Positions 1 through 64,000 of a stretch of DNA of 64,000 nt are shown here, piece by piece. The DNA comes from an uncultured delta proteobacterium. GTDB lineage: Bacteria > Desulfobacterota > Binatia > Binatales > Binataceae. A program made the position numbers and the translations under genes. The notes under the pieces are model-generated. The model was given only the letters and a program-made list of their open reading frames with translations. It did not search any database and was not told the origin of the DNA. How positions within the stretch are numbered: position 1 is the first letter of the stretch; each line of letters opens with the position of its first letter. Location of the stretch: assembly GCA_963765675.1 (NCBI GenBank), contig CAVXXK010000001.1:27485-91484 (forward strand). Reading direction: 5' to 3'.

Positions 1-1302
1 GCGAATCGTAACCGCGGTCTGATTGTCCTGCGCGGTCGAGAACGTCTGGCTCTTGCGCGTCGGGATAGTTGTGTTCTTCTCGATAAGCTTGGTGAACACG
101 CCGCCCAGCGTTTCGATTCCGAGCGACAGCGGAGTCACGTCGAGCAACAGCACGTCTTTGACTTCGCCCTTGAGCACTCCGCCCTGGATCGCCGCGCCAA
201 TCGCGACGACTTCGTCCGGGTTGACGCCCTTGTGTCCTTCCTTGCCGAAAATCTTCTTGACCCGCTCCTGGACTGACGGCATCCGCGTCATCCCGCCGAC
301 CAGCACGATCTCGTTGACTTCGCTGGCCTTCAGGCCCGCGTCGCGCAGCGCGGTGATGCACGGCGCGTCCAGGCGATCGAGCAACTCGGCGCATAGCGCT
401 TCGAGCTTCGCGCGGGTGAGCTTGATATTCAGATGCTTCGGCCCCGACTGGTCCGCCGTGACGAACGGCAGATTGATGTCGGTTTCCATCACGGTCGAAA
501 GTTCGCACTTGGCTTTCTCGGCCGCTTCCTTAAGGCGCTGCAACGCCATCCGATCTTTACGCAGATCGATTCCCTGATCCTTTTTGAACTCGTCGGCCAG
601 GTAGTCGATGATGCGTTGATCGAAATCCTCGCCGCCCAGGAAGGTGTCGCCGTTGGTCGCTTTCACCTCGAACACGCCTTCGCCCAGCTCGAGAATCGAA
701 ACGTCGAAGGTGCCACCGCCAAGATCGAACACTGCGATCTTTTCGTCCTTCTTCTTGTCGAGTCCGTATGCGAGCGACGCCGCAGTCGGCTCGTTGATAA
801 TGCGCAGCACGTTCAGACCCGCGATTCGTCCGGCGTCTTTGGTCGCCTGGCGCTGTCCGTCATTGAAGTACGCGGGCACGGTGATGACGGCCTCGGTGAC
901 CTTCTCGCCAAGATAGTCTTCGGCGGTCTGCTTCATCTTCTGAAGGATGAACGCCGAGATCTCGGGCGGACTGTATTTCTTGCCGCGGATCTCGACCCAT
1001 GCGGCGCCGTCGTCGTTCTTGACCACCGAGTAGGGAAGAACCTTCTTGGCTTTCTCGACTTCGGGGTCGTCGTAACGCCGGCCCATCAGGCGCTTGATCG
1101 CGAAAACCGTGTTGGTCGGATTCGTGATCGCCTGCCGCCGAGCGATTTGCCCGACCAGCCGTTCGCCTGAATCCGTGAATGCCACGACCGAAGGAGTCGT
1201 GCGGCTGCCCTCTGAGTTGGCGATCACGACTGGATCGCCGCCCTCCATGATTGCAACGCAACTATTGGTGGTCCCAAGGTCGATACCGATTACTTTTGCC
1301 AT
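1..1302 (-). CDS. dnaK: Molecular chaperone DnaK (Hsp70), N-terminal ~434 aa; runs off the window start
   Basis: Minus-strand translation from the ATG at 1300-1302 reads [22 protein letters not shown]...[25 protein letters not shown]...[14 protein letters not shown]. These are canonical Hsp70 motifs. The gene is absent from the ORF track because it is truncated by the window edge. Confidence 0.95.
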
Positions 1303-1356
1303 GATTTATACACGTCCCCGAAAAACTTGTTCGCTCAAATAAAACGTAACCACTGC

Positions 1357-2007
1357 CTAATTGTTTTCAACGTCTGATGCGTCAGTTTCGCCTTCGCTTT
1401 GCCCGCCAGGTCCCTTTGAGACCGAGACGCGCGCGGGCCTTATCACCCGATCGCCAATCTGGTAGCCGCGATGGAACTCCTGCACGATCTGATTCGGTGC
1501 GTGAACCTCGCTCACGACATGATCGACCGCCTCGTGCCGACTCGGATCGAACGGCTGCCCGACCGATTCGAGCGAGGTCACGCCTTGCGCGCGCAGCAGG
1601 TCCATCATCGAGCGCAGAACCATCTCGACGCCGTCGATAATCGTCTTTGAGCCGGCGTCACCGGCGCGCGCTGCTTCCACTGCGCGTTCGAGATTGTCGA
1701 TTATCGGCAGCAGATCGCGCAGGATTGCCTCGCGCTGGATCCGCACAGATTCCTCGCTCTGCTGACGAATCCGTTTGCGCGCATTTTCATTGTCTGCGAG
1801 TGCTCGCAGGTACTTGTCCTTGAGCTCGGCCAGCTCCTGCTCCTTGGCCTCGAGCGCAGCCTGAAGATCGGGCGCGCCGTCGCCCTGAGGAGCGGCGCCG
1901 TCGGCCGCATCTTCGTGCTGCGCGCGATGCTCGTGGTCATGTCCTTGATGATGCCCGGGATGCGCTCCCGCGTGGCTATCGCTGTCGTCTTTATGATGCT
2001 TGTTCAT
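1357..2007 (-). CDS. grpE: Nucleotide exchange factor GrpE with an unusual His-rich N-terminal extension
   Basis: The 216-aa ORF contains the GrpE core (…LRALADNENARKRIRQQSEE…, C-terminal beta domain). It lies immediately upstream of dnaK on the same strand. The N-terminus reads MNKHHKDDSDSHAGAHPGHHQGHDHEHRAQHED. Confidence 0.9.
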   Translation of the reverse strand: MNKHHKDDSDSHAGAHPGHHQGHDHEHRAQHEDAADGAAPQGDGAPDLQAALEAKEQELAELKDKYLRALADNENARKRIRQQSEESVRIQREAILRDLLPIIDNLERAVEAARAGDAGSKTIIDGVEMVLRSMMDLLRAQGVTSLESVGQPFDPSRHEAVDHVVSEVHAPNQIVQEFHRGYQIGDRVIRPARVSVSKGPGGQSEGETDASDVENN

Positions 2008-2192
2008 TACGATGTTTGGCCCCCCAATACAGGGCTAACCACATAGAAGATAAGCACGATTTCCCCGCGCGCCAGTCGTCGCGAAGCTTAATTTGCCGCC
2101 GCGAATCTGTAGTATCTTGCGTGCGGCAACGGCTCAGGCCGAAAATACCTCCGCAGAAGCTCCGCCCCGGCGATCGATTTCGAGGATTCGCA

Positions 2193-3317
2193 ATGCGCAC
2201 AGCCCCATCCATCCGTCCGTCACTTTGGTTGCTCTCCGGCGCAATGGTTGTGCTGACCTGCGCACTCTGCGCGCCCGCGCGTGCCGCCAACGCGAAACCC
2301 TTTGCGCTTCAGGAAACCATCGCGGTGCCGGGCAAGCCGCTGACCGGCTTCGATATTTCGTGGGTCGATCCTAAAACCCATCAGCTCTATCTCTCCGATC
2401 GATCCAACAACTCGATTGACATCTTCGATACGCGCACCCTCAAGTTCATCGCGCGAATCGGCGGGTTCGTAGGCAATGGGCCGGGCGGCTACGATCACGG
2501 CGGACCCAACGGCGTCGTCGTAATCGACTCGCCACATGAGGCGATCGCCGGTGACGGCGACAGTACGGTCAAGATGATAGACCTCGACGCCAAGCCGCCT
2601 AAAATCGCCGCCACGATTCCCACGGGAGGCACGGAGCGCGCTGACGAGCTTTCTTATGACGCGGCCGACGGCCTCGCGATGGTTGCGAATCCGGGCGAGA
2701 AGCCGCCGTTCGTTTCGTTCATCTCAACCAAGTCAAACAAGGTCATTGGCAAGATCGACTTTCCCGACGCGACCGACGGCCTGGAGCAATCGGTCTGGGA
2801 TCCGAGCCGCGACCTTTTCTATCAGGTGGTGCCCGAGCTCAAGCACGGCGATGGCGCGATCGCCGAGATCGATCCCAAGACCATGAAAGTCACTCGCAAA
2901 TTTGTGGTCCGCGAATGTCACGGCGCCGGCCTGACCCTCGGTCCCGACGGCAAGCTCCTCATCGGATGCACCCGAAAACAGTCCGTCGTGATGGACGCGA
3001 TGACGGGCAAAGTCGTCGCTGAGACACCAAAAGTCTCCGGCTCCGACGAGGTCTGGTACAACTCCGGCGACGGCCGTTACTACCTGGCTGCGGTGCGGGA
3101 TCCGGCGGGTCCGGTGCTCGGAATTATCGATGCGAAGACCAACACCTGGGTCGAAAATCTCGCCACCGCCTATCCCGCCCACTCAGTCTCCGCCGATCCC
3201 TCGAATAACCGGGTCTTCGTCCCGATGGGCCCGAATCAAACGAGCTTCGACACCGATCCGGCAAAGCATCTCGACTGCGCAGGCGGATGTATCGGGGTGT
3301 ACTCGGAGAAGCCTTAG
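2193..3317 (+). CDS. Secreted YVTN/YncE-like beta-propeller repeat protein
   Basis: Start chosen at the ATG at 2193, which has GAGGAT 6 nt upstream. The N-terminus MRTAPSIRPSLWLLSGAMVVLTCALCAPARAANA is signal-peptide-like. Repeated …D..T.K.I..I… propeller blades match the YVTN repeat family. Confidence 0.6.
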   Translation: MRTAPSIRPSLWLLSGAMVVLTCALCAPARAANAKPFALQETIAVPGKPLTGFDISWVDPKTHQLYLSDRSNNSIDIFDTRTLKFIARIGGFVGNGPGGYDHGGPNGVVVIDSPHEAIAGDGDSTVKMIDLDAKPPKIAATIPTGGTERADELSYDAADGLAMVANPGEKPPFVSFISTKSNKVIGKIDFPDATDGLEQSVWDPSRDLFYQVVPELKHGDGAIAEIDPKTMKVTRKFVVRECHGAGLTLGPDGKLLIGCTRKQSVVMDAMTGKVVAETPKVSGSDEVWYNSGDGRYYLAAVRDPAGPVLGIIDAKTNTWVENLATAYPAHSVSADPSNNRVFVPMGPNQTSFDTDPAKHLDCAGGCIGVYSEKP

Positions 3318-3387
3318 CGCGCAGCACGGTGCGAACTGATCTGCTCTCTTCCAATGAGATTGGGAGAGGGAATAGGCGGCCGTGCCG

Positions 3388-4428
3388 CTAATGCTCGAGC
3401 AGCTTCGAGAGGGCTTTGGCGGTGTACTCTACCAGCGGGATCACACGGTCGTAGTCCATTCGCACTGGACCCACAATAGCGAGGCTGCCAACCGGCGTTG
3501 CTCCAGTGGCATATGAAGCCGCGATAACGCTGAGGCCCGCCAGGCGCGCGTCGTCGTTTTCCGAACCGATCGATACCGTAAGCCCGCGCCGGGCGAGACT
3601 GCGCTCTAGCAGATCGAGCAGCGCGGTCTTGTCGTCGAGCGCGCGTAGCAGCTCGCGCATCCGCTCGGGATCGGAAAACTCCGGCTGCTCGATAGCCTGC
3701 AGGCTGCCATCGACGTAAAGCTCCGTGCGGCTCGCATGTTCGGCGACCGCGCCGCCCAGAGCCAGCGCGTCGCGCACGAAACGGTCGTACACCGCGCGCT
3801 CCTCGTGCAGGCGCTCTTCGATCCAGCGCCGCGCTTCATCCAGCGTGCGTCCGGCCAGCGACTCGTTCAGATACCGCGCCATCCGATCGAGCTCGTCCTG
3901 CGAATGGTCGCGATCAGTCTCGACGATATGGTTCTGCACCTGTCCCGCCGCCGCGACAAACATCGCGAGCACCTGCCGCTCGCGCAGGCGCACAAAGTTA
4001 ACCCGCTCGAGCATCATCGATTCCAGCCGCGGGCCCATCACCAGCGCGGCCTGCCCGGTAAGGAGCGCCAGCAGCTTGGGCGTGTCGCGCATGATATCGT
4101 CCAAATCACGCGTGCGGGTCGAATAATGCAGCTCAATCTGCGCGCGATCCTCGAATCCGATCCGCGAGACCAGGCTGTCGACGTAATAGCGATAACCCTT
4201 GTCGGTCGGAACCCGTCCCGCCGAGGTATGCGGCTGTCGCAGGTAGCCCCCGTCCTCAAGCTCCGCCATCATGTTGCGCACCATCGCGGAGCGCACCCCG
4301 AGAGGATGCCGTGCGACGATTTGCTGCGAGCCCACAGGCTCCGCGGTCGCGATAAATTCCTGCACCGTCGCGAGCAGCAGCGCCTGTCGCCGTGCGGAGA
4401 GCGCTTTGGTTTCGATTTCCTGGGTCAT
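3388..4428 (-). CDS. hrcA: Heat-inducible transcriptional repressor HrcA
   Basis: MTQEIETKALSARRQALLLATVQEFIATAEPVGSQQIV… is a typical HrcA winged-helix N-terminus followed by the GAF-like C-domain. The start was taken at the internal Met at codon 39 of the track ORF. No recognisable CIRCE (TTAGCACTC-N9-GAGTGCTAA) was found in 4429-4587. Confidence 0.85.
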   Translation of the reverse strand: MTQEIETKALSARRQALLLATVQEFIATAEPVGSQQIVARHPLGVRSAMVRNMMAELEDGGYLRQPHTSAGRVPTDKGYRYYVDSLVSRIGFEDRAQIELHYSTRTRDLDDIMRDTPKLLALLTGQAALVMGPRLESMMLERVNFVRLRERQVLAMFVAAAGQVQNHIVETDRDHSQDELDRMARYLNESLAGRTLDEARRWIEERLHEERAVYDRFVRDALALGGAVAEHASRTELYVDGSLQAIEQPEFSDPERMRELLRALDDKTALLDLLERSLARRGLTVSIGSENDDARLAGLSVIAASYATGATPVGSLAIVGPVRMDYDRVIPLVEYTAKALSKLLEH

Positions 4429-4587
4429 CTGATTGCGGCTTGAGTTTTCACAAGATGTAAACGCCGGCAAGCCGCAGTCTAACTGCTTCAATTCTGACCC
4501 CTCATAGTGGTGGTTATCAAGCGCTGTGGGGTGCAATCGCACCGGAAGGTCGGCTAATCTTCCACAGGAGGGGATGCGTCAAGGACG

Positions 4588-6198
4588 ATGGCGAAAGCGC
4601 GAAAGACAGCCAAGCCGCGGAAGATTTTCGTTCCGGTGGTTCCACAAGGCGCGACTTGGATCGAAAGCGACAGCTACGACCGCCGCGCCTGGAGCGAGAT
4701 TCTGTCCGGCACTCCTGCGTTCAAGGACCTGACCGAGGCGGGCGGCGCGCTGGTCCCGCACTTCGACGCGCTGCTCGCGGATTTTTTCCTCGCGCTGTTC
4801 AAGTTCAACCTCGTATGGCACAAGCCCGGCGCCGTGCGCCGCGCGGCTGCCCTCAACCGCACAATCCTGGATGAAATTTTGCCTTCGCCCGCTTTCGAGG
4901 CGCTGAAAAACCGCACTCTGCTCGAAGAAGACAAGGCCGCGATCGCGGCGATTGTGCTCGGCGAGCGGGCGCTCGAAATGATTCGCAGCGAACGCTTCCT
5001 GAATCGGCGCGAGATGGTCGATCTGTGGGATCTCGAGCATCAGGAACAGGACCTCGCCGCGCGCGCCGACGCGCTCAAGACGATCCAGGAGATGACCGAG
5101 AAGCCCGAAGAGGAAGGCGCCGGCGGCAATCCCAAGGCGAGCGACGACGCAAAAAAGAAGATGGCTGCGATGCTCGAAACGGCGGCGCGCGCCGCGCAGG
5201 TCTCCGAGGCGCGGCTCAATCAGAAATCACGGCAGGTCGAGAGCGATCTCAAGAATAGCGATCACACCGAACTGCGCCGGATGCAGCTCAAAGCCGGAGA
5301 ACTCGCCGCCGAGATCGATCGCGCCGCCGAGGACAGCCACGATTTCAGCCGCGAGTTCGGGCAAGGCGGACGGATGAACGCTGGCGAGCGGCTCGAGCTG
5401 GGACGCCATCTGGCGAAAAGCCGCAAGCTCGGCGAGCTGGCGCGGATGGTCGGCCGCATGAAACAGGACGCGCGCGCGATTCGCCACAAGACGCTCGAGC
5501 GCGGCGTCGCCGAAGCCTACGATATCGAGCGCGGCGCCGACCTCGGCAGGATGATCCCGTCGGAGCTGGTCGCGATGCATCATCCAATTCTCGCGATCGA
5601 TTTCCGTCGCCGTCTGCTCGAATCCGATCTTCTCCAATACCGGCTGCGCGACGACGAGCAGAAGGGCAAGGGCCCGATGATCGTTTGTATCGACGTCAGC
5701 TCCTCGATGCAGGGGGACAAGGAGCTGTGGGCGAAGGCGGTGGGGCTGACGCTGATGGATATCGCGCGGCGCGGGCGGCGCCTTTTTCGCGCCGTGATGT
5801 TTTCCTCGGGCGACACGAGCCTCAAGGTGCTCGATCTGAATCGCGAGCGGCGCTATCAACCCGAGCTCGCGAAGGTGATCGAGATGGCCGAATATTTTCC
5901 GGGCGGCGGCACCGATTTTCAGCAGCCGCTCGACGCTGCCGTGGCGCTGCTCGAAGAGCGCAAGCTGAAGCGCGGCGATATCGTGATAATCACCGACGGA
6001 GAATCGCAAGTCGCGCCCGAGTGGCTCGCGCATCTGAAAGAGCGCAAGGAAGCTTTGCAATTTTCGATCTTCGGCGTGCTCGTCGATGTCGGATCGTCGG
6101 AGATGTCGTCGCTGCGGCAATTCGCCGACCGGATCACGTCGGTAAAAACGCTAAGCGACTCCGCCACCCGCGACATCTTTCTGCACGTGCAATCATGA
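4588..6198 (+). CDS. von Willebrand factor A (VWA) domain protein (CoxE/ViaA-like)
   Basis: 536 aa with a C-terminal VWA fold. It carries the MIDAS motif D-V-S-S-S-M (…MIVCIDVSSSMQGDKELW…) and …IVIITDGES…. GGAGG lies 9 nt upstream of the ATG. No MoxR-type ATPase partner is present in the window. Confidence 0.75.
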   Translation: MAKARKTAKPRKIFVPVVPQGATWIESDSYDRRAWSEILSGTPAFKDLTEAGGALVPHFDALLADFFLALFKFNLVWHKPGAVRRAAALNRTILDEILPSPAFEALKNRTLLEEDKAAIAAIVLGERALEMIRSERFLNRREMVDLWDLEHQEQDLAARADALKTIQEMTEKPEEEGAGGNPKASDDAKKKMAAMLETAARAAQVSEARLNQKSRQVESDLKNSDHTELRRMQLKAGELAAEIDRAAEDSHDFSREFGQGGRMNAGERLELGRHLAKSRKLGELARMVGRMKQDARAIRHKTLERGVAEAYDIERGADLGRMIPSELVAMHHPILAIDFRRRLLESDLLQYRLRDDEQKGKGPMIVCIDVSSSMQGDKELWAKAVGLTLMDIARRGRRLFRAVMFSSGDTSLKVLDLNRERRYQPELAKVIEMAEYFPGGGTDFQQPLDAAVALLEERKLKRGDIVIITDGESQVAPEWLAHLKERKEALQFSIFGVLVDVGSSEMSSLRQFADRITSVKTLSDSATRDIFLHVQS

Positions 6199-6698
6199 AA
6201 TCGACCGAATCGAAAATCGTGCTCGAGCCTATCGATCGCGGGAACTATCGCGCGCTGTTCAGGATGCAACTGCGGCCAGAGCAGGAGAACTTCGTCACTC
6301 CGCCGCGATGGACCCTCGCGCGATGCTACGTGCGGATGTTCGGCGACAACTTCGAGCATCTGCCGCATCTCATCCGCGCGGAGGGTAAAGTCGTCGGCTA
6401 CTGTACCACCGTGTGCGATGCGGCAAGCGAGGAAGAGTACTGGATCGACGACATCATGATCGACGCCGTGCATCAGAGAAAAGGCTACGGACGCGCCGCG
6501 ATGCGCGATACGATCGCGATGATCGCGGCGCGCTATCCGCGATGCCGCGCCGTCCAGCTCACCTGTTTCCGCGACAACCTCAACGCAGCGGCGCTGTACA
6601 AGAGCCTCGGCTTCGAGCCAACCGGCGCAGTAGATAACGAGTTCGGCGAACCAAACTACATCCTGCGCGGCGCAGCCCTCGACGCCTTCCGCCGCTGA
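6195..6698 (+). CDS. GNAT family N-acetyltransferase
   Basis: The ATG at 6195 overlaps the VWA stop (ATGA). …IMIDAVHQRKGYGRAAMRDTIAMIAARYP… is an acetyl-CoA binding motif (Q/R-x-x-G-x-G/A). Confidence 0.8.
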   Translation: MKSTESKIVLEPIDRGNYRALFRMQLRPEQENFVTPPRWTLARCYVRMFGDNFEHLPHLIRAEGKVVGYCTTVCDAASEEEYWIDDIMIDAVHQRKGYGRAAMRDTIAMIAARYPRCRAVQLTCFRDNLNAAALYKSLGFEPTGAVDNEFGEPNYILRGAALDAFRR

Positions 6699-6713
6699 GC
6701 CTCGCCCTCTGTC

Positions 6714-6885
6714 TGATTCCTCGCCCAGTATGGGAGAGGTTAGGTGAGGGACCTTATTCAGCGCGGCGCTCGAGCGCCGCGCGATTATAAAGAAAGCTCT
6801 GAGCAAGGCCGCCCTCACCCACGCGTCACGATGCTTGCGAAAAGAATCGCAAGCATCGCGCCACGCCGCCCTCTGCCGGGGGAGC
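6714..6885 (+). repeat. Structured dispersed repeat, copy 1 of 3 (MITE/REP-like, ~175 bp)
   Basis: CTGATTCCTCGCCCAGTATGGGAGAGGTTAGGTGAGGGACCTTATTCAGCGCGGCGC…CCCTCACCCACGCGTCACGATGCTTGCGAAAAGAATCGCAAGCATCG… is nearly identical to the reverse complement of 22160-22348. Its first ~75 bp recur at 34219-34294 in reverse orientation. It contains internal palindromes (GATGCTTGCGA…TCGCAAGCATC; GCGCGGCGC…GCGCCGCGC). Confidence 0.85.
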
Positions 6886-6920
6886 GTACCCAGCAGCGAT
6901 CCGCAGCAGAAAAAATAAAA

Positions 6921-6951
6921 GGGCCGGCGATTTGATCGCCGGCCCTTTTCC
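6921..6951. terminator. Rho-independent (bidirectional) terminator between the GNAT gene and the convergent diiron-protein gene
   Basis: GGGCCGGCGAT-TTG-ATCGCCGGCCC is an 11-bp perfect stem. It is followed by TTTTCC and preceded by AAAAATAAAA. Confidence 0.8.
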
Positions 6952-6973
6952 TGACATTTCGCGAACTTCGCGC

Positions 6974-7972
6974 TTACGCCGCTGAGGCCATCTCCATCAC
7001 GCCGAGCTGCTTATACCAGGACTCGGTGCGATCGTTGATCAGATCAAGCTGGCGCAGGCACGGGATGATCGTGTCGACGAACAGGAACGAGTTGAACTGG
7101 CGATCGAGCTGGCTCTCGGCCTCGGCCCACGCCGGATTACGATGCATCTCGTCCTCGATATCTTTCATCGAGATACCGACCTCTTCAAACACTGAGCTGC
7201 CCGACAGGAAGCCGTCGCGCGGCACGCCGTCTTCGACCTTGGTCACCATCAGATCGCACGCGGTGAAGGAAAATTCCTCGAGCTCCTTCTTTTCCTTGCC
7301 GTGAAGCTTGCGGACCGCGTCGCGCAGCGCGAGCATCCCGAAGCCCACGTGGCGCGACTCGTCCTTCATGATGTACTCGAGCAGCTCCTTGAGCAGATCG
7401 TCCTTGGTCTCGCGCTGCATGAAACGGAACGCCGCAATCGCCAGCCCCTCGGCGACAATCTGCATCCCGACGTACTTCGGCTCCCATCGCTCGTTCTTCA
7501 TGATCGCAGTAAGCAGCTTTTCCAGCGTCGGATCGATCGGATAGATGCGATCGAGCTTGGTGATGTACTTGCGGAAGCCCTCGACGTGGCGGGCTTCATC
7601 GAAGACCTGCGCCGCGGCGTTCATCTTCGCGTCCAGGTCGGGAACCGCATCGACGAGCTGTCCGCATACCAGCAACGCGCCCTGCTCTCCGTGCAGAAAC
7701 TGCGACAGCCGCCATGCCGCGAATTTGCGGTTGAGCTGAAGCTTCTTCTCCTCGGACAGCGAGCGATAAAGCTCCGTCTGGAACATCGGCATGATCGTCA
7801 TGTCGAGAACTTCCTTCTCGATCGGCCGGTCCCAGTTGATCGTGGTCGAGACGTTCCACTGATCGCGCTTGGCGTTCTCGTACAGGCGGTCCATCTGCGG
7901 AAACCGCACTTCGTAGTTCCAATCGAACACGCTGTCGAGCGGGGTGTGTACGTCAGTCCGTTCGTGAGCCAT
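6974..7972 (-). CDS. Ferritin-like diiron-carboxylate protein (AurF/R2-like oxygenase family)
   Basis: 332 aa with two E-x-x-H containing motifs (…FDEARHVEGF… and …KDESRHVGFG…) spaced as in diiron oxidases. It is adjacent to a TetR regulator. Confidence 0.55.
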   Translation of the reverse strand: MAHERTDVHTPLDSVFDWNYEVRFPQMDRLYENAKRDQWNVSTTINWDRPIEKEVLDMTIMPMFQTELYRSLSEEKKLQLNRKFAAWRLSQFLHGEQGALLVCGQLVDAVPDLDAKMNAAAQVFDEARHVEGFRKYITKLDRIYPIDPTLEKLLTAIMKNERWEPKYVGMQIVAEGLAIAAFRFMQRETKDDLLKELLEYIMKDESRHVGFGMLALRDAVRKLHGKEKKELEEFSFTACDLMVTKVEDGVPRDGFLSGSSVFEEVGISMKDIEDEMHRNPAWAEAESQLDRQFNSFLFVDTIIPCLRQLDLINDRTESWYKQLGVMEMASAA

Positions 7973-7989
7973 AAAAAATCCTCCAGTAA

Positions 7990-8604
7990 TTAACGGTTCT
8001 CGAGACGAACAGCTCGTTCGAGTCCGCCTAATGCGAAGTTAACGGTCGCGTCCTTGAGTTCGTCGAGCGGCAGATCGCCGCGTTCCAAAAGCCACGAGAT
8101 CGCTTGCGACAGCATCCCGATCGTCAGATTAGCAACCACTTCCGCGCGCGCGCCGATCGCCGGCGCGAGTTCGTCGCGTAAGTCGTTGATAAAAGTCTCA
8201 TGCACCCGAACCATCAGGTCCAGGAATGCCGGGCTATGCCCAAATACGATCCGGAAGCCCTCTGGATTCTCGGCGGCGGCGTCGAGAATCGTGCTGATCG
8301 TGATGCGCAGCATGTCCGCCGGGCTGTCGAACCCCTTTTTTGCTTCGGCCAATTTCTCGCGCAGCGACTGCGCGCCGTTCGCGGTGAGCTCGATGAAGAT
8401 TTCGTTTTTGGTCTTGAAGTGAAGATAGAAGGTGCCGAGACCCACGTCGGCGTCGGTCGCGATATCGGCGATCCGCGTGTCGTGGTAGCCCTTGCGCGCG
8501 ATTACACGTTCGGCAGCCTCCAAGAGATCAACCCGCGTCTTCTCACGACGTCGATCAAACCGGGTCGGTGCCTGCTCACTCGCCTTACGTGCAACTTCCG
8601 CCAT
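7990..8604 (-). CDS. TetR/AcrR family transcriptional regulator
   Basis: N-terminal HTH …RRREKTRVDLLEAAERVIARKGYHDTRIADIATDADVGLGTFYLHFKTKNEIF… is the TetR_N signature. Confidence 0.85.
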   Translation of the reverse strand: MAEVARKASEQAPTRFDRRREKTRVDLLEAAERVIARKGYHDTRIADIATDADVGLGTFYLHFKTKNEIFIELTANGAQSLREKLAEAKKGFDSPADMLRITISTILDAAAENPEGFRIVFGHSPAFLDLMVRVHETFINDLRDELAPAIGARAEVVANLTIGMLSQAISWLLERGDLPLDELKDATVNFALGGLERAVRLENR

Positions 8605-8605
8605 T

Positions 8606-8700
8606 AACTGAATATGTACTCGATTATGAATCTTGAGTCAAACACGACCGCGACTTCAATTATGAAATATTATTCAGTTATGAGCTGAGACTCGGCAAAA
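8606..8700. promoter_or_regulatory. AT-rich promoter region upstream of the tetR gene with short palindromes (candidate TetR operator)
   Basis: GATTATGAATC and TTCAATTATGAA palindromes, plus CTGAATA…TATTCAG inverted pair, in a locally AT-rich stretch between 8604 and the convergent gene end at 8755. Confidence 0.25.
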
Positions 8701-8754
8701 GTTCCGCGTAGTAGAACCGTTGTCTAGGCTTAGGCCCAATCGATCGGGAGTAGG

Positions 8755-9483
8755 CTAATTGCCGCCGGGAGGCTCGTCGGGCGGCTGGTCCGAGGTACCC
8801 GGACTGTCAGGCGAGCTTTCGTCGGGTGTGACTTCTTCCGGGACGATTACCGGCTCGGTGAAATCGGCCGCCAGGTTGCAGCACATCACGTAACTCGAAC
8901 CCGCGCGCGGCTGAGCGGCGTAGGCCTCGAGCGATCCATCGGCAAGGACCTTTACCGCCTGGTAGCTGGTCGAACCCGACGCGCGTTCGATCGTGAAGAC
9001 ATAGAATGAGCCGCGGTCGAGTGGTTCCGGCGGCCCTTCGTCCGGAATCATCTGCTGGTAGTGCGAGGGGAGTTTTCCGTACTCGAGGTTCTTCGGCGCG
9101 TAGTCTGCCTTTCCGAATGCAGAAATCTCCTCGGTGATGCCGCGGTCAGATTTTATATCCCAGATGGGCACACCGCCGTCGAAGCGGACCACCGAGGCGA
9201 CCTTGCCGCCGCTTCCCGCCGCGTTCGCGATAATCTCGGCGCCGAAGAATTTCGTCACCGTCGCGCGCACAAGCGTGTCGCCGCTCTTGTGATAGGTGAT
9301 TTCGACGGTGGCCTTCGGCGGCGGCATCGGCTCGCCCGGTCCGGCGTCGGCGGTGTCGTCGGTGTCGTCGTTGTTGGTTGTCGAGCAGCCCGCGACCATG
9401 AGCGCAACCATCAGAATGGCGGCGATCGCGCTGGCCCATAGGCGCCGTCGTGCACTGGCGCGCAGTTCATTATGCATCAGCAT
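8755..9483 (-). CDS. Putative lipoprotein of unknown function
   Basis: N-terminus MLMHNELRASARRRLWASAIAAILMVALMVAGCSTT has a positively charged n-region, an h-region and a lipobox (L-M-V-A-G-C). No recognisable domain. Confidence 0.5.
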   Translation of the reverse strand: MLMHNELRASARRRLWASAIAAILMVALMVAGCSTTNNDDTDDTADAGPGEPMPPPKATVEITYHKSGDTLVRATVTKFFGAEIIANAAGSGGKVASVVRFDGGVPIWDIKSDRGITEEISAFGKADYAPKNLEYGKLPSHYQQMIPDEGPPEPLDRGSFYVFTIERASGSTSYQAVKVLADGSLEAYAAQPRAGSSYVMCCNLAADFTEPVIVPEEVTPDESSPDSPGTSDQPPDEPPGGN

Positions 9484-9509
9484 ACCGATCGGCTAGTCTC
9501 TGCGGCCGG

Positions 9510-10886
9510 GTGGACATCGGGGATAAAAGCGAAAAGATCGGGCTCCGGCCTCTTCTAATCTACGCACAGGGACAGACCGGCCTCAACCTGTGCGCGACGC
9601 TTTCCGCGATGCATCTGCTGTATTTCTACAGCGATCGGCGCGGATTGTCGCCGGCGCTGGCCGGACTCGCATTTTTTATCGCGCTGGTGCTCGACGCTCT
9701 GACCGACCCGCTGGTCGGCAATATTTCGGACAGTGCGCGCTTCAAGTCGGGACGCCGGCGGCCGTTTTTTCTGACCGCGATCCCGATGGGTATCTGCTAC
9801 TACCTGCTGCTCTCGCCGCCGGCGTTGAACAAGGGACTGTTCGCGTGGTTCCTGGTTTTCTACTTCCTGCAACTGACCTCGCGGAAGTTTTACGAGACCG
9901 CGTACGGCGCGCTGATGCCCGAGTTGACGCTCGACTACGACGAGCGCACCCGCCTTTCTACCTATCGGCAACTGTTCGGTACGGCGGGCGATATCAGCGG
10001 AGCGCTGCTGCCGTTCGCCGCCGCCTGGATTTTCGCGAAGGGACTCGATTTCCAGATCACCGGCGGCGTCTGCGCGGTGATCGTCGCGGGCGGTGCTCTG
10101 TTCGCCTACGTCAATCTGCGCGAGCGACCGGGCTTCGCCGACCGCGAACGCTTCAACCTGCGCGAGTCGATGAAGAGCGCGCTCGCGAACCGCCCGTTTA
10201 TCATCCTGATGCTCGCGACCACGCTCGCGATCATGGCGATCAATATCCCGACCGTCCTGATCCGCTTCCTGGCGAAGTATTGGGTGCATGACGAAAACGC
10301 GGCCGCACGGTGGCTTATCGCGTACTTCGCGGGCTCGATGGTTTCGTATCCGTTCTGGTTTCGGATCACGGTGCGGTTCGAGAAAAAGCCCGCGTACGTC
10401 GTCGCGATGCTCGCCAATGCGAGTTGCTCGCTGATGTTCATGCTGCTCACTCCGCGCAACACGCTGTGGATGCTGGTGCTGATGGTGCTCAGCGGATTTT
10501 CCGCGATCGGAATCTGGGTGACGCAGATGTCCGCCGCCGCCGACGTGATCGAATGGGACGAAGAGCGGACCGGACGCCGGCAGGAAGGCGCGTACGGCGG
10601 AATCACCTCGATGGGAATAAAAATCGCGACCGCGCTCTCACTGGTCCTGGTCGGTCCGGTGATGGGATGGATCGGCTACCGGCCCGGGATGGCCGAGCTG
10701 CCGCGCGCGGCGGCCGAAAATCTGCGCACGCTGTTCGCGGTCGCGCCGGCGATAATTTATGTGCTGAGCGCGATCGTGTTTGCGCGCTATCCAATCACCC
10801 GCGCCAGCCATCGCGCGATGCGCGATCGCCTGGCCGCCCGCGGCGCTCCCGGCGAAGAAGCACCCGCCGAAAAATCGATCGCGTGA
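9510..10886 (+). CDS. MFS transporter, glycoside-pentoside-hexuronide (GPH) cation symporter family (MelB-like)
   Basis: …SEKIGLRPLLIYAQGQTGLNLCATLSAMHLLYFYSDRRGLSPALAGLAFFIALVLDALTDPLVGNISD… matches the GPH N-terminal signature, with ~12 TM segments. The track ORF starts at the ATG at 9450, but that overlaps the divergent lipoprotein start. The GTG at 9510 is proposed instead, so the start is uncertain. Confidence 0.75.
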   Translation: MDIGDKSEKIGLRPLLIYAQGQTGLNLCATLSAMHLLYFYSDRRGLSPALAGLAFFIALVLDALTDPLVGNISDSARFKSGRRRPFFLTAIPMGICYYLLLSPPALNKGLFAWFLVFYFLQLTSRKFYETAYGALMPELTLDYDERTRLSTYRQLFGTAGDISGALLPFAAAWIFAKGLDFQITGGVCAVIVAGGALFAYVNLRERPGFADRERFNLRESMKSALANRPFIILMLATTLAIMAINIPTVLIRFLAKYWVHDENAAARWLIAYFAGSMVSYPFWFRITVRFEKKPAYVVAMLANASCSLMFMLLTPRNTLWMLVLMVLSGFSAIGIWVTQMSAAADVIEWDEERTGRRQEGAYGGITSMGIKIATALSLVLVGPVMGWIGYRPGMAELPRAAAENLRTLFAVAPAIIYVLSAIVFARYPITRASHRAMRDRLAARGAPGEEAPAEKSIA

Positions 10887-10975
10887 AAGGTCTGCTTGAG
10901 CCTGTTCGCCAGCGGCGGTAAACAACGTCAATCCGCCAGCACATGAGCCCGCACAAACGCAGGCACCGCCCTACT
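10807..10975 (+). repeat. Direct repeat DR1 (3' end of the MFS gene plus ~90 bp downstream), left boundary of the Rhs island
   Basis: CCATCGCGCGATGCGCGATCGCCTGGCCGC…GGCGAAGAAGCACCCGCCGAAAAATCGATCGCGTGA…CGGCGGTAAACAACGTCAATCCG… recurs at 15153-15320 at ~85% identity. That second copy includes a remnant encoding …GHRAMRDRLAARGAPGEEASAEKSIA*. Confidence 0.85.
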
Positions 10976-10989
10976 GCGCCAACGGCAAC

Positions 10990-12549
10990 GTGACCACCTA
11001 CACTTACGATCCGATGGATCGCCGCGCATCAAGGACCGATGCGCTGGGCGCCGTGGAGAGCTACGCCTACGACGGAATGAGTAACCTTACCAGCCACACG
11101 GATCGCAATGGGAACGTAACCAGCTACAGCTACGACGGGCTGAACCGCAGGACGTTTGCGGGTTTTGGATACAACGGCAGCGGGTATCAGAGCACGATTA
11201 ACTATACGTGGGACGGGGGCGACCGCCTGACGCAGGTGGTGGATTCAATTGCGGGAACCATCTCGCGGACTTACGACGGGCTCGACGACCTGACCGACGA
11301 GCAGACGCCGACGGGCGAGGTCAGCTACGCGTATGACAACGCGAGGAGGCGGACGTCGATGACGGTGGTGGGGCAGCCTGCGGCGGCCTCCTACGCGTGG
11401 GACAACGCCAACCGATTGACCGGAATTACCCAGGGGAGCGCGTCGGTTGCGTTCAATTATGACAGCGCGAGCCGAAGGACTACGCTGACGCTGCCCAACG
11501 GGATCGAGGTGGGGTATAGTTACGACAACAACTCGCGGATAAGCGGGATGACCTGGACGTTGGCCGGCAACCAGATCGGAGACCTCGAGTACGATTACGA
11601 TGCGGATGGGCGCGTGGTCGAGAAGACGGGGAGCCTCGCGCAGACCAACCTGCCGCAGCCGGTGACCGGAAATACCTTCAATGCCGATAACGAGATGACG
11701 GCGTTCAACGGCACTCCGATGACTTACGACGCAAACGGCAACCTGCTCAACGATGGGAGCAACGCCTACGCTTGGGATGCGCGCAATCATCTGAGCGCGA
11801 TCAGCGGTGCGAATGCAGCCAGTTTCGTCTATGACCCGTTGGGGCGGCGGATCAGCAAGACTATCGGGAGTACGACGACGAGCTTCCTGTACGATGGGCT
11901 CAACCCAGTACAGGAACTTCAATCGGGCGCGCCGAGCGCGAACATGCTGACGGGGCTCGGGATCGACGAATACTTCCAGCGCAGCGATGCCTCGGGTGCG
12001 AGCAGCTACCTGACAGATGCGCTGGGCAGCACGCTGGCGCTCGCAAACCCGGCGGGCGGCTTAGCGACCAGCTATACGTATGATCCGTTTGGGACCACTG
12101 CGGTGTCGGGTTCGGGTACAAATCCCTTCCAGTTCACCGGCCGAGAAAATGACCTCAACGGTCTTTATTATTTGCGTGCCCGTTACTACAACCCAGCGTT
12201 GCAGCGATTCCTGAGTCAGGATCCCATAGGAGTCCGAGGCGGGATGAATCTTTATGGCTATGTCGGAAATAACCCTGTAAACTCTTTCGATTTGTTGGGA
12301 TTGGGCGGTACACCCTCGACGACGCCCACGCCGACCAGTTGTCCAACGCCGATTCCCGTGGATCCAACCCAGGCACCAACAACATGCCAAAAGCACCTAG
12401 CCTGTGAAATAGGATGGGAGGGCACATGTGACCAGTGCAACGAATTCGAGAATCCCCAGCCGGTATTTGTTTGTCACGTTGGCTGTGTCATTACAGGGGC
12501 GGTAGTATGCGAGATTGAGTTTCCCTGCAGCCTCCGGGGTAATGACTGA
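10990..12549 (+). CDS. Rhs/YD-repeat protein fragment (5'-truncated): YD repeats, RHS core end (…DPxGL) and an ~80-aa Pro/Thr-linker plus Cys-rich C-terminal tip
   Basis: Repeated YDxxGR/NxxSYxYD motifs and the core signature …GLYYLRARYYNPALQRFLSQDPIGVRGGMNLYGYVGNNPVNSFDLLGL. The C-terminal tip reads GGTPSTTPTPTSCPTPIPVDPTQAPTTCQKHLACEIGWEGTCDQCNEFENPQPVFVCHVGCVITGAVVCEIEFPCSLRGND. The reading frame opens at 10900 inside DR1 and has no N-terminal Rhs region. The first in-frame start is the GTG at 10990. Confidence 0.85.
   Translation: MTTYTYDPMDRRASRTDALGAVESYAYDGMSNLTSHTDRNGNVTSYSYDGLNRRTFAGFGYNGSGYQSTINYTWDGGDRLTQVVDSIAGTISRTYDGLDDLTDEQTPTGEVSYAYDNARRRTSMTVVGQPAAASYAWDNANRLTGITQGSASVAFNYDSASRRTTLTLPNGIEVGYSYDNNSRISGMTWTLAGNQIGDLEYDYDADGRVVEKTGSLAQTNLPQPVTGNTFNADNEMTAFNGTPMTYDANGNLLNDGSNAYAWDARNHLSAISGANAASFVYDPLGRRISKTIGSTTTSFLYDGLNPVQELQSGAPSANMLTGLGIDEYFQRSDASGASSYLTDALGSTLALANPAGGLATSYTYDPFGTTAVSGSGTNPFQFTGRENDLNGLYYLRARYYNPALQRFLSQDPIGVRGGMNLYGYVGNNPVNSFDLLGLGGTPSTTPTPTSCPTPIPVDPTQAPTTCQKHLACEIGWEGTCDQCNEFENPQPVFVCHVGCVITGAVVCEIEFPCSLRGND
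11150..12075 (+). repeat. Internal direct repeat (Rhs core-encoding segment), copy 1
   Basis: ~925 bp at ~90% identity to 13603-14525. Similarity ends at …GCGACCAGCTA (protein …LATSY). Confidence 0.8.
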
Positions 12550-12734
12550 TTGAGTATAGGCTCCTACCAGCAGACGCTATCCATGGCTATCACACGAAAG
12601 CAGTATTACTAAGAGGTGGCTTGCCGTTTCCCATAGATGGGCACGAGTGATTAGCAACTATCAAGTGCTAAGTTGTTTATGAGAATAGATCTCGTAAGTA
12701 TTAGTGGTTGTAAACGTAGCTTATAGGCATTGAA

Positions 12735-13151
12735 ATGCGGGGTGAGAAGAAATATGTCGGCAAGCATGTAGCACTTTTCATTGGTGTAGTGTACGCGATT
12801 ATCTGGTATCGAATTCCATATATAGCGGCTGGAGAAGGCTGGCTTAGTGTCTACTTGCCAGCCATTTCTCTGCTATTTGCGGTAATGCTCGTGCTCACGC
12901 TCTATTCCGATGACACGCCATGGTTGAATCTGACATACTTTTTCCCGGGCGTGATCATCGGCGTATCTATCGATACTCTAGTGTTCCACAGCAAGGCCTC
13001 GAGAATTGCGTGGCTATTCGAATCCCTAAGCCTTTGCGTGTTTCTAGCACCGATCGCTGTTTTGGCGACAGCGCTTGGTCGCTGGATTAGCAGGAGACGG
13101 AAAAGGCCTGGCAATGAAATTCCTGTTCATGATGAAAGCGAGACTCCATGA
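12735..13151 (+). CDS. Small multi-pass membrane protein in a low-GC segment; candidate Rhs immunity protein 1
   Basis: 138 aa, 3-4 hydrophobic helices. The GC content is markedly lower than the genome. It lies immediately downstream of the Rhs tip. No recognisable domain. Confidence 0.4.
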   Translation: MRGEKKYVGKHVALFIGVVYAIIWYRIPYIAAGEGWLSVYLPAISLLFAVMLVLTLYSDDTPWLNLTYFFPGVIIGVSIDTLVFHSKASRIAWLFESLSLCVFLAPIAVLATALGRWISRRRKRPGNEIPVHDESETP

Positions 13152-13602
13152 GATCGGCGGGGGAACGGAGTGATCATCCTCCAGTGCGTTGACAAAGCAA
13201 GCGAGAAGGTTCGACCGGTGCGCGTACGCGACTGGCGATCACACTATACGTTAGAAGCCTAGGGCGGACGGTGAACGGTTACGATCTCGTCGAGATGTTC
13301 TCTGAGGTTGGTAAAGTCCTGAGTTCGCAGATCATCTATGACCGCAAGACGAATCGTTCGCGGGGATTTGGCTTTCTCTTCGCGATCCGTTTTCTCGCGG
13401 CGTTTTCTCTGGTTGCTCTCGTGAGACCCAGCGATATCATTCGAAGTTGGAGATACCGTCCAGGCGATCCGCTCTGAGAAGGAACTCGTAGCAGTCGTGG
13501 TGCGCTCGAGAAGCACCCTGGCTAGCGAAACATGTTCCGGCGAATAATGCTAGGGTTCGACGGTCTTCCAGAACGGGTTAGAAAATATTCCTTACAAACT
13601 CA

Positions 13603-14525
13603 CAGTTGCATTCGGCTACAACGGGAGCGGCTATCAGAGCACGATCGGCTACACCTGGGACGGGGGTGACCGTCTGACGCAGGTGGTCGATTCAATTGCG
13701 GGAACGATCGCGCGGACCTATGACGGGCTCGACGACCTGACCGACGAGCAGACGCCGCCGGGCGAGGTCAGCTACGGGTATGACAACGCGAGGCGGCGGA
13801 CGTCGATGACTGTTGTGGGGCAACCTGCGGCGGCATCATACGCGTGGGACAACGCGAACCGGCTGACCGGAATTACCCAAGGGAGCGCTTCGGTTGCGTT
13901 CAATTATGACAGCGCGAGCCGAAGGACAACGCTGACGCTGCCCAACGGAATTGTGGTGGCGTATAGTTATGATAAAGATTCGCGGGTAAGCGCGATGACC
14001 TGGACGTTGGCTGGCAACCAGATTGGAGACCTCGAGTACGATTACGATCCGGACGGACGCGTGATCGAGAAGACGGGGAGCATGGCGGCGACCAATCTGC
14101 CGCAGCCGGTGACTGGAAACGCCTTCAATGCGGACAACGAGATGACGGCGTTCAACGGTACCGCGTTGAGCTACGATCCGAACGGCAACCTGCTCAACGA
14201 TGGGAGCAACACCTACGCCTGGGACACGCGCAATCATCTGAGCGCGATCACGGGCGCAAATACCGCGAGCTTCGTCTATGACCCGTTCGGGCGGCGGATG
14301 AGCAAGACGATTGGAGGAGCGGCGACGAGTTTCCTCTACGACGGCCTAAATCCCGTGCAAGAGCTTCAAGCTGGAACGCCGAGTGCAAACATGTTTACGG
14401 GACTGGGGATCGACGAATACTTTCAGCGTACCGACGCCTCGGGTGCGAGCAGTTATCTCACAGATGCGCTCGGCAGCACACTCGCATTGGCAAACTCGGC
14501 AGGCAGCCTCGCGACCAGCTACAAC
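13603..14525 (+). repeat. Internal direct repeat (Rhs core-encoding segment), copy 2
   Basis: See 11150-12075. Confidence 0.8.
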
Positions 14526-14672
14526 AAGGCCTTGGTTAGCTGTCTTGAAGGTTTGCGTGACGATCCGCACAACTGGCCTTTCCCGCCGGATCCAAGTGAC
14601 GATCCGGGAGACATTGGCGCACATGAGTATAGAGAAGGCGCAATCTATATATTCCAGCATGGGGTGTGGTGA
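13683..14672 (+). CDS. Second Rhs/YD-repeat fragment (truncated at both ends; no RHS core end; short divergent tail)
   Basis: The frame opens at ~13549 with no start until the ATG at 13683. Its protein is ~90% identical to residues ~60-360 of fragment 1 up to …LATSY. It then diverges into NKALVSCLEGLRDDPHNWPFPPDPSDDPGDIGAHEYREGAIYIFQHGVW*. This is probably a recombinational remnant (pseudogene-like). Confidence 0.7.
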   Translation: MVDSIAGTIARTYDGLDDLTDEQTPPGEVSYGYDNARRRTSMTVVGQPAAASYAWDNANRLTGITQGSASVAFNYDSASRRTTLTLPNGIVVAYSYDKDSRVSAMTWTLAGNQIGDLEYDYDPDGRVIEKTGSMAATNLPQPVTGNAFNADNEMTAFNGTALSYDPNGNLLNDGSNTYAWDTRNHLSAITGANTASFVYDPFGRRMSKTIGGAATSFLYDGLNPVQELQAGTPSANMFTGLGIDEYFQRTDASGASSYLTDALGSTLALANSAGSLATSYNKALVSCLEGLRDDPHNWPFPPDPSDDPGDIGAHEYREGAIYIFQHGVW

Positions 14673-14704
14673 TCTATCAATCGAACGGAAGGAGGGGGCT
14701 GACT

Positions 14705-15028
14705 GTGGGGGCCGCTGACGATAAGCAAATGTTAGTATTTAATGCGTTTCTAGCGGCGTTGGCGGCGCTATTGCCCTTTTGGTTTTATCATATTGGGTTA
14801 GAGTATTCGTTCCTCCAGAAGCTGCCCTACATGTTCAGAGGCTTGGCGTGGGATCCAATCGCCTTGAACGTTCTGCTATCAATTCCTTTCGTATTTCTAG
14901 CAATTCGCGCTCTCAGGTTGGCCGGCTCATTTCGGAGGAGCGTTCGTCTGCTAATTATAGCAGCTCGGGTTTGTGTGTTTCATTTACATTTTGCGAACAT
15001 TGTTCCTGTTGATAGTCTGGTCAATTAA
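14705..15028 (+). CDS. Small membrane protein, low GC; candidate immunity protein 2
   Basis: GGAGGG at 14690-14695, then GTG at 14705 (or ATG at 14729). …MLVFNAFLAALAALLPFWFYHIGLEYSFLQKLPYMFRGLAWDPIALNVLLSIPFVFLAIRALRLAG… is a hydrophobic AT-rich ORF immediately after Rhs fragment 2. Confidence 0.35.
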   Translation: MGAADDKQMLVFNAFLAALAALLPFWFYHIGLEYSFLQKLPYMFRGLAWDPIALNVLLSIPFVFLAIRALRLAGSFRRSVRLLIIAARVCVFHLHFANIVPVDSLVN

Positions 15029-15152
15029 TGGCTTCGCGCCCTAACGGCTGCATCGAAGTCGCGCCCGCAATATAAACACGCCGCCTCGAATGCGTGGTTG
15101 AGCGCGAGACCGAGCGTCCCGCTCACGATGCTGGCAGCGGAATAGGGTACGG

Positions 15153-15320
15153 CCATCGCGCGATGCGCGATCGGCTGGCCGCACGAGGCGCGCCCGGCGA
15201 AGAAGCATCCGCCGAAAAATCGATCGCGTGAGAGTCGGCTTGAGACTGTTCGCGAGCGGCGGTAAACAACATCAATCCGTTGGCACGTGAGCTCGCACCA
15301 GCGAAAGCAGCGCCATACTG
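15153..15320 (+). repeat. Direct repeat DR2 (degenerate copy of the MFS 3' end), right boundary of the Rhs island
   Basis: See DR1. It lies immediately upstream of the flavoenzyme gene start at 15329. Confidence 0.85.
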
Positions 15321-15328
15321 GACCTACA

Positions 15329-16471
15329 ATGCAATTCGACTCGATAGTGGTGGGCGTCGGCGGGATGGGCAGCGCAGCCGCCTATCATTTGGCGCACCGC
15401 GGACAACGCGTGCTTGGACTTGAGCGCTTCGACATCCCTAACGCGATGGGTTCCTCCCACGGCGTCACGCGCATCTTCCGGCTGCCGTACTACGAGGACC
15501 CGGCCTATGTCCCCCTGCTGCGCCGGGCGTTTCAGCTATGGCGCGAAATCGAGACTCGCGCGGGTGAGCCTCTTCTGTTCGTGACCGGCTCGATTGATTC
15601 CAGCCTGGAGGACGACGCGCTGTTTGCAGGCGCGCTTGCCTCCGCGCGCCAGCATAAGCTCCCGCACGAGGTGCTGACCGGCGCGGAAGTGAACCAACGT
15701 TTCCCAGGCTATCGTCTGCCGCCGCGTCATCGCGCGGTGTTTCAGCGCGACGGTGGGTTTGTTGCGAGCGAGCGTGCGATCGTCGCGCATGTGTGCGCCG
15801 CACAATCCGCCGGCGCCGAGATTCATGCGCGCGAGCGCGTGCTCGGCTGGGATGCCAGTAGCGGCGGGGTGCGAGTGACTACCGACAAGGGCCGCTATGA
15901 CTGCGCGCATCTGATTCTCGCCGCGGGCGCGTGGATGAGCGAGCTTGCCAGTCCGCTCGGACGCCTTGCGATTCCCGAGCGCCAGGTTCTCGCGTGGTTC
16001 CAGCCTCTTCGGACCGAGTTGTATCAGCCCGATCGGTTTCCAGTCTTCAATCTATCGGTCGAGGAAGGGCGTTTTTACGGATTGCCGATCTTCCAGGTCC
16101 CGGGATTCAAGGTGGGCCGCTACCATCACCGCGAGGAAACCTCCCCTGCTGACGAGATCCGGCGCGAGATCGACGCGGAAGACGAACGCATCCTGCGCCA
16201 GTTCACCGAACGCTATTTCCCCGCGGCCAGCGGCTCGACGATGGCACTGCGGACCTGCATTTTTACCAACACGCCTGACGAGCACTTTGTGCTCGATCGT
16301 CATCCGCAATTTCCGCAGGTGATCATCGCGTCGCCATGCTCGGGGCACGGGTATAAGTTCTGCAGCGTCATCGGCGAGATAATCGCCGACCTCGCAACTG
16401 GTGACGGAACCACGCGGCACGAGATCGGTTTCCTGAGATTGAATCGATTTACACGGGCCGCCAAAAGTTAG
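15329..16471 (+). CDS. FAD-dependent oxidoreductase, monomeric sarcosine oxidase / N-methyltryptophan oxidase (SolA/MTOX) family
   Basis: MQFDSIVVGVGGMGSAAAYHLA… is a GxGxxG dinucleotide fold. The C-terminal …SPCSGHGYKF… matches the covalent-FAD cysteine region of MSOX/MTOX. Confidence 0.8.
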   Translation: MQFDSIVVGVGGMGSAAAYHLAHRGQRVLGLERFDIPNAMGSSHGVTRIFRLPYYEDPAYVPLLRRAFQLWREIETRAGEPLLFVTGSIDSSLEDDALFAGALASARQHKLPHEVLTGAEVNQRFPGYRLPPRHRAVFQRDGGFVASERAIVAHVCAAQSAGAEIHARERVLGWDASSGGVRVTTDKGRYDCAHLILAAGAWMSELASPLGRLAIPERQVLAWFQPLRTELYQPDRFPVFNLSVEEGRFYGLPIFQVPGFKVGRYHHREETSPADEIRREIDAEDERILRQFTERYFPAASGSTMALRTCIFTNTPDEHFVLDRHPQFPQVIIASPCSGHGYKFCSVIGEIIADLATGDGTTRHEIGFLRLNRFTRAAKS

Positions 16472-16503
16472 CGATCGGCCGCCAGGCAACACCGAGTCAC
16501 AGC

Positions 16504-18165
16504 ATGAGCGCAATCACGGTTTTTCAGGCACGCAAGATCATCACGATGGATCCGGGCCGCCCGGCCGCGGACTCTATCGCGGTCAGAGACGGCCGAATCG
16601 TGTCGGTTGGCACGCGCGACTCGATCGGACCGTGGTTGCGGCGTTATGAACACGTATTCGACGACTCTTTCGCCGACCGGATCATCGTGCCGGGTTTCAT
16701 CGATCCGCATACTCACTTGAGCCAATCAGGCGGTTACATGCTGCTCAACTACGTCGGTCCGATACCGTCTCCGGGAGCCGAAGGAATAAATCCCGCGCTC
16801 CCGACTCGCGAGGCGGTGTGCAATCGGCTGCGCGAGCTGGATTTGGAGTTGAAGGATCCGGACGAGCCGCTGTTCGCCTGGGGCTACGACGCCGCGATGC
16901 AGGGTGGTCATCTGGATCGCGGCGCGCTCGACACGATCTCGAGCGAACGTCCGGTCTCGGTGCTCTCGTACGCACCGCACTTTGTGTACACGAACAGCGC
17001 GATGCTGCGGCTATTGGGGGCGACGCCGGAACTCAAGATTCACGGCGTCGGACGAACCGATGACGGGCGACTCAATGGTGTCTTCACCGAGATCGAGGCA
17101 ATCGGATATGCACTGGCGCCATTTCACGGAAAAATTCTGCGGCCCGAGCAGGCGCGGCAGGGACTTCGGCGGCTGGCTGACGTCGCCAAAGCCGCGGGCG
17201 TCACCACCACCGCCGATATGCTGTTCGGGATGAGAAATTTCGAATCCGAGTGGCGGACTCATCAAGAGGTCGTTGGCAACGAGTCGTTTCCGCTGCGGAT
17301 GCTGCTGGTGCCGTGGGAGGCGCCGATTCGAGAAAAGTTCGCCGCAGACCCAGGCTCATTCATGTCCGACCTCGAATCACGCGCGAGTGAGAAGCTTCGC
17401 TTTCACGGGGTCAAGTTTTTCAGCGACGGATCGTATCCTTCGATGTCGCTGCGGCTGAAGTACCCGGGTTATCTCGACGGCGGCAATGGACTGCGCGCCG
17501 ACATCCCATGGGATCAGCTCGCGCAGCGGATGTTGCCGTTCTGGAAAGCGGGCGTGCAAATTCATGCTCACGCCAACGGCGACGAAGCGATCGAGGCAGT
17601 GCTCGACGCACTTGCGCGCCTGCAATCAATCCATCCGCGCTTCGACCATCGCTTCACCATCGAGCATTACTGCATCAGCTCCCCCGACCAGGCCAGACGG
17701 CTGAAAGCGCTCGGCGGCCTCGCCAGCGTCAATCCATATTTCGTCCACTATCGAAGCCAACTTCATAGCGAGCACGGATTTGGGCCCGACCGCTCCGAGG
17801 CGACCGCGCGCCTGGGCTCGCTCGAACGCGAGGGGGTTATCTTCGCGCTGCATTCCGACTTCTCGCTCGTGGTGGCGCCGATACATCCATTGACGGCCGT
17901 CTGGATCGCGGTAAATCGAATCGCCGCTGATGGAACGACGGTCCAGGCGCCGGGCGAACGTATCGGAGTGGAGCGGGCATTTCGCGCGATCACGATCGAT
18001 GCGGCCTATGTGCTGGGGCTCGAACGCGAGCTCGGGAGCCTCGAAGCCGGCAAGCTCGCTGACTTCACGATCCTTGATGATGATCCGTTCACCTGCGACG
18101 TCAAATCGATTCACGAAATAGGGATTTGGGGCACGGTCCTGGCCGGCCGCAAACAACCGGCCTGA
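16504..18165 (+). CDS. Amidohydrolase family protein (Amidohydro_3-type metal-dependent hydrolase)
   Basis: 553 aa. …IVPGFIDPHTHLSQSGG… is the HxH metal-binding motif. It has C-terminal …HSDFSL… and …AVNR… regions typical of the family. Confidence 0.8.
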   Translation: MSAITVFQARKIITMDPGRPAADSIAVRDGRIVSVGTRDSIGPWLRRYEHVFDDSFADRIIVPGFIDPHTHLSQSGGYMLLNYVGPIPSPGAEGINPALPTREAVCNRLRELDLELKDPDEPLFAWGYDAAMQGGHLDRGALDTISSERPVSVLSYAPHFVYTNSAMLRLLGATPELKIHGVGRTDDGRLNGVFTEIEAIGYALAPFHGKILRPEQARQGLRRLADVAKAAGVTTTADMLFGMRNFESEWRTHQEVVGNESFPLRMLLVPWEAPIREKFAADPGSFMSDLESRASEKLRFHGVKFFSDGSYPSMSLRLKYPGYLDGGNGLRADIPWDQLAQRMLPFWKAGVQIHAHANGDEAIEAVLDALARLQSIHPRFDHRFTIEHYCISSPDQARRLKALGGLASVNPYFVHYRSQLHSEHGFGPDRSEATARLGSLEREGVIFALHSDFSLVVAPIHPLTAVWIAVNRIAADGTTVQAPGERIGVERAFRAITIDAAYVLGLERELGSLEAGKLADFTILDDDPFTCDVKSIHEIGIWGTVLAGRKQPA

Positions 18166-18256
18166 AAATCCTGAACAAATAAGAGGCGCGCGCCCGTGAG
18201 CCACCGTATGGGATTAGATTCTTCGGGGCGAGGATCTGTTCTCCGTTCGCGCGCGC

Positions 18257-19102
18257 CTATTTGATCGGCGGCAGAAAATCCGGGAAATCTTTCGACGGCT
18301 TCATCTTCCATGCTGGCTTGCGTTTTTGCAGGAACGCAGTGACGCCCTCATGCGAGTCCGGCTGCTTGCCGACCCACCAGAAGGCGTTCGAATCGACCGC
18401 CTGCGCCTTCTCGATACTGTCCTCGGCGAGCAGGCCCCACGTGAGCCGCTTGGTCATCGCGACGGAAACCGGCGCGGTATTCTCGGCGATATCGAGCGCC
18501 ATCTCGCGCACCTTGCCCATGAACTCCGCGTCGGGCCATACGTGGCTGACGATTCCGAACTCGAGCGCCTCTTTGGCGTTGATAATCTTCCCGGTCAGCA
18601 GCAGCTCGTTGGTTTTCGCAAGCCCGATCTGCCGCGCGACGGTCCACAGGCTCAGCGCCTCCGGGATAATTCCGCGGCGCACGAAAACGAACCCAATTCG
18701 CGCGCTCTCGGCCGCGACACGAATATCCCACTGCATCGGCAGCGTGATTCCCATTCCGACCGCTGGACCGTTGATCGCCGCGATGATCGGCTTCTTCATA
18801 TTCCAGGGACGCACCGCCGGACGCCGCGGCGTCTCGCCACGTTCGGCGCGTTTATCGGCGTTGAAAGTGTCGCCGCCGCCACCCGAAAGATCGGCGCCGG
18901 CGGAAAACGCGCGGCCCGCGCCAGTCACGACGATCACGCGCACGCTGTCGTCGCCATCAAGATCGGCGAACGCCTGGTAGAGTTCGCCACCCATCGCGGC
19001 GTTGAACGCATTAAGCTTCTCCGGCCGGTTGAGCGTGATCGTTGCCACGCTCTGCTTGATGTCGACGAGAATTGCTGTCTGAGCCATCGCACTAGCCTCC
19101 AA
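18257..19102 (-). CDS. Enoyl-CoA hydratase/isomerase (crotonase) family protein
   Basis: …ATITLNRPEKLNAFN…VIVVTGAGRAFSAGADLS… is the crotonase signature. The true start may be the Met at 19087 (MAQTAIL…). Confidence 0.85.
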   Translation of the reverse strand: MEASAMAQTAILVDIKQSVATITLNRPEKLNAFNAAMGGELYQAFADLDGDDSVRVIVVTGAGRAFSAGADLSGGGGDTFNADKRAERGETPRRPAVRPWNMKKPIIAAINGPAVGMGITLPMQWDIRVAAESARIGFVFVRRGIIPEALSLWTVARQIGLAKTNELLLTGKIINAKEALEFGIVSHVWPDAEFMGKVREMALDIAENTAPVSVAMTKRLTWGLLAEDSIEKAQAVDSNAFWWVGKQPDSHEGVTAFLQKRKPAWKMKPSKDFPDFLPPIK

Positions 19103-19318
19103 TATGATCGCGCCCGCCCTGTCCCGCTTATACCGCGCATCGGCGGCGCTCGAAAAGCCGCAGCGTCCGGGATTCCTCGCGCGCCAGCCACGCGCGGGAA
19201 TGACACGCGAACTGCTTCACACGATCTCAGATCCACCGCCTCTTCGTAGGACCGCGCCGAGACGCGCCCTTCTGATGACATCCCGTTAGTACGCCACTAC
19301 AATCGCATTCGAACGGAT

Positions 19319-19828
19319 TTGCAGGATGCGGAGCACGCAACCGACGATCATCTCACCGCAAGAATCCTCGGTGCTGAAGCCAAGTTGAAAATACAAACGG
19401 CACAGGCGATCGGCTTTCTGGTTGGCGCGGTGGGGGGACTGGTGGGGTTTTCACCGGCCAGCCGAATTGGAGCGGTGCTGTGGGGATTTCCCCCCACTAG
19501 TCGCGGGGGTTGGATGGCCGTCTCGGTCGTTATTCTAAGCCTTGCGACCGCCCATGGGATCGCCGCGATCTTAGCGTTGAACCAGCGACCGGCAGATTGG
19601 CACGGCAGCTTCCGGTCTCAATGGCGCCAGCTTCGGCAGGTCACCGACAAGTGCTCGTTGGGTTTCTTCCTGGCGGTGTTGGGGTGGCTTACGTACAACA
19701 GATTCACGGGCGACATATCGACAGAAAACTTTGTTGTGTCAGGTTCAATATTCCTTCTGATCGTGCTGTTTCTAGGCGGCGGGGTGAACAGCTTTCTGCC
19801 GCATCGACGAGAGAGGGTGCGACGGTGA
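19319..19828 (+). CDS. Hypothetical membrane protein (lower-GC segment)
   Basis: 169 aa with several hydrophobic helices (…AIGFLVGAVGGLVGF…, …FLAVLGWLTYNRF…, …IFLLIVLFLGGG…). No recognisable domain. The region 19300-20080 is AT-richer than its surroundings. Confidence 0.35.
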   Translation: MQDAEHATDDHLTARILGAEAKLKIQTAQAIGFLVGAVGGLVGFSPASRIGAVLWGFPPTSRGGWMAVSVVILSLATAHGIAAILALNQRPADWHGSFRSQWRQLRQVTDKCSLGFFLAVLGWLTYNRFTGDISTENFVVSGSIFLLIVLFLGGGVNSFLPHRRERVRR

Positions 19829-20079
19829 CGCAAAACTTCCTGTCTATAGTACTTCTTTTCGCGGTCGCCGCATTTTCCGCCGTGCTCTGGTATGGCACCT
19901 ATCGGCGATGGCGAGGGCTATGCGACCCTCCTGTCAAAGCTTGGTACTTCTATTCGCACTCCGCGATCAAAAAATTCTTTGGATCGCGAGCAGTCGTTGC
20001 TTTCAACTATTTCCTGGTTTTGTGGGGTATCGGATTCTGCGTGATCATCGTGGTGTCGCTGCTCCACCCGTCGCGCTGA
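19825..20079 (+). CDS. Hypothetical small membrane protein
   Basis: GTG at 19825 overlaps the upstream stop (GTGA). …TQNFLSIVLLFAVAAFSAVLWYGTYRRW…FFGSRAVVAFNYFLVLWGIGFCVIIVVSLL… is hydrophobic. The part of the track ORF upstream of this start is Arg-rich junk. Confidence 0.3.
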   Translation: MTQNFLSIVLLFAVAAFSAVLWYGTYRRWRGLCDPPVKAWYFYSHSAIKKFFGSRAVVAFNYFLVLWGIGFCVIIVVSLLHPSR

Positions 20080-20095
20080 GCGGTTTCCCCTAAAA

Positions 20096-20578
20096 CTACT
20101 TGGTGAATTCGATTGGCTGGCCGCAGGCGTTGCCGCCGGCGTTGTAGTCGTAGACCATCCGGCCGCCATAGTCGGCGCCGCGCGCGAGTACTGCGCACAT
20201 CACCAGCAGGCCTACAAGGAATGCCCACCGAAACCGCGAGGGCATCGGGCGCGCCGCGAGCGCCCAGATTGTCAACGCGGCGGCGATCACGCCGGTTGCG
20301 ATCATCAGATGCTCATGATGCTCGAGCAGCGCGGTGCGCACCGACTCGGCGATCATCACGCCTTCGCCCGCTTCTAGGCCGGTTGCGATCGCCACGGCGC
20401 CGCCCACCGCGCCGAGTATCAGCGACCAGAACGCCGCCCACTTGAGCGACTCGCTGCCGATAGCTGCGGCAAGAAAGTACAGGAGCGCCGCACCACACAG
20501 AAACGCGATCGGAAAATGAACTACGATCGGGTGAAAGTTCTGTAGATGCGACGCTCCGGGAAAGACCCGTTCGAGCAA
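20096..20578 (-). CDS. DUF2231-like integral membrane protein
   Basis: …NFHPIVVHFPIAFLCGAALLYFLAA… is the characteristic DUF2231 N-terminal helix. It has 4 TM segments. Confidence 0.55.
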   Translation of the reverse strand: MLERVFPGASHLQNFHPIVVHFPIAFLCGAALLYFLAAAIGSESLKWAAFWSLILGAVGGAVAIATGLEAGEGVMIAESVRTALLEHHEHLMIATGVIAAALTIWALAARPMPSRFRWAFLVGLLVMCAVLARGADYGGRMVYDYNAGGNACGQPIEFTK

Positions 20579-20582
20579 ACCC

Positions 20583-20948
20583 TTACTTCACGGAATCGAC
20601 GGTCAGGAAATTCACGCCGCCCTTGCTGTATTCCTTGCCCGACACGGTGACCGTGTCTTCCATCTTGCTGATGACGTCGTCGGGCAGTGACTGCGCGTTC
20701 TTGGCCGGGAGCAGGATGTAGATCTTCTTGGTGTCCGATTCGACCAGCGAAACCGGGATTCCCGCCTTGGCGCATCCGATCGCGCACTTCTGATGGCTCG
20801 CGCCGTGCGCGCCCATCGTGCCGTAGCAGAAGCTGTCCTCGAGCGTGCCGGTTACCGACTTAGAGGTTCCGGTCTCCGCCGCCATCGCTACCGACGCGAG
20901 GCCGACTGACAGTATCAAGCCCAGACCAGCAATAAGAAATCGTTTCAT
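20583..20948 (-). CDS. Small secreted protein of unknown function (Cys-containing; possibly a metal/redox partner of the DUF2231 protein)
   Basis: MKRFLIAGLGLILSVGLASVAMAAE is a signal peptide. …CYGTMGAHGASHQKCAIGCAKAG… Its stop is 4 nt from the downstream gene start, so it is probably co-transcribed. Confidence 0.45.
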   Translation of the reverse strand: MKRFLIAGLGLILSVGLASVAMAAETGTSKSVTGTLEDSFCYGTMGAHGASHQKCAIGCAKAGIPVSLVESDTKKIYILLPAKNAQSLPDDVISKMEDTVTVSGKEYSKGGVNFLTVDSVK

Positions 20949-21098
20949 GAGAGTCCTCCCAGGTTACTTGCCCAGCTACTTGTTTGTCGCGACAACGCCC
21001 GCAAAGGCGCCTCAAACTCAAAGCGGAACTCGGATGCGGGTAACTCGTCGATTATTGCGGAAATGGGGCCTTCCCGCCAAGAGAGAAGATTGCGCTCT

Positions 21099-22025
21099 TT
21101 AACGGCGCGCCGAGGGCGCTTCGACCCGCGGATCGACTTCGCCGATCATCTCGCGCCATCGCGCGCGCTTGCCGGCACTGCGCGGACGCGCGCCGAGCTT
21201 CACCAAATGATGCTCGAGGACCTCTTTCAGATCCTCGGCCAGGCGCTCGATCTCGACTTCCTCGGGCATCTTGGGACGTGGTTGTCCCTCGGTCAGGCCT
21301 CCGCGCCGCCGTCCATAGAGCTGCTGGAGCCGCAACTCCGCCTTCGCCAGCATCGCCTTGTACTTGTAATCAAGCCGGCTCAGATCTTCGGACAGATTCG
21401 CGAGCGCCACATAGCGCCGGCGCATCCGCCACCATTCGAACAGTGTGACGATCATCACCCCGAACATCAGCACCGCCGCGACGGTGGTTGAAACCGCAGT
21501 CGCGCGCCACCACGGCATTATTCGCAGGCTCGAGGTCAGGGATTGGTTGTCTTCGCCCAGCTCCTGATTCTTTTCCTGCAGCGCGTTCAGATCGTGCTGC
21601 TCGGTTTCGGCCTTCTGCTCGGCGGTCTGCGCCTCGGCGGCAAGCGAATCGATCTGCTTTTGCATCGATTTCGCCTGCGCTTCGTACGGATTGGGCACTT
21701 TCAACTCGTCGCCGGCAATTAGTTCCTCGTCGGGACTGATCCGATTTGTATGCGCCAATTGCTCGGCCGTGAGCCCGAACATCGCCGCGACGGTTCCGAG
21801 CGTGTCGCCCGGACGAATCGTGTACGGAATGATCGCGCGCGGATGCGGCGGCGGTTTTGGCGCGGTGTCGGCCGCGGCGGCTGGTGCGGCAGGAGCGCTC
21901 GACGCCGGAATATCTTCGTCGGAGAAGCTGCCGCTCTGCGCGAACGCGGGCGCAGCTATAGCGAAGGCAAGAATCGCCGCGAGGCAGATTCGCGAGGTTT
22001 TATCGATTATCCGTAGCGCGGGCAT
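21099..22025 (-). CDS. LysM domain protein with coiled-coil and TM segment
   Basis: Signal peptide MPALRIIDKTSRICLAAILAFAIAAPAFAQ. The LysM domain reads …YTIRPGDTLGTVAAMFGLTAEQLAHTNRISPDEELIAGDELKVP…. A Gln/Glu-rich coiled coil follows, then the TM helix …AVSTTVAAVLMFGVMIVTLF…. Confidence 0.8.
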   Translation of the reverse strand: MPALRIIDKTSRICLAAILAFAIAAPAFAQSGSFSDEDIPASSAPAAPAAAADTAPKPPPHPRAIIPYTIRPGDTLGTVAAMFGLTAEQLAHTNRISPDEELIAGDELKVPNPYEAQAKSMQKQIDSLAAEAQTAEQKAETEQHDLNALQEKNQELGEDNQSLTSSLRIMPWWRATAVSTTVAAVLMFGVMIVTLFEWWRMRRRYVALANLSEDLSRLDYKYKAMLAKAELRLQQLYGRRRGGLTEGQPRPKMPEEVEIERLAEDLKEVLEHHLVKLGARPRSAGKRARWREMIGEVDPRVEAPSARR

Positions 22026-22159
22026 AAAGCGCCACCGGGGGGCTTGACAAACAGGCTATTATAAGCGCGCAGCTAAGCAAATGGGTTAATTTTGCGCCAG
22101 TTCATCGGGGCGTAACTATCGGATGGCGCCGCCGAAAGTGCCATTGGCACGCAAGCGGC

Positions 22160-22348
22160 GCGCCTGCCGATACCCTCTCCCACCGGGAGAGGGCGACGCG
22201 GCGCGATGCTTGCGATTCTTTTTCGCAAGCATCGTGACGCGTGGGTGAGGGTGCTGCTCCGCTCTTCACTTTTATAATCGCGCGGCGCTGCGCGCCGCGC
22301 TGAATAAGGTCCCTCACCTAACCTCTCCCATACTGGGCGAGGAATCAG
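22160..22348 (-). repeat. Structured dispersed repeat, copy 2 of 3 (inverted relative to copy 1)
   Basis: The reverse complement matches 6714-6885 almost base for base. It contains an additional palindrome CCCTCTCCCACCGGGAGAGGG. Confidence 0.85.
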
Positions 22349-22376
22349 ACGGCGGATGCGCGTGCCGGAGGCGTGG

Positions 22377-23345
22377 TCATCGATGCGCGGGGTTCATCGC
22401 CGCGTAGGCGGCGCCTACTACGCCGCCGATCGGGCCTAGCGCTGCGCGGACGATTCGCGCCTGAGCGGCGATCGCGGTGAAGGCGCGCAGGCGAACCTCG
22501 GCGGTCATCGTTTTGCGCATGTAGGGAAGCGCTCCCGCGACTCCTCCGCCGATCACAACCAGGTCGGGATTGAAGACGTTCAGCAGCGACGCGATCGCGA
22601 TCCCCAGGTAGCGTCCCGACGCCGCAAACGTCTCGAGTGCGAGCCGATCGTGCGCGCGTGCACAAACCGTCATCGCGCGCACGCTAAAATTTCCGTCGGC
22701 ATCGAGATACTTCGCCGGAATTCTCCTGCGCGCGCCGATCCGCCGCGCGACCAGCCCGCGTATCCCGCTCGACGACGCGTACGCCTCGACGCATCCGCGC
22801 GATCCGCAATCGCACGGCATCCCGTCCGGCTCGACCGTGATATGGCCCATCTCGCCCGCCATCCCGCTGCGTCCGTGAAAGATCTTTCCGCCGACGATCA
22901 GCCCGCCGCCGATTCCGGTGCCGAGCGTCAGCAACACAACGTCGCGATGACCCCGCGCGGCGCCGCGCCAGAACTCGCCGAGCGCCCACGCGTTGGCGTC
23001 GTTCTCGACCACGACGCGCCTGCCGAGTTCCGCTTCGAGCTTCGCTCTGAGTGGAAATGCGCGCCACGCCTTGACGTGCGGCGCCGCCATCACGATGCCC
23101 TGGTAGACGTCGAGCGGACCGGGAACGGCGACTCCGATCGCGCCCGGCGCGCCCATCCCGCGCCGTCTCGCGTCGGCTTCGAGCGCGCGAACCTGCCGCG
23201 CGATATTCGACGCGACCGCAGGTCCATTCGAGTCCGCCTGCGACGGCGCGCGCCGCATGAACAGCACGCGGCCGTCGTGCGATACTGCGGCGCAGCGGAT
23301 ATTGGTTCCGCCCATGTCGAGTCCGATCACGTAGCGCGCAGGCAT
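22377..23345 (-). CDS. ROK family protein (sugar kinase / NagC-like)
   Basis: MPARYVIGLDMGGTNIRCAAV… matches the ROK N-terminus. …VVENDANAWALGE… and …CDCGSRGC… form the ROK zinc motif. Confidence 0.85.
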   Translation of the reverse strand: MPARYVIGLDMGGTNIRCAAVSHDGRVLFMRRAPSQADSNGPAVASNIARQVRALEADARRRGMGAPGAIGVAVPGPLDVYQGIVMAAPHVKAWRAFPLRAKLEAELGRRVVVENDANAWALGEFWRGAARGHRDVVLLTLGTGIGGGLIVGGKIFHGRSGMAGEMGHITVEPDGMPCDCGSRGCVEAYASSSGIRGLVARRIGARRRIPAKYLDADGNFSVRAMTVCARAHDRLALETFAASGRYLGIAIASLLNVFNPDLVVIGGGVAGALPYMRKTMTAEVRLRAFTAIAAQARIVRAALGPIGGVVGAAYAAMNPAHR

Positions 23346-23406
23346 AGCTCCTCTTCTCACCACGCCGCTCCAGCGCCGCGGGATTTTCATCGTTCGATCC
23401 GTGCGG

Positions 23407-24138
23407 TTATCGCCGCATCACCGCCAGGTACTCGCGATTCCCCTTCGCGCCCTCGATCGGCGATTCGAGCGGGCCGTCAACCGCAAGTCCGAGACCGCGA
23501 GCGAATTCGATGATCCCCGCGACCGCTGCGATCCGCACCGTATCGTCGCGCACGATTCCGCCCTTGCCGACTTTTCCCTTGCCGACTTCGAACTGCGGCT
23601 TGATAAGCGCGATAACTTCGGCCTTTGGGGCGGCAAGTGCAAGCACCGCCGGAATCACGAGTTTCAGCGAGATGAAGCTCGCGTCGATCGTCACGAGTTC
23701 CGGCGCATACGGAAGCTCGCCGGGATTGACGCGCCGAATATTCGTCCGGTCGAGGACGGTCACGCGCGGATCGACGCGCAGGCGTTCGAGAATCTGCCCG
23801 TAGCCGACGTCGAGTGCGATCACGTGCGCCGCGCCGCGCTTGAGCAGCACGTCGGTGAAGCCTCCCGTCGATGCGCCGACATCGAGCGCCCGGCGGCCCT
23901 CAACCGGCACCGCAAAATGATCGAGTGCCGCGATAAGTTTGTGCGCGCCGCGGCTCGCCCACTCGGGCGGCCCGGCCAACACGACGATCTCGGCCTCCGC
24001 GGTGACGCGCTGATCGGGTTTACCGGCGGGACGCGAGTTCACGCGCACGCGCCCCGCCATGATGAGCCGCTGCGCAGCCTCGCGGCTGGGCGCAAGTCCG
24101 CGCCGCGCCATCGCCGAGTCCAGCCGCTCACGCGTCAT
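23407..24138 (-). CDS. tlyA: TlyA family rRNA (cytidine-2'-O)-methyltransferase
   Basis: S4 domain …RLDSAMARRGLAPSREAAQRLIMAGRVRVN…. FtsJ-like MTase …ALDVGASTGGFTDVLLKRGAAHVIALDVGYGQ…. Confidence 0.85.
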   Translation of the reverse strand: MTRERLDSAMARRGLAPSREAAQRLIMAGRVRVNSRPAGKPDQRVTAEAEIVVLAGPPEWASRGAHKLIAALDHFAVPVEGRRALDVGASTGGFTDVLLKRGAAHVIALDVGYGQILERLRVDPRVTVLDRTNIRRVNPGELPYAPELVTIDASFISLKLVIPAVLALAAPKAEVIALIKPQFEVGKGKVGKGGIVRDDTVRIAAVAGIIEFARGLGLAVDGPLESPIEGAKGNREYLAVMRR

Positions 24139-24187
24139 CGTCGGAAGCCTCGGCGCGCGCACGAAATCGCGATAGAAGCTGCGCTAT

Positions 24188-24466
24188 TCAGAACGGAATA
24201 TCGTCGTCGTCAACAGGGGCCCGGCGCGGGGCGGGTTCGCCGTCGTCGAGCAGGCCGGTTGCGAGCTTGCCCTCGGCGTCGCGGGTCAGTACTTCGACTT
24301 TGCGTTCGACCTCGTCGAGTTTCTGGCTGAGCGACTTGACCAGCGCGACGCCGCGCTCGAATGCGCCGATCGATTCGTCGAGCGAGAGCTCTCCGGAATC
24401 GATCTGGTTGACAATCGTCTCGAGGTCTTTCAATTCGTCTTCGAATTTGTTCGTCTTCGCAACCAT
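24188..24466 (-). CDS. xseB: Exodeoxyribonuclease VII small subunit
   Basis: …FEDELKDLETIVNQIDSGELSLDESIGAFERGVALVKSLSQKLDEVERKVEVL… is the XseB signature. Confidence 0.9.
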   Translation of the reverse strand: MVAKTNKFEDELKDLETIVNQIDSGELSLDESIGAFERGVALVKSLSQKLDEVERKVEVLTRDAEGKLATGLLDDGEPAPRRAPVDDDDIPF

Positions 24467-24488
24467 CGAGAGTCTCCCGAAGATCTCG

Positions 24489-25796
24489 TTAATTTCTTCG
24501 CGCAGTTACGCGCGCCGTGAGGCTGCCGTGCATCAGCCTTATGTCCAGTTCGTCGCCCAGCTCGACCGCTGCCGAATCGACAACCACTTTCGCGGTGCGC
24601 AGATCGGTGACGACGGCGTATCCGCGCTCGAGCACCTTGAGCGGCGACATCGAATCCATCCGGCCGGCGAGCTCTGCTACCCGAGATCGCCCCGCCGCGA
24701 TCGTTTTCGCGCCTGCCGCCGCGAGCCTTTGTGCGAGGGCATTTGCGGCGAGTTCATCTTCACGCGCCCGCGTGCGCATCGCACGCGCCAGCGAGAGCAC
24801 GGCGCGCGCGAGATTCTCGCGCGCCTCGATGAGCATCGCACCCGGATGCCGCAGCCTGACCGTGAGATCGTCGAGCGTCTCGCGTAGGCCGTCGAGCGTC
24901 CGCTCCATCGCAACCGACAGCGACTCAGCCGCGGCGGCGACGCGTTCGGCGAGTTCGGCCTTGGCCGCGATCACCATCTGCGCGGCGGCGGTCGGCGTGG
25001 GCGCGCGAACGTCGGCCACGAAATCGGCAATCGTGTAGTCGATCTCGTGGCCGACGGCCGAGATGATCGGAATTACGGAACGAGCTATCGCGCGCGCGAC
25101 GATCTCTTCGTTAAACGCCCACAAATCTTCGAGCGAGCCGCCGCCGCGGCCGACGATCAGCACATGGGCGCGGCCGTCGCGGTTGAGATCGTCGATCGCC
25201 TCGGCGATGTCACTCGCCGCGAATTCGCCCTGCACGATCGCGGGGCGGAAAATCAGATGACGGTCGGGATAACGATCACCGAGCACGCGCAGGATATCGC
25301 GCAAACCGGCGCCCGAGCGCGCGGTGACGATTCCGATCACCGTCGGCAAAAACGGAATCGGGCGTTTGCGTTCGGCGGCGAACAGGCCCTCAGCTTCGAG
25401 CCGCTTCTTGAGCTGCTCGAAGGCGAGCTGCAGTGCGCCCGCGCCGCGCGGCTCGACCGCGTCGGCGATAACCTGCAACTGGCCGCGCGCCTCGAACAGG
25501 TTTGCGCGCCCTCGCACCAGGATCGCCATCCCGTCAGCGACGCGGAATTTGGTCCTCGCGTACGCGCTCTTGAACATCACGACGCTGATCGAGCTGCGGT
25601 CATCCTTGAGCGTGAAATAGAGATGCCCGGAGCCGGGGATGCGCGTGTTCGAGACCTCGCCGGTCACCCAGAATTCATCGAGGCTGGCTTCGAGGGTGCC
25701 GCTGATGAGCCGCACCAGCTCGGTGACGCCGAGCGCCTTGCGCGGCGCGGGAGCCGCGGGCGGCAGCGTCAAATTGAGTTGTGCGTCGGTCGGCAT
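24489..25796 (-). CDS. xseA: Exodeoxyribonuclease VII large subunit
   Basis: OB-fold N-terminus …VTELVRLISGTLEASLDEFWVTGEVSNTRIPGSGHLYFTLKD… and catalytic region …IVTARSGAGLRDILRVLGDRYP…VGRGGGSLEDLWAFNEE…. Confidence 0.9.
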   Translation of the reverse strand: MPTDAQLNLTLPPAAPAPRKALGVTELVRLISGTLEASLDEFWVTGEVSNTRIPGSGHLYFTLKDDRSSISVVMFKSAYARTKFRVADGMAILVRGRANLFEARGQLQVIADAVEPRGAGALQLAFEQLKKRLEAEGLFAAERKRPIPFLPTVIGIVTARSGAGLRDILRVLGDRYPDRHLIFRPAIVQGEFAASDIAEAIDDLNRDGRAHVLIVGRGGGSLEDLWAFNEEIVARAIARSVIPIISAVGHEIDYTIADFVADVRAPTPTAAAQMVIAAKAELAERVAAAAESLSVAMERTLDGLRETLDDLTVRLRHPGAMLIEARENLARAVLSLARAMRTRAREDELAANALAQRLAAAGAKTIAAGRSRVAELAGRMDSMSPLKVLERGYAVVTDLRTAKVVVDSAAVELGDELDIRLMHGSLTARVTARRN

Positions 25797-26036
25797 ATGG
25801 GCAGAGCGCGATTACGCATCGTTCGCCCTAAACTTACCAGATGAGACAAGTGCACTCCTACTGGGATAGCGACTCTGATGTGTCATTCCCGCGCGCGTTG
25901 CTGCCGCGTGCGAGGAGTCCCGGATCTCTTGCGATTACGGCAGACACGCCGCCGGTTGAAGACTTGCGGCGTTCGCAGAGTCCGGGCTTTCTCCCTTCGG
26001 TCGAAATGACGAATCGAGTCTCACTGGGCAGCAAAG

Positions 26037-27185
26037 CTACCTGCCGATGCCAAGGCGGACGCGGGCGTAGGTTTCGGCGGACGAATCGAAATCGATACTG
26101 GCGTGCTGCGCGCCTACGTTGATGTTGCGGAACGCGGCCTGGAGTGGACTCGACTCGTACACTGAATGCGCTCCCGATCCGGAATAGAGCCGCGCGACGG
26201 CGCGACGGCATAGCTCGGCTGAATATGCAGCGTTCCACTTCACCCGCGCACGCTCCGCGAAGTTCATGCCCGCGCCTATTTCCATCAAACGCTCGAACTC
26301 GTTTTGCGTGTCGCCCTCGAGCAGCTCCGCACTGCGGATTTCCGCCGCCGCCTCAGCCAGGCGTATCTGGGTCGGGGCGTGCTCGGCCTTGCTCGCGCCG
26401 GTCAGGATCACGCGGCGCTCGCGCGTTCGCTCGATAAATTTGTCGAGCGCGAATTTCGCCGAGCCCAGCACCGCGGTCGCGACCGAATTCGAGAGCATCG
26501 CCTCGGCCGACAGCCGGTAGAGATTGCTCGCGTGATTGCGCGCGTGCGGACTCGATCCGCCGAACAGCACGCGCGTGTCGATCGCGCGATACGTCGGCAC
26601 AAAGACTCCGTGCGCGACCAAATCCTTGCTGCCCGAGCCGCGCAACCCGAGCACGCGCCAGGTATCGTCGACCTCGATCACATCGCGCGGGATCACGACG
26701 TGAACTTTGGGTCCGCGCGTCTGCGAATCGGCGCATCCGAGCATCACCCAGTCGGCATGGTCGATCCCGCTGCCGAATTGCCATCGCCCATCGATACGGT
26801 AGCCGCCATCGACGTCGCTCGCCGTCCCCTGCCACGAGAGCGTACCCGCGACCAGACCGTCGCTGCCGCCCGTGAAGACGTCATCCTGCGCAGCTTCGGG
26901 AAACGAGCCCATGCACCAATGATGCGCCCCCATCACCATCAGCACCCATCCGCTCGACGGACACGCCATCGAGATCGTCGTGACGGCGTCGGCAAGGGTG
27001 CGGAGCGTAAGCTCGTAGCCGCCGGCGCGCGCGGGAATCGGGATCCGGAACATTCCCGCGTCGCGCAGGATGCGCATGCTCTCGGGCGCGAGCATCCGCG
27101 CCTCGTCGGACGCGCGCGCATTGCGCTCGAGCGCGGGCGCAATCTCCGCGACCCGGCGCAAAACTTCCGCGCGATCGATTTTCAT
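26037..27185 (-). CDS. Acyl-CoA dehydrogenase-like flavoenzyme (ACAD fold; SfnB/HpaH-type monooxygenase-like)
   Basis: 383 aa, start at MKIDRAEVLRRVAEIAPALERNARASDEARMLAPESMRILRDAGMF…. It has the ACAD N/M/C domain architecture but lacks the classic catalytic Glu context. Confidence 0.65.
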   Translation of the reverse strand: MKIDRAEVLRRVAEIAPALERNARASDEARMLAPESMRILRDAGMFRIPIPARAGGYELTLRTLADAVTTISMACPSSGWVLMVMGAHHWCMGSFPEAAQDDVFTGGSDGLVAGTLSWQGTASDVDGGYRIDGRWQFGSGIDHADWVMLGCADSQTRGPKVHVVIPRDVIEVDDTWRVLGLRGSGSKDLVAHGVFVPTYRAIDTRVLFGGSSPHARNHASNLYRLSAEAMLSNSVATAVLGSAKFALDKFIERTRERRVILTGASKAEHAPTQIRLAEAAAEIRSAELLEGDTQNEFERLMEIGAGMNFAERARVKWNAAYSAELCRRAVARLYSGSGAHSVYESSPLQAAFRNINVGAQHASIDFDSSAETYARVRLGIGR

Positions 27186-27295
27186 CGCGGTATGGTTCCT
27201 CCCTGCACGATTCACTCCTAACCCGCGCGCGACGCGTCCGGCAACTGCCGCGGGTGCCTCGCGCGGCGCGGCGGCGGTGTGCTAACAAGCCGCGT

Positions 27296-28657
27296 ATGGC
27301 GTCGATGAAATTTCCTGAGGGATTTTTGTGGGGCACCGCGAGCGCCTCTTACCAGATCGAAGGAGCGTGGGACCACGACGGCAAGGGCGAATCGATCTGG
27401 GACCGCTTTTCACACACACCCGGCCGGATCAAAAACTCGTGGACCGGCGACGTCGCGTGCGATTTCTACCATCGCTTCAAGGACGATATCGCGCTTGAGG
27501 CCGAACTCGGGCTGAATGCCTCGCGCATCTCGCTTTCGTGGCCGCGCATCATGCCCGAAGGCAAGGGGCGCATCAACCAGAAGGGAATCGACTTCTACAA
27601 ACGCGTCGCCGACGAATTGCTCGCACGCAAGATCCAGCCTTGGGTCACGCTCTATCATTGGGATCTGCCGCAGGCGCTCGAGGAGCTCGGCGGATGGACC
27701 AATCGCGATCTCGCGGGCTACTTCGGCGACTATGCCGCCGCGTGCGCCGACGCGCTCGGTGATCGGGTCAAGCATTGGATGGTCTTCAACGAGCCGTGGA
27801 TTTTTACCATCTTCGGCTACCTACTCGGTAATCATGCGCCCGGCCGGCGTGACGGCGCGCAGGCGATCCGGGCGACGCACGTCGTCAACCTGGCGCAGGG
27901 ACTCGGGGTGCGCGCGCTGCGCGAGTCGCGTCACAAGCCGGCGGCGGTCGGAACCGCGTTCAGCATGTCGTCGGTCGAGCCCAACACCAATTCGCCCGAA
28001 GATAAAAGCGCCGCCGAACGATGGCATAGATTCAATAACCTGTGGTTCCTCGACACGGTGATGAAGGGTGAATATCCGAGGATCTACGACACCGGCGACG
28101 TCGCCGACCGGGTCGATATGCGGCCCGGTGATATGGAGACGATCAAGGCGCCGCTCGATTTTATCGGAATCAATCTCTACTTCCGGAGCATTGTCGCGCA
28201 CGACAACAACGCCGCGACACTCAACGTGCGGCAGATTCATCCGGAAACCAAGGAGCTGACCGATTTCGGATGGGAGATTTCGCCGCGCGCGCTTTCGGAC
28301 ATGACGAAGACGATCGCCGCCGACTATCCCGGCCTGCCGATCTATATCACCGAAAACGGATGCTCTTACGGTGACGCGCCGGGCGCCGACGGACGGGTGC
28401 ATGACACGCGGCGGATCGATTTCACCCGGCGCTATCTGGCGGAGCTATGGCGCGCGATCGAGAAAGGCGCCGACGTGCGCGGCTACTTCCATTGGACGTT
28501 GACGGACAATTTCGAATGGGCGGAAGGCTTCGCGCAGCGCTTCGGAATCGTCTACTGCGACTTCGATACTCTTGCCCGGACCGTCAAGGACAGCGGGCGA
28601 TGGTACGGGCAGATCGCGCGTAACAACGCGCTCGATCGCGACCCGGGCGCGCAATGA
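27296..28657 (+). CDS. GH1 family beta-glucosidase
   Basis: MASMKFPEGFLWGTASASYQIEGAW… is the GH1 N-terminal signature. It carries the catalytic acid …MVFNEPW… and nucleophile …YITENGCSY…. Confidence 0.92.
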   Translation: MASMKFPEGFLWGTASASYQIEGAWDHDGKGESIWDRFSHTPGRIKNSWTGDVACDFYHRFKDDIALEAELGLNASRISLSWPRIMPEGKGRINQKGIDFYKRVADELLARKIQPWVTLYHWDLPQALEELGGWTNRDLAGYFGDYAAACADALGDRVKHWMVFNEPWIFTIFGYLLGNHAPGRRDGAQAIRATHVVNLAQGLGVRALRESRHKPAAVGTAFSMSSVEPNTNSPEDKSAAERWHRFNNLWFLDTVMKGEYPRIYDTGDVADRVDMRPGDMETIKAPLDFIGINLYFRSIVAHDNNAATLNVRQIHPETKELTDFGWEISPRALSDMTKTIAADYPGLPIYITENGCSYGDAPGADGRVHDTRRIDFTRRYLAELWRAIEKGADVRGYFHWTLTDNFEWAEGFAQRFGIVYCDFDTLARTVKDSGRWYGQIARNNALDRDPGAQ

Positions 28658-29256
28658 CGCCCGCAATGAACGGCGCGGAAATCCTGGTCTGGATCCACGT
28701 GCTCGCCTGGGCCGCCTACTTCGGCGCTCAGTTCGCGGTCATCTATATGCTGATGCCCGCGGCCGAGGGCGCGCCCGACGAGGCGCACCGCCGCGCGAGC
28801 TTGATAACCGGCTTCAAATTTTACAATCCGTTTTCGATCGGGATGCTGGGGATCGTCGTGATCACGGGCGCGATGCGGCTGACCGATCTCAAGGCGGAGA
28901 TGAAGTTCGATTACTTTGCGCGAATCGGAGAGCCGCTCGCGATAAAGCTAGGGCTCGCGTTTCTGCTGATCTTCATCCAGACCTACATCACGTTCGGCTT
29001 ATCATTCAGAATCGGCCGGCAGGAAGAGGTTGCCGCACACGGCGACGGACCTGCGTTCACGGTCGAGCAGTTGAACTCGATGCTGAAGCGGATTCGCGCG
29101 ATGATCTGGGTAACGATCGTACTGACTGCCGCGGTGGTACTCGTGTCGCTGACTATTGTGCGGCGCGCGGCGGATGAGGCGACTACTGAGTCGCGCATCT
29201 CCGCGCGCGCCGCATTGGATTTGGACTTTACCCGGCCGCAGGTTCCAGCCGGTTAG
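28654..29256 (+). CDS. Hypothetical integral membrane protein
   Basis: Start overlaps the bglucosidase stop (ATGA). It has 4-5 TM helices (…ILVWIHVLAWAAYFGAQFAVIYMLM…, …LAFLLIFIQTYITFGLSF…). No recognisable domain. Confidence 0.45.
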   Translation: MTPAMNGAEILVWIHVLAWAAYFGAQFAVIYMLMPAAEGAPDEAHRRASLITGFKFYNPFSIGMLGIVVITGAMRLTDLKAEMKFDYFARIGEPLAIKLGLAFLLIFIQTYITFGLSFRIGRQEEVAAHGDGPAFTVEQLNSMLKRIRAMIWVTIVLTAAVVLVSLTIVRRAADEATTESRISARAALDLDFTRPQVPAG

Positions 29257-29293
29257 GCGGCGCGCGCGTCGCAGGCGACCCTTGCCAGATCGC

Positions 29294-29473
29294 TCAGGCG
29301 AGCGCGAGGAACGAGCAGACGAGATAGGCGAGCGTGATGAGCCCAAACGCCACGCCGGGAAGCTCGGTAAGGAAGCTATTCTGCGCGTAACGGATGTAGT
29401 CAGTCGGCGCCGCCGTCTCAGTCGCGGGCGTCAGTCCTGCAAACCGGGTACGGTTGGTGGTCGTCGCATTCAT
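29294..29473 (-). CDS. Small tail-anchored membrane peptide, paralog A (59 aa) of a tandem triplicated family
   Basis: MNATTTNRTRFAGLTPATETAAPTDYIRYAQNSFLTELPGVAFGLITLAYLVCSFLALA*. RBS GGGAGA lies 11 nt upstream of the ATG. It is below the 60-aa cutoff and so is absent from the ORF track. Its differences from paralog B in the C-terminal half are almost all synonymous (gcg/gcc, aat/aac, ctt/ctg, acc/acg, ccc/ccg). Confidence 0.7.
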   Translation of the reverse strand: MNATTTNRTRFAGLTPATETAAPTDYIRYAQNSFLTELPGVAFGLITLAYLVCSFLALA

Positions 29474-29506
29474 GGTCGTAATTCTCCCGTGAGTTATCTT
29501 TTCGTG

Positions 29507-29686
29507 TTATGCCAATGCCAGCAGGGACATCGCGATGTACGCCAGCGTGATAATTCCGAACGCCAGGCCCGGAAGCTCCGTCAGGAAGCTGTTCTGGGCG
29601 TAACGGATGTAGTCGATCGGCGCCGCCGTCTCAGTCGCGTGAGTCAATCCTGCAATCTCGGTACGGTTGGTGGTCGTCGCATTCAT
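29507..29686 (-). CDS. Small tail-anchored membrane peptide, paralog B (59 aa)
   Basis: MNATTTNRTEIAGLTHATETAAPIDYIRYAQNSFLTELPGLAFGIITLAYIAMSLLALA*. It has its own RBS (GGGAGAAGA). Confidence 0.7.
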   Translation of the reverse strand: MNATTTNRTEIAGLTHATETAAPIDYIRYAQNSFLTELPGLAFGIITLAYIAMSLLALA

Positions 29687-29717
29687 GGTCGTCTTCTCCC
29701 TTCGATTGTTTCGGTTG

Positions 29718-29897
29718 TTATGCCAAGGCCAGCAGGGAAGTCACGATGTACGCCAGCGTGAGCAGCCCAAACACGAGTCCCGGCACTTCGTCGAGCCAGC
29801 TGTACTGCGCCAGCCGAACGGCATCGGTCGACGCCGCGGCTTCTGCCACTTCCTCATACCCAGCCAGCCTTGCCTCATTGGTCGTCGTCGCGTTCAT
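29718..29897 (-). CDS. Small tail-anchored membrane peptide, paralog C (59 aa; most divergent)
   Basis: MNATTTNEARLAGYEEVAEAAASTDAVRLAQYSWLDEVPGLVFGLLTLAYIVTSLLALA*. RBS GGAGGA lies 7 nt upstream. It is the first gene of the array, next to the AT-rich control region. Confidence 0.65.
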   Translation of the reverse strand: MNATTTNEARLAGYEEVAEAAASTDAVRLAQYSWLDEVPGLVFGLLTLAYIVTSLLALA

Positions 29898-30209
29898 TTT
29901 AAGTTCCTCCGAAACTTGACTTCGGGAGGTAAAGCAGGACCTGTGCCATTGGAAAAACTCTCGATTTCAGAAGGATTTTGCTTTCGCAGCCTGTGCATAA
30001 TCTCAGTCAAAAGCCAAATAGTTAAGGATTTGTAAGGATTTTTCTGGAATCGCGTTTTGCGATACGCAAATTTCTTGTTTTCGACATTCGCGTGAATTTT
30101 CGGTTTTTGCGAAACACTGCAAGCAATCCAATGCAGTAAACTGATTGCATTAGACCCTCCTTCACGGAGTCTTTTAACCGTCATCACAATCTGCGACAGT
30201 GCCTTCATC
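29898..30209. promoter_or_regulatory. AT-rich divergent control region between the peptide array (-) and the ICMT-family methyltransferase (+)
   Basis: GC content is far below the genome average. It contains palindromes and repeats (TTGCGATACGCAA; TTTTGCGA x2; CAATGCAG…CTGATTGCATTAG). Confidence 0.5.
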
Positions 30210-30971
30210 ATGGACGACACGCCACCTGCTCCTTCGCCTCGCACGACCGGCGAGCTAATTGCTCCGACCGCAATCGCATCCGACGCGCCCCAGAGCGACC
30301 ACCGGACCGCATTGACCCGCGAGTCGATTGTGCGCTTCGGCGAGCAAATCATTTTCGTCACGGCGGTCGTCGGCGCGGTGGCGCTCGGGCTCGGTATCAC
30401 CGACTACTTTCGCGACCACCGGTACATCTCGGCCTATCTGATCGCGTACATCGGATTTCGTTTTGCGGAACTGATGGTCGGCGAGGATCCGCGGCATCCG
30501 GCCGAGGCTGCCCAGGCGCACGCGCAGCGCATCCAGACCCAGATCGCGGTGCTGATATTGTTTGCGGCCGCTCCGTTCGAGCGGACCTATCTATACGGCG
30601 GCGACCCGGAGAAATGGGTTGGCGCACTTGGACTGTTGCTCGAGCTTGGCGGCCTGTGGCTCGCGCTGGGAGCGCGTATCCAGTTGCATTTTTTTTCGTC
30701 CGACAAAAGCGGACGCGAACGGATGATCCTCGTAAAGACCGGATTTTTCCGCTACGTGCGCCATCCGGTTTACGCCGGCGTGCTGCTGGTGATGCTCGCG
30801 TGGCCGCTCGTGTTTGCGGCGCCGATCGTCGCGATCGCGACGCTGGCCGTGGGACTCACTATCGCGCGGCGTCAAATTCGCGCCGACGAAGCGATTCTGG
30901 CCGCGCGCTTTGGCAAAGAGTTCGAGGAATACTGTCACACGACGGACGCGCTCATCCCGAGCATCTGGTGA
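30210..30971 (+). CDS. Isoprenylcysteine carboxyl methyltransferase (ICMT) / phospholipid methyltransferase (PEMT) family membrane protein
   Basis: C-terminal …ERMILVKTGFFRYVRHPVYAGVLLVMLAWPLVF… and …EEAILAARFGKEFEEY… are ICMT/PEMT signature regions. It has an ~55-aa hydrophilic N-terminal extension followed by multiple TM helices. Confidence 0.75.
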   Translation: MDDTPPAPSPRTTGELIAPTAIASDAPQSDHRTALTRESIVRFGEQIIFVTAVVGAVALGLGITDYFRDHRYISAYLIAYIGFRFAELMVGEDPRHPAEAAQAHAQRIQTQIAVLILFAAAPFERTYLYGGDPEKWVGALGLLLELGGLWLALGARIQLHFFSSDKSGRERMILVKTGFFRYVRHPVYAGVLLVMLAWPLVFAAPIVAIATLAVGLTIARRQIRADEAILAARFGKEFEEYCHTTDALIPSIW

Positions 30972-31001
30972 GCTTGGCAAAAACCAATTCGCGATACGTG
31001 A

Positions 31002-31574
31002 TTATGCGGTGCGGGCGCGGCGCTGGCAGCGGACTTGATTGCAAAACTTCTCGTCGGCGCGCGCGGCGATGAATTCGCTGCCACATCGCGCACACTTCAC
31101 GATCGATTCTCCCGCCGCGAGCTGCGGCGGGGGCGCGGATTGCGCCACCGCGGCGGTCATGCTCTCGGTCGATTCGCCGTGCGCGCCGAGAGTTGCCAGA
31201 GCGTCGGCGCGTTCGTTGAGATCGTCGCCGGCGTGGCCGCGCACCCATTCGAATTCGACCTTGCGCTGCGCAGCTTCGGCGTCGAGCTGGCTCCACAGCT
31301 CCAGGTTCGCTTTGCGTTTCCATGCGCGCGTCATCGTGTTGACGACGTACTGGCTGTCGCTGCGCAGGATCACGCGCGCGCCAGGCTGGATCGCGCGCAA
31401 GGCCTGAATCGCCGCGGTCAGCTCCATCTGGTTGTTGGTGGTATGGCCGCCGTGGCCGTTGATCTCGCGGCGCGATCCGTCGGGCGCAATAATCACGACG
31501 CCCCATCCGCCGCGCCCGGGATTTCCATGGCACGCGCCGTCGGCGTACGCGAGATAGGCATCGCGAGAGGGCAT
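31002..31574 (-). CDS. rnhA: Ribonuclease HI with a C-terminal Cys-rich (zinc-ribbon-like) extension
   Basis: …AYADGACHGNPGRGGWGVVI…HGGHTTNNQMELTAAIQALRA…DSQYVVN…WVRGHAGDDLNERADALA… are RNase H catalytic motifs. The tail reads …CARCGSEFIAARADEKFCNQVRC…. Confidence 0.85.
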   Translation of the reverse strand: MPSRDAYLAYADGACHGNPGRGGWGVVIIAPDGSRREINGHGGHTTNNQMELTAAIQALRAIQPGARVILRSDSQYVVNTMTRAWKRKANLELWSQLDAEAAQRKVEFEWVRGHAGDDLNERADALATLGAHGESTESMTAAVAQSAPPPQLAAGESIVKCARCGSEFIAARADEKFCNQVRCQRRARTA

Positions 31575-31583
31575 CGTGAGATT

Positions 31584-33042
31584 CTACGCTGCGCCCCGCG
31601 TACGAGTTAAGGCGTCGAACCAATCGAGATAGCGGCGTGCGGATTGCGCCCAGGAAAAATCCTGCGCGAAGCAGTTCGTCACGAGCTTGCGCCACGCCGG
31701 CGGCTTCGCGAATGCGGCGGTCATCCGCGTGATCGCGGCGACCAACTCGTCGGCGGTCATATTTCTCGAACACAAAACCGGTTCCGCGTCCGGTCGCGGG
31801 ATCAAATTCGGTGACGGTGTCGCGCAAGCCTCCGGTCGCGCGGACGATCGGCGCGGTGCCGTACTTGAGCGCGTACATCTGGGTCAGCCCGCACGGCTCG
31901 AACCGCGACGGCATCAGGAACGCGTCGCAGCCAGCCTGGATGCGATGCGCCATCGGGTTGTCGAATTCCAGAATCACGCGGAACTGGTCCGGGAAGCGTT
32001 TGCGCGCGGCGCTGAAAAATTCCTCGAGCGCCTTGTCGCCACTCGCCAGCATCACGAGCTGCACCCCGAGCGCCATCACCTCGTCGAGCGCGTCGCGCAA
32101 CAGGTCGCAGCCCTTTTGCGTGGTAAGCCGCGTGACCATCCCGATAAGCGCGCGATCGTCCCATCCCGGCAGTTCGAGCGAGTCGCGCAGGTCGCGCGCG
32201 CATACGCGCTTGCCGTCGGGCATCGCCGGCGTATATTGCGCGGCGATCAGATCGTCGTGCGCGGGGTTCCATTCGCGATAGTCCGCACCGTTCAAGATTC
32301 CCACAAAGCGCTCGCCCTTGTTCCGCAGCACGCCTTCGAGGCCAAAACCGAGATCAGGATCGGCGGTGACTTCGCGCGCGTAGCTCGGGCTGACGGTCGA
32401 GACACCATCGGCGAGGATGATTGCGCCCTTCATCAGATTCATGCGGCCGAAGAATTCGAGCCCGTCGATTCCGAAGTACGCGGGATCGATTCCGAGCAGC
32501 GGAAATTTCGCGGCGTCGTAGATTCCCTGGAAGGCAAGATTGTGAATCGTAAAGGCGGTCGTGGCGCGCGCAAAACGTTCGCGTATCGCCGCGTCGGCGC
32601 GCGCAACGATCGGCGCGACCGCGGCATGCCAGTCATGCGCATGCAAAACGTCGGGCCTGATAATTTCGGCGGCCGCCATCGCAGCGGCTTTTCCGAAGAA
32701 GGCGAAGCGGCGCAGATTGTCGGGAAAGTCGCCTTCCTTGTCGCCGTATACTCCGTCGCGCGCGAAGAACTCCGGATGGTCGATCATAAAGATCGGCACG
32801 CCGTGGGAATCCTCGGCGCGCAGCACGCGGAACCGATGCGCCTCAGCGCCGAGATGCGCCGTCATCGCGGGGCCGACCGGCTCCGCCTTGAGCTTCGAGG
32901 TGATTGACTTGTAACCGGGAACGATAACGGCAGCCTCGGCGCCCGAATCTTTCAATGCGGCCGGCAGCGCACCGATGACATCGGCGAGTCCGCCGACTTT
33001 CGCCCACGGAGAAATTTCTGCTGCGACGATCGCGATCTTCAC
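31584..33042 (-). pseudogene. glgA: Glycogen synthase GlgA, reading frame interrupted by a 1-nt insertion near 31755-31768 (possible sequencing error)
   Basis: The N-terminal frame MKIAIVAAEISPWAKVGGLADVIGALP…GTGFVFEKYD then becomes junk. The authentic C-terminus (…TADELVAAITRMTAAFAKPPAWRKLVTNCFAQDFSWAQSARRYLDWFDAL) is in the +1 frame (track ORF 31584-31805). The track's 696-aa ORF is an artefact of read-through. Confidence 0.8.
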
Positions 33043-33126
33043 TACATGATCAGTAAAACATCAGAAGCCATCGCGCGCCAGAGAATCATATGAGGCGCGG
33101 CTCTTTCTGAAACCCTCTCCTTCGAA

Positions 33127-33975
33127 TCAGGGATAGAGCTTTACCGACTCCACATCCGAGCGAAATGCTGTGGTAGACAACGCGAAGCGCGGCGACGATG
33201 AGCAGTTCAATGCGGGCGCATGCAGGATCATCGGATGCACGAGGATTACGTCGCCGGGTTCGCCGGTCATCTCAACCACCCGCACCTCGACTCCGTCAAT
33301 CACCGTTCCCTCACTCATAAACCTCTGAACCCGATTCCCTGCCTCGTCCATCGAGCACAGCTTCTTCACCCAAGGATGTGCGCTGATCAGACGCTTGCGA
33401 GCATCATGAGAAGAGAGACGTTCGTCCTCGCGCACGAGCTTTTGGACGAGCCGATGCGAGCCGGCCACGAAGAGAGTCCCGCCCATCATCGGCGACAATT
33501 TCGCCAGGCATGTGAAGATCCGCACCGCCGTGAGTCCCAATGAAGAATGCGATGCGGGAAGATCCAGGTGCCAGGCGCTGCTCGGAACGTCCCACTGGCC
33601 CGTGGATTCCGGAAACGTGACGAGAAGCGATCCCCATCGCTTCGGTCGTTGCCACTGTCCCGAGCCCAGAAGTTCATCAATCGCGCCACAGACAACAGCG
33701 TTACCGACTTGTTCGAACGTCACCGACTTGGGCAGGTGACGAGTGCCAAGGAACCCATGAGTTGCGCGAGTCTGCTCCATCCGAGTGCTTCCAGCCTTGG
33801 GTTCCGGCCAGGTATTCGGTGCGTCGCGGTGGATGTAGTGTCGGTCGCGAAGGCAGTTCCAGATCGTCCGCAGCATATCCTCGGCGGCAGATTCGGCGAC
33901 GGCGCCGCGCATTCGGACAATTCCGCTTCGATCGAATTCCTGCCGCTGTTCAGTCGTAAGCATTGAGCACCTCAC
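33127..33975 (-). CDS. Phytanoyl-CoA dioxygenase (PhyH) family Fe(II)/2-oxoglutarate oxygenase
   Basis: …RDAPNTWPEPKAGSTRMEQ…WHLD…AGSHRL…LVHPMILHAP… is the HxD…H facial-triad arrangement typical of PhyH. The start may be the Met at 33963. Confidence 0.6.
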   Translation of the reverse strand: MRCSMLTTEQRQEFDRSGIVRMRGAVAESAAEDMLRTIWNCLRDRHYIHRDAPNTWPEPKAGSTRMEQTRATHGFLGTRHLPKSVTFEQVGNAVVCGAIDELLGSGQWQRPKRWGSLLVTFPESTGQWDVPSSAWHLDLPASHSSLGLTAVRIFTCLAKLSPMMGGTLFVAGSHRLVQKLVREDERLSSHDARKRLISAHPWVKKLCSMDEAGNRVQRFMSEGTVIDGVEVRVVEMTGEPGDVILVHPMILHAPALNCSSSPRFALSTTAFRSDVESVKLYP

Positions 33976-34007
33976 TTTTGATTATTTACATCCGCTCCAA
34001 CGAAAAC

Positions 34008-34063
34008 GCCCCGTGCTTGCCCATTTTTGATCTGGATGGGCAAACACGGGGCATCCCCGTGTT
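34008..34063. promoter_or_regulatory. Nested perfect palindromes upstream of the PhyH-family gene
   Basis: GCCCCGTGCTTGCCCAT-(11 nt)-ATGGGCAAACACGGGGC is a 17-bp inverted repeat with 1 mismatch. It overlaps ACACGGGG-CAT-CCCCGTGT (perfect 8-3-8). Confidence 0.45.
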
Positions 34064-34218
34064 CAGGCCTGCTTCGATACCGCGGAACAGGCGCAGATAT
34101 TTATTTTACAATCTAGCGGGAATTATGAAGCCCGCTCGATTTCAGAGATCATTTCTTCCAGAGTCTCGGCGCCGCGTCAACTCCGAGAACGATAGCCCGC
34201 GTTTTCAAGGCACCTTTT

Positions 34219-34294
34219 AATCGCGCGGCGCTGGCACGCCGCGCTGAATAAGGTCCCTCACCTGGCCTCTCCCTTTCAGGGCGAGGAATCAGAG
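34219..34294 (-). repeat. Structured dispersed repeat, partial copy 3 (left-end ~75 bp only)
   Basis: The reverse complement CTCTGATTCCTCGCCCTGAAAGGGAGAGGCCAGGTGAGGGACCTTATTCAGCGCGGCG…GCGCGATTAAAAG matches the first ~75 bp of copies 1 and 2. Confidence 0.75.
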
Positions 34295-34295
34295 A

Positions 34296-35048
34296 TCACG
34301 ATTTGCGGGACTTCGAGGTGAATGCTGCTATGCGCTCGCGCATGTCGGGGCCCACTCCGGCGCTGCGATAGACTTCGTGCGCGAGGCCCGCTTCGAGCGG
34401 GAGCGCGTCGGTCTCGATTAGCAGGCGCTTGTTCGCGCGATGACTATGCCACGAGTTGGCGAGGATCATCTTCGCGAGTCCAGCGAGCTCGCGATCGAAT
34501 GCGTCGTCGGCGACGCAAAAGTTCGCAAGGCCGATCGCAAGCGCCTCGGCGCCGGGATATGTGCGGCACGTGAACATCATCTCGCGCGCCTTCGACGGAC
34601 CGACGCGACGCGGCAGCCGCTGGCTCATCCCCCACGCGGGAGTTAGCGCCCAGCGCGCATGCGTGTCGGCGAACTTCGCGGACTCGGCGGCGAAAATAAT
34701 ATCGCCGGCCAGCGCAAGCTCGAGCGCGCCGGTGTAGCAATGCCCATGCACCGCCGAAATGACCGGTTGCGGAAGATTAGCCAGACGCTCGATCGTGTCG
34801 GCCTGAAAGTTCGGGCGCGGAGGCCGCTCACCAGCCGCGATATCGGCCAGATCGTGACCCGCCGAGAAACACTTGCCCGCGCCGCGCACGACGACCAGCC
34901 CGACGCGATCGGTCTCGCCCGCGATCGCATCGACATGCTCGCGCAGCTCTACGAACATCGGCACGTTGAGCGAGTTGAGTTTCTCGGGGCGGTTCAGCGT
35001 GAGCGTCGCGAGCCCGTCCTTGTCTTCTCGGAGCACGAGTCCTGCCAT
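34296..35048 (-). CDS. Enoyl-CoA hydratase/isomerase (crotonase) family protein
   Basis: …LATLTLNRPEKLNSLN…VVVRGAGKCFSAGHDLADI…AVHGHCYTGALELAL…. Confidence 0.85.
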   Translation of the reverse strand: MAGLVLREDKDGLATLTLNRPEKLNSLNVPMFVELREHVDAIAGETDRVGLVVVRGAGKCFSAGHDLADIAAGERPPRPNFQADTIERLANLPQPVISAVHGHCYTGALELALAGDIIFAAESAKFADTHARWALTPAWGMSQRLPRRVGPSKAREMMFTCRTYPGAEALAIGLANFCVADDAFDRELAGLAKMILANSWHSHRANKRLLIETDALPLEAGLAHEVYRSAGVGPDMRERIAAFTSKSRKS

Positions 35049-35156
35049 GGCGATTCCTCCCGCAAAATTCGACTCTACCTGAGCATCGGAAACCGCGTCG
35101 AGGGTCGCCGCACCGCGCCGCGTCTGCGCTATAGATGCAGGTTGAGGAATAGATCA

Positions 35157-35949
35157 ATGACAGCCCCGCACTATGGCGACGTATCGATCGCCGTGAATGA
35201 AACCGACCATGTCGCACTCGCCGAGATTCATCGGCCGCCGCACAACTTTTTCGATCATCAATTGATCAAGGATCTCGCCGACGCGTTCGAAGCCCTCGAC
35301 ACCGACGCCGGATGCCGCGCGATCTTGCTCGCAGCGGAGGGGAAATCATTTTGCGCAGGCGCGGACTTCAGCAAGCGTCAGACGCCCGCGGCCGGCGCCA
35401 CGCCCGCGACCGGGAATCCGCTCTACTCGGAAGCGGTGCGGCTCTTTCGATGCAAGAAGCCTGATAGTCGCGGCGATCCAGGGTGCCGCGATCGGCGGAG
35501 GCTTCGGCCTTGCAATGGCCGCCGACTTTCGCGTCGTCACTGCCGACGCGCGCTTCGCAGCGAACTTCGTCAAGCTCGGAATCCATCCGGGCTTCGGACT
35601 GACCTATACGCTGCCGCGGATTATCGGTATCCAGAAAGCGAATCTGATGTTCTACACCGGGCGCAGGATCAACGGCGAAGAAGCGCTTGCGTGGGGACTC
35701 GCTGATTCGATCGTCGCGCCAGAAAAGCTCCGCGAGACCGCTCGTGCACTCGCCGCCGAAATCGCGGAGAACGCGCCGCTTGCCGTCCTCTCGACGCGCG
35801 CGACGATGTGCGCGGGCCTCGCCGACGCGGTCAAGGCGCAGACCGATATCGAGTTCCGCGAACAGAGCTGGCTGATGCGTACCGAGGACCATCGCGAAGG
35901 CGTCAAGGCTGTCTCCGAGCGCCGCCCCGGCCGCTTCCAGAGCCGCTGA
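35157..35949 (+). pseudogene. Enoyl-CoA hydratase/isomerase family gene with a 1-nt insertion frameshift near 35460-35470 (possible sequencing error)
   Basis: ATG at 35157 with GAGGAA 8 nt upstream. MTAPHYGDVSIAVNETDHVALAEIHRPPHNFFDHQLIKDLADAFEALDTDAGCRAILLAAEGKSFCAGADFSKRQ…RLFRCKKP is followed by junk. The +1 frame continues …IVAAIQGAAIGGGFGLAMAADFRVVTADARFAANFVKLGIHPGFG… (track ORF 35515-35949). Confidence 0.8.
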
Positions 35950-36277
35950 ACGCGCAGAGGCCAAGCGCATCGTCGTTGCTGCTGATGCGTCATTCCTACG
36001 CGGGGCTGCCGCGCAATTGTAAGCGAAGTCTGCAAGTGCTACGAATACGCCATTCCATTGAGGGAGGTGCGTTTGATGGTCCTTGAACATAAAGAACTTG
36101 CGCCCGAATTCCGCGAAGCGCATCTGCCGCCTCGTTGCCGCTGACCATTTCGCGCCATTCGAAGATCGGCTGAGCGTTTCGCGCAGGCCCCGCTGCGTCC
36201 GCGGTACGCGGTTTCGCATCAATGCGCAACCGCTCCGCGCAAGAGAAACGACCGATGATCACGAATGGTGCAGAGAA

Positions 36278-36976
36278 ATGAGCAATCCTTTTCTTGAATT
36301 GAAAGATCGCGAACCGTGGGGGCCTGGATCCTTTGAGATGGCGTTGCCGCTGGTCGAGGATGTGGGAATCGCCGGCGGGATGCGCGTGCTCGAAGTCGGT
36401 GGAGGCTCGGGACAAATCGCCGTCACGCTCGCCAAGCATTGGAACGTCACCGTTTTCACGCTCGAGCCGTGGTTCGGTGGTGAGCAGATCCAGGCGCGGG
36501 CGCAAGCCGCGGGCGTTTTCGACCGCGTGATCGCACTCAAGACTCGTGCGCAGAATCTGCGCTTCGCCGACGCGACGTTCGACGCGGTTATCAGCATCGG
36601 CTCGTTCGAGATGATCGCGGAGGATCGCGCCGCCGCGCTCGCGCAGATGGTCCGAGTCGCGAAACCGGGCGCGCGAATCGGAATCGCGGAGCCGATGTGC
36701 CTGCCAGCGCCGATTCCGGAGGCTGTCCGCGAGCTCGATCGCGTACGGTTCCCCGACGGCCGGGGATTCGAGTTTCACTTCCGCTCGGTGGATTGGAATG
36801 CGGAGCTTTTCGAGCAGGCCGGTCTCAGCGTGATCGAGCGCCGATATTTTCCGGAAGCCGCCAAATGGTGGCGTGAGTACAGCGAGCGTGTTTCCGAAGC
36901 CGAGCGCGCGCTGATCAACGCCGACGCCGGCGGATGGGCGACCCTCGGAATGGTGGTCGGGGAAAATCGAGGTTGA
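36278..36976 (+). CDS. Class I SAM-dependent methyltransferase
   Basis: …MRVLEVGGGSGQIAVTLAKHW… is motif I (E/DxGxGxG). …FDAVISIGSFEMI… is motif II/III. The start is at MSNPFLELKD. Confidence 0.75.
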   Translation: MSNPFLELKDREPWGPGSFEMALPLVEDVGIAGGMRVLEVGGGSGQIAVTLAKHWNVTVFTLEPWFGGEQIQARAQAAGVFDRVIALKTRAQNLRFADATFDAVISIGSFEMIAEDRAAALAQMVRVAKPGARIGIAEPMCLPAPIPEAVRELDRVRFPDGRGFEFHFRSVDWNAELFEQAGLSVIERRYFPEAAKWWREYSERVSEAERALINADAGGWATLGMVVGENRG

Positions 36977-37013
36977 CAAAAGAAACTCGCGGCGAGTCCC
37001 GCCGCGAGTTTCC

Positions 37014-39459
37014 TCAGTTCAGAATCGTGCGTTCCGTGCGCGGGCCTGTCGCAGGCTTTTCTGGCGCAGGCGCGGCGGCTTGCGCGGCGTCGCCATTGAC
37101 CAGCGCGGCGGCCAGGACTTCATCGACGGTGTCGACGAAGATCATTTTCAGCTCGCCACGGACCTCTGCGGGTATGTCCTCGAGGTCGCGCTCGTTTCGA
37201 CGAGGCAGAATGATCGTCTTGATTCCTGCGCGACGTGCCGCGAGCACTTTTTCTTTGACTCCGCCGACCGGCATCACCTTGCCCCGCAGCGTGATCTCGC
37301 CAGTCATCGCGACTTCCGCCCTGATCGGACGGCCGCTCAGGAGCGACGCGAGCGAAGCCGCGAGCGTCACACCAGCGGAGGGACCGTCCTTGGGAATCGC
37401 GCCGGCGGGAACGTGAATGTGGATGTCCGACTTTTCGAAAAAGTCGGCCGGGATTCCAAGTCGCTCGGCGCGCGAGCGCACGTAGGACATCGCGGCCTGC
37501 GCCGATTCCTTCATCACGTCGCCCAGCGACCCGGTCAGCATAAGACCCTTTTGCCCCGCCATCCGGGTGGCTTCGATAAACATGATCTCGCCGCCGTTGG
37601 GCGTCCATGCAAGCCCGGTTGCGACACCGGTTTCGTTGGTGCGTTCGGCGACTTCGGAGAAAAACCGCGGCAGCCCGAGATAGCGCGAGACGTCTTCCGC
37701 CGTGACCTGCGTCGGCATCGCACCGCCTTCGGAGGTGGCGCGTGCGATTTTGCGGCATACGCGCGCGATCTCGCGCTCGAGGTTGCGCAGCCCCGACTCG
37801 CGCGTGTAGCTGCGGATAATCTCGGCGATCGCGCCGGCGGTGAACTCGATCTTCGACTCGCCGAGTCCGTTTTCTTCAAGCTGCTTGCGAATCAGGTGGC
37901 GCTCGGCGATTTGCAGCTTTCTCTTCCTCGGTGTAACCCGGCAGCTCGAGCACTTCCATTCTGTCCCGCAGCGCCGGCGGAATCGGATCGAGCATATTGG
38001 CCGTGGTCAGGAACAGAACCTTCGAGAGATCGAACGGCACATCGAGATAGTGGTCGGAGAACGAATTGTTCTGCTCGGGATCGAGCACTTCGAGCAGCGC
38101 CGAGGCGGGATCGCCTCGGAAATCCATCCCGAGCTTGTCGACCTCGTCAAGGATGAAGAGCGGATTGTTCGAGCCCGCGTTGCGCAGCCCTTGGATAATC
38201 CTGCCGGGCAGCGAGCCGATGTAAGTGCGGCGATGGCCGCGGATCTCGGCTTCGTCGCGGATACCGCCGAGCGACAGGCGCACGAACTTGCGTCCGAGCG
38301 CGCGCGCGATCGATTTGCCCAGCGAAGTTTTGCCGGTTCCCGGGGGGCCGACGAAGCATAGGATCGGACCCTTGGTGTCTTTCTTGAGCTTGCGCACCGC
38401 GAGGAATTCGAGGATGCGCTCCTTAATCTTGTCGAGGTCGTAATGATCCTCGTCGAGCACCTTGCGCGCGTTGGCGATATCGAGGTTGTCCTCGGTCGAG
38501 ACGCTCCACGGCAGGCTCACCAGCCAATCGATATACGTGCGGACGACGGTATGCTCCGCCGATTCGGGCGGGATCATGCGCAGGCGTTCGAGTTCCTTGT
38601 CGGCGGCCTTGCGCGCCTCGGGGGGCATCTTGGCCTCTTCGATTTTCTTCTCCAGCTCGTCGATCTCGCTGGTGCGCGCATCGCCTTCGCCGAGTTCTTT
38701 CTGGATCGCCTTGAGCTGCTGGCGCAGATAGTACTCGCGCTGATTCTTGTTGAGCTCGGTCTGGACCTGCGACTGGATTTTGTGGCCAAGCTCGAGCAGC
38801 TCGATTTCGCGGCCCAGGATAGCGATCAGCTTTTCCAGGCGCGCGCGTACGTCAACCGTGCCGAGCAGATCCTGCGATTCCTCGACCGCGATCTTCAGAT
38901 ACGACGCGACCATGTCGGCCAGCCGCCCCGGCTCGCGAACCTTCATCGCCTGCACCTGCAATTCGTCAGGCAGGTACGGCACGAGCGAAACGAACTTCGA
39001 GAATTGGCTCACCAGATGCGCGTGCAGCGCTTCGATTTCCTTGTCGGGTGCGGATTGATCGACCACGCGGGTCGCGCGCGCGATAAAATATGGCTCGGCC
39101 TGGATATAGTTGGTCAGCTCGATCCGCGCGATTCCCTGCACCAGCACCCGAACGCTCTGATCCGGGTAGCGCAGCATCTTGAGAATCTGCACCGCGGTGC
39201 CGTATTGGAACAGCCCGTCGGCGTGAGGAGATTCCTCTTCGGGATTCTTCTGCGCCGCGAGCGCGATAATCTTTTGCGTCTGTCCGACATCCTCGATCAA
39301 CTTGAGCGAAGACGCGCGAGAGACCAAAAACGGATGAATCTGGTTAGGAAAGATTACGATACCGCGCAGCGGCAGTACCGCCAGGACATCGGGGATCTCA
39401 ACCTTGCTGAGATCTTCCTCGATATCGAAACCTTTTTCCCCTTTGGGTTTATCCGCCAT
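37014..39459 (-). pseudogene. lon: ATP-dependent Lon protease, frame interrupted by a 1-nt insertion in an A/T triplet at ~37915-37923 (almost certainly a sequencing error)
   Basis: The LON N-domain plus AAA+ domain (…CFVGPPGTGKTSLGKSIARALGRKFVRLSLGG…, …LFILDEVDKLG…) runs to …PGYTEEEKA and then junk. The C-terminal proteolytic domain (…[58 protein letters not shown]…, catalytic Ser-Lys) is in the +1 frame (track ORF 37014-37718). Removing one A of GAGAAAGCTG restores …[22 protein letters not shown]…. Confidence 0.85.
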
Positions 39460-39609
39460 AGGACGATTGAAACCTCATTCAGGAGGGGACGCCGCCGCCC
39501 GTCGCTTCCACCCAATCCACATTTTACCGTAGTATATGGATGCCGGGCAGACAAGGTAGCCTCTCTTTATTTGAAGGTAACCACGGTTTATTCCGGCGCC
39601 ACTGGCGAG

Positions 39610-40041
39610 GTGATCTTGTCCAAATCCCGGTTCGAAAAGCTTTTCAGCCCCGACGAAGCGAACCATCTCATCCCGCGGCTCGAGATCATCATGCGCGACC
39701 TCCAGCTCATGGCGAATTTCGTCCGCGCACGTATCAACGAGCTTGCAACCGAGGATCCCGACCTGCTCAACCATACGCTGCCGGAGATCGTCGAGCTTCA
39801 TCCCGACCTCGACGAGCCGAGCACGCGGATGGCGCAGGCGGTGGAGCAGATCGAGGAGCTCGGGTGCTTTCTCAAGGATATCGATCAGGGCCTGGTCGAT
39901 TTCCCGTTCGACAACGGCGAGGAAGTGGTCTTCCTGTGCTGGCAGTTCGGTGAGCAGAGCGTGATCGCATGGCATCCGATCGAAGGCGGCTTCGAGGGCC
40001 GGCGTCCGCTGCCGGGCGCGCCCAAGCCGTGGCTCAACTAA
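39610..40041 (+). CDS. DUF2203-like protein
   Basis: GTG at 39610 (or TTG at 39616), preceded by GGCGAGG. …SKSRFEKLFSPDEANHLIPRLEIIMRDLQ…ELGCFLKDIDQGLVDFPFDNGEEVVFLCWQFGEQSVIAWHPIEGGFEGRRPL… The upstream ~390 codons of the track ORF are antisense lon. Confidence 0.5.
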   Translation: MILSKSRFEKLFSPDEANHLIPRLEIIMRDLQLMANFVRARINELATEDPDLLNHTLPEIVELHPDLDEPSTRMAQAVEQIEELGCFLKDIDQGLVDFPFDNGEEVVFLCWQFGEQSVIAWHPIEGGFEGRRPLPGAPKPWLN

Positions 40042-40099
40042 GTCGGTAGCTAAGTCTCGATGCTCCGCGCGGCGAAATGCGCGGGCGGAAATATCAATC

Positions 40100-40567
40100 A
40101 TGATTGCACTCTTCGTCTATCTGGTCGCGATCGCATGCTGGCTTGGCGGAATTGTGTTCTTTTCGTTCTTCACGGCACCGGTCATCTTCACCCAGCTCCC
40201 GATCGCGGAGGCCGGCAAGGTCGTGCACACGATCTTTCCGCGCTACTACGCGCTGGGTTACGTCGCGGGGACGATCGCGCTGGCGCTGGCAATCTACTTC
40301 ACGGCGGTTCGCGATTCACGGCTATGGTGGGGCTTAAGCGTCGTGGCGCTCGTGCTTGCGCTGGGACTCACGTTCTATGCGGGCGCGGTCGTGCGGCCGC
40401 GAGTTGACGCGATCCGCGGCGTCGCCGAAGAGCAGAACCCCGATCCCACGCGCAAGGCGGAGTTCGATCATCTGCATCACCTGTCGGTTTACCTGAACGG
40501 CGCGGTGCTGCTGCTCAATCTCGCCGCGCTGGTTGCGACAGCAGAGGCGCTGACTCGCCGTGGCTGA
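40100..40567 (+). CDS. DUF4149-like integral membrane protein
   Basis: 155 aa, 4 TM helices. …WLGGIVFFSFFTAPVIFTQLPIAEAGKVVHTIFPRYYALGYV…. Confidence 0.5.
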   Translation: MIALFVYLVAIACWLGGIVFFSFFTAPVIFTQLPIAEAGKVVHTIFPRYYALGYVAGTIALALAIYFTAVRDSRLWWGLSVVALVLALGLTFYAGAVVRPRVDAIRGVAEEQNPDPTRKAEFDHLHHLSVYLNGAVLLLNLAALVATAEALTRRG

Positions 40568-41315
40568 CCCGCGCTTCAAGGCTATCGTCCTGGACCTGTT
40601 CGATACGCTCGTCACGTGGAACCCCGCGTTGCTGCCGATGGTGAATTGGCGCGGACGTGAGTTCCGCAGCACCACCCCTCTGTTGTATCCGATCCTCGAA
40701 GATTCGCTCGGTGCGCGCTTTGACCGCGAGGCGTTCATGGACGCGCACAGCAAAGTGTACGAGGAGATTTTCGACGCACGCTCGCGCGACGAGATCGAAA
40801 TCTCGTGCCTGGATCGCTTTACGCGCACGCTCGTGCGAACCGGCGTCGAGCCTGCTCTCGCCGCTCCTCTTGCCGAGCGCCTGCGCCGCACGCATATGGC
40901 GCGCGTGCGCGAAGTCACCGCCGCGCCCGCCGCGCGACTGGAAGCGGTGCGCAGGCTGCACAAGCATTACCGGCTCGGCCTGCTCTCGAACTTCGACGAC
41001 GCCGCGACCGGCCACGAAATCATGCACGACACCGGAATTCGCGAGCTGTTCGACGTCGTCGTCATCTCGGCCGAGCTGGGCCTGCGCAAACCGCATCGCG
41101 ATATCTTTCGCCACACGCTCGACGCGCTGGGGCTGAAGCCCAGCGAGATCCTGTTCGTCGGCGACACGCCGCACGAAGACGTTCTCGGGGCCAAGCGGAT
41201 GGGAATCCATGTCGCGTGGATCAACAAGCATGGCAAACCGTTTCCAGAAGGAATCGGTGTGCCCGAAATTGAAATCGGCGACCTGACCGAGCTGCCGGAG
41301 CGACTCGGATGCTGA
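40560..41315 (+). CDS. HAD-superfamily hydrolase (subfamily IA)
   Basis: …FKAIVLDLFDTLVTW… is motif I (DxD). …GLLSNFD… is motif II. …KPHRDIFRHTLDALGLKPSEILFVGDTPHEDVLGAKRMG… covers motifs III/IV. Confidence 0.85.
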   Translation: MADPRFKAIVLDLFDTLVTWNPALLPMVNWRGREFRSTTPLLYPILEDSLGARFDREAFMDAHSKVYEEIFDARSRDEIEISCLDRFTRTLVRTGVEPALAAPLAERLRRTHMARVREVTAAPAARLEAVRRLHKHYRLGLLSNFDDAATGHEIMHDTGIRELFDVVVISAELGLRKPHRDIFRHTLDALGLKPSEILFVGDTPHEDVLGAKRMGIHVAWINKHGKPFPEGIGVPEIEIGDLTELPERLGC

Positions 41316-41333
41316 CGCGGCGCTGAAATCGCG

Positions 41334-41744
41334 ATGTCCGCAAAAGATCGCAAAGCCTCTTTCGAGTCGATCGAGCGCGCGCCCTTCGCCGCGATACTCG
41401 CGCTGCGGATCGAATCGTCCGAGGACGGCGTGGTAGTCGCGCGGATGCCGTTTCGTCCGGCGATTCTGAATCCCGGCGGCCCGTCGGCACCCGTTCATGG
41501 CGGCGCGATCGCGACACTCGCTGATTTTGCGGCGTGCGCTGCGGCCTGGACGCTCGAGCAGACGGTGCGCAGCGCAACAATCGCGATGTCGATAAATTTC
41601 ACCGGCCCCGCGATCCAGAGCGATCTCATCGCGCGCGCGACAGTGAAACGCGCGGGCAGACGTATCGCGAGTATCGCGGTCGAAATTCGCGACAGCACGG
41701 ACGCGCTGATTGCCGACGCGCTCGTGACCTACAAAATCAGCTAG
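41334..41744 (+). CDS. PaaI/YbgC-type hotdog-fold thioesterase
   Basis: …NPGGPSAPVHGGAIATLADFAACAAAW…. Confidence 0.75.
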   Translation: MSAKDRKASFESIERAPFAAILALRIESSEDGVVVARMPFRPAILNPGGPSAPVHGGAIATLADFAACAAAWTLEQTVRSATIAMSINFTGPAIQSDLIARATVKRAGRRIASIAVEIRDSTDALIADALVTYKIS

Positions 41745-41745
41745 G

Positions 41746-42516
41746 GTGACAATGCCCGCTGCGATAATTATCGAGAAGATCCGCCGCGCCGGCGCGCCCT
41801 ACGGACTCAACCTTGTCGCGACCGCCGCGGTCGAGCGCTATGACGCCGCGGTAACAGAACCCTATCGCGCGCGCGCAATCGCTCCAGACGCGCGCACGAT
41901 CATCGTGGTCGCCAATGGCGGCGGTGAATTATGGGCCGCGCTGAAGCGCCACGCCGACAGCCATCCCGGATGGTGGCAGCGCGCCAATCCGCTCGACGAC
42001 TTCACGCACGAGATAGTCGAGCACGAGATCGCACCCGCCGCACGCGCCGGCGGCGCAAACGTGCGCATCGTTTATCCATTCATGAACAACGCCGCGACGC
42101 TTAATTTTATCGAGCTCGGAAAAGCCGCAGGCCTTGCCGGGCCGAGCATCCTTGGCGTCGTCGTGCATCCGGTATACGGACCGTGGATCGCGTTTCGCGC
42201 GGCAATCCTGATCGATCAATCGATCGACGCGCCGGGTGCCGCGGTCGCGTTCGATCCCTGCCCCTCGTGCACCGTGCGCAGTTGCATTCCCGCCTGCCCG
42301 GTTGGCGCGGTCGCGTTTCCAACCGGATGGGACATCCCCAGATGCCTAACGCATCGCGTCGAAGACGAACCCGACTGCGCGCCGCGATGCCACGCGCGCG
42401 CGGGATGCGTGCTCGGCCCCGAGCATCGCTATCCCGACGACGAACTCGCCCATCATCAAGCGCGCGCCCTGCGCGCGATGCGCCCGTGGTACGAGAAGAA
42501 CGTGAAGCCGAAGTAA
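41746..42516 (+). CDS. Putative Fe-S cluster-binding protein (Cys-rich ferredoxin-like C-terminal region)
   Basis: …DPCPSCTVRSCIPACPVGAV…CLTHRVEDEPDCAPRCHARAGC… are cysteine clusters. Function unknown. Confidence 0.4.
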   Translation: MTMPAAIIIEKIRRAGAPYGLNLVATAAVERYDAAVTEPYRARAIAPDARTIIVVANGGGELWAALKRHADSHPGWWQRANPLDDFTHEIVEHEIAPAARAGGANVRIVYPFMNNAATLNFIELGKAAGLAGPSILGVVVHPVYGPWIAFRAAILIDQSIDAPGAAVAFDPCPSCTVRSCIPACPVGAVAFPTGWDIPRCLTHRVEDEPDCAPRCHARAGCVLGPEHRYPDDELAHHQARALRAMRPWYEKNVKPK

Positions 42517-42556
42517 AACAAAACCCAACCGGCCACAAAGACACCAAGACACGAAG
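42513..42556 (+). repeat. Left inverted repeat flanking the GxxExxY gene
   Basis: GTAAAACAAAACCCAACCGGCCACAAAGACACCAAGACACGAAG. The reverse complement of 42964-43013 (CTTCGTGTCTTTGTGTCTTAGTGGCCGCCCGG…TTGTTTTTTAC) matches it with few mismatches. Confidence 0.75.
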
Positions 42557-42952
42557 ATGAAAGGGTTTGATCCGATTCCTGCCGCGACCGAAGAGGCTGC
42601 TGCCATCGTGATCGACGCTGCCTTTGCCGTTCACCGCTCACTTGGACCGGGATTGTTGGAATCGATCTATGAGGCATGCCTGGCGCACGAGCTCTTTCTC
42701 AGACACATTCCGTTTCAAACGCAGGTCTCGCTTCCGATTCAATACAAAGACCTGAAATTGGAAAGTGCGCTCAGATTGGATCTTTTGGTGGCGGATTCTC
42801 TCGTCGTCGAACTGAAGGCGACCGAGAGAATGTTGCCCCTATATAAAGCGCAACTGCTGACCTATCTAAAGCTATCGGGACTCAGGCTCGGTCTCCTGAT
42901 CAATTTCAATGTCGGTATAATCAAAGAAGGAATTAAACGAATCGTGCGTTAG
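42557..42952 (+). CDS. GxxExxY family protein (PDDEXK-like nuclease fold)
   Basis: …AAAIVIDAAFAVHRSLGPGLLESIYEACLAHELFLRHIPFQTQVSLPIQYKDLKLESALRLDLLVADSLVVELKATERMLPLYKAQLLTYLKLSGLRLGLLINFN… carries the eponymous G-x-x-E-x-x-Y. The stop overlaps the palindrome CGTGC-GTTA-GCACG. Confidence 0.8.
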   Translation: MKGFDPIPAATEEAAAIVIDAAFAVHRSLGPGLLESIYEACLAHELFLRHIPFQTQVSLPIQYKDLKLESALRLDLLVADSLVVELKATERMLPLYKAQLLTYLKLSGLRLGLLINFNVGIIKEGIKRIVR

Positions 42953-42963
42953 CACGATTCGCC

Positions 42964-43013
42964 TTCGTGTCTTTGTGTCTTAGTGGCCGCCCGGTCTTCG
43001 TCTTGTTTTTTAC
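42964..43013 (+). repeat. Right inverted repeat flanking the GxxExxY gene
   Basis: See 42513-42556. Its 3' end overlaps the hemB stop codon. Confidence 0.75.
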
Positions 43014-43984
43014 CGCCCGAGCTTGCGCGCCACTTCCTTCGCGAAGTAGGTCAGGATCAAATCCGCGCCGGCGCGGCGGATGCTGGTCAGCACTTCCATT
43101 GTCGCGCGCTCTTCGTCGATCCAACCGTTGATTCCCGCCGCTTTGATCATCGAGTACTCCCCCGAGACGTTGTACGCCGCAACCGGAACATTGAATTTCT
43201 GCTTCACCCGCCAGATCAGATCGAGATACGGCAGAGCCGGCTTGACCATCACGATATCGGCGCCCTCCTCGAGATCGAGCGCGACCTCGCGCAGCGCCTC
43301 ATCGCCGTTTGGCGGATCCATCTGGTATGAGCGGCGATCACCGAACTGCGGGGCCGAATCGGCCGCATCACGAAACGGACCATAGAAAGCCGATGCGAAC
43401 TTCGCTGAGTACGCCATTATCGCGACATGCGCGAAGCCGTTTTCATCCAGCGCGCGGCGAATCGCGCCGACGCGCCCGTCCATCATATCCGACGGCGCGA
43501 CGATATCGGCGCCGGCGCGCGCGTGCGAAAGCGCTTCGCGCACGAGCAGCTCGAGGGTCGCGTCGTTATCGACGTCGCCGCCTTTGACCGCGCCGCAATG
43601 CCCGTGGTCGGTGTATTCGCACATGCATACGTCGGTGATAACCGCGAGTGCGGGGACGCGTTCCTTGACTTCGCGAATCGCGCGCTGCACTTCGCCGTCG
43701 TCGTTCCACGCCTCGCTGCCGATCGCATCTTTACGCTCCGGGATTCCGAACAGGATCAGCGCGGGCACGCCGGCCGCGTGAAGCTCGCGCGCCTCGGCGA
43801 CAATATTGTCCACCGACATCTGCGCGACTCCCGGCATCGAGGGGATCGGCCGCTTGATTCCGCGGCCGGGGCATACGAAGAGCGGCTGGATCAGGTTGTC
43901 GGCGGCGAGCCGCGTCTCCCGCGTCATCCTGCGCAGCGTTTCGGTGCGCCGCAGGCGCCTTGGGCGATTTATCGGAAATGCCAT
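43010..43984 (-). CDS. hemB: Porphobilinogen synthase (delta-aminolevulinic acid dehydratase)
   Basis: …[20 protein letters not shown]…[17 protein letters not shown]… is the active-site Lys/zinc-Cys region. Confidence 0.92.
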
Positions 43985-44041
43985 TTTTGAACTGACCCCG
44001 CTTGCGAACCCAGCGGACGGATTATATCGCGCGCGCGAGTC

Positions 44042-45616
44042 TTAAAAAGCCCCGCGGGCTCGCGGCCTGGCCGCGGTTTCGTAGTGTTCGCGAATCGCCC
44101 CGATCAACGCCGGAACCGTGTATTCCGAGGGCTGCACCACAACTTTGAACCCGCGCGCGACCGCGGTCGCCGCCGTGATTGGACCGATCACCGCAGCGTT
44201 GAGTCCGCGAGCAGAGGCGCCGACCAGGTCGCAAAAATTCTCGACCGTGCTCGAGCTTGTGAATGCGACGAGATCGATCTCTCCGGCCGCCACCATCGCG
44301 CGGATCCTCGCGGACTGCGCGCCCGATGGTTTGACTGTGCGATAGACTGGCGCAACTTCTACCATGCGCGCGCCCTGCTCGAGCAGAATTTTCGGCAGAA
44401 TCTCACGCGCTACCTGCGCGCGCGGAATCAGGATACTCGCACCGCGAATCCGGCGCGCGCCGATCGCCGGGATAATCGCCTCGGCGCGGTACTCGGACGG
44501 CACCGCCGCGACGCGCAGCGCGTAATGCTCGAGCGCGCGCGCCGTCGCGGGACCGATCGCGCACAGGCGCGCACGTCCGAGGCCGCGCAGATCGTGGCCG
44601 AGCGCGCGCAGGCGCGCGACGAAGCCATCGACCCCGGTCGCACTGGTGAAGATCACCCAGTCGAATTTCTCGATCTTGGCGATCGCGCGGTCCAGCGCGG
44701 AGTAGCTTGACGGTTCCGCAGTGGCGATAGTGGGAAACTCGATCGCGTCAGCTCCGAGGGCGCGCAACTCCATCGCGAATGCGCCGCCGTGGGCGCGCGA
44801 CCGCGTCACAACGATCCGCCGACCGAACAGCGGCATCTTCTCGAACCATCCGAGCTCGCCGCGCAGCGCGGCGCATTCGCCCACAACCAGGACGGCCGGT
44901 GCGCCGAGCTTTGCGCGTTCGCATTCAGCCGCCAGCGTCTTGAGAGTCGCCAGTACCGTCGCCTGCGCGGCGGTCGTGCCCCACTGGACGGCGGCGGCGG
45001 GTGTCGCGTCGGGAAGGCCTGCGGCTGAGAGGCGTGCAAGCACTGAGCGCATCCGCGAGGTGGCCATCAGGATAACGATCGTCCCGCGATTTTTCGCCGC
45101 GCGCGCCAGATCGGTCCACGGTATCGAGCCGCGCGCCGTCTTCGACTCGTCCTCGTGTCCCGTGACGAACGCGACGAACGAACCTAACCGGCGATGCGTC
45201 AGCGGGATACCCGCGAATGCGGGCGCGGCAATCGCGGACGTGATTCCGGGAACGATCTCGAATTTCACTCCGGCTTTCGCAAGCGCCTGCGCCTCTTCAC
45301 CGCCGCGGCCGAAGATAAACGGATCGCCGCCTTTGAGCCGCACGACCTGATGTCCCTTGCGCGCACGCTCGATAAGCATCCGGTTGATTTCGGCCTGCTC
45401 GACAATTTCTCCGCCACCGCTCTTCTTTCCGGCGTAAATCAATTCCGCGCCGGAGGGCGCGAGTTCGAGCAATTCGGGATTCACCAGATTGTCGTACAGA
45501 ACCACCTCGGCGCGCCCGAGGCACTGCGCGCCGCGAACGGTTATCAGGTCCGGCGCGCCGGGTCCGGCGCCAACCAGATATACTGTGCCGGCGCGCGCGC
45601 TCCCGCGCTCACTCAT
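44042..45616 (-). CDS. Bifunctional uroporphyrinogen-III C-methyltransferase / uroporphyrinogen-III synthase (CobA-HemD fusion)
   Basis: N-terminal …VYLVGAGPGAPDLITVRGAQCLGRAEVVLYD…VVRLKGGDPFIFGRGGEE… is a SUMT. The C-terminal ~250 aa have the HemD fold. Confidence 0.88.
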   Translation of the reverse strand: MSERGSARAGTVYLVGAGPGAPDLITVRGAQCLGRAEVVLYDNLVNPELLELAPSGAELIYAGKKSGGGEIVEQAEINRMLIERARKGHQVVRLKGGDPFIFGRGGEEAQALAKAGVKFEIVPGITSAIAAPAFAGIPLTHRRLGSFVAFVTGHEDESKTARGSIPWTDLARAAKNRGTIVILMATSRMRSVLARLSAAGLPDATPAAAVQWGTTAAQATVLATLKTLAAECERAKLGAPAVLVVGECAALRGELGWFEKMPLFGRRIVVTRSRAHGGAFAMELRALGADAIEFPTIATAEPSSYSALDRAIAKIEKFDWVIFTSATGVDGFVARLRALGHDLRGLGRARLCAIGPATARALEHYALRVAAVPSEYRAEAIIPAIGARRIRGASILIPRAQVAREILPKILLEQGARMVEVAPVYRTVKPSGAQSARIRAMVAAGEIDLVAFTSSSTVENFCDLVGASARGLNAAVIGPITAATAVARGFKVVVQPSEYTVPALIGAIREHYETAARPRARGAF

Positions 45617-46604
45617 CGGCGATCAACGCCTTCGCGCCGCGCGCGAGCATCCGCTCGGCCAGCGCCCGTCCGGCGCCAGCCGCGATCGGTGGCGACAGAT
45701 TGAACTCTACCGGCGCTTCCAGATCGTCGGCGATCGACTGCTTGCCGTCCGGGCTGAAGAGGATCGCGCGAATCGAGAGCTTCTCGTCGTCGGCGATCGC
45801 GCGCACTCCGAGCGGCGTGGTGCATGAAGCTCCAAGCTTTGCCAGAAACGCACGCTCGGCCGCAGTCTCGTAATGCGCACGCGAATCGTCGAGAGCTTCG
45901 AGCGCGCCGCCAAGCTCTGCCGAAATTCCGCTGGAACGGATTTCGATCGCAAGGGCGCCTTGCCCTCCGGCCGGTATGAAATCGCGCTCATCGAGGATCG
46001 TGAATTTGATCTCGGCCGCCCGCCCGAGGCGATTGAGTCCCGCAGCCGCGATTATGATCGCATCGAAGGTGCCCTCAGCCACTTTTTTGAGCCGCGTATC
46101 GACATTGCCGCGCAGCGCAACGATTTCGAGCGCGGGATTTTTTCGCAGCGCCTGAAATCGCCGCCGCATTGAGGAGGTTCCAACCCGCGCGCCCGCCGGC
46201 AATGCGGCAAAATCGCCACCCGCCGCCGACACCAGGATATCGCACACGTCCTCGCGCTCCGGCACCGCCGCAATTCGGAAACCGTCGGGAAGCACCGCGG
46301 GTAGATCCTTCATCGAATGCACCGCGAGATCGATCTTCCCGTCGGCGAGCGCCTGCTCGAGCTCGCGGATGAAAAGCCCCTTGCCTCCCACGCGTGCGAG
46401 CGACGCGTCCTTCATTTTGTCGCCACTGGTGCGAATCGGAGTGATCTCGATCGCTTTGCCCGGCATAACCGCCGCCAGGCGCGACTTGACGTACTCGGCT
46501 TGTGCTGTCGCGAGCGCGCTCGGACGCGTCCCGATTCTGATTGTGGCAAGTTTTGACGCGCGCGCGCCCGGACTAGAACTCATCGTCCTGGTCGTCCTGA
46601 TCAT
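45609..46604 (-). CDS. hemC: Hydroxymethylbilane synthase (porphobilinogen deaminase)
   Basis: …IRIGTRPSALATAQAEYV…KGLFIRELEQALADGKIDLAVHSMKDLP… The start may be the Met at 46583, which overlaps the hemA 3' end. Confidence 0.9.
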   Translation of the reverse strand: MIRTTRTMSSSPGARASKLATIRIGTRPSALATAQAEYVKSRLAAVMPGKAIEITPIRTSGDKMKDASLARVGGKGLFIRELEQALADGKIDLAVHSMKDLPAVLPDGFRIAAVPEREDVCDILVSAAGGDFAALPAGARVGTSSMRRRFQALRKNPALEIVALRGNVDTRLKKVAEGTFDAIIIAAAGLNRLGRAAEIKFTILDERDFIPAGGQGALAIEIRSSGISAELGGALEALDDSRAHYETAAERAFLAKLGASCTTPLGVRAIADDEKLSIRAILFSPDGKQSIADDLEAPVEFNLSPPIAAGAGRALAERMLARGAKALIADE

Positions 46605-47925
46605 CCTGATCGTCGGCGCCTAATGCTTCCAGCTCAGCGCTGGCGGCGGAGATCTCGCCGCACAGAAGCTTGCGCGCGACTTCGGCCGCGTATGCGCCCT
46701 CGGCGGCGTTTGCGCCGCTGGTACGCAGGCCCTGCAAAATCCGATGCAGCAGCTTGTTGGTGAGGCCGCGGGTCAGCACCTCGACCCGCTCGCGCTCGGC
46801 AGGTTCGAGCGCCGAGAGCCATCCGCGATGCCGCCCCATTTCGAGGTCGCGCAGACGGTCGATACTGTAGCGGATATCCTTGATCGTCGGCACGAGATCG
46901 AGCCCGTTCATCCAGCGCCAGAACGCTTCGAGTTCGAGTTCGACGATCTCCTCGGCCTTCGCGGCTTCGCGTTCGCGTTCGGCGCGCGATTTGTGCACCA
47001 CCTGCGCGAGATCGTCGATATCGTAGAGGTAAACGTTTTCGAGCGAGTTCATCCGCTCGTCGAAGTTGCGCGGCACGCCGAGATCGATCAGGAAGATCGG
47101 CTTGTAGCGCCGCTCCTTTATGATCGTTTCGAATTCATCGAGTGCGATTACCGGACGCGTCACCGCGACCGAACCGATCACGACGTCGGCAATCTTGAGA
47201 TAGGGCCTGTAGTTGTCGAACGGGACCGCGGTGCCGCCAAGCTCGCGCGCGAGCGCGACCGCGTGATCGAAAGTGCGCGAGGTGATGATGAGCGATTCGA
47301 TTCCGATCGCGCGCAATTGCCGCGCGGTCAGCTCCGCCATCTTTCCCGCCCCCATCAGCATCACGGTCTTGTCTTTGAGCGAGTCGAAAATCTGTCCGGC
47401 CAGCGCCACCGCAGCCGCGCTCACCGAGACCGAGCCGTGCCCGATGAGAGTTGCCTTGCGAATTCTCTTGGCGACCGTGAAGCCCTTGTGGAATGCGCGA
47501 TGCAGCACCAGCCCGACGGTGCCCGCCTCCGCCGCGTTCGCGTACGCGAGCTTCACCTGGCCCAAAATCTGCGGCTCTCCGACCATCATCGAGTCCAGGC
47601 TCGCGCCGACGCGAAACAGATGCCGCGCGGCCTCGCGCCCCGTCAGGCGATAGAGCGCGGGGGCGAACGCCTCGAGCGCGACTGCGCGATCAGTCGCGAT
47701 AAATTCAGCCGCGTCCGCCAGTGCGCGCTCGCAATCCGCGGCGACGCCGACAATCTCAACCCGATTGCAGGTCGAGAGGATTGCCGCTTCGCTGATCGAC
47801 GCCACGCGCTCCCTCAGGCGCACGAGCGCCGGCGCGATATCGCCGTCCGCGTACGCCAGCCGCTCGCGCACCGCGACCGCGGCAGTGCGATGGTTCAGCC
47901 CGAGTATGAAGAGATTCTGCTCCAT
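46573..47925 (-). CDS. hemA: Glutamyl-tRNA reductase with an acidic DDQ-repeat C-terminal tail
   Basis: …LFILGLNHRTAAVAVRERL…STCNRVEIV…. NADP domain …VMLMGAGKMAEL…. C-terminus …GADDQDDQDDQDDEF. Confidence 0.92.
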   Translation of the reverse strand: MEQNLFILGLNHRTAAVAVRERLAYADGDIAPALVRLRERVASISEAAILSTCNRVEIVGVAADCERALADAAEFIATDRAVALEAFAPALYRLTGREAARHLFRVGASLDSMMVGEPQILGQVKLAYANAAEAGTVGLVLHRAFHKGFTVAKRIRKATLIGHGSVSVSAAAVALAGQIFDSLKDKTVMLMGAGKMAELTARQLRAIGIESLIITSRTFDHAVALARELGGTAVPFDNYRPYLKIADVVIGSVAVTRPVIALDEFETIIKERRYKPIFLIDLGVPRNFDERMNSLENVYLYDIDDLAQVVHKSRAEREREAAKAEEIVELELEAFWRWMNGLDLVPTIKDIRYSIDRLRDLEMGRHRGWLSALEPAERERVEVLTRGLTNKLLHRILQGLRTSGANAAEGAYAAEVARKLLCGEISAASAELEALGADDQDDQDDQDDEF

Positions 47926-47928
47926 CGC

Positions 47929-48756
47929 CTAACCGAAACTGCCTCCGTGCTTGCCCGGATAAATCAGCGACACGCCCACGAACGAACCCACCAGTACCAC
48001 GAAAACGACGATTGTCAGCGCAGCGGCGCGCCGCCCGCGCCATCCTACCGTCAGCCGCGATTCGAGCAGGCCGGCGTAGAGGATCCAGATCGCGAGCGAC
48101 CACGACTCGACCGGCTCCCATGACCAGAAATGGCCCCAGGTCGCATCCGCCCAAATCGCGCCGGTCACGATCGCGAGGCTCAGCAGCGCGAAACCCCATC
48201 CGAGCAGCGAATAGTTGATCCGGTCAAGCTTCTCGAGGCTCGGCAGCCGCTCTGACGGCGGACCGAGCGGGCGCTTGGCCTTGAGCCGCGATTCATACGC
48301 CAGATACACCAAGCTCACGCTGGCTGCCAGCACGAACATCGAGTAGCCCAAAATCGCGAGCGTGACGTGGATCGGCAGCCACACGCTTTGCAGGGTCGCG
48401 GGCAGCACGATCCTGCCGCCTTTCATAATGATTGTCGACGCACCCAGGGCGAGCGCCACTGCCGCGGCCGTGTACGCGCCGATCGCGGCCATCTGCAGCC
48501 TGACGATCAAAATCAATCCGGCCAGAGCAGTCAGCCACGCCAGAAACGACAACGCCTGCGGAAAGTTCGCGACCGGGATATTGCCGGCCTGGAGTCCGCG
48601 CGTCGCCAGATCGAACGCGTGAAAAACCGCGCCCGCACCAAGCAGCAAGGTGGCCCATCCGGACGCGCGCGAGACTCGCGCGACCCGGCCAACGATAAAA
48701 ATCGCCGCCGCGAGCGCGTAACAAACCAGCGCCGGTGCGAGCCACAACGTTTCCAT
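47929..48756 (-). CDS. Cytochrome c assembly (CcsA-like) / HemX-type membrane protein
   Basis: 275 aa, ~8 TM. The conserved Trp-rich region …WGHFWSWEPVESWSLAIW… is the WWD-like motif of CcsA-family proteins. Its position between sirC and hemA matches hemX in hemAXCDB operons. Confidence 0.7.
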   Translation of the reverse strand: METLWLAPALVCYALAAAIFIVGRVARVSRASGWATLLLGAGAVFHAFDLATRGLQAGNIPVANFPQALSFLAWLTALAGLILIVRLQMAAIGAYTAAAVALALGASTIIMKGGRIVLPATLQSVWLPIHVTLAILGYSMFVLAASVSLVYLAYESRLKAKRPLGPPSERLPSLEKLDRINYSLLGWGFALLSLAIVTGAIWADATWGHFWSWEPVESWSLAIWILYAGLLESRLTVGWRGRRAAALTIVVFVVLVGSFVGVSLIYPGKHGGSFG

Positions 48757-48782
48757 AATAATCAGACGGCACTCAGCGGCGA

Positions 48783-49496
48783 TCAGCCGCCGCTCGAGGC
48801 CTCATGCGGCGCGAAGCGGAACCACTCGCGCGCGTCCTCGCCCGTGCCCTTCGCGAGCGTATCAAGCCCTACGCCAAGATGTGCCATCAGAATCCGCTCG
48901 ACAGCCGCGCGATCGCCGGCGCGCAACTGGCCGGTGAGATCCGACGCCGCCAGCGCCGCGAGCTTTCTTCCGCGCGAAGAAATATCGTCGTCGTTCGCCA
49001 ACAGAAACTCGCGCGCGACGCGCAACAGCTTGAGCGCCACTGCGTATTCCCATCCGAACTGATCCTCGAGCTCGCGCCGGATTCGCGCCGCCGTGGCGGG
49101 ACTCGCGCCCGAGGTCGACACTGCTATTTGCAAATCGCCGCGCCGCACGACCGCGGGCGCGATAAAGTCGCACAGCTCGGGCTCGTCCGCGACGTTGAGC
49201 ATGACGCCAAGCTCGCGCGCTTCAGCCGAGATCTCGCGATGCACTCCCGGATCATCAGTAGCGGCGAATGCGAGGTCGAATCCGCGCAGGTCGCCGCGCT
49301 TCCATTTGCGCGCGTGATAAGTGATCGCCGCCGATTCGGCCAGGATCGCCAACTCCCGCACCAGCCGCGGGCTGATGACGGTGACCTGCGCTCCCGCCGC
49401 GAGCAGTTGCGTGACCTTGCGCGCGGCAATATCGCCGCCGCCGACCACCACGCATCGGCGCCGTTCCATCGCGAGAAATATCGGCAGATAGCCCAT
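48783..49496 (-). CDS. Precorrin-2 dehydrogenase / sirohydrochlorin ferrochelatase (siroheme synthase N-domain, SirC/Met8-like)
   Basis: …LPIFLAMERRRCVVVGGGDIAARKVTQLLAAGAQVTVISP… is a Rossmann fold. …VSTSGASPATAARIRRELE…. Confidence 0.85.
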   Translation of the reverse strand: MGYLPIFLAMERRRCVVVGGGDIAARKVTQLLAAGAQVTVISPRLVRELAILAESAAITYHARKWKRGDLRGFDLAFAATDDPGVHREISAEARELGVMLNVADEPELCDFIAPAVVRRGDLQIAVSTSGASPATAARIRRELEDQFGWEYAVALKLLRVAREFLLANDDDISSRGRKLAALAASDLTGQLRAGDRAAVERILMAHLGVGLDTLAKGTGEDAREWFRFAPHEASSGG

Positions 49497-49607
49497 CGAA
49501 TCAGGCTGATTCTAGTACAGGCGGTAAATCCTAGACAGTCCCGCCGCAATGCCCGTATTGACGACCCTGCCGCGCGCGCCGACAATCTGGCGGGTTACAC
49601 AGCCATC

Positions 49608-49988
49608 ATGGAGCATCCGCTGCGCGCGATTAATCGCACTCGGAGCACCGTCGTGTGCGAATTCCTGGAGGACGCGGGCGGCCTGAGCGGACAGAGCCGC
49701 GGGCTGCTCGGGCGCGAGCGCCTCGATCCGGGCCACGGGTTGCTGTTCAACAATGGCCGCTTCACGCCGTTCATGTGGATGCACATGTTCTTCATGAAGT
49801 TCGCGATCGACATCGTATTTCTCGGCCGCGGCGGACGGGTGCTCAAGATCAGCCACGTGCTTAAGCCGTGGCGAGTATCCGCGATGGTCTTTGGCGCGCG
49901 CCAGGCGCTCGAAATCGAAGCGGGCGCCGCGGCCGCGAGCGGCACGCAGATCGGCGACATCGTCGAGCTCGAGCCGCGCACCGCCTGA
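49608..49988 (+). CDS. DUF192 domain protein
   Basis: …GLSGQSRGLLGRERLDPGHGLLFNNGRFTPFMWMHMFFMKFAIDIVFLGRGGRVLKI… The upstream 268 codons of the track ORF are antisense sirC. Confidence 0.6.
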   Translation: MEHPLRAINRTRSTVVCEFLEDAGGLSGQSRGLLGRERLDPGHGLLFNNGRFTPFMWMHMFFMKFAIDIVFLGRGGRVLKISHVLKPWRVSAMVFGARQALEIEAGAAAASGTQIGDIVELEPRTA

Positions 49989-50044
49989 GCCTCTCGCGAT
50001 TCACTTTGGATCAACCCTGCGGGAATCCGCTATGCTCGCGCGTC

Positions 50045-50968
50045 ATGGGGATCGCGGACACTACTGACAGCGAGCCGTGGCATTTTGAGAAGCTCGTCCT
50101 CGCCTCCGGACTGAACATGCGGATCGCGCGTGCGGGCGCCGTCGGAGCGCCGATGGTTGTGATGCTGCACGGATTTCCGGAGTGCTGGTACTCGTGGCGG
50201 CATCAGCTACGCGCACTGTCGAGCTCGTTCGATTGCGTGGTTCCGGAGATGCGCGGCTATGGCGAGACCGACGCGCCGCACGGAGTTGCGAATTACACCC
50301 TCGACAAGCTGGTTGGCGACGTTGCCGATCTGGTGCACGCGCTCGGGCGCGAGCGTGCCGTGATCGTCGGACACGATTGGGGCGGAGGCGTCGCGTGGGC
50401 GACCGCGCTCAAGCGGCCCGAGGTCGTCGAGCGGCTAATCGTGCTGAACTGCCCGCATCTGAAGCGGATGTCCGAGGAGCTCCGGCACAACCCGCGCCAG
50501 ATGATGCGGAGCTGGTACATGGCGTTCTTCCAGCTTCCGTGGCTGCCGGAGGCGATGTTCCGTGCAGGGAATTTTCGCGCACTCGACCGCGCGCTTAAGG
50601 GCAACTCGATCCGCAAGGACGCGATCACCGACAACGACCTGCGCTACTTCCACGAAGCGTTTCGCAATCCTTACTCGATGACCGCCGCGATCAATTACTA
50701 TCGCGCCAACTTCCGCTCCGGGTTCATGGCGCGGACCGGAAGCGACGACTGGATCGATCGCAAGATCGCGGCGCCGACGATGCTCATCTGGGGCGAGCAG
50801 GATTTCGCGCTCGGCAAGGAGCTCACCTACAACATGGAGCCGCTGTTCACCGGACCCTTCGAGATCGACTATATCCCGAGCGCGGGCCACTGGGTGCAGC
50901 AGGAAGAGCCCGAGCTGGTGAGCGCCTACATGCGCGAGTTTCTCAAACCGCTGCTCGCGTCCAGGTAA
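50045..50968 (+). CDS. Alpha/beta hydrolase fold protein (epoxide-hydrolase-like)
   Basis: …VVMLHGFPECWYSWRHQ… contains HGxP. …VIVGHDWGGGVAWA… is the nucleophile elbow (Sm-x-Nu-x-Sm with Asp, as in epoxide hydrolases). C-terminal …SAGHWVQQEEPE…. Confidence 0.85.
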   Translation: MGIADTTDSEPWHFEKLVLASGLNMRIARAGAVGAPMVVMLHGFPECWYSWRHQLRALSSSFDCVVPEMRGYGETDAPHGVANYTLDKLVGDVADLVHALGRERAVIVGHDWGGGVAWATALKRPEVVERLIVLNCPHLKRMSEELRHNPRQMMRSWYMAFFQLPWLPEAMFRAGNFRALDRALKGNSIRKDAITDNDLRYFHEAFRNPYSMTAAINYYRANFRSGFMARTGSDDWIDRKIAAPTMLIWGEQDFALGKELTYNMEPLFTGPFEIDYIPSAGHWVQQEEPELVSAYMREFLKPLLASR

Positions 50969-50991
50969 ATGCTCTCTGTGAGGTACTGACG

Positions 50992-51372
50992 ATGGAAAAG
51001 GTGATGGCGAAGTTCGACCACATGGGTCTGCCGGTCACGAATCTGCGGCGCTCGCGCGACTGGTACGTCAAGAATCTGGGCTTCACGGTCGAGTTCGGAC
51101 ACGCCGATGTGATCGCGATTCAGGATAGCGCCGGCTTCACGATCTTCCTGACCAAGGCGGCCAAGCGGCTTACGGGCGCCAAGTGCACGCTGACGATTCA
51201 GGTCAAAGACGTGGACCAGAAATCGCGCGAGCTCGAGCGCAGAGGCGTTAAATTCGTCAATACTCCGCGCCGATTGTTCTGGGGCTACGGCGCGGAGCTC
51301 CTCGATCCCGACGGCTACATGATCAACCTGTGGGATCGCGTCTCGATGCGCCGCGCGTCACGAATGCCTTAG
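50992..51372 (+). CDS. VOC (glyoxalase/bleomycin resistance/dioxygenase) family protein
   Basis: …FDHMGLPVTNLRRSRDWYVKNLGF…YGAELLDPDGYMINLWD…. Confidence 0.75.
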   Translation: MEKVMAKFDHMGLPVTNLRRSRDWYVKNLGFTVEFGHADVIAIQDSAGFTIFLTKAAKRLTGAKCTLTIQVKDVDQKSRELERRGVKFVNTPRRLFWGYGAELLDPDGYMINLWDRVSMRRASRMP

Positions 51373-51378
51373 CACGCG

Positions 51379-52980
51379 TCAGATCTTCGGCGCGGCTCCC
51401 GAGCGCTGCATCTCCTGATCGAAGCCTGGCGTGATTGCCTGCACGAACGCGTTGCGCACCAGCTCTACGATTGCTTCCCAGGTGCTGACGTCGGGCTGAT
51501 CGACTTTTCCGGACAGCTGCACTTCGGTGGCGACGTTGCCGGTCGAGCGATTCTTGAATAGGTGAGCCGCCCCACCAATTAACAATTTGTATGCCTGGGT
51601 CGTAAGCGGCTTTCGTTTATCCTGTTCCCAACTGTAAACCTGCAGGTTGCTGAACAGCGGCTTCACGTAGCCGTGAATCTCGCCCTCGCGCACACCCATC
51701 TGCGTATACAGCGAGAGCGTTCCCGAGGCGACGTCGATTTTTTCATACGCGCGCAGCACGTCGTTGAGCGATACCAGGTTCACATTTTCCGCGCGCGCGT
51801 CGATATCGAAATCAGGCCCGCTCTTTACCGAACGGAAATCTCCGGAAATCGTGGTCGCGCCGGTCCCCATGAGTTTTCCGGTGAGATCGAAGTGCGTAGG
51901 CTGCGGCTCGCTGCGATTCGAGATCGAGGTCGCCTTCACATTCAGGCTGGTGACGAAAATCTTGTAATTGGGATCCTTGGTCTGGTCGATGTAGGCGAGC
52001 GAGCTTCGTCCGATATCAAATTCGTCAACCGCGAGCTCCATGGTCTGCGACTTGGCGACTTTTTTCGCACTTTGCTTGACCTCGTCGATTCGGCGCTGCT
52101 CGCCGGCTTCAGTTTTCGGCGAGTGCGTGTAGTCGATATCGACTCCGTCGAGAAAGGCGTATTTCACGCGGGCGCGCTGGACCTTGGGTCCGTACTCGAA
52201 CTTGCCGTCGCTGGCGAGAGTTCCGCCGCGAATCGAAAAATTGGCGCGCTTGATCTCCGGCTCGAACTCCGCGAGCGGAACCTGGCGCATCGAGTAGTTT
52301 GCTTTGACTGACGCGAACGGCTTCTCGAGAAAATTCGCGTGGCCGTCAAGCCGCATCCTGCCGGTTCCGAACGCAACCATCGTCGCATGGATCGGCGACG
52401 GGTAGGCGTCCGACGCCGCGTGGACGTTGCGGATATTGTCGGCATTAAGCTCGAGCTCCGTCACATGCAGCGCGTGATGCGGATCGGTATCGACGTAGAC
52501 TAAATCGCCATCAACGATACTCATACGATTGATCTTGAATGGATATACCGCTTGCAGCGCGTCCTGCCATCCGACCTTTGATAGCGAAACTTTGGCCGAC
52601 GCCTGCTCTTGGAGCTGCGGCAAATCGATATGTACCTTCGGCCGCGTGAGCGTCACGTCGGCCACCACGTGCAGCGAAACCAGTTCGCTCCACTGGATAT
52701 GCACGTAGAGAATCGGAAGATCGGCGACCGCGGGATGCGGATGCGCGTCCTGGCGCACAATCAGATTGGACAAGGTGAGCGCTCCGCCGAGCAATTGCAG
52801 ATGCGCGTGGCCGAGGGTCGTGTGGTAGCCGGTCAGCTTCGCATTCATCGCGCTTTCCATCCGTCCGCGCAGAAATGGATCGATCAGGTACGACGCCGCA
52901 AAAATCGCGACCACCAGGACGACGACAGCGACGATCCAGCGCGCGGCGCGCGTTGGAGGTGATTGCGGTGACGAACTCAT
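51379..52980 (-). CDS. DUF748/AsmA-like envelope protein with N-terminal TM anchor
   Basis: 533 aa. N-terminal helix …WIVAVVVLVVAIFAASYLI…. It has a long beta-rich body with repeated …LTLSNL…, …VDGDLVYVD… segments. Confidence 0.5.
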   Translation of the reverse strand: MSSSPQSPPTRAARWIVAVVVLVVAIFAASYLIDPFLRGRMESAMNAKLTGYHTTLGHAHLQLLGGALTLSNLIVRQDAHPHPAVADLPILYVHIQWSELVSLHVVADVTLTRPKVHIDLPQLQEQASAKVSLSKVGWQDALQAVYPFKINRMSIVDGDLVYVDTDPHHALHVTELELNADNIRNVHAASDAYPSPIHATMVAFGTGRMRLDGHANFLEKPFASVKANYSMRQVPLAEFEPEIKRANFSIRGGTLASDGKFEYGPKVQRARVKYAFLDGVDIDYTHSPKTEAGEQRRIDEVKQSAKKVAKSQTMELAVDEFDIGRSSLAYIDQTKDPNYKIFVTSLNVKATSISNRSEPQPTHFDLTGKLMGTGATTISGDFRSVKSGPDFDIDARAENVNLVSLNDVLRAYEKIDVASGTLSLYTQMGVREGEIHGYVKPLFSNLQVYSWEQDKRKPLTTQAYKLLIGGAAHLFKNRSTGNVATEVQLSGKVDQPDVSTWEAIVELVRNAFVQAITPGFDQEMQRSGAAPKI

Positions 52981-53145
52981 CGTGATGCTGTCGCCGTCAT
53001 TGCATCGCTCTGCTTATTTCTTTTCGGGCCGGGCCGAGCCCGGAAATTTCTGCCGGTTTCCATATTCCTGATAGCCGCGCATCTGCGATTTGATAGGTTC
53101 GATCGCAACTCGCGGCTGATTACTCGCGGATGGCGCTTTGGTATC

Positions 53146-54054
53146 GTGCAGGGCGTGCAAAAACCGAACCATCGCTATTACCGCTCGTTTCCCGGCATTT
53201 TCTGCCCTCGCACGAACCGCCTCGCGGTATTCGCGCTGCTGATTGCGTCCTCGGCGCTGATGCTTTCGCTCGCGGCCGCGCCGTCCGCGTCCGCCGACGA
53301 CAGCGTGCCCTCGCAGACGCTGCGCAATGTCGCCGGAATCGTGGCGCATCGCAATGGCCATTCGGTTCCGATCGGCACAGCATTTTTCGTCTCGGTACCG
53401 AGCAGAGTATTCGAGGGTCGCTCGTTTGTTTACGTCGTGACCGCGCATCACAACCTGCTCGATTCCGCCGGCCAGCCCGCCGCCGGACTGTTCCTCACGC
53501 TCGAGGATTCTGGCACCGGCGCGATGCGCGAAGAGGCGCTGCCGCCGGAATCACGATGGGTCCTTGATCCGGTGACGCAGAATTCCGACGTCGCGGCGAC
53601 TCCGCTGAATCCCGCGGGCGCCCGAATCGCGCCGATCTCGCTCGATTCGATCATGGTATCGAGCGCCGAGATGAACGCTCTCGCCGACACCGGCGCGCAG
53701 GCCTACTACCTGACTGCCGCGAGCGCCGGGATCGCGCATCCGCGGTTCGAAGCGCTGGCGAGGTTCGGGCGCGTGTCGGTCTCGCGTCCCGTCGACGCCG
53801 AGGTTCCGGGCGCCGGAACGCAGCAGCTATGCTTCATGGACGGCGGCATCACGCCCGGCTTTTCGAGCGGCGCGCCGGTGTTCGTGCAGGCTGGCCTGCG
53901 CTTCGTGCTGTGGGGAATCCTGGAATCGTCCAACTCAGCCAGCGATTCGCCGGTGTTCGAGGGACTCTCCGGAGTGCTGCCGGCGAGTTACGTCGCGGAG
54001 ACGGTGATGGCGATGGCGGAGGCGCAGGAGAAAGGCCTGCAGAAGAAGAAGTAG
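53146..54054 (+). CDS. Secreted trypsin-like (S1 family) serine peptidase
   Basis: Signal peptide, …VVTAHHNLL… (catalytic His) and …GITPGFSSGAPVF… (G-x-S-G-x-P catalytic Ser). Confidence 0.65.
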   Translation: MQGVQKPNHRYYRSFPGIFCPRTNRLAVFALLIASSALMLSLAAAPSASADDSVPSQTLRNVAGIVAHRNGHSVPIGTAFFVSVPSRVFEGRSFVYVVTAHHNLLDSAGQPAAGLFLTLEDSGTGAMREEALPPESRWVLDPVTQNSDVAATPLNPAGARIAPISLDSIMVSSAEMNALADTGAQAYYLTAASAGIAHPRFEALARFGRVSVSRPVDAEVPGAGTQQLCFMDGGITPGFSSGAPVFVQAGLRFVLWGILESSNSASDSPVFEGLSGVLPASYVAETVMAMAEAQEKGLQKKK

Positions 54055-54136
54055 AGCCGCGCGCGGTTTTATCGCGCCACGGGGCGCGCCACTTGATTTG
54101 GTTCGCCAAGCTGGATAGCAAAGAAGGTTCCGGTTG

Positions 54137-55432
54137 TTATCTGAGTGCTCCCCGGTAGCTCAGTCGGTAGAGCAGACGGCTGTTAACCGTCGGGTCGCTG
54201 GTTCGAATCCGGCCCGGGGAGCCAATCCTAAGTGATTGATATTCCAAGCTTTTGTTATCGCTCTGGGACAAAGCAGTAGATCCGTTAGCAGGCGACTGTG
54301 TGGACTTTTGTGGGGACCCGCTCCTTGGACCGGAATGATCCACCGTTACGTCCGGTTCAAGCGTTGCGATCGCATCGCGGCGCGCCTGCACGCGAATGTG
54401 CGCATACCGACCGAGCATTCGCGGACTGACGTGCCCAGCCAGTTGACGAATCGTTTCCTCCGAGACGGTCGGATTCTCCGCGAGCCGGGTAACGAACGTA
54501 TGGCGGGCGTCGTAAAAACGGATGTTGACGCCCGCCTTCGCGCGAGCGGTATCGAACGCCGTCCGATAGCTCGAATAACTCATGGGCCGGTCGGCATTAA
54601 CGCCATAGATGTGCGGGATGCGGTCGTTTCCTGCGATTGCGACATGATGGAACGGGAACACAAACGATTCTGGATTGGCGTCCGGAAAATGCGACAGCCA
54701 GAGCGTCAGCGCGGCGCAGGCTCGTTGGGTCAGTGGGATCATGCGACCGGTTCCCGCCTCCGTCTTCGAGCGTCCAACTACGATTTCACCCTTGGCGATC
54801 ACGGCATCGCGCCATTCAAGCAGAAGACTCGAGCGGCGCAGCGCGCGAGTCTCGGACGGCCGCAGGCCGGCGTCGATCGAAAGAACGAAGAAGGGATATA
54901 GCGAAGCCGAGCGGCTTTGCCTGATCGCATCAAGCAGCCGCTGCTCATCTTCTCGGCTAAGTGCCTGGCCCACATCCGATCGCTGACGTAACATCCTGAC
55001 GCGACCAGAGATGTGGGACCAAATACCGAAGTGGCGAAGTATCGCGCGAAGCGTGCCGACTTCGGCATTGATCTGGCGCCCGGAAAGCCCCTCAGCTTGG
55101 CGTTTGCGCTGAAGGTCCGCAACATCATCAGCCGAAAAGTCGGTAACCAGCCGGCTCCCAAACTGGCGTGAAAGCTTCGCGATGTATTGCCGGTAATAAC
55201 GTTCCCCCAGAGGTGAGAGGCCGGTCTTGGATTGAAACCATTGGCGCGCTGCCGCCGAGAAGAGCGGTCTTTCCCGTTTCGTCAGACCGTTAACGCCGAG
55301 TTCGAGATCGCGTCGGCGGGCAAGCTCCGCCTGACGGGCAATTGTCTTCGAGTCGGTGCGTGTGCTCTCTCGAATTCGAGCGCCGTCGAATTCAAACTCG
55401 AACCACCAAATATTTCCTCGCTTGTAGAGCAT
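54137..55432 (-). CDS. Tyrosine-type site-specific recombinase/integrase (tRNA-Asn-associated)
   Basis: MLYKRGNIWWFEFEFDGARIRESTRTDSKT… is an integrase SAM-like N-domain. The catalytic region reads …LRPSE…R…YDARHTFVTRL…HVSPRMLGRYAHI… (R…HxxR…Y). The ORF has no stop before it reads through the tRNA 3' half, so the true 3' end is probably earlier. Confidence 0.85.
   Translation of the reverse strand: MLYKRGNIWWFEFEFDGARIRESTRTDSKTIARQAELARRRDLELGVNGLTKRERPLFSAAARQWFQSKTGLSPLGERYYRQYIAKLSRQFGSRLVTDFSADDVADLQRKRQAEGLSGRQINAEVGTLRAILRHFGIWSHISGRVRMLRQRSDVGQALSREDEQRLLDAIRQSRSASLYPFFVLSIDAGLRPSETRALRRSSLLLEWRDAVIAKGEIVVGRSKTEAGTGRMIPLTQRACAALTLWLSHFPDANPESFVFPFHHVAIAGNDRIPHIYGVNADRPMSYSSYRTAFDTARAKAGVNIRFYDARHTFVTRLAENPTVSEETIRQLAGHVSPRMLGRYAHIRVQARRDAIATLEPDVTVDHSGPRSGSPQKSTQSPANGSTALSQSDNKSLEYQSLRIGSPGRIRTSDPTVNSRLLYRLSYRGALR
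54149..54224 (+). tRNA. tRNA-Asn (anticodon GTT)
   Basis: 76 nt. Acceptor TCCCCGG/CCGGGGA, D-arm GCTC-AGTCGGTA-GAGC, anticodon arm GACGG-CTGTTAA-CCGTC (GTT), T-arm GCTGG-TTCGAAT-CCGGC, discriminator G plus CCA. Confidence 0.92.
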
Positions 55433-55539
55433 GGCGTCACCTGTTTTTCGCGATCCGGGTGGATCGCTCCGCCCTGAGGTCACGGGATTTTAGGATGAAG
55501 GAAATGATTCTCGGAGAGCATCGGGTTAAAGCATTTCGG

Positions 55540-55773
55540 TTAATGCACGCTGCTTGCCTCAGCGACGTAACGGCGGACTTCGGGATCTAGCACGACGACT
55601 CGACGGCCAAAATGGGCGGCTCGCAGGTGGCCGCGCTTGATCTCAAGACGCAGGAAGGGAACCGAGACGCTCAGGCTCTGAGCCAGATCGTTGAGGGTCC
55701 ACCCCAGTTTCGGAGCAACGTGCCGGGCGGCGTCGGAATTGGATGGGATTGGAGAATTGGTATGAACAAACAT
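55540..55773 (-). CDS. AlpA/excisionase-family helix-turn-helix DNA-binding protein
   Basis: …LNDLAQSLSVSVPFLRLEIKRGHLRAAHFGRRVVVLDPEVRRYV… It lies between the integrase and relaxase genes. Confidence 0.7.
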   Translation of the reverse strand: MFVHTNSPIPSNSDAARHVAPKLGWTLNDLAQSLSVSVPFLRLEIKRGHLRAAHFGRRVVVLDPEVRRYVAEASSVH

Positions 55774-56000
55774 GATGACAAAAAACCTCGGAGATTGCTT
55801 TCACCGGACGGAAAGAGCGTTTCAGTGGAGTTACTAGCTACATAGCTATATCCACGCATTATGTCAAGCCCCGCTGCACCAGGTCGCGCGTGCGAACCGC
55901 GATGGCAGGGAACGGCACGCGACTGTCCGCGCCCGCGTCCCGAAGGGAAGGGCGCTCCGATACCTGCTTGGGTGCGCAGCATTTTGAAAGCGCCGCCCTC

Positions 56001-58985
56001 TCAACCGAGTCTGGAGGGCGGCGCAGGATTCTGAGACGCGTGTGGCGGAGCGTAGCAACCGTGCCGAGCGCAGCGTCCGGCGCGGGTGCCGGCGGCGCGG
56101 TTGCCCGCGGAGCGCGCGCCACCTTTACAGCGGCGCGAAGCGGAGCGCGAGGCGTGCGATGCACGCCGTGTCCGAGCGGCGAAGCTTGCGGAGCCCGAGC
56201 GTCCGCGCTCATAGCGAAGCGCCGATGAAAAAATGATTCGACGACAGCGTTCGGCAAGACCAGTCACCTTCTGATGCCGTGGGCAGGGGTGATGCTCTGG
56301 CGCGGCGGTTCTGGAACCATCTTGAGGTCTCGCGCCCAGGTTTAGGTTGAGCCGTTCCAGGGCGATCGACTTTTCGCGGTTGCGGCCGACCGCGTGCCGG
56401 AGGGCGGAACTGTCGTCGGTGTAGACGGTGACCCCGTGGCGCGCGCGGCTGATCGAGACGTAAAACTGTTTGCGGTTCACGAGTTCAGCCGAGCGAGCGG
56501 TATCGATGTTGACGATGACGCGGTCGACCGTCGCGCCCTGGCTGGAATGCGAAGTCGAGGCGTAACCGTAGTCGATGTGGCGGAGCCGACTGGCCGCGGC
56601 TTTGACTTCGCGCCCGTCGTCCATCCGCAGCGCGGCCTTTCGGTCGTCGATTGCAACGACCGTCGCAAAATCTCCGTTCGCGACGCCGAGCGCGCGGTCG
56701 GGTGCGCGGAACTGGATGCGGTCGCCCTTGGCGATGACTCTGCGCTCCTCGCGGAACAGATCGACGCCGGTGAGCCGCGCTGGGTTGTATTCAACTGCTC
56801 GACCGTCTTCGGTGCGCACGGTGATCCGGTTGAGATCCGAGTCTGTACTCTCGACTCGTGCGTACGTGTCCTTGCCGAGCCCAAGATGGCGGCTGCCACG
56901 GCGGTAGCGAATCACGTCGCCAACTTCGTAACTCTGAGCGCGCTGGCGCTGTGCGGTGGTTAGGTTGCGGTTGACGAGGATGATCTGCTCTTTCCCTTCG
57001 GCGCCGACATGGGAGCGCTGCTTCAGGAGTTCGCGAATGGCGGAGTTGAGTTGCCGGCGCTCGTCGTTGGCAGGACTGACGACCAATACGCGCTCTCCGG
57101 CCTCGTGCGCGGTGACGTATTCCTGTGCGATGGATTTATATCGCGCATCAGGATTGTCGATCTCGCGGATGCGGTCATGCTGCTCGAGCAGCGCGAGCGC
57201 GCGATCGATCTCTCCTTTGGCCGCAAGCTCCACTGCTTCGCGAAGGATAGGGTCCCGCTGGCGGCGAATCGTGTCCAGCCGCGCCACCGCATCCCGGCCT
57301 GCTGCATCTGGTGGATCGGGTCGTCCCGCCTCGATCGCATGGTGCTGATGCTGGTCGCCGACGAACACGATCCGTTCCACGCCTGCGTCGCGGGCCTGAT
57401 GAAGGAGGCGGTTGACCTGGCGCGTCGCGAGCAAACTCGACTCATCGACGATCCATAATTCCTGACGGCCAGAAGCGGAGATTTTATTTTCGATCAGACT
57501 TGCCACGGTTCGGGACTCGACTCCGGCTTCGGATAGCGCCTTGACCGCGCGCGTGGTCGGAGCAAAGCCGCGCACGGCGTAGCCGTGCTCTTCGGCGAAC
57601 TCGCGGATCGCTCCGACCGTGGTGGTCTTCGCGCTGCCGGCGCGGCCTTCGATCGAGGTGAGCCAGTCGGGCGTCGTGAGGATAAGTTGCGCGACTTCGA
57701 TTTGATCGGCGAACAATCCTCGGTCCGTTGCCCATCGGCGAATCTCTGTGTCATTCGCGATGGGCAGAATTTGGCCTTGGCCCGCGCGCATCAGGTCGAG
57801 GTTATCGCGCTCAAGGGCGAGCATCTCGGAAGTGGTGAAGGTGCCGCCCGGTGAGGCGATGGAAGCGTCCAGGACGATCAGCGCGCGGCGTTGTTCCCAA
57901 GCCATGCCCTCGCGGCGCAACTGGTCGAGATCAATTACTCCCATCGCGTGCTGGAGGGCGGTTGCTTCGAGCGCGCGACGGTCGATCACCGCCTCGCGCT
58001 CGGTGCTGTGCGCCACGGCGAAGCGAAGCGCCTCCTCGATCCTTGCCTGGGTGGAGACCCGAACGGCGGCCTGGGTGTGGGAATGGCCCTCGAAGCGGAT
58101 TCCGTAATCTCGCGCGCGCATGCGCCACTCCTCGCGAAGCTCGCCCTCGTCGCGCTGCTGCTTTGAGAGCCGGCTCTGATGAGCGATATTCTGCGCCGCG
58201 GCCGCTCCGCTGAGGCCGTTTCGCGCGAGCGTCTGCTCGATGTCCCGGCGGCGGCGCGAGAACGCCATCACCTGTTCTCGGCTATAACCTTCGAGCTCCC
58301 AGCGTCCATCGCCGCCGGTAACCGTGATGCCGTAGCCAAGTGAACGTACTTCGCGAGCCAGCTCGGAGCGATAAACCGCGCTGGCGAAGCTCTGTGAGCG
58401 ATAGATCTCGACCGGGTCGAGCCCACGCCATGCGCCGTCGGGCCGGCGAGTCATGTTGGCGATGACGACGTGGGTGTGGAGATGCGGATCGGGACCGTAG
58501 CCGTCATCTGCACCTTTGGCTGGACGCGCCGCGATATGGTCGAAACGCGCGGCGACGATGTTCCGGGTGAGTACCCATTCGCTGCCGCCCTTCTGACGCG
58601 ACAGCGCGTAATGCTCCAGCTCCGTCAGCGCGGTGCTGACCGCGCGGCGATGCGCATCGGTCAATCCGGCGTCTCCACCCGCCAGCGCCTGAATGCTGAC
58701 CGACTTGGGCGCGTTGAAGGTCGCGTCCCATCCCGCGCGGCGTTCGGTTCGTCCATTGGCGTTGCGGACGAGAACTTCGGCAGTGCCCGGCTGTTGGCCG
58801 CGAAGTATCGCGCGAAAATCTTCGGGAGCGACTTCGTCAGAGAGCCCGAGTGCGTCGGCGCCCTGCCCGAACCATTGACCGACGACTCGATGTTCTTCGG
58901 TGTAGTAATCGTCCTGCGAGTACTTCTCTTCGTAGTAGGTCTCGGCCTGACCGGCGCTGAGCGCCCCGCTCGACATGACCAGCAT
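56001..58985 (-). CDS. Conjugative relaxase-helicase, MobF family (TrwC/TraI-like)
   Basis: N-terminal …AETYYEEKYSQDDYY…NAPKSVSIQALAGGD…HLHTHVVIANMT… is the 3-His relaxase motif. The central/C-terminal RecD-like helicase carries the Walker A motif GRAGSAKTT. The ORF tail beyond ~residue 850 is low-complexity. Confidence 0.9.
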   Translation of the reverse strand: MLVMSSGALSAGQAETYYEEKYSQDDYYTEEHRVVGQWFGQGADALGLSDEVAPEDFRAILRGQQPGTAEVLVRNANGRTERRAGWDATFNAPKSVSIQALAGGDAGLTDAHRRAVSTALTELEHYALSRQKGGSEWVLTRNIVAARFDHIAARPAKGADDGYGPDPHLHTHVVIANMTRRPDGAWRGLDPVEIYRSQSFASAVYRSELAREVRSLGYGITVTGGDGRWELEGYSREQVMAFSRRRRDIEQTLARNGLSGAAAAQNIAHQSRLSKQQRDEGELREEWRMRARDYGIRFEGHSHTQAAVRVSTQARIEEALRFAVAHSTEREAVIDRRALEATALQHAMGVIDLDQLRREGMAWEQRRALIVLDASIASPGGTFTTSEMLALERDNLDLMRAGQGQILPIANDTEIRRWATDRGLFADQIEVAQLILTTPDWLTSIEGRAGSAKTTTVGAIREFAEEHGYAVRGFAPTTRAVKALSEAGVESRTVASLIENKISASGRQELWIVDESSLLATRQVNRLLHQARDAGVERIVFVGDQHQHHAIEAGRPDPPDAAGRDAVARLDTIRRQRDPILREAVELAAKGEIDRALALLEQHDRIREIDNPDARYKSIAQEYVTAHEAGERVLVVSPANDERRQLNSAIRELLKQRSHVGAEGKEQIILVNRNLTTAQRQRAQSYEVGDVIRYRRGSRHLGLGKDTYARVESTDSDLNRITVRTEDGRAVEYNPARLTGVDLFREERRVIAKGDRIQFRAPDRALGVANGDFATVVAIDDRKAALRMDDGREVKAAASRLRHIDYGYASTSHSSQGATVDRVIVNIDTARSAELVNRKQFYVSISRARHGVTVYTDDSSALRHAVGRNREKSIALERLNLNLGARPQDGSRTAAPEHHPCPRHQKVTGLAERCRRIIFSSALRYERGRSGSASFAARTRRASHASRSASRRCKGGARSAGNRAAGTRAGRCARHGCYAPPHASQNPAPPSRLG

Positions 58986-58988
58986 GAC

Positions 58989-60800
58989 TCATGCCCTCAA
59001 TCTGCGGGGAGGACGTGGCGGTCGCGGGCCGCCGCTTCCCGGCGGCACAAGGAGCGGCCCGCTGCTGTCGTTTGGCGAGTCCGGCGGCAAGTCAGCGGGT
59101 TCAGTCCGGCAGATGAACCCCGGATGACGCCGGAGCGGCGCGAGATACGGAATCGTGACTTTCGCTCGACGGTAGCCGGTGATGCAGAGATAACCCTCGA
59201 ACGGGCGCAGCATCTGAACCTCACTCGCGAGCGCGACGCTCTCCACCTGCCGATGCGGGTGGATAGTAAAGCCGTCGCGGGAGTCGCCCAGCCGGGTGCT
59301 CTGACCGACGAGACCTCGGCTGACTTCGCGCTCACCGATCTGCGCACTCGACCACCGCGCGGTCTCGGCCTCGCCGGTACGCAGGATCAGCTTGGTGGCG
59401 GGCGCGGCGGCCAGAGTTGCGGTCTGGTCGTGCCCGTAGATGGCGCGAAGCTGGGTGATGGCTTGAAGGCCCAGCACCGCGCAGAGCCCGCGCTTGCGTC
59501 CGCGCACCACCAGCGTTTCGAGCTCGGCCTGACGGCGGAGCACGGGCAGCTCGTCGGCGATGATCCAGACTTTGCCGCGTGATCCGTCGTCGGTCATCAG
59601 ACGTCGCACGATGCAATCTAGCCAGACGCTCTGGAGCGGCAGCGCCGCCTCGCGCGAGTCCTCGGTTGAGCTGAGAAACAGCCACCCCTCACGGGTTCGC
59701 GCCCATTCGAGCGCGCTCCAGGCGTGGACGGCGGATCGCGGAAGATGCCGAAACGAACTGGTCGCGTTGAACGCCGTCGCGACGATTCCGGCGCCCTGCT
59801 CGTGCGCGCCTGGATCGATGAGGACCTCGGCGGGAGTCCCTCGGAGCGCTTCCTTCAGCTTGGCGCGGGGCAGCGCGAGCAGCTTCGGAAGCTCGCCCGG
59901 TTCCCTGGACTTGGCCGCGTCGAGCAGGCCGACGATGAGCGTGCGGGCCGACTGCCGGAAGAAGAAGTCGGCGCCGCCCTGACCGAAGGTATTCGCCGGG
60001 TCGGGAACCAGCGCCGCCGCGAGCGCTTCGGCGTCCATCGCCTCGCTTCCGGGTCTGAGCTCCGACCATGGTGTCCACGCCGGGCAGCGGGTATCGAGCG
60101 GGTTGAGGATCAGATCGCCGCGCTCGGGCCGGAAGAACTCAGGCAGGTACTCGCACTCGGGATCGAGCACGACCGCACTCTCTCCGCGTGCTTCGATCTG
60201 CCGGAGCATCCGCCGGATCGCGGTGGACTTGCCCGAGCCGGGCGCGCCGACCAACAGAAAGTGTTGCGACTCCAGCGCGCGGGGAATCAAGACGCCGCCG
60301 AGTTCGACGCCGTCGCCGCTTAAGTCCCGGCGCAACCGCCGGCTCGGGATTACATCGGTCCCGCGCACGTACTCGTCTTCATCTCCTGCGCCACGGGGCG
60401 GAAAGATGATCAGGAGGCAGGCTCCGACTATCAGAGCGGTGATGACCGCGCCCCAAGGTGCATAATGCCAGAACCAGCCCGCGAACGAGCCGCCGAGGTA
60501 GTACCTGCGGTTGAGGAAGTCGTACATGCTGGCGATGGTGTAGCGCTGGCCGCGGTACGGCAGTGACGCGAACGTTAGTAGAATCTCCTGGGTTAGAAAC
60601 CACGCCAGGAACCATCTCACGAAGTACCGGTGCGCCGCGGTCCCGCCGTAGTGGCCAGTCCAGTACCAGACCAGCGCAACCGTCAAAAGCGCCCACAGAA
60701 GCGCGATGAGGAGCACCGCGCGGAGCGCCGTTTGCGCCCAGACATGCAGCGATGCGAGGTCGGCGCGTCGTCTGACCGCCCGATCAACATATGCGTTCAT
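58989..60800 (-). CDS. Type IV coupling protein (TraD/TrwB/VirD4 family)
   Basis: N-terminal TM helices. Walker A …FLLVGAPGSGKSTAIRRML…. Walker B …VWIIADELPVL…. The start ATG overlaps the upstream stop (ATGA). Confidence 0.88.
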   Translation of the reverse strand: MNAYVDRAVRRRADLASLHVWAQTALRAVLLIALLWALLTVALVWYWTGHYGGTAAHRYFVRWFLAWFLTQEILLTFASLPYRGQRYTIASMYDFLNRRYYLGGSFAGWFWHYAPWGAVITALIVGACLLIIFPPRGAGDEDEYVRGTDVIPSRRLRRDLSGDGVELGGVLIPRALESQHFLLVGAPGSGKSTAIRRMLRQIEARGESAVVLDPECEYLPEFFRPERGDLILNPLDTRCPAWTPWSELRPGSEAMDAEALAAALVPDPANTFGQGGADFFFRQSARTLIVGLLDAAKSREPGELPKLLALPRAKLKEALRGTPAEVLIDPGAHEQGAGIVATAFNATSSFRHLPRSAVHAWSALEWARTREGWLFLSSTEDSREAALPLQSVWLDCIVRRLMTDDGSRGKVWIIADELPVLRRQAELETLVVRGRKRGLCAVLGLQAITQLRAIYGHDQTATLAAAPATKLILRTGEAETARWSSAQIGEREVSRGLVGQSTRLGDSRDGFTIHPHRQVESVALASEVQMLRPFEGYLCITGYRRAKVTIPYLAPLRRHPGFICRTEPADLPPDSPNDSSGPLLVPPGSGGPRPPRPPRRLRA

Positions 60801-61176
60801 TGCCTAATACCTCCGTCGCCTCCGAGGCGGTCGATGTAGTCGCGCGCGGCCTTCTCCGACGCCTCGATGATCTCGTCCACCGCAGACTCGCTCAGGCTCT
60901 GGTCGAGCGCGTGCAGGAACGCCGAGCGAGTCTTCACCACCTCGAATAACAGCCGCGTGAATCTCTCCGAGCGTTCTGTTCGAGCCGTTCGCAGGCTTTG
61001 CTGAGTGCGGCGGAGCCGCCAACTGCTGTTTCGGCGAGGTGCATGTACGTATCGACGACCAGCGACTGAATCAGCGTGGTCGGCGATAAGCCTGAACTTG
61101 CCGCCTGCTTTTCGACTCGCGCGGCGAGCGTCTCAGGCAGCCTGATCGTGTAGGTTCTCTTGCTCTCCTGGCTCAT
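60797..61176 (-). pseudogene. TrwA-like relaxosome accessory protein (ribbon-helix-helix), frame interrupted near 60985-61000
   Basis: The N-terminal frame MSQESKRTYTIRLPETLAARVEKQAASSGLSPTTLIQSLV… is an RHH fold, then terminates. A second frame with no start codon continues …FTRLLFEVVKTRSAFLHALDQSLSESAVDEIIEASEKAARDYIDRLGGDGGIRQ* and ends in ATGA overlap with the T4CP start. This implies a single-nt indel. Confidence 0.6.
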
Positions 61177-61415
61177 CTGACTGGACCTCCGCGCTGCAAG
61201 CATCTGTTTGCAATGGAAAATCAAGGGTTTCCGACGGTTCGCTGATTCGCTTCCACGTCTGTGTACACGTCGCGAAGCACGCGTTTACGCTGAAAGATCG
61301 CGGGCTTTTCTCCATCTCCGTACTCGTTGCTGCAAGCAGGCTTCATTCGCGAATGAGTGACGTGTCATCAACTCACACGCGCAAAGCGCGTCTGCGCATT
61401 TGGTACTGCTGCGAG

Positions 61416-61691
61416 TCAGCCTTGTGACTTGGCGTCGCCGTTGGACAAAGAGGAACTGGGGCGGCGATGATGACTGCCGCCGCCGCTGGAACGTGACCAG
61501 GTCTGGAACTCACGGTCAGCTTGCAGGAAGGCACTGAGAATCTCCGGAATCAGCGCCTTCGAATCCACGGCGTCGCCGTGAACGTGCTCGTAGTAGCGCG
61601 CGTAGCCCTCGAGCGCGGCATTCAGGTCGCCGGCCAGCGTCACGCGCACCTGTAGGGAACGAAGCGGCTTTGCGATGCGTGCGAGTTTCAT
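61416..61691 (-). CDS. DUF2274 domain protein (ICE-associated)
   Basis: MKLARIAKPLRSLQVRVTLAGDLNAALEGYARYYEHVHGDAVDSKALIPEILSAFLQADREF… is the characteristic DUF2274 found beside T4SS genes in ICEs. Confidence 0.75.
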   Translation of the reverse strand: MKLARIAKPLRSLQVRVTLAGDLNAALEGYARYYEHVHGDAVDSKALIPEILSAFLQADREFQTWSRSSGGGSHHRRPSSSLSNGDAKSQG

Positions 61692-61728
61692 ATCGGACCT
61701 CCATTAATGGTTACTCGGAAAGGACTGC

Positions 61729-62058
61729 TCAGAAGGGCGCGAGGTAAGTCAGCAAATGGACCGCAATCAGCGCGGCCCAAGCTGCTACTCCGCCAGCCAG
61801 CAGGCGCCCTGCTCGCGGGTAGCTGCCGATCGCGTACAAGATCGCCGACAGCGCGAAGTTCAGCGCTATCGCGGCGTGAGCCACGGGGCCGACCAGGATG
61901 CCTTGAATCGCGCCGAGCGTCTGGTCCCATGGCATGGCACCGGCGTATTGTGCGGCCCACGATGGCTCGGCTCGAAGCGCGAACAGCGCGGCGGCACAGG
62001 CGGCGATGAGCCATCTGACGTTCGATTTCGGCGCTTGCTTTACTGCGACTGGGATCAT
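61729..62058 (-). CDS. TrbC/VirB2-family T4SS pilin-like protein
   Basis: 109 aa. Signal-like N-terminus …WLIAACAAALFALRAEPSWAAQ…, then two hydrophobic segments (…ILVGPVAHAAIALNFALSAILYAIG…, …AAWAALIAVHLL…). Confidence 0.55.
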   Translation of the reverse strand: MIPVAVKQAPKSNVRWLIAACAAALFALRAEPSWAAQYAGAMPWDQTLGAIQGILVGPVAHAAIALNFALSAILYAIGSYPRAGRLLAGGVAAWAALIAVHLLTYLAPF

Positions 62059-62169
62059 GGGGAGTACTTTTGCGTGGCTACGTGACTAGCTCGCTATGTA
62101 GCGAGATATCGGACGAGTGTCAAGCGTGAAGATCGATCAGCGCGAAACGGTCGGGAGCTTGTTGGCGGG

Positions 62170-62836
62170 CTACTCGGTCAGATAGCCGAGCTGGGAGAGC
62201 CGCACGGTGGCGGCTTCGACGGATACATCGAACGCAAGCGAAATACGCTGGCAGAGCGCTGACGCTTCAGGCGATCCCTTGGCCACCGGCGGGCGCTCAG
62301 AGCGATTCTGGAAATAAGCCTCGACCGCGCGCCGCGCGAAGCTCTCCGGCATCAGCAAGGCACCCGAGGCATAGCCCGCCTGCCATTCAAACCAGTCAAC
62401 GACCGCGCTCGGTCGGAAGCAGGCTCTGCCAGTAACAGCGGTGCGGACTGCGGGCAGCGCCGTACTTGTCGTACAGCCAAGCGTGGAGCATCACGTGGCC
62501 ATATTCGTGGGTCAGGGTCGTGCGCAACCGGTTGTTACGATGCCGTTGCTCCCACAGTTCCCGCGCGATTGTGACCCGCGGCTTTCGGCCGCGCTCGAAC
62601 TGGGTGAAACCAAAGACCTCGTGAATGTCATCGGAAAGATCCGTCGCCAAGTCGAGGTCGGCGGCGTCACGCTCGATCAGCATCGTGACCGCCTCGGTCG
62701 GCACCGGGATGCGTTCAAATCCGAAGTGCTGGCGCAGAAAGGAGGTGATCGTCTCCTCGCACATCTGCTCAAGCTCGCCGATCTCCCAGTGCGGACGCTC
62801 CGGAAAGCGCCCGGTCCTGTCCGGTATCATCTTCAC
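62170..62836 (-). pseudogene. ImmA/IrrE-family metallopeptidase (HEXXH), frame interrupted by a 1-nt insertion near 62420-62460
   Basis: …LTHEYGHVMLHAWLYDKYGAA… contains the HEXXH motif, then the frame is lost. The +1 frame continues …AVVDWFEWQAGYASGALLMPESFARRAVEAYFQ…VEAATVRLSQLGYLTE (track ORF 62170-62358). Confidence 0.7.
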
Positions 62837-63156
62837 GGCTTCTTCCTGCGCTTTACTTCCCGCCGGAACGCCTTCCAGCCTGCGGCGAGTTCCTGCGCAC
62901 TGTTGACGGTCGTCGCGCTGAGGTCGGCTGGAAACCGCCCTGCCAGAAAGTAGAGCACATCCGAATCGACCTTGAGAACCTTGGCGAGTTGTTCAAGGAC
63001 TTCGTCGGAAGGCTTGCGCCGGTCGTGTTCGAGGTCAACCAGGAACGGAATCGAGATCGGCTTGCCATCGGAGTTGCGCACCTCCGCCACCACCTCGCGT
63101 CCCGCCAACCCCAGCTCCTTGCGCCGCTCAACGATGAACTGTCCGAGTGTCTGCAT
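62833..63156 (-). CDS. XRE-family HTH transcriptional regulator (ImmR-like repressor partner of ImmA)
   Basis: MQTLGQFIVERRKELGLAGREVVAEVRNSDGKPISIPFLVDLEHDRRKPSDEVLEQLAKVL… is an HTH_XRE. It overlaps the immA start by 4 nt (ATGA-type coupling). Confidence 0.75.
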   Translation of the reverse strand: MQTLGQFIVERRKELGLAGREVVAEVRNSDGKPISIPFLVDLEHDRRKPSDEVLEQLAKVLKVDSDVLYFLAGRFPADLSATTVNSAQELAAGWKAFRREVKRRKKP

Positions 63157-63279
63157 TAATAGCTATGTAGCATAATGGAATGTGATTAGGAAGATATGCT
63201 GCTCACATCATCCTCTTGCCGTAAGTGTGACACAACTATTCGACTTTTAAACAGTCTCCGCTCCGCTTTGTCTCAAAAC

Positions 63280-63375
63280 CTAATTCTTCTTTTTCCTCTT
63301 CTTTCTTTTCTCCCCCTCCCCCCTCTCCCCCCCTCACCCCCTCCCCCCCCCTCTCCCCCCCGGAGATCTCCCCGA
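63280..63375. repeat. ~95-nt polypyrimidine (C/T) tract with multiple C5-C8 runs (poly-G on the transcribed minus strand)
   Basis: CCTAATTCTTCTTTTTCCTCTTCTTTCTTTTCTCCCCCTCCCCCCTCTCCCCCCCTCACCCCCTCCCCCCCCTCTCCCCCCCGGAG contains only three purines. It explains the spurious Pro-rich +strand ORF 63196-63408. Confidence 0.9.
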
Positions 63376-63565
63376 TCCGGTGCTTGTCACGTTGCGTCTA
63401 AACATTGAGGTATGGAAGGTTGGCCGGACCCCGTCGCGCGTCGGACGACCCGACGTGCATCAATTGTGGCAGCAGCGCGTATCCCATTGCTGAACAAGCT
63501 GGCCGATCGGTCATCGAGTTTCGTTGAAGCCGCTCGCGCAGAGAATTTCGCACAATATCGGCTCC

Positions 63566-63579
63566 CCCCCCCCCCCATA
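63566..63579. repeat. C14 homopolymer (G14 on minus strand) in the immR-upstream intergenic region
   Basis: GGCTCCCCCCCCCCCCCCATATAT. Confidence 0.9.
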
Positions 63580-63581
63580 TA

Positions 63582-63941
63582 TCAGGCCAGGTTCCATCGA
63601 CATTGGATTTCCTGACTGTTCAAGACGTCGATCACGCGCACTGGTTCGCCGAGATCGCTCCATTCGCATCCGTGAACCGGAAGGACCGCAAGATTCGTCG
63701 GACGCCTCGCCAAAACGTCCCGTGAAAAGTCCGTGTCATAGGAAGCGTACAGGATCTCGACGAATCGCTCCTCCGAGCTGGTCAGGAGTGCTCGACTTAC
63801 GCGTGCGAAGGAGCGGTAGAGTTCCGGCGCCGATACCATGATAAGTCCCAAGAGCGTGGACAAACCAGCCACCATCACGAAGCTATTCCAGAGGCACGCG
63901 CGCTCCAGAAGTGTTTTGGCCAACTTCGGCGACGGTTTCAC
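63582..63941 (-). CDS. Hypothetical protein (within the ICE, upstream of immR)
   Basis: 119-aa ORF with one hydrophobic helix (…FVMVAGLSTLLGLIMVSAP…). No recognisable domain. Confidence 0.3.
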   Translation of the reverse strand: MKPSPKLAKTLLERACLWNSFVMVAGLSTLLGLIMVSAPELYRSFARVSRALLTSSEERFVEILYASYDTDFSRDVLARRPTNLAVLPVHGCEWSDLGEPVRVIDVLNSQEIQCRWNLA

Positions 63942-64000
63942 ATCGCGAATGCCGGTATAATCCGCACCTACAGCCGGCCCCGGTTCGATCCAGCCGTAGG

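Follow-up and report, generated by a model that had tools for sequence, protein, structure and literature searches.

BoxC-type structured repeats in a Binataceae genome and their association with DUF559 nuclease genes

Three structured repeats in the 64-kb stretch of DNA analysed here (the window) can be assigned with high confidence to a Binataceae-specific subfamily of the BoxC/PIT/triplex-motif (TM) class, and in Binataceae relatives inverted pairs of such arms enclose the gene of a DUF559 nuclease. Repeats of this class, the subject of the BoxC, PIT and TMECO literature (Bergler 1992; Hoyne/Maher 2000; Holder et al. 2015, PMC4666352), have been on record since 1992, are present in hundreds of genomes and have been tied to local instability of the genome; so far they have been given neither a function nor an origin nor a mobility factor. 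DUF559 is a nuclease family without an assigned function that includes E. coli ycjD and a solved structure from N. gonorrhoeae, and we found no literature linking DUF559 or ycjD to BoxC or triplex repeats. The association presents DUF559 as a first candidate partner enzyme for the BoxC-type repeat class, and the window copies are probably members, lacking the gene, of a repeat-plus-nuclease system similar to REP/RAYT. A functional link would provide an orphan protein family of very large size (over 7,700 close homologs from a single search) with a role and would account for a classic orphan repeat; if DUF559 is the cognate enzyme, the origin of the repeats and the genomic instability reported at them would be explained as well. 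Simple genetics and biochemistry in E. coli K-12 would suffice to test the link directly. The message of the window itself is modest: its structured repeats are few, old and of low copy number, and they lie downstream of genes.

Anatomy, placement and distribution of the repeats

The original prediction had described three repeat copies at intergenic gene ends, and all three were located where it had placed them (Table 1). Each begins about 2–32 nt past the stop codon of the upstream gene and lies in that gene's orientation (3/3), the upstream genes encoding a GNAT acetyltransferase (stop at 6698, 12 nt before copy 1), a ROK kinase and an enoyl-CoA hydratase. Copies 1 and 2 (6708–6886, + strand, and 22352–22172, − strand) share 164 identities over 188 aligned columns (87%). 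Their description as nearly identical over 175 bp holds for the arms, the first ~84 and last ~85 nt, and is slightly generous for the whole because a variable ~25-nt linker separates them. Copy 3, expected to be a partial copy that retains the start of the element, indeed matches only the first ~80 nt of the full copies (79–82% over ~93–95 aligned columns, flanks included). The flanks of the three copies are unrelated (50–57% in global alignment), and duplication of a gene fragment does not account for the repeats. Three matches to the composite motif CCTCNCCC-N3-6-GGGNGAGG-N3-6-GGNGAGGG lie in the window against 0.00 expected (100 shuffles), and neither a profile HMM nor a covariance model found a fourth copy within the 64 kb.

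Table 1. Coordinates of the repeat copies, their modules and a neighbouring terminator in the window
Feature	Position	Strand	Remark
Copy 1, full doublet (left arm, linker, right inverted arm)	6710..6886	+	~175 nt
Copy 1, left triplex-type motif	6719..6750	+	0 expected by chance
Copy 1, Binataceae-specific extension	6751..6792	+	Invariant alignment columns
Copy 1, right arm	6812..6886	+	
Canonical bidirectional rho-independent terminator hairpin	6913..6950	.	Outside the element; between copy 1 and a convergent AurF-like gene
Copy 2, full doublet	22172..22350	−	Between ROK kinase gene (ends 22377) and LysM gene (starts 22025)
Copy 2, right arm	22173..22251	+	
Copy 2, left triplex-type motif	22311..22342	−	Identical to copy 1 motif
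Copy 3, solo arm	34215..34294	−	~80 nt; start 2 nt past enoyl-CoA hydratase stop (34296)

The left motif of copy 1 consists of a C-stem CCTCGCCC, the loop AGTAT, a G-stem GGGAGAGG, the loop TTA and a second G box GGTGAGGG, which is the layout of the TMECO pattern (PMC4666352) with 8-nt stems. The extension that follows comprises an invariant ACCTTATTCAGCG, a GC hairpin GCGCGGCGC-TCGA-GCGCCGCGC (6761–6782) and GATTATAAAG. The right arm opens with CCCTCACC (6812–6819), the complement of the G box, contains an inserted hairpin (GATGCTTGCG-AAAAGAAT-CGCAAGCATC, 6830–6857) and closes with a terminal hairpin (CCCTCTGCC..GGGGGAGCG, 6869–6886). The palindromes named in the original prediction are all present, this last one in degenerate form. 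Read on the + strand, the right arm of copy 2 carries the inverted triplex-type motif CCCTCTCCC-ACCG-GGAGAGGG ... GGTGAGGG, with the GATGCTTGCG hairpin (22205–22233) sitting within its second loop. In copy 3, the motif CCTCGCCC-TGAAA-GGGAGAGG-CCA-GGTGAGGG (34286–34255) is followed by the conserved box, the GC hairpin and GATTAAAAGG. In line with the REP/BIME-like structure that had been proposed, the family behaves as a REP/BIME-type mosaic, modular and present as solo arms and inverted doublets.

All three copies carry an invariant 21-mer, GGTGAGGGACCTTATTCAGCG, a scan for which returned 53 loci, nearly all in MAGs labelled Binatus/Binataceae or unclassified delta-/proteobacterium. The 21-mer occurs only 1–5 times per MAG across 23 related MAGs; the count is five in a sister genome (at least 3.8 Mb, ~92% identity to the window). 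The family is therefore low-copy, with the window as a local cluster, and the genome-wide density of ~5 per 100 kb first extrapolated from it does not hold. Two of the two comparable window sites are occupied in both genomes, copy 1 at the sister-genome locus L027, which lacks the segment 6885–6968 with its terminator hairpin, and copy 3 at L025, which has the same truncated form. Because both sites are shared, copies 1 and 3 are old and show no sign of recent movement.

Full elements fold far better than shuffled sequences (RNA z = −7.65 and −4.87; DNA z = −8.66; Watson–Crick pairing only). In 487 kb, a covariance model recovered 103 copies, in which 94.3% of cells are paired; the figure is 92% for the GC hairpin (hairpin 2), whose inner pairs are compensatory and are the only informative ones for covariation; counts for helix 1 are inflated because its CT/GA stem pairs also when slid by 2. 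Such conserved predicted structure, together with an orientation bias relative to genes, would fit cis-regulatory RNAs or genes of a small non-coding RNA family. We regard this reading as very improbable: the elements match no Rfam family (Rfam 15), either at the gathering score or at E values up to 10, their palindromic layout lets either strand fold equally well, they come with no promoter or terminator signals, their modules shuffle like those of mosaic DNA repeats, and RNA does not form triplexes of the purine motif (PMC4666352). The one Rfam match in the window, a tRNA, lies elsewhere.

The placement of the family raises the alternative of a host-useful REP-like element, whose 3′-UTR hairpins would shield the 3′ ends of mRNAs, influence termination or serve as binding sites for nucleoid proteins. 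Of the copies between tandem genes, 20 have the sense and 6 the antisense orientation (p = 0.009), 15 lie in convergent and only 4 in divergent regions (background 38 and 50), and the median distance from a stop codon is ~30 nt, with genes called by an in-house codon-usage caller and with some loci orthologous and hence non-independent. Strong predicted folds also speak for usefulness to the host, as does the retention of two of the three copies at the orthologous positions of a genome that has diverged by ~8%. By contrast, no U-tract follows the element hairpins, copy 1 needs a separate canonical terminator, and E. coli PIT/BoxC elements showed neither promoter nor terminator activity (PMC4666352). 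The doublets are, moreover, symmetric, so that either strand folds alike.

Assignment to the BoxC/PIT/triplex-motif class

The 5′ module, CCTCGCCC-N5-GGGAGAGG-N3-GGTGAGGG, is an 8-nt version of the BoxC/PIT/TMECO intrastrand-triplex motif. As single-stranded DNA, each arm is predicted to be able to fold back twice, into a hairpin or an intrastrand triplex; Holder et al. did not detect the triplex in vivo (PMC4666352). Under the ITxF definition (three blocks C-G-G, stems of 6–15 nt, loops of 1–6 nt and at most one mismatched triplet; PMC4666352), the window arms qualify with CCTCGCCC/GGGAGAGG/GGTGAGGG, loops of 5 and 3 nt and one G/A mismatch. The strict TMECO pattern (CCCTCNCCC N3-6 GGGNGAGGG N3 GGGNGAGGG, 9-nt stems; PMC4666352) does not match these arms, which read tCCTCGCCC-N5-GGGAGAGGt-TA-, because their stems are 8 nt rather than 9; an exact match was found only in E. 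coli, next to ycjD.

Beyond the motif itself, the C-G-G layout, the TTA second loop and the conserved G/A mismatch are all as in TMECO type 'A mm' (PMC4666352). Like BoxC/PIT/TMECO elements, the family is dispersed, highly conserved and strictly intergenic, combines C-stem, G-stem and G-stem with a second loop TTA or CCR, and occurs as solo units and as inverted pairs, a configuration also found for E. coli TMECO. Low copy number is common to the Binataceae family and to BoxC in E. coli (about 20 per genome), and in both cases the loci are prone to small deletions that keep the hairpin. The family differs from the published elements in its 3′ extension (ACCTTATTCAGCG and the GC hairpin), in the hairpin inserted in the right arm, in its host phylum, Binatota, which lies outside the published work (PMC4666352), and in its sense bias downstream of genes, none being reported for E. 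coli. It differs, too, in bracketing a DUF559 nuclease gene, whereas the published work describes no associated mobility gene.

Were the family a MITE or REP element of the conventional kind, mobilised in trans by a transposase from another locus (a DDE IS, IS200/IS605 TnpA/TnpB or RAYT), it would likewise be small, dispersed and intergenic with inverted arms. Palindromic, modular organization and nested insertions, which other elements have made into these repeats, also recall MITEs and mosaic elements (BIME, RIME, Correia, ERIC), and other true MITE-like insertions are present in these genomes. We consider this explanation highly unlikely. The 60 of 63 predicted window genes that were scanned against Pfam include no transposase, neither the cognate IS200/IS605 TnpA/TnpB of the original prediction nor a RAYT gene, and around the E. 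coli copies Holder et al. found neither a transposase or integrase nor a link to mobile elements (PMC4666352). The three window copies show no evident target-site duplication, and in contrast to MITEs and mosaic elements the family has a very low copy number and no clear terminal inverted repeats plus target-site duplication. No autonomous transposase-encoding relative was found between arms, where the only gene found is DUF559. REP elements are imperfect palindromes of 20–40 bp with a GTAG or CGTC head; here the alignments contain no such head and the arm spans ~75–90 nt with two hairpins.

DUF559 genes between inverted arms

In Binataceae relatives, an inverted arm pair encloses a ~0.55-kb unit encoding a 119-aa Vsr-like PD-(D/E)XK nuclease assigned to DUF559 (Pfam E = 5e-41), in which D51, E62, D64 and H68 are invariant, presumably catalytic residues. 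Several lines of evidence leave us in little doubt that this association is real and non-random.

First, all seven DUF559 ORFs in element-anchored loci are flanked by arms, and six of them share one geometry, with a co-oriented arm ~55 nt before the ATG and an inverted arm overlapping the stop codon; two of the seven genes are frameshifted. Wherever a gene was found between arms, it was DUF559, and the closest metagenomic DUF559 homologs have full arms in 6 of 6 cases.

Second, an independent survey that set out from the protein shows the association to extend well beyond Binataceae. Inverted repeats well above shuffles flank 62 of 76 DUF559 loci. In a set of 80 diverse metagenomic DUF559 loci, the upstream side carries a sense TM in 42/72 and the downstream side an antisense TM in 51/78, where ~2 would be expected at background density (38 TMs in 202 kb). 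These loci form 76 clusters at 80% amino-acid identity, 57 of which have a canonically oriented TM, an orientation-specific enrichment of ~20-fold in several phyla. On the host-useful alternative, the DUF559 link would be incidental, small horizontally moving genes landing in, or attracting, hairpins; an incidental link cannot explain enrichment of this kind across so many protein clusters, and we judge that alternative unlikely.

Third, C-G-G-type elements adjoin DUF559 genes in cultured taxa. The stop codon of ycjD in E. coli K-12 lies inside a TM-type hairpin, with an exact TMECO type A ~170 nt downstream. Lineage-specific elements, full or partial/degenerate, adjoin DUF559 in S. meliloti, Azospirillum, Deinococcus, two cyanobacteria, N. 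gonorrhoeae and Sphingomonas. The simple expectation that E. coli strains with ycjD have many TMECOs was only partly consistent with the data: O157:H7 has ~12 TMECO copies and belongs to a phylogroup without ycjD, B2 strains have 1–4 (PMC12817139), and the partial correlation is confounded by phylogeny, which alone would give the same pattern.

The arrangement resembles REP/REPIN–RAYT systems, in which short structured intergenic repeats likewise occur singly or as inverted doublets and each genome has a single small nuclease-type gene, bracketed by two inverted copies of the dispersed repeat. As there, the same variant flanks a single-copy, apparently vertical gene: DUF559 is present once per genome wherever this can be judged, ycjD occupies one fixed locus in single copy across 3378 E. 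coli genomes, and three Binataceae loci (L007, L012 and L045) share one orthologous DUF559 site. The likeness is one of analogy rather than membership. The flanked gene encodes a Vsr-like PD-(D/E)XK hydrolase and not a Y1 (HuH, IS200-like) tyrosine transposase as in RAYT, the fold has three elements (a hairpin plus a third strand), and copies number in the tens rather than the hundreds.

The same units could also be free-standing parasites of the homing-endonuclease type, the nuclease cutting gene-less doublets and repair copying the gene in with the arms as homology, while TM doublets spread or arise otherwise. After 3HRL (1e-32), the nearest solved structure to the DUF559 protein is the Vsr-like/EDxHD homing endonuclease I-Bth0305I (3R3P, 2e-4), a relative in nuclease fold and likewise a small single-gene selfish unit. 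In every case an inverted pair of arms encloses the gene exactly, doublets without the gene occur (L024, L035, L137 and window copies 1 and 2), decayed copies are known (L044, L045 and a 3′ fragment adjoining E. coli ycjD), and in one Binatus clade the gene lies between the terminase genes of a Mu-like prophage, where homing endonucleases are classically found. Invasive behaviour is, however, at odds with one DUF559 gene per genome and a fixed E. coli locus, and the site shared by L007, L012 and L045 looks vertical and RAYT-like. Unlike homing endonucleases of this group, DUF559 is not borne by an intron or intein and is flanked by structured inverted repeats that are themselves dispersed; doublet centres have no obvious match to the ends of the DUF559 unit. 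We therefore consider a homing parasite improbable. Phage records gave two weak DUF559 matches only, so that, the Binatus Mu-like prophage aside, the family is uncommon in phages.

Instability at the arms and a candidate mechanism

The arms are polymorphic for insertions and deletions. A solo arm in one prophage lineage (L137) is missing from three, the flanks being ~75% identical, too divergent to place the insertion to the nucleotide. Two prophage copies that are 99.5–100% identical differ in having a 206-nt doublet or a single hairpin; this L137/L138 comparison gives the only clean presence/absence junction, where the 8-nt direct repeat GGGAGAGG is itself part of the stem. This repeat can be read as a target duplication, which would favour a MITE-like origin, but slippage between repeated stem halves explains the junction equally well.

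A REP/RAYT-like repeat-plus-nuclease system would accommodate these changes as follows. The DUF559 nuclease would recognise the folded arm while the DNA is transiently single-stranded and nick it; repair, slippage or recombination at the nick would then copy, convert, collapse or delete arms, and the surviving copies would lie mostly just downstream of genes, the place of least harm. That the nuclease causally maintains or mobilises the arms in this way is a suggestion we make tentatively. A hydrolytic PD-(D/E)XK nuclease cannot by itself carry out strand transfer, which counts against it. So do the lack of a DUF559 gene in the window, the age of copies 1 and 3 at shared sites and the variable orientation of arms around prophage-borne DUF559 genes. 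None of the DUF559 genes in the loci examined is flanked by an exact window-type (type B) arm; a near-type-B hairpin is present at L057.

More broadly, DUF559/YcjD-type Vsr-like nucleases might be the cognate enzymes of BoxC/PIT/triplex-motif repeats throughout bacteria and constitute a second REP/RAYT-like system, a possibility we take seriously while stopping short of calling it probable. The enzyme would then be a PD-(D/E)XK hydrolase, domesticated or selfish, that recognises a hairpin/triplex DNA fold, and the three window elements would be gene-less members of the system in the phylum Binatota.

When the C-stem is paired with the second G box rather than the first, a G/T mismatch arises at the conserved G/A position in the E. 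coli and window variants, whereas Binatus type A, the commoner one, would have T/T there. G/T mismatches are where Vsr enzymes nick; that the mismatch serves as a Vsr-like nick site on an alternatively paired arm is speculation.

Finally, 'DUF559 domain-containing protein' appears, without comment, as an enriched term among predicted inversion targets (PMC9881135); flanking inverted repeats such as those described here would produce such an enrichment.

A structured repeat of the BoxC/triplex-motif class

All three predicted copies of the repeat were found again in the sequence (see the table), each in an intergenic region and starting 7–32 nt past the stop codon of the upstream gene, with which it is co-oriented; these genes encode a GNAT acetyltransferase, a ROK kinase and an enoyl-CoA hydratase for copies 1, 2 and 3, respectively. 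Oriented alike, copies 1 and 2 agree at 164 of 188 aligned columns (87%), so that the near identity originally claimed over ~175 bp holds for two ~85-nt blocks and fails in the variable ~25-nt linker between them; copy 3 is, as predicted, partial. Alignment of the DNA flanking the three copies showed no relatedness, and repeat finding, a profile HMM and a covariance model gave no further copies in the 64 kb. The predicted folds of the elements are far more stable than those of shuffled sequence (RNA z = −7.65 and −4.87; DNA z = −8.66) and consist of four helical parts. The element is real; as far as the window goes, it is an ordinary structured repeat, low in copy number and of a known class, in a phylum new for that class.

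Repeat copies, predicted helical parts and other features of the window
Feature	Position	Strand	Basis or content
Copy 1	6708–6886	+	pairwise alignment
Copy 2	22352–22172	−	pairwise alignment
Copy 3	34294–34215	−	~80 nt only, first part of copies 1 and 2
Helical part 1			predicted fold; 5′ hairpin CCTCGCCC/GGGAGAGG
Helical part 2			predicted fold; long-range pairing GGTGAGGG/CCCTCACC enclosing GC hairpin
Helical part 3			predicted fold; GATGCTTGCG hairpin
Helical part 4			predicted fold; 3′ hairpin CCCTCTCCC/GGGAGAGGG
Terminator	6913–6950		canonical rho-independent, separate from and downstream of copy 1
RHS-repeat genes	10990–12549, 13683–14672		common 300-nt block, 90% identity
Conserved segments	10807–10983, 15152–15327		~175 nt, 81–93%
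Tandem repeats	29294–29903		three of ~212 bp; second and third 86% and 60% identical to first
Enoyl-CoA hydratase	35515–35949		C-terminal fragment only
Lon_C	37014–37718		separate ORF
Lon N-terminal domain and AAA	37876–39459		separate ORF
PDDEXK_3 gene	42557–42952	+	131 aa, low coding score
Inverted repeats of PDDEXK_3 gene	42515–42561, 42958–43004		47 nt, with CACAAAGACACCAAGACACGAAG
tRNA gene	54149–54221
TrwC relaxase/helicase	56001–58985
TrwB-type coupling protein	58989–60800
Pyrimidine tract	63296–63362	+	~65 nt, nearly pure (ttctttcttttctccccctcccccctctccccccctcaccccctccccccccctctcccccc), H-DNA-like; contains complement of GGTGAGGG

The 5′ module, CCTCGCCC-AGTAT-GGGAGAGG-TTA-GGTGAGGG, runs C-stem, loop, G-stem, 3-nt loop and second G box, and the window contains its motif three times where 0.00 would be expected. 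TMECO (also BoxC or PIT) repeats, an intrastrand-triplex motif class, have the pattern CCCTCNCCC N3–6 GGGNGAGGG N3 GGGNGAGGG, with TTA or CCG as second loop and frequently a single stem mismatch, and occur as solo units and inverted pairs, 23 in E. coli K-12 and 3610 across 262 proteobacterial genomes (Holder et al. 2015, PMC4666352). Single strands form a stable triplex in vitro, with none detected in vivo; promoter and terminator activity are absent, and the loci vary more than control sites (PMC4666352). The arms in the window, repeat units of ~75–90 nt, share this layout and the same G/A mismatch, their second loop being TTA in copies 1 and 2 and CCA in copy 3. Because their stems have 8 nt rather than 9, they fall under the general intrastrand-triplex definition and outside the strict TMECO pattern. 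Copies 1 and 2 are doublets, two motifs in inverted configuration, the second loop of the right motif holding an inserted hairpin. The element is thus a lineage-specific variant of the class; the MITE/REP-like reading stands as to a structured, REP/BIME-like repeat and falls as to abundance and enzyme, both treated below.

A low-copy family with a preferred orientation

A search for the invariant 21-mer GGTGAGGGACCTTATTCAGCG in a single genome from each species yielded 53 loci from 23 MAGs, with 1–5 exact copies in each; the titles mostly name Candidatus Binatus or Binataceae and otherwise uncultured ‘delta proteobacterium’ or ‘Proteobacteria’. A sister MAG, MFD06092.bin.1.174, is ~92% identical to the window across kilobases, which places the window in a Binataceae genome. 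Its sequence of at least 3.8 Mb contains no more than five copies with the exact core, against the ~5 per 100 kb originally supposed; the family is low-copy. This MAG carries orthologs of copy 1 (locus L027) and of copy 3 (L025), the latter with identical truncation, so at two of its three sites in the window the repeat is old, predating the split. The segment holding the terminator after copy 1 (6885–6968) is absent from L027, where ~11 nt stand instead, and L025 carries a ~245-nt palindromic element (3196–3440; TAGTGGGTCAGTTTGA...TCAAACTGACCCACTA) that the orthologous window site near 34200 lacks.

Across an alignment of 56 copies, the arm modules follow the order hairpin 1, invariant box, GC hairpin of variable sequence and GATT(C/A)AA. 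The copies fall into two subfamilies: type A (TCTTCCCCTCTCCC...), in most MAGs, and type B (TCTGATTCCTCGCCC..., with 3′ modules), the window type, in five. From 487 kb of fetched DNA, a covariance model recovered 103 copies, in which 94.3% of the stem cells are paired. Compensatory changes occur at inner GC-hairpin pairs; the apparent covariation of hairpin 1 is inflated, since the CT/GA stem there still pairs after a two-column slide. Type A arms are often nested within an outer inverted pair (CTCTCC-loop-GGAGACCTTTGCATAAC ... GTTATGCAAAGGTCTC-loop-), giving palindromes of up to ~330 nt and adding another level to the mosaic (L006, L013, L029, L049, L051, L053 and L137 4820–5150). A distinct ~175-nt MITE-like element (ends GAGGGTGTCGAT...ATCGACCGCCTC, internal GTCATCCTGAGC...GAAGGATCTC) interrupts the hairpin 1 loop (CTGAA) of the repeat in opposite orientations at L025 2925–3105 and L043 ~5790–5860, with CTGAA seemingly duplicated in L025.

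Using our own codon-usage gene caller, we counted solo and doublet arms outside the DUF559 units described below. In tandem regions, 20 arms are sense and 6 antisense (binomial p = 0.009), counts that are not fully independent because some loci are orthologous; 15 arms lie in convergent and 4 in divergent regions, where the background comprises 38 and 50 such regions, respectively, and the median arm lies about 30 nt from the upstream stop codon. This bias fits purifying selection against promoter-side insertions, coupling to the direction of transcription or replication, or a 3′-UTR role.

DUF559 nuclease genes between inverted arms

A shared reading frame beside the arm, first spotted in five element-anchored loci and extended by tblastn to seven, is flanked by arms in all seven. 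Six share a common geometry, in which a co-oriented arm lies ~55 nt before the start codon and the edge of an inverted arm includes the stop codon, making a unit of ~0.55 kb. The protein belongs to Pfam DUF559 (E = 5e-41), a family of small Vsr-like PD-(D/E)XK nucleases, and matches the NCBIfam YcjD-type model below its cut-off; the nearest solved structures are an N. gonorrhoeae ‘endonuclease-like protein’ (3HRL, 1e-32) and the homing endonuclease I-Bth0305I (2e-4). The acidic and His residues expected for a Vsr-like site are invariant in the alignment, and two of the seven genes are frameshifted. One orthologous site is common to L007, L012 and L045, the remaining four genes being at other sites. 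The arms thus bracket a nuclease gene instead of pairing with the transposase originally suggested, and a conventional transposase-driven MITE finds no support.

Most contigs with a Binatus-type DUF559 gene span just ~1–2 kb, a hint that these units interrupt assembly, the behaviour expected of repeat-flanked or multi-copy DNA. The window itself holds a small gene of another PD-(D/E)XK nuclease family (Pfam PDDEXK_3, E = 3.7e-40; NCBIfam ‘GxxExxY protein’, 1.3e-41) between inverted repeats, matching the layout of the DUF559 units.

Anchoring on the protein, a metagenome scan with the DUF559 alignment gave 80 loci, or 76 clusters at 80% amino-acid identity. First, the six closest homologs all have full Binatus-type arms in unchanged geometry. 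Second, flanking inverted repeats far beyond those of shuffles occur in 62 of the 76 loci with sufficient flank; in distant lineages the arm sequence differs and the architecture is kept, with a hairpin CCTCTCCC/GGGAGAGG, an optional GC hairpin and then GGTGAGGG. Third, with a relaxed motif pattern applied within 260 nt of the gene, 42 of 72 loci have a sense motif upstream and 51 of 78 an antisense motif downstream (34 have both), where ~2 are expected per class from a background of 38 motifs in 202 kb; a canonically oriented motif occurs in 57 of the 76 protein clusters. A further copy of the same arm was found elsewhere within the few kb available at 6 of 49 loci. Repeats of this class are tied non-randomly and directionally to DUF559 genes in many lineages. 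A purely host-beneficial 3′-UTR role may account for solo copies; it leaves this gene association unexplained.

In S. meliloti and Deinococcus proteolyticus, ~50-nt inverted repeats with such motifs stand on either side of a DUF559 gene; Azospirillum, Picosynechococcus, Synechocystis and Sphingomonas have full or partial lineage-specific C-G-G elements adjoining one, and those of N. gonorrhoeae are direct repeats. The E. coli K-12 member, ycjD, ends in ...RRSPSP*, its TGA lying in the loop of a hairpin of the triplex-motif type, CCCTCTCCC-TGAAAGA-GCGAGGGG (locus L134, NC_000913.3 1351150–1351840). Past the gene is a ~45-nt duplicate of its 3′ end and, ~170 nt past its stop and just upstream of fabI/envM, an exact TMECO of type A (CCCTCGCCC-CTCTG-GGGAGAGGG-TTA-GGGTGAGGG); the ycjD-fabI/envM site is where BoxC was first reported, as cited in PMC4666352. 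Among 5426 complete E. coli genomes, 3378 carry ycjD, a single-copy gene; it belongs to phylogroups A, B1 and C, the others having eefRABCD in its place (PMC12817139). TMECOs number 1–27 per genome (median 15), with 18 in K-12 and 1–2 in ST131 and NC101 (B2). The correlation with ycjD is suggestive only, because O157:H7 has about 12 though its phylogroup lacks the gene, and phylogeny confounds it.

Our literature search found no paper linking DUF559 to BoxC/triplex-motif repeats; one survey reports an enrichment of DUF559 proteins among the inversion targets it predicts, which fits inverted repeats on either side of the gene. We infer that the DUF559 nuclease may recognise the folded arm and that a nick there could lead to copying, conversion or collapse of arms. 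By analogy, arms and nuclease would then form a counterpart of REP/RAYT, or the gene would be a homing-type parasite of doublets. The interest of the finding lies in this lead, which can be tested in E. coli K-12: a nuclease as candidate partner of a repeat that has been an orphan for 30 years.

Prophage copies and other window features

One Binatus DUF559 clade lies within a Mu-like prophage (Portal_Mu, Gp27-like) that is conserved across several Binatus genomes (L135–L138, L057/L058), between the large terminase and Gp27-like genes and in opposite orientation. Arms of variable orientation flank this gene, and the prophage's other intergenic regions hold many repeat copies. Two prophage copies with flanks 99.5–100% identical differ by 206 nt: one holds a full inverted doublet, the other a single perfect hairpin of the outer stem halves, with the 8-nt repeat GGGAGAGG at the junction. 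The difference could reflect slippage that collapsed the palindrome, a process described by Holder et al. in E. coli, or an insertion that duplicated 8 bp. That prophage lineage also has a solo arm that three homologous prophages lack.

Elsewhere in the window, the tRNA gene is followed by conjugative-element genes through 63160, which also encode DUF2274 and a TrbC/VirB2 pilin; 54149–63160 is probably an integrative conjugative element at a tRNA site. The split Lon protease (37014–39459) and the enoyl-CoA hydratase fragment are possible frameshifts, pseudogenes or assembly errors. The two conserved segments lie ahead of the first RHS gene and ahead of the DAO oxidoreductase gene after the RHS pair. 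Each ~212-bp tandem repeat contains a minus-strand 60-codon ORF with no Pfam match and a positive coding score.

Follow-up and report, generated by a model that had tools for sequence, protein, structure and literature searches.

The segment 10977-15151 of the window, as the whole stretch of 64,000 nucleotides analysed here is called, is on balance best explained as a decayed orphan array of Rhs tips and immunity genes, probably carried at one time on a conjugative element and integrated via a 170-bp patch of homology. It appears as a non-autonomous, decaying foreign insertion of 4.2 kb in the genome of an uncultured member of the Binataceae. Its foreign content is composite, with a low GC content and two separately evolved Rhs cores.

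Organisation of the island

The anatomy of the island was read directly from the DNA (Table 1), and the two 5'-truncated Rhs fragments, the two small membrane ORFs and the RRM remnant listed in an earlier note on this locus were all recovered. The Rhs frame, claimed there to open inside the first repeat, is open from 10900, and the ORF of fragment 1 (10990-12549, 519 aa) has a GTG start at 10990. It matches Pfam RHS_repeat (PF05593; E-value 3e-30) and, over residues 364-438, TIGR03696 (model positions 1-76 of 76), the Rhs-associated core domain that closes in a DPxGL-type motif ahead of the tip; the match here ends ...NSFDLLGL. The ORF of fragment 2 (13683-14672) matches RHS_repeat (PF05593; E-value 4e-17) and is without the Rhs-associated core domain, no match to TIGR03696 being obtained; YD/Rhs repeats were also matched by TIGR01643. 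The two cores constitute an ungapped repeat of 911 bp (11164-12074 and 13611-14521) with 86.3% identity, and the signature of purifying selection observed between them (omega 0.106, dS 0.56) indicates two separate functional sources, each evolving as a functional gene in a separate lineage. The nearest Rhs cores (85-87% at the nucleotide level) occur as orphan fragments in MAGs of other Binataceae (L083 and L084).

Neither fragment has the complete Rhs shell, which runs to about 1,200 residues or more and carries a delivery/plug region (PAAR, signal or similar) at its N-terminus; out of the 1261 positions of the RHS_core model, fragment 1 matches only 1159-1261 and fragment 2 matches 582-693. 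The earlier view of fragment 1 as an orphan lacking the N-terminal and delivery region is borne out, as Rhs homology begins directly after the host spacer and no further Rhs sequence occurs within the 64-kb window, where an MFS gene and not a full-length rhs with a near-identical core lies upstream. A full-length rhs donor was also sought and none was found, the longest of the 120 best Rhs homologues having at most 903 aa.

Table 1. Features of the island and of the host genes around it (positions in the window).
Feature	Position	Strand	Description
GPH/MFS_2 transporter gene	9510..10886	+	458 aa; Pfam MFS_2, E 5.8e-84; exact protein P0374
Direct repeat copy 1	10807..10976	+	last 80 nt of MFS gene including stop codon, and 90-nt spacer
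Rhs fragment 1, core part	10977..12303	+	5'-truncated; Rhs homology to L084 from 10977; complete Rhs-associated core domain at end
Rhs fragment 1, C-terminal tip	12304..12549	+	81 aa; Pro/Thr linker and Cys-rich domain; GC 56%; candidate toxin
Candidate immunity gene 1	12735..13151	+	138 aa; four hydrophobic segments; 49% GC
RRM-type RNA-binding protein gene remnant	13271..13477	+	Pfam RRM_1, E 9.2e-7, model positions 14-44 of 70 only
Rhs fragment 2, core part	13611..14521	+	5'-truncated; core end missing
Toxin tip C-terminus	14522..14672	+	about 50 aa; a deletion of about 468 bp joins it to the core of Rhs fragment 2
Candidate immunity gene 2	14666..15028	+	120 aa; three hydrophobic segments; 47% GC
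TrbL/VirB6-type conjugative transfer gene fragment	15073..15153	-	about 27 codons; directly abuts repeat copy 2
Direct repeat copy 2	15152..15320	+	80-nt remnant of orthologous MFS 3' end, and spacer
FAD-dependent oxidase (flavoenzyme)	15329..16471	+	380 aa; sarcosine / N-methyltryptophan oxidase type; Pfam DAO, E 4.5e-51
Amidohydrolase	16504..18165	+	553 aa; partner of the oxidase; Pfam Amidohydro_3, E 3.7e-63
Enoyl-CoA hydratase (ECH) gene	18257..19087	-	MFS neighbour in relatives without the insertion

The first module comprises 440 codons from the 3' part of an Rhs core, its core end complete, the Cys-rich tip of 81 aa and a candidate immunity gene with four transmembrane segments. In the second, a deletion has fused a piece of Rhs core to the final 50 codons of a putative toxin, and these are followed by a translationally coupled candidate immunity gene with three transmembrane segments, the stop of the toxin tip overlapping the next start (GTGGTGA). 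The intact counterpart of module 2 is L084 3784-5617, with window 14527-15043 matching L084 5472-5989. The layout of orphan rhs-CT/rhsI units (partial core, core end, tip, small ORF and lower GC) is thus present fully in module 1 and, except for the deleted core end, in module 2. The designation of the locus as a toxin/immunity-type island holds in so far as it is an orphan Rhs-type array, but the array is not intact, the deletion of about 468 bp in module 2 having removed the core end and the toxin N-terminus.

The tips and the small ORFs gave no family match in the profile searches, including Pfam and NCBIfam for the tip of fragment 1, and candidate immunity gene 1 is likewise without one. 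Toxin and immunity are candidate roles, assigned from position, from the stop/start overlap in module 2 and from membrane character. The exact protein of candidate immunity gene 1 was found only on two short contigs (L081 and L082), and that of candidate immunity gene 2 has 57% amino acid identity to the small ORF following the intact L084 Rhs (E-value 2e-29). Over the tips and the immunity genes GC drops to 42-49%, compared with an average of 62% for the window.

The island holds, in addition, a remnant of an RRM gene and a trbL remnant of about 80 bp. A phmmer search of 1.84 billion representatives matched the latter to P0418 (85% over 26 aa, E-value 4.9e-4), which itself matches TrbL models (TIGR02783 TrbL_P, E-value 1.7e-22; Pfam TrbL, E-value 4e-13); the pairwise E-value is 7e-13 and tblastn places the match at 15156-15073. 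The basis of the assignment is about 27 codons, and its library-wide E-value is only 5e-4.

Flanking repeats and junctions

The direct repeats flanking the island align with 87.1% identity over 170 columns with 1 gap (E-value 6e-54; BLASTN of the region against the window). The pair reported earlier (10807-10975 and 15153-15320, about 85%) is thus real, its coordinates being within 1 nt and its identity within 2% of these values, and the ORF remnant ascribed to the second copy, ...GHRAMRDRLAARGAPGEEASAEKSIA*, is present as ORF 15094-15231. The MFS-coding part of the repeats (83 nt) is 93% identical and the spacer after the stop codon (94 nt) 81%. Copy 2 lies immediately 5' of the flavoenzyme start codon, and the same 90-nt spacer precedes the flavoenzyme gene in sister lineages. 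The repeats had rightly been judged too long for a transposon target duplication: besides their length of 170 bp and identity of only 87%, there is neither a transposase ORF nor terminal inverted repeats of a transposon or IS element.

The left junction is sharp and blunt at 10976/10977, where spacer homology (to L096) ends and Rhs homology (to L084) begins, and at the right junction (15151-15153) the TrbL fragment is joined to MFS position -80 with an overlap of 2 nt.

The divergence pattern of the repeats was also observed directly. In the coding part, copy 2 differs from copy 1 by 4 synonymous and 1 non-synonymous changes, with a dS of 0.23 as compared with 0.19 for the MFS gene between the window and the relative L085; the branch of copy 2, when polarised with L085, shows only 2-3 synonymous changes to 1 non-synonymous, a weak signal. 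In the spacer, the identities are 81% between the two copies, 86% between copy 1 and L096 and about 84% between copy 2 and L096, these three-way distances amounting to 13-17 differences in about 90 sites. Neither copy is nearer to the other than to the sister lineage L096, which argues that one copy was imported and did not arise by recent duplication in place. The divergence therefore points to DNA from a diverged relative, as had been proposed from the 15% difference between the copies.

An origin in place, with the 170-bp duplication arising during the insertion, for example when replication switched templates to an Rhs array and then returned to a point 170 bp upstream, and the copies diverging in situ afterwards, is unlikely. 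It would dispense with a donor carrying the patch, the blunt and 2-nt joins are typical of illegitimate events, and with copy 1 still under selection the 4:1 synonymous excess is not unlikely; yet the copies are not mutual closest relatives, the L096 spacer being at least as close to each, and the duplication would have to be as old as the lineage split, whereas contigs L085, L086, L089 and L114 read through the site without an island and those of L096-L098, starting at the MFS 3' end, show none downstream.

Distribution in related genomes

The MFS gene is the last of a conserved TetR-lipoprotein-MFS block, kept in most of the 67 JGI loci, and the insertion would have occurred at a variable spot 3' of this block in the Binataceae. 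The pattern of presence and absence is directly visible in the relatives. In the closest of these (MFS 90-97% at the amino acid level), the MFS gene directly faces the ECH gene: L085 (MFS 97%, about 92% nucleotide synteny on both sides) has this arrangement without window 10888-18244, and so have L086-L088 (91%), L089/L100 (90%) and L114 (95%). All of 10888-18244, including the flavoenzyme and the amidohydrolase, is therefore lineage-specific; the segment ends at 18244 and synteny with L085 resumes at 18245. The MFS-flavoenzyme junction, which the earlier note had proposed to compare in related strains, is not the conserved ancestral one: five related lineages have MFS beside ECH, and the flavoenzyme-amidohydrolase pair is itself accessory. 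The oxidase (exact protein P0241; nearest others 95%, then at most 77%) is absent from L085, L086-L089 and L114.

Contigs L096-L098 carry the last 34 nt of the MFS gene, the spacer, the oxidase (95% at the amino acid level), the amidohydrolase and ECH, and island sequence is absent from them; they start inside the MFS 3' end, and a full MFS gene presumably lies upstream. Judged from this gene order, the arrangement of the sister lineage L096 looks like the pre-insertion state, and the spacer-oxidase-amidohydrolase segment would already have been acquired at the site before the island. The island-free variants that had been called for thus exist, as MFS-ECH in L085, L086-L089 and L114 and as spacer-oxidase in L096-L098. 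An ENA contig of 64,344 bp, known from its proteins and not from gene order, encodes a complete MFS protein (P0373) and a 99.5% identical oxidase (P0361); no Rhs1 or Rhs2 relatives from a contig of this length appear in the clusters or among the top Rhs matches.

The reverse polarity, with the island old in the clade and lost from the island-free genomes by recombination between the repeats, or by larger deletions where MFS faces ECH, is quite improbable. Direct repeats of 170 bp are able to mediate deletion, their 13% divergence implies age, and L081, a separate island-only contig of 4,219 bp, ends at the repeats, as assemblers give when island-plus and island-minus molecules co-occur. Against this, the five lineages with a compact MFS-ECH arrangement retain no trace of spacer, island or oxidase, the L096 spacer shows interleaved repeat-1-like and repeat-2-like states and not a two-block hybrid, and the composition of the island is low in GC and foreign.

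An artefact of assembly, with two co-occurring strains joined at or near the MFS 3' similarity so that the order repeat-island-repeat would exist on no single molecule, is very unlikely: the source is a metagenome-assembled contig of 2.44 Mb, strain mixtures are evident at the locus, and L081 stops 2 nt into repeat 2, leaving the right junction supported by the window assembly only, but L081 reproduces the left junction at 100% identity (42 nt of repeat-1-type spacer joined to Rhs), a repeat of 170 bp and 87% identity is too short and diverged to mislead a long-read assembler, and a chimeric join is not expected exactly where MFS homology starts, beside an unrelated trbL scrap.

Route of integration and comparison with known systems

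For the integrated orphan array favoured here, we infer an arrival on DNA of a related lineage about as divergent as the sister lineages L085 and L096. The incoming DNA would already have borne the MFS gene end (last 80 nt) and the 90-nt spacer in a version of its own, and pairing at this patch, or at the patch and the oxidase gene to its right, may have directed the integration, one repeat copy then being resident and the other imported. Such pairing could have led to a single crossover of a circle derived from a conjugative plasmid or ICE, i.e. Campbell-type integration, or to a homologous crossover of a linear fragment at the right with an illegitimate join at 10976/10977, i.e. homology-facilitated illegitimate recombination. 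Both routes appear to fit equally well. Subsequent deletions would have left little of the vehicle and shortened module 2.

The Campbell integration of a circular intermediate suggested in the earlier note is thus indistinguishable from one-sided homologous plus illegitimate recombination, but a circular vehicle is made more plausible by the TrbL fragment abutting repeat 2. A circular form was sought and none was found, nor was a donor genome with the island in an earlier context. Homology-facilitated illegitimate recombination would leave one end resolved by homology, the other joined with little or no microhomology, and donor sequence between the join and the crossover; the left junction is blunt, and a sliding comparison of identity to L096 and L085 revealed no clear donor tract beyond repeat 2 on its right. 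The island is at most a relic of an integrative conjugative element or integrated plasmid, as it has no integrase, its repeats are long and diverged, and its sole transfer gene is the trbL fragment.

In Campbell-type integration, a circular replicon enters by a single homologous crossover, as in Hfr formation and suicide-plasmid integration. The resemblance lies in direct repeats on both sides of the insert that correspond to the segment of shared homology, in copies that differ by donor-recipient divergence when the circle comes from a relative, and in the conjugation-gene remnant. In contrast, no replicon, origin of transfer or other transfer gene survives here, and the patch, at 170 bp and 87% identity, is a poor RecA substrate.

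In content, the locus resembles the arrays of orphan ('dissociated') rhs-CT/rhsI tips of the Enterobacteriaceae (Jackson et al. 2009, PMC2935791; Poole et al. 2011, PMC3150448; Koskiniemi et al. 2014, PMC3967940). In both, partial Rhs cores of varied length form long direct repeats, each core is followed by a different tip and small ORF, GC dips to a trough where the tips lie, a usable start and a delivery region are lacking, further decay occurs by deletion, and acquisition from outside is indicated rather than local duplication. The present locus, in an uncultured Binataceae host, differs in having an MFS transporter gene upstream and no full-length rhs, in cores that are 86% and not >90% identical, in its flanks, which are a duplicated piece of host DNA and not rhs core, and in including a conjugation-gene scrap.

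Orphan immunity arrays in the T6SS clusters of Vibrio cholerae have been attributed to homology-facilitated illegitimate recombination (Kirchberger et al. 2017, PMC5361080). There too, foreign effector-immunity modules are added beside a conserved anchor, with homology on one side and an illegitimate join on the other, and old immunity genes are kept; however, in Vibrio the conserved 5' portion of the effector or T6SS cluster serves as the anchor, while here the anchor is the end of an unrelated housekeeping-type gene with its spacer and no secretion system is nearby.

It is highly improbable that the island represents, now or in the recent past, a cassette able to excise, circulating among Binataceae genomes as circular DNA and re-entering by recombination at the patch of MFS end and spacer. 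If this were so, the locus would give physical form to the episomal pool of dissociated rhs tips that Jackson et al. (2009, PMC2935791) predicted, and both the trbL scrap and the island-only contig L081 would be traces of a free or conjugatively transferred form.

Present function

The locus is an ordinary kind of toxin-gene debris, and its present function can be addressed by inference only. Expression of fragment 1 is possible, because it lies where translation of the oxidase gene formerly started. Without their delivery part, the Rhs fragments would serve at most as a recombination reservoir, while the immunity genes may still be protecting the organism against the matching toxins of its neighbours.

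Repeat copies and organisation of the island

In a self-comparison of the region, the end of the MFS transporter gene and the sequence beyond it (10807-10976) were found to recur at 15152-15320 with 87.1% identity over 170 columns (1 gap, E 6e-54), which bears out the proposal of the earlier note that the island is bracketed by a repeat of the transporter gene end; the ORF remnant that it had predicted in copy 2 is present as ...HRAMRDRLAARGAPGEEASAEKSIA*. Identity between the copies is 93% in the coding part (80 nt, up to and including the MFS stop codon) and 81% over the ~90-nt spacer that follows it. A larger repeat lies inside the island, where the Rhs cores at 11164-12074 and 13611-14521 share 86.3% identity in an ungapped alignment of 911 nt.

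Features of the island and of the genes on either side (window positions)
Feature	Position	Strand	Description
MFS_2/GPH transporter	9510-10886		Pfam E 5.8e-84; exact protein P0374
Repeat copy 1	10807-10976		end of the MFS_2/GPH gene (80 nt) plus spacer, before Rhs fragment 1
Rhs fragment 1	ORF called from GTG 10990		reading frame open from 10900
Fragment 1 tip			81 aa, Pro/Thr- and Cys-rich; follows the Rhs-associated core domain
Small ORF (138 aa)	12735-13151		four hydrophobic segments, 49% GC
RRM_1 remnant	13271-13477		E 9e-7
Rhs fragment 2	homology from 13611		core-end domain missing
Small ORF (120 aa)	14666-15028		three hydrophobic segments; start overlaps preceding stop
trbL fragment	15073-15153	minus	2-nt overlap with the start of repeat copy 2
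Repeat copy 2	15152-15320		between the trbL fragment and the FAD oxidase
FAD oxidase	from ATG 15329		exact protein P0241
Right flank			FAD oxidase, then amidohydrolase, then convergent enoyl-CoA hydratase (ECH) gene

Rhs homology begins at 10977, one base past the end of the spacer homology, and fragment 1 combines Rhs repeats with an Rhs-associated core domain that is complete (residues 364-438). Fragment 2 switches at 14522 to ~50 codons matching the C-terminal tip end of an intact counterpart, the Rhs of another Binataceae MAG (L084), relative to which a stretch of ~468 bp (L084 5004-5471) is deleted, and with it the core end and the greater part of the toxin. The 120-aa ORF shares 57% identity with the small ORF behind the L084 Rhs. 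Tips and small ORFs had no family match in Pfam or NCBIfam, and no Rhs sequence occurs elsewhere in the 64-kb window.

The 120-aa ORF is followed by ~120 nt of host-like GC content, the minus strand of which encodes VPYSAASIVSGTLGLALNHAFEAA. When 1.84 billion representative proteins were searched, this peptide matched P0418 at 85% over 26 residues (E 4.9e-4); by its matches to TIGR02783 (E 1.7e-22) and Pfam TrbL (E 4e-13), P0418 is a conjugative transfer protein of the TrbL/VirB6 type. Searches of the region for a transposase, integrase, terminal inverted repeat, tRNA-like site or Rfam match were negative, promoter and terminator counts in the scans were at chance level, and the plasmid database searched with the island returned two weak Rhs-core matches only.

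Lineage-specificity of the flanking genes

The source is a Binataceae MAG whose proteins are encoded on a 2.44-Mb contig and whose nearest named relatives are Candidatus Binataceae. A close relative without the island (L085) shares an MFS protein of 97% amino acid identity and ~92% nucleotide synteny on both sides; its homology breaks off at the MFS stop codon (10887) and picks up again at 18245, with 253 bp separating the MFS gene from the convergent ECH gene. The same compact MFS-ECH order occurs in L086-L088 (91%), L089/L100 (90%) and L114 (95%). Therefore, all sequence from 10888 to 18244 is specific to the lineage. This covers the genes for the oxidase and the amidohydrolase, which the earlier note had treated as a fixed right flank.

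The oxidase is rare, with one relative at 95% identity and all further homologues at 77% or below. In a scan of species-representative genomes, the oxidase-amidohydrolase pair was found on only two Binatia contigs (L001 and L008, 74-75% amino acid identity), neither with an MFS gene upstream of the pair. The 95% relative belongs to a sister lineage represented by Logan assemblies (L096-L098, one contig in 14 samples), with the order: last 34 nt of MFS, spacer, oxidase, amidohydrolase, ECH, DUF2231 and LysM. These contigs open inside the MFS 3' end, and island sequence was not found on them. They start ~30 nt ahead of the point where divergence from L085-type sequence is expected, as would be the case for a k=31 graph containing MFS-ECH and MFS-oxidase strains together, and are therefore read as full MFS, spacer and oxidase. 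From this we infer that the sister-lineage arrangement, complete with its upstream MFS gene, represents the pre-island state.

A 64,344-bp ENA contig encodes a complete, L085-like MFS (P0373, 97.2% amino acid identity to that of the window) and a lipoprotein (P0412) together with an oxidase (P0361) that differs from the window oxidase by two substitutions (99.5% identity). Such a sharp jump in relatedness between the MFS and the oxidase points to inter-lineage recombination at exactly this spot, and implies that lineages have recently exchanged the oxidase segment here. Neither the clusters nor the best Rhs matches included a relative of Rhs1, Rhs2 or Imm1 from a 64,344-bp contig. The oxidase and amidohydrolase genes are accessory and appear to be swapped between lineages at the position of the island.

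A metagenome scan with the MFS gene showed the TetR-lipoprotein-MFS block (window 7990-10886) to be conserved in 67 JGI loci, in which the DNA 3' of MFS holds ECH, 4-7 kb of other genes, or unrelated genes; spacer, island and oxidase were found in none of the 67. Binataceae thus share the block as a conserved unit, and synteny breaks in the DNA past the MFS stop codon. One more distant relative (L150, JGI Ga0182024_10187825) carries two internal MFS fragments (residues 240-304) at 2019-2212, ~1.1 kb past the MFS gene; considered as a second case of MFS-end duplication, it was dropped, the extra pieces coming from the middle of the gene, and at this variable spot represents a different type of debris from an MFS pseudogene. 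Near the island, a second small lineage-specific insertion of ~0.9 kb (19207-20091), whose ORFs have no Pfam match, separates the ECH and DUF2231 genes and is missing in L085 and L096. A ~165-bp palindrome-rich intergenic repeat at 22177-22340, 6721-6884 (inverted) and 34211-34284 (copies 88-89% identical) occurs also in L085 (three copies, one within the MFS-ECH spacer), L089, L096, L099, L100, L114 and L126, and looks like a REP/MITE-type element of Binataceae.

Authenticity of the junctions

The island was recovered on an independent contig (L081, ENA ERZ25039501, 4,219 bp) equivalent to window 10935-15153 at 100% identity, and window 11451-13751 on a Logan contig (L082). L081 reproduces the left junction and ends 2 nt inside repeat copy 2. 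Its ends lie at the repeats, as an assembly graph gives when island-bearing and island-free molecules co-occur. L081 does not speak for a circular form, since a closed circle would contain a further 126 nt of repeat sequence. As it stops 2 nt into repeat copy 2, the right junction could in principle have been made by the assembler, but the probability of this is low because a repeat of 170 bp at 87% identity is no trap for a long-read assembler.

Divergence of the repeat copies

The 25 codons in the repeat differ between the copies by four synonymous changes and one non-synonymous change (dS 0.23, omega 0.08). These counts are small, and polarisation by L085 leaves only 2-3 synonymous changes and 1 non-synonymous change for the copy-2 branch. 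The whole-MFS dS of the window is 0.19 against L085 and 0.44 against L086. In the spacer, where the two copies were compared with the sister lineage L096, identity is 86% for copy 1 and ~84% for copy 2. By these measures the repeat copies are as distant as sister-lineage orthologues, neither being the nearest relative of the other. This pattern excludes a recent duplication in place and fits the import of one of the copies.

That L096 is a deletion product of the window arrangement is argued against by its spacer, in which copy-1-like and copy-2-like states are interleaved and no two-block hybrid is seen. An L085-like donor of repeat copy 2 was considered and dropped, the identity to L085 being 92.5% for copy 2 and 95% for copy 1. 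When identity to L096 and L085 was followed in a sliding comparison, nothing to the right of repeat copy 2 stood out as a donor tract.

Origin of the Rhs fragments

The two Rhs cores of the island differ with an omega of 0.106 and a dS of 0.56; they therefore diverged within working genes and were joined later, in line with tip displacement as pictured by Jackson et al. (PMC2935791). Their nearest relatives (85-87% nucleotide identity) are orphan fragments too, in the Binataceae MAGs L083 and L084. In L083 (GCA_049795175.1, 9609-11154), a fragment of 85% nucleotide identity to fragment 1 has a start that differs by no more than ~28 nt in core position; it lies directly behind an XRE/HTH-like ORF and downstream of a kdp operon. 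The L084 locus (ENA ERZ25039477 contig_68110, 3518-9897) is an Rhs array (307+390 aa split, 408 aa and 75 aa, with small ORFs) bordered by HicAB and ParD genes and without a full-length rhs.

A full-length Rhs donor was not found among the best 120 homologues of fragment 1 (P0002-P0120), the longest of which has 903 aa; this maximum holds even on contigs of 0.1-2.5 Mb, and many of the proteins begin at a conserved in-frame Met of the repeat. This Rhs family from soil metagenomes seems to consist mostly of fragmentary genes, or of genes split by long-read frameshifts. The starts in the window, L083, P0073 and P0030 at first looked alike; a fixed 5' end marking a discrete cassette was dropped, as the starts form a continuum among the 120 homologues, small clusters arising because gene callers pick conserved in-frame Met codons.

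Possible routes of entry

The locus has a single patch of homology besides two illegitimate junctions, one blunt (spacer/Rhs, 10976/10977) and one with a 2-nt overlap (trbL/last 80 nt of MFS, ~15152). Two routes would give exactly the observed topology, and neither is preferred. By the first, the patch would have lain on a circular molecule, flanked by the trbL scrap and the Rhs fragment, and the circle would have integrated through one crossover inside the patch (Campbell-type integration). The same logic has been proposed for rhs tips (Jackson et al., PMC2935791), although the patch used in the window is not rhs sequence. By the second, the donor would have been a relative in which a conjugative element was fused to a truncated MFS gene, upstream of spacer and oxidase. 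A linear fragment of it would have undergone a homologous crossover to the right of repeat copy 2 in a one-sided recombination, its Rhs end being joined illegitimately to the end of the resident spacer; copy 1 would then automatically be resident and copy 2 donor-derived. This corresponds to the homology-facilitated illegitimate recombination invoked for Vibrio arrays (PMC5361080). Given the trbL scrap, a conjugative vehicle is likely under either route. The observation made in the earlier note stands, and its reading, integration of a circular intermediate or recombination with a donor locus, stands in part; the genomic context proved wider than and unlike what it assumed.

Functional implications

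Neither Rhs fragment can be a delivered toxin, because the shell N-terminus and the delivery domain are absent, as is the core end in fragment 2. At best, the fragments serve as a reservoir for recombination. As candidate immunity genes, the small membrane ORFs may still protect against neighbours with cognate tips, by analogy with orphan modules described elsewhere (PMC3150448, PMC3967940). Fragment 1 lies downstream of MFS and starts 14 nt past the cut in the oxidase start region, with no terminator predicted between MFS and the fragment; it may be expressed by read-through from the MFS side.

Orphan arrays of Rhs tips and immunity genes are well known and their acquisition from outside is accepted, while their entry into the chromosome is mostly inferred. 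The present locus is an orphan Rhs tip/immunity array of this known kind with an unusually readable entry scar, and it alters no concept. It also carries a caution in that the adjoining metabolic genes, for the oxidase and the amidohydrolase, are accessory too. The scar is legible as two diverged copies of a host segment, a sharp illegitimate junction and a scrap of a conjugation gene, and is comparable with the pre-insertion arrangements of sister lineages. The locus is a small natural case study of how toxin/immunity DNA is captured under the direction of homology; its host belongs to an uncultured phylum (Binatia), and the site is away from any resident rhs gene.

Follow-up and report, generated by a model that had tools for sequence, protein, structure and literature searches.

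What kind of Rhs tip consists of some 50 residues built around cysteines, and do this tip and the small membrane protein encoded behind it stand to each other as toxin and immunity protein? Rhs tips are a main source of new antibacterial activities, and most of those characterised are enzymes of 100-200 aa. If the reading given below is true, a ~50-aa tip based on a cysteine framework and paired with a multi-pass partner adds a non-enzymatic, probably envelope-acting toxin type and offers work on antibacterial peptides a scaffold that is very small and can be synthesised. Its practical value is limited for now, the family being tiny and known from metagenomes only and the copy in the window (the whole 64-kb stretch of DNA analysed here) being an orphan fragment. 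Sequence comparisons suggest, with a probability of about 0.6, that the region is an orphan Rhs C-terminal toxin/immunity cassette made up of the following elements:

10990..12303, + strand: truncated Rhs/YD-repeat core, 438 aa (Pfam RHS_repeat, TIGR01643, TIGR03696, PDB Rhs cores)
12220..12303, + strand: core-terminating autoproteolysis-type motif DPIGV-(18 aa)-DLLGL (sequence and computed spacing)
12304..12384, + strand: Pro/Thr-rich linker with one invariant Cys (SCPTP; Cys codon 12340-12342; sequence and three-lineage comparison)
12385..12549, + strand: Cys-rich tip domain (homologues P0003/P0005, dN/dS, no database family)
12640..12734, + strand: conserved 5' leader of the membrane ORF (DNA alignment)
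12735..13151, + strand: 138-aa predicted four-transmembrane (4-TM) inner-membrane protein, putative cognate immunity protein (hydropathy, charge, AF2, homologues)

The Rhs Core and Its C-Terminal Boundary

The open reading frame at 10990-12549 (+ strand, 519 aa) is a C-terminal fragment of an Rhs protein. It carries the YD/RHS repeats expected of an Rhs polymorphic toxin, with five RHS_repeat stretches in Pfam (E 3e-30) and matches to TIGR01643 in NCBIfam (E 5.2e-26), followed at aa 364-438 by the RHS-associated core domain TIGR03696 (E 5.9e-25). Rhs cores solved in the PDB align to aa 2-449 through their own C-terminal 270-480 residues only, and these alignments end at aa 427-449, mostly at aa 434-442. 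The core closes at aa 411-438 on DPIGV-(18)-DLLGL, a variant of the DPxGL-(18)-DPxGL motif as defined in PMC9637101, with the exact spacing and both aspartates present and with leucine replacing proline in the second motif; it corresponds to the self-cleavage motif of Rhs polymorphic toxins, cleavage itself being putative here. The end of TIGR03696, the spacing of the motif and the sequence behind it bear out the original prediction, which had placed a core-end motif, a Pro/Thr linker and an eight-cysteine tip in this order.

What remains of the Rhs protein is the end of its shell. An in-frame stop (10897-10899) lies upstream of this fragment (hereafter fragment 1); no Rhs sequence is found upstream of it, and the DNA beyond the stop is a repeat derived from a transporter gene. 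A complete shell would comprise at least ~1,100 repeat residues together with a plug at the N-terminus and a domain associated with secretion; it is absent here, and roughly the N-terminal two-thirds of a normal shell are missing. Only a GTG without a clear ribosome-binding site is available as start codon, and no convincing start site exists. Because the window copy retains just 438 core residues, lacks the N-terminal plug and secretion domain and has no convincing start, it is not deployable by itself and is most likely an orphan module. The original prediction had not described this truncation. Two Rhs regions only, neither of them a full-length rhs, are present in the 64-kb window, and no secretion-system genes were seen in it. 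The closest Rhs cores (60-72% identity) occur in metagenome-assembled genomes (MAGs) labelled “uncultured delta proteobacterium” or Candidatus Binatus/Binataceae, a weak indication of taxonomy. A coupling protein compared with plasmids reached less than 30% identity, and the exact sequence of the neighbouring oxidoreductase had no counterpart in a look-up.

A Cysteine-Rich Tip of about 50 Residues

The core is followed by the linker GGTPSTTPTPTSCPTPIPVDPTQAPTT (12304-12384) and by a 48-aa stretch with eight cysteines, CQKHLAC...EIEFPC (12385-12528), after which SLRGND leads to the stop codon (12547-12549). No longer toxin is hidden by a frameshift downstream of this stop, the other frames being full of stops. 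The cysteines follow the pattern C-x5-C-x7-C-x2-C-x11-C-x3-C-x7-C-x5-C, in which one CxxC and one CHxxC are flanked by two C-x5-C pairs. The N-terminal half of the tip is acidic and the C-terminal half (PVFVCHVGCVITGAVVCEI) hydrophobic; its head is net acidic, and it holds a single hydrophobic stretch of 19 aa (Kyte-Doolittle maximum 2.31). In the lineage of locus L009 the hydrophobic half is broken by Lys and Glu, which makes a classical transmembrane helix doubtful. The AF2 model of the tip, built on a three-sequence alignment, has a pLDDT of 40.9 and is too poor for fold comparison.

The tip has no match in Pfam, NCBIfam, PHROGs, PADLOC or the PDB, and a profile of the tip family returned a single chance-level match among PDB chain sequences (E 0.92). 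Protein searches by k-mer also gave nothing, whether the query was the single tip or the alignment of tips; this reflects the limits of the index, because an exhaustive phmmer scan of 1.84e9 representatives did recover two relatives, P0003 (E 3e-16) and P0005 (E 2.8e-4), both of them metagenomic clusters. These were the only tip relatives in that scan, a further hit (P0004) being a repeat protein and thus spurious, and scans of viral contigs with the tip and with the membrane ORF yielded none. The claim that this tip belongs to no recognised family therefore stands.

Identity among the three tip lineages is only 42-66%; all eight tip cysteines, the linker cysteine (C-[PT]-T-P) and a CH-x-GC motif are invariant among them. 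Since it is invariant across three diverged lineages, the cysteine pattern is more than chance. The eight cysteines originally counted are right for the domain, and with that of the linker the conserved total comes to nine. The dN/dS of the tip between lineages is 0.15-0.39. On this evidence from sequence, the tip is a real and rare family, previously undescribed and seen only in metagenomes.

The composition of the DNA changes over the same region. GC content falls from ~0.60-0.62 to 0.45-0.47 at 12400-13000, so that the AT-richer segment noticed at the outset is recovered and covers both the tip and the membrane ORF, where GC is ~0.46 as against ~0.61 before them. GC3 is 0.75 for the core, 0.56 for the tip and 0.51 for the membrane ORF. 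The Ser/Thr/Cys-rich sequence had also suggested a lanthipeptide/RiPP precursor; this candidate was rejected, given that the nearest flanking genes checked are not modification enzymes and that the sequence occupies the Rhs tip slot.

The Downstream Membrane Protein

The 138-aa product of the ORF at 12735-13151 contains four hydrophobic stretches, in agreement with the multi-pass membrane protein first proposed, and has K/R clusters at both ends. Its AF2 model consists of four helices at low confidence (pLDDT 55), again insufficient for comparing folds, and both the N- and the C-terminus are predicted to be cytoplasmic. Homologues share the invariant motif LYS[DE][DS]xPWLNLxYFF, with dN/dS of 0.37-0.47. 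The protein has no match in Pfam or NCBIfam at E up to 0.1 and none in PHROGs, PADLOC or the PDB, and a scan of 185,579 species genomes did not recover the ORF. The leader in front of it contains the invariant sequence GTAGGNATTGNAATGCG, which includes a likely AGG ribosome-binding site, and is retained even in L003, a locus without tip; it has no Rfam match, and no consensus sigma-70 promoter was seen in a promoter scan.

The protein is thus predicted to be integral to the inner membrane. Immunity proteins to pore-forming colicins, such as Cai, have four TM helices with both termini in the cytoplasm, and the Cai-like N-in/C-in topology predicted for the ORF at 12735-13151 is a likeness of topology only. 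In the case of CdiI of E. coli EC93 (Imm-CdiI), two TM helices are described (PMC3482391). What is common to these systems is a small multi-pass inner-membrane protein beside a membrane-acting toxin, the toxin being putative here; no sequence relationship between the ORF and the colicin-immunity or CdiI families was found (Pfam and NCBIfam at E up to 0.1; PDB).

Linkage of Tip and Membrane Protein across Loci

Every tip locus found (the window, L004, L006/L007 and L005/L009) has the membrane ORF directly downstream: five distinct contigs, representing all three lineages, carry a homologue of it 50-206 nt behind the tip. Both are absent from 78 other Rhs loci. The co-occurrence comparison suggested with the original prediction thus finds the two paired throughout, and this linkage supports the position of the ORF as that of a cognate immunity gene; the independent tip lineages number only three, which leaves the co-occurrence statistics thin. 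Between the window and L006 the tip is 60-66% and the membrane ORF 63% identical, and between the window and L009 the figures are 40-46% and 51%; the two co-diverge in parallel under purifying selection (dN/dS <0.5 for both). The window sequence recurs identically in two other assemblies, L001 and L002.

Tip and membrane ORF also occur in other settings. In L003, a homologue of the membrane ORF (65% identical, with the leader) stands alone beside an unrelated gene, which we take from its C-terminal sequence to be GHMP-kinase-like; this lone copy looks like an orphan immunity gene. In L005/L009, the tip has neither an Rhs core nor a DPxGL upstream, is attached to a non-Rhs N-terminal region and sits in a cassette array beside a YD-repeat remnant, a setting that speaks against the proposed delivery by Rhs. 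These core-less loci keep the membrane ORF, so that tips devoid of both Rhs context and membrane ORF, which had been named at the outset as speaking against the pairing, were not encountered. L006, L009 and L010 contain arrays in which alternative tips are each accompanied by a downstream ORF of their own, and among the further tips of these arrays is a domain of the disulfide type that resembles secreted PLA2. In Rhs polymorphic toxins the motif is followed by a tip that varies and that is genetically linked to a small gene behind it, as is the case here.

The tip is read as a toxin because it is placed directly after the self-cleavage motif, in the slot of characterised Rhs toxins, and the toxin/immunity reading is supported by the linkage, both roles being putative. 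The Cys-rich tail might instead be a structural, adhesive or receptor-binding end-piece, or a pre-toxin or adaptor, and the ORF a linked anchor, exporter or receptor; a domain of only ~50 aa in which neither a catalytic motif nor homology to toxins was found (Pfam, NCBIfam, PDB), and which in L005/L009 is carried by a non-Rhs protein region, would be compatible with such a role. It is nevertheless a quite improbable one: a position immediately behind the Rhs self-cleavage motif is the toxin slot in characterised Rhs proteins (PMC9637101), arrays of alternative tip-plus-small-ORF cassettes are typical of polymorphic toxin loci, tip and ORF have the foreign GC that is usual for toxin/immunity modules that are shuffled, and the stand-alone ORF of L003 fits immunity better than an obligate partner.

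The Island around the Cassette

The cassette is part of a 4.2-kb island flanked by ~180-bp direct repeats, whose other elements are:

10805..10985, no strand assigned: left ~180-bp direct repeat, left island edge (repeat finding, pairwise alignment)
13271..13477, + strand: remnant of a gene for an RRM-type RNA-binding protein (Pfam RRM_1, E 9.2e-7, profile positions 14-44 of 70)
13611..14672, + strand: Rhs fragment 2, more degraded (repeat, domain and sequence comparison)
14666..15028, + strand: 120-aa hydrophobic ORF overlapping the end of fragment 2 (GC 0.48, hydropathy)
15151..15330, no strand assigned: right ~180-bp direct repeat, right island edge (repeat finding, pairwise alignment)

The left repeat comprises the 3' end of an MFS_2 transporter gene, the intergenic stretch and the first ~14 codons of an FAD-oxidoreductase gene; the right repeat runs without a break into the FAD-oxidoreductase gene (15287-16471), which is intact here. 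The mean identity of the two copies in pairwise alignment is 86%. Rhs fragment 2 shares 86% nucleotide identity with 11164-12074 (aa 59-362 of fragment 1); it breaks off with “LATSY”, short of the RHS-associated core, and gives way to a tail of 49 aa that is unrelated. The RRM remnant is island filler and not part of the function of the cassette. The 120-aa ORF has no family matches, its only homologue among the compared loci is that of L001 (the same island), and it is unrelated to the 138-aa ORF; it is possibly a second orphan immunity gene. The genes flanking the island show no synteny with Rhs-bearing MAG loci.

An island of this kind may be a genomic graveyard, that is, decaying leftovers of an rhs locus that were brought in by recombination and have no present function in this organism. 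Much in its make-up would agree with this: the loss of roughly two-thirds of the shell and the GTG start without a clear ribosome-binding site in fragment 1, the break before the core end in fragment 2, the RRM gene remnant between the two fragments, the divergence of the 180-bp flanking repeats and the lack of a full-length rhs in 64 kb. Decay without function is still rather unlikely, given that tip and membrane ORF are intact and conserved in length and stop position, that both have dN/dS <0.5 against their relatives, that the membrane ORF retains its conserved leader and start, and that assemblies L001 and L002 hold the identical sequence. Such a fate concerns the window copy only and is compatible with a toxin/immunity nature of the family.

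Read as an orphan toxin/immunity cassette, the window copy likely has two present roles: it would give immunity against relatives that fire the same toxin, and it would serve a full-length rhs elsewhere in the genome as a reservoir for recombination. Orphan rhs-CT/rhsI modules located downstream of the main rhs gene have reportedly been described in Enterobacteria (Salmonella and E. coli) by Koskiniemi et al. and Poole et al. The cassette resembles them in combining a truncated core with a full tip and an immunity gene, in its recombinable core homology, in a GC content lower than that of the core and in the occurrence of arrays. Unlike them, it is not downstream of a full-length rhs within 64 kb, and it forms a self-contained 4.2-kb island with 180-bp repeats between a transporter and an oxidoreductase gene.

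A Proposed Mode of Action

In a relative that possesses the full-length Rhs protein, the tip would be encapsulated, cut off after DLLGL and, once freed, delivered into the periplasm of a neighbouring cell. Oxidation of its cysteines in the periplasm would turn it into a compact disulfide-locked mini-protein, whose hydrophobic C-terminal half (CHxGC-x3-GA-x2-C) may engage the cytoplasmic membrane so as to depolarise or permeabilise it, or to block a membrane-embedded target. Kin would be shielded by the 4-TM protein, which would catch the toxin in or at the membrane, in the way that Tsi5 acts on the Rhs pore-former Tse5-CT and Cai-type proteins act on pore-forming colicins. This periplasm/membrane mechanism of the tip, taken alone, is put forward tentatively, at somewhat less than even odds.

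The cysteines could also serve another purpose, that of a metal-binding mini-domain of zinc-knuckle or ribbon-like type, which would fold in the reducing cytoplasm and act by binding a cytoplasmic target instead of damaging the membrane, the ORF then acting still as immunity protein or as a block to entry. The nested arrangement C-x5-C ... C-x2-C-x11-C-H-x2-C ... C-x5-C, invariant in three lineages, would suit metal binding; the odd number of conserved cysteines (nine) is awkward for an all-disulfide fold, and the acidic tip is unlike cationic membrane-active peptides. However, no zinc-finger family was matched in Pfam or the PDB, although E was allowed to rise to 1 and 10, respectively, and the secreted-PLA2-like, disulfide-type tip in the same arrays points to an oxidising site of action for the clade. 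Against Rhs toxins that act in the cytoplasm, immunity is normally conferred by soluble binding proteins, but the partner here is a 4-TM protein with short loops only. Metal binding in the cytoplasm is accordingly regarded as improbable.

For an envelope-acting tip, the best point of comparison is provided by Tse5 (RhsP1, PA2684) of Pseudomonas aeruginosa, whose C-terminal Tse5-CT is a small non-enzymatic, membrane-inserting Rhs tip (PMC9637101; PMC10684867) and is neutralised by Tsi5, an integral-membrane immunity protein (PMC9637101). Both systems have an Rhs core that ends in a DPxGL-(18)-DPxGL-type motif and is followed by a small non-enzymatic tip, with a small integral inner-membrane immunity protein next to the toxin (predicted in the present case); membrane insertion and depolarisation would be a further likeness and are proposed only for the tip described here. 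The differences are substantial. Tse5-CT has 149 aa with several predicted TM/amphipathic helices and is not described as Cys-rich, in contrast to a tip of ~50 aa with 8-9 invariant cysteines and one hydrophobic stretch, and Tsi5 has two predicted TM helices against four in the membrane ORF. Tse5 is a full-length PAAR-like/VgrG-linked T6SS effector, whereas the present tip is carried by a truncated fragment without secretion context. No sequence similarity between the tip and Tse5-CT emerged from the PDB chain search, whose library includes the Tse5 entry 8cp6, its CT chain being unconfirmed.

Tox-WTIP, a predicted pore-forming domain of polymorphic toxins (Zhang et al. 2012, PMC3482391), is likewise a small non-catalytic C-terminal domain on RHS-repeat proteins with a predicted action on membranes. 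It consists of two membrane-spanning helices with RxxR and Wx[ST]IP motifs (PMC3482391), neither of which occurs in the tip sequences studied here; unlike Tox-WTIP, these are defined by a conserved cysteine framework.

Short Tips among Related Rhs Genes

The original prediction had called the tip much shorter than is typical. This holds against the median length of 128.5 aa for the 80 tips from the examined Rhs loci, and has to be qualified by the finding that a considerable minority of the related Rhs genes have short tips (17/80 measure <=90 aa). Tips of <=110 aa with >=6 Cys make up 14 of the 80. Unrelated short Cys-rich tips, some with a multi-pass membrane ORF downstream, were observed in L010, L067, L083, L006 and L009.

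More boldly, the tip may be the first example of a class of toxins delivered by Rhs proteins, mini-proteins of ~50 aa that are locked by disulfides and have the size of knottins or defensins, to which the short Cys-rich tips of these five loci would belong as further members. A toxin of this class would be inert in the reducing cytoplasm of its producer and become active only after oxidative folding in the periplasm of the victim, where it would form or nucleate an ion-conducting lesion; a dedicated 4-TM protein would neutralise it inside the bilayer. So broad a class is speculative and on balance doubtful.

The Rhs loci with these short Cys-rich tips belong to the same Rhs clade, from uncultured soil bacteria. 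Short Cys-rich Rhs tips are common in uncultured soil lineages (14 of the 80 tips examined), and the tip described here points to a broader pattern.

The short tip and its novelty

The C-terminal tip of Rhs fragment 1 represents a new and very rare family with a co-evolving membrane partner, set within the known Rhs polymorphic toxin/immunity framework; this tip family is apparently undescribed so far. The features of the cassette are as follows.

Features of the tip cassette
10990-12549, +, Rhs fragment 1 (519 aa)
12220-12303, core end (aa 411-438), DPIGV-(18 aa)-DLLGL
12304-12384, Pro/Thr linker (27 aa), directly after the core
12735-13151, +, membrane ORF (138 aa), putative immunity gene

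Rhs fragment 1 carries RHS repeats (Pfam, E 3e-30) and a TIGR03696 RHS-associated core domain (aa 364-438, E 5.9e-25), and its alignments to 26 solved Rhs/Tc/teneurin-type sequences all end at aa 427-449, most of them at 434-442. The two motifs at the core end are spaced exactly as in the self-cleavage motif of Tse5, DPxGL-(18)-DPxGL (PMC9637101). The linker is followed by the 48-aa stretch CQKHLACEIGWEGTCDQCNEFENPQPVFVCHVGCVITGAVVCEIEFPC, six further residues and a stop, which bears out the original prediction of a terminated core, a Pro/Thr linker and a tip of about 50 aa with eight cysteines. The other reading frames downstream of the stop are closed, and the tip is thus not a frameshifted longer toxin.

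The tip had been described as resembling none recognised, and it indeed has no match in Pfam, NCBIfam, PHROGs, PADLOC or the PDB sequence set. Word-index searches of 5.8 billion proteins with the tip, and with a three-sequence tip alignment, were also empty; such negatives are unreliable for short Cys-rich or low-complexity queries, and they are not to be trusted here since an exhaustive scan of representatives contained a 62%-identical protein that the index had missed. Across 1.84 billion cluster representatives, this phmmer scan yielded only two true relatives of the tip; a third match, P0004, was a repeat-protein artefact and was rejected.

Tip relatives among the cluster representatives (phmmer)
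P0003, 349-aa Rhs fragment, 62% identical, E 3e-16
P0005, 173 aa, 44% identical, E 2.8e-4

Three further loci came from a six-frame scan of JGI metagenome contigs: L006 and L007, whose near-identical cassettes both share ~92% identity with the P0003 tip, and L009, whose tip is of the P0005 type. Among the three lineages now known (the window; L004 with L006/L007; L005/L009), overall identity is only 42-66%. All eight cysteines of the tip are invariant, as are a ninth in the linker (C-[PT]-T-P) and the motif C-H-x-G-C-x3-G-A; the framework reads C-x5-C-x7/8-C-x2-C-x11/12-C-x3-C-x7-C-x5-C, and the last cysteine lies 1-7 residues from the protein end in each lineage. The invariant framework, the fixed end and a dN/dS of 0.15-0.39 between lineages (Nei-Gojobori) thus identify the tip, at the level of sequence, as a genuine, selected and complete mini-domain, and a very rare one.

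A membrane partner that follows the tip

The predicted multi-pass nature of the downstream product is supported by four hydrophobic stretches, with Lys/Arg clusters at either end, and by an AF2 model with four helices at low confidence (pLDDT 55). The sharp AT-rich shift noticed at this ORF is equally present: GC falls from ~0.61 to 0.45-0.47 across 12400-13000, from the tip into the membrane ORF, and GC3 from 0.75 in the core through 0.56 in the tip to 0.51 in the membrane ORF.

Database homologues of the membrane ORF are limited to P0001, which is identical and represents this island in two further assemblies (L001, L002), and P0002, which is 65% identical. The membrane-ORF alignment had no match among 185,579 species genomes, and neither the tip nor the membrane ORF is present in the viral contigs scanned; in profile searches of 1.16 Mb of sequence, including 78 Rhs loci from named genomes, both genes were confined to tip loci. 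Co-occurrence analysis bore out the proposed pairing: a membrane-ORF homologue lies downstream of every tip homologue whose flanking DNA was read, across a gap of 50-206 nt.

Membrane-ORF homologues downstream of tips
L004, 2937-3146, incomplete at the contig end
L006, 6366-6746
L007, 698-1078
L005 and L009, about 6234-6668 in L009

The two genes appear to diverge in step, the window copy being 60-66% identical to L006 in the tip and 63% in the membrane ORF, and 40-46% and 51% identical, respectively, to L009; dN/dS for the membrane ORF is 0.37-0.47. The sole exception to the pairing is L003, the locus of P0002, in which the membrane ORF is present and the tip absent. There, the ORF retains the conserved 5' leader (GTAGGNATTGNAATGCG with some 100 nt upstream) directly 3' of an unrelated gene, whose C-terminal end, read by eye, we take to be GHMP-kinase-like. 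Such a membrane ORF without a toxin would be the behaviour expected of immunity genes.

Cassette arrays and other short Cys-rich tips

L006 is a classic array, in which a 922-aa Rhs ORF is followed by C-terminal fragments with differing tips and their own small ORFs, the Cys-rich cassette studied here being one of them. In L009 and L005, repeated cassettes with a common non-Rhs leader (…HPLYPAILGISDGIV…) and a P/T linker lie downstream of a small YD-repeat protein; their two Cys-rich tips differ, as do the membrane ORFs that follow them. The L009 array (3357-6668, also in L005) has no Rhs shell as carrier: its first gene encodes a 192-aa protein containing a few YD repeats and ending in a Cys-rich tail; in one cassette, the Cys-rich tip is a different one (CGEYATACAQCGPQDLYDC...) and has a separate membrane ORF (5071-5607), and the other holds the tip studied here and its membrane ORF. 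In these arrays, the tip thus behaves as a module that can be swapped.

The tip is short, as had been claimed, but it is not isolated in this respect: the 80 tips in the Rhs loci compared have a median length of 128.5 aa, and 17 of them measure ≤90 aa. Fourteen of the 80, from several unrelated families, combine ≤110 aa with at least six cysteines. At L010 (4142-13995), L067 (6777-8115) and L083 (3-3188), from Binatia-like ('uncultured delta proteobacterium'), Nitrospira and Gemmatimonadales MAG hosts, predicted 4-TM ORFs follow short Cys-rich Rhs tips of 82-107 aa with 9-12 Cys, none of them related in sequence to the one studied here; in the L010 array, one pair of a tip and a 166-aa ORF is present twice. 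Short Cys-rich tips hence appear as a recurring theme in this Rhs clade.

Another Rhs fragment of L006 (169-1185) has a tip bearing hallmarks of secreted phospholipase A2 (YGDWCGPGW ... CCKVHDCCY), with a weak Pfam PLA2G12 match (E 0.012); it looks like a disulfide-rich, envelope-acting enzyme tip of the same Rhs clade. The closest Rhs cores (60-72% identity) come from MAGs titled 'uncultured delta proteobacterium' and Candidatus Binatus/Binataceae. In the MAGs nearest in Rhs core (L010, L018, L029, L012), the Rhs ORFs are only 450-830 aa long and start within the repeat region, as does the 796-aa ORF of L010 ('MMLLLHTPVSAISD...TEYTDPNGY'); they may be either N-terminally truncated copies that this clade keeps in arrays apart from a main gene, or products of long-read indel errors.

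Possible mode of action

The tip sits where an Rhs core carries its toxin, and its gene is coupled to that of a small multi-pass membrane protein; within the reach of sequence analysis, the hedged toxin/immunity interpretation of the original prediction is supported. When carried by a full-length Rhs protein, the tip would be cleaved after DLLGL and delivered into the periplasm of a neighbour, where its cysteines would oxidise and lock the mini-protein; a need for oxidation would also render it harmless in the producer cytoplasm. Its hydrophobic C-terminal half would engage the inner membrane, leading to depolarisation or permeabilisation, and the 4-TM protein, whose invariant LYS[DE][DS]xPWLNLxYFF segment sits at the predicted TM2-TM3 turn, would neutralise it within the membrane. 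Against this membrane model, however, the tip domain is acidic, Lys and Glu interrupt its hydrophobic stretch in one lineage, its Cys/His spacing could bind metal instead, and structure prediction gave no usable model of the tip.

For a membrane-acting tip, the best-documented analogue is the 149-aa Rhs tip Tse5-CT, which inserts into bilayers, where it forms cation-selective pores; Tsi5, the immunity protein to it, resides in the inner membrane and has two predicted TM helices (PMC9637101). In the catalogue of Zhang et al., the polymorphic toxin domains of RHS proteins include one pore-former, Tox-WTIP (RxxR, Wx[ST]IP), and the immunity families include Imm-CdiI, with two TM helices; the tip, in contrast to Tox-WTIP, has neither of the two motifs, and neither 'cysteine-rich' nor 'disulfide' occurs in the catalogue's main text (PMC3482391).

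A probable orphan module in the window

The cassette lies within a 4.2-kb island between a transporter gene and an oxidoreductase gene.

Features of the island and its flanks
9450-10886, MFS_2 transporter gene, left of the island
10805-10985 and 15151-15330, direct repeats of ~180 bp, 86% identical, bounding the island
13271-13477, +, RRM_1 gene remnant between the two Rhs fragments (Pfam E 9e-7, partial profile; RNP1 motif RGFGF)
13611-14521, second Rhs fragment, 86% DNA identity to 11164-12074 (aa 59-362 of fragment 1)
14666-15028, 120-aa hydrophobic ORF, GC 0.48, overlapping the fragment-2 ORF and different from the 138-aa ORF
15287-16471, FAD-dependent oxidoreductase gene, right of the island

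The repeats duplicate the transporter 3' end, the adjoining spacer and the initial codons of the oxidoreductase gene. Their 14% divergence suggests that one copy came with the island; a circular intermediate bearing a homologous stretch of a relative's DNA may, for instance, have integrated through a Campbell-type single crossover.

The start of Rhs fragment 1 abuts the left repeat edge, with an in-frame stop upstream, and leaves only 438 core residues; the solved Rhs-type proteins aligned have 664-3364 residues, most of them at least 1,065. The second fragment ends at 'LATSY', short of the core end, and continues into an unrelated 49-aa tail. Since the core is so short, fragment 2 is broken, and the 64-kb window holds no further Rhs sequence and no ORF >1,000 aa, the tip cassette in this genome is best read as an orphan fragment, a module with no deployable toxin. 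Neither the 49-aa tail nor the 120-aa ORF has homologues in the Rhs loci compared except in L001, and 13611-15028 may be what is left of another toxin/immunity pair.

At the left edge, a remnant ORF of 16 codons (10943-10993) begins at the duplicated start codon of the oxidoreductase (ATG 10943). Its stop (TGA 10991-10993) overlaps the GTG with which the Rhs fragment opens at 10990. The resulting GTGA may be a translational-coupling arrangement and could permit expression of Rhs fragment 1; it may equally be a coincidence.

Elsewhere in the window, an integrative conjugative element probably occupies the tRNA-Asn site (54137-60800).

Features at tRNA-Asn
54137-55483, -, tyrosine integrase adjoining the tRNA gene
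54149-54224, +, tRNA-Asn
56001-58985, -, TrwC-type relaxase
58989-60800, -, TrwB/TraD-type coupling protein

In the plasmid collection, nothing reaches 30% identity to the coupling protein.
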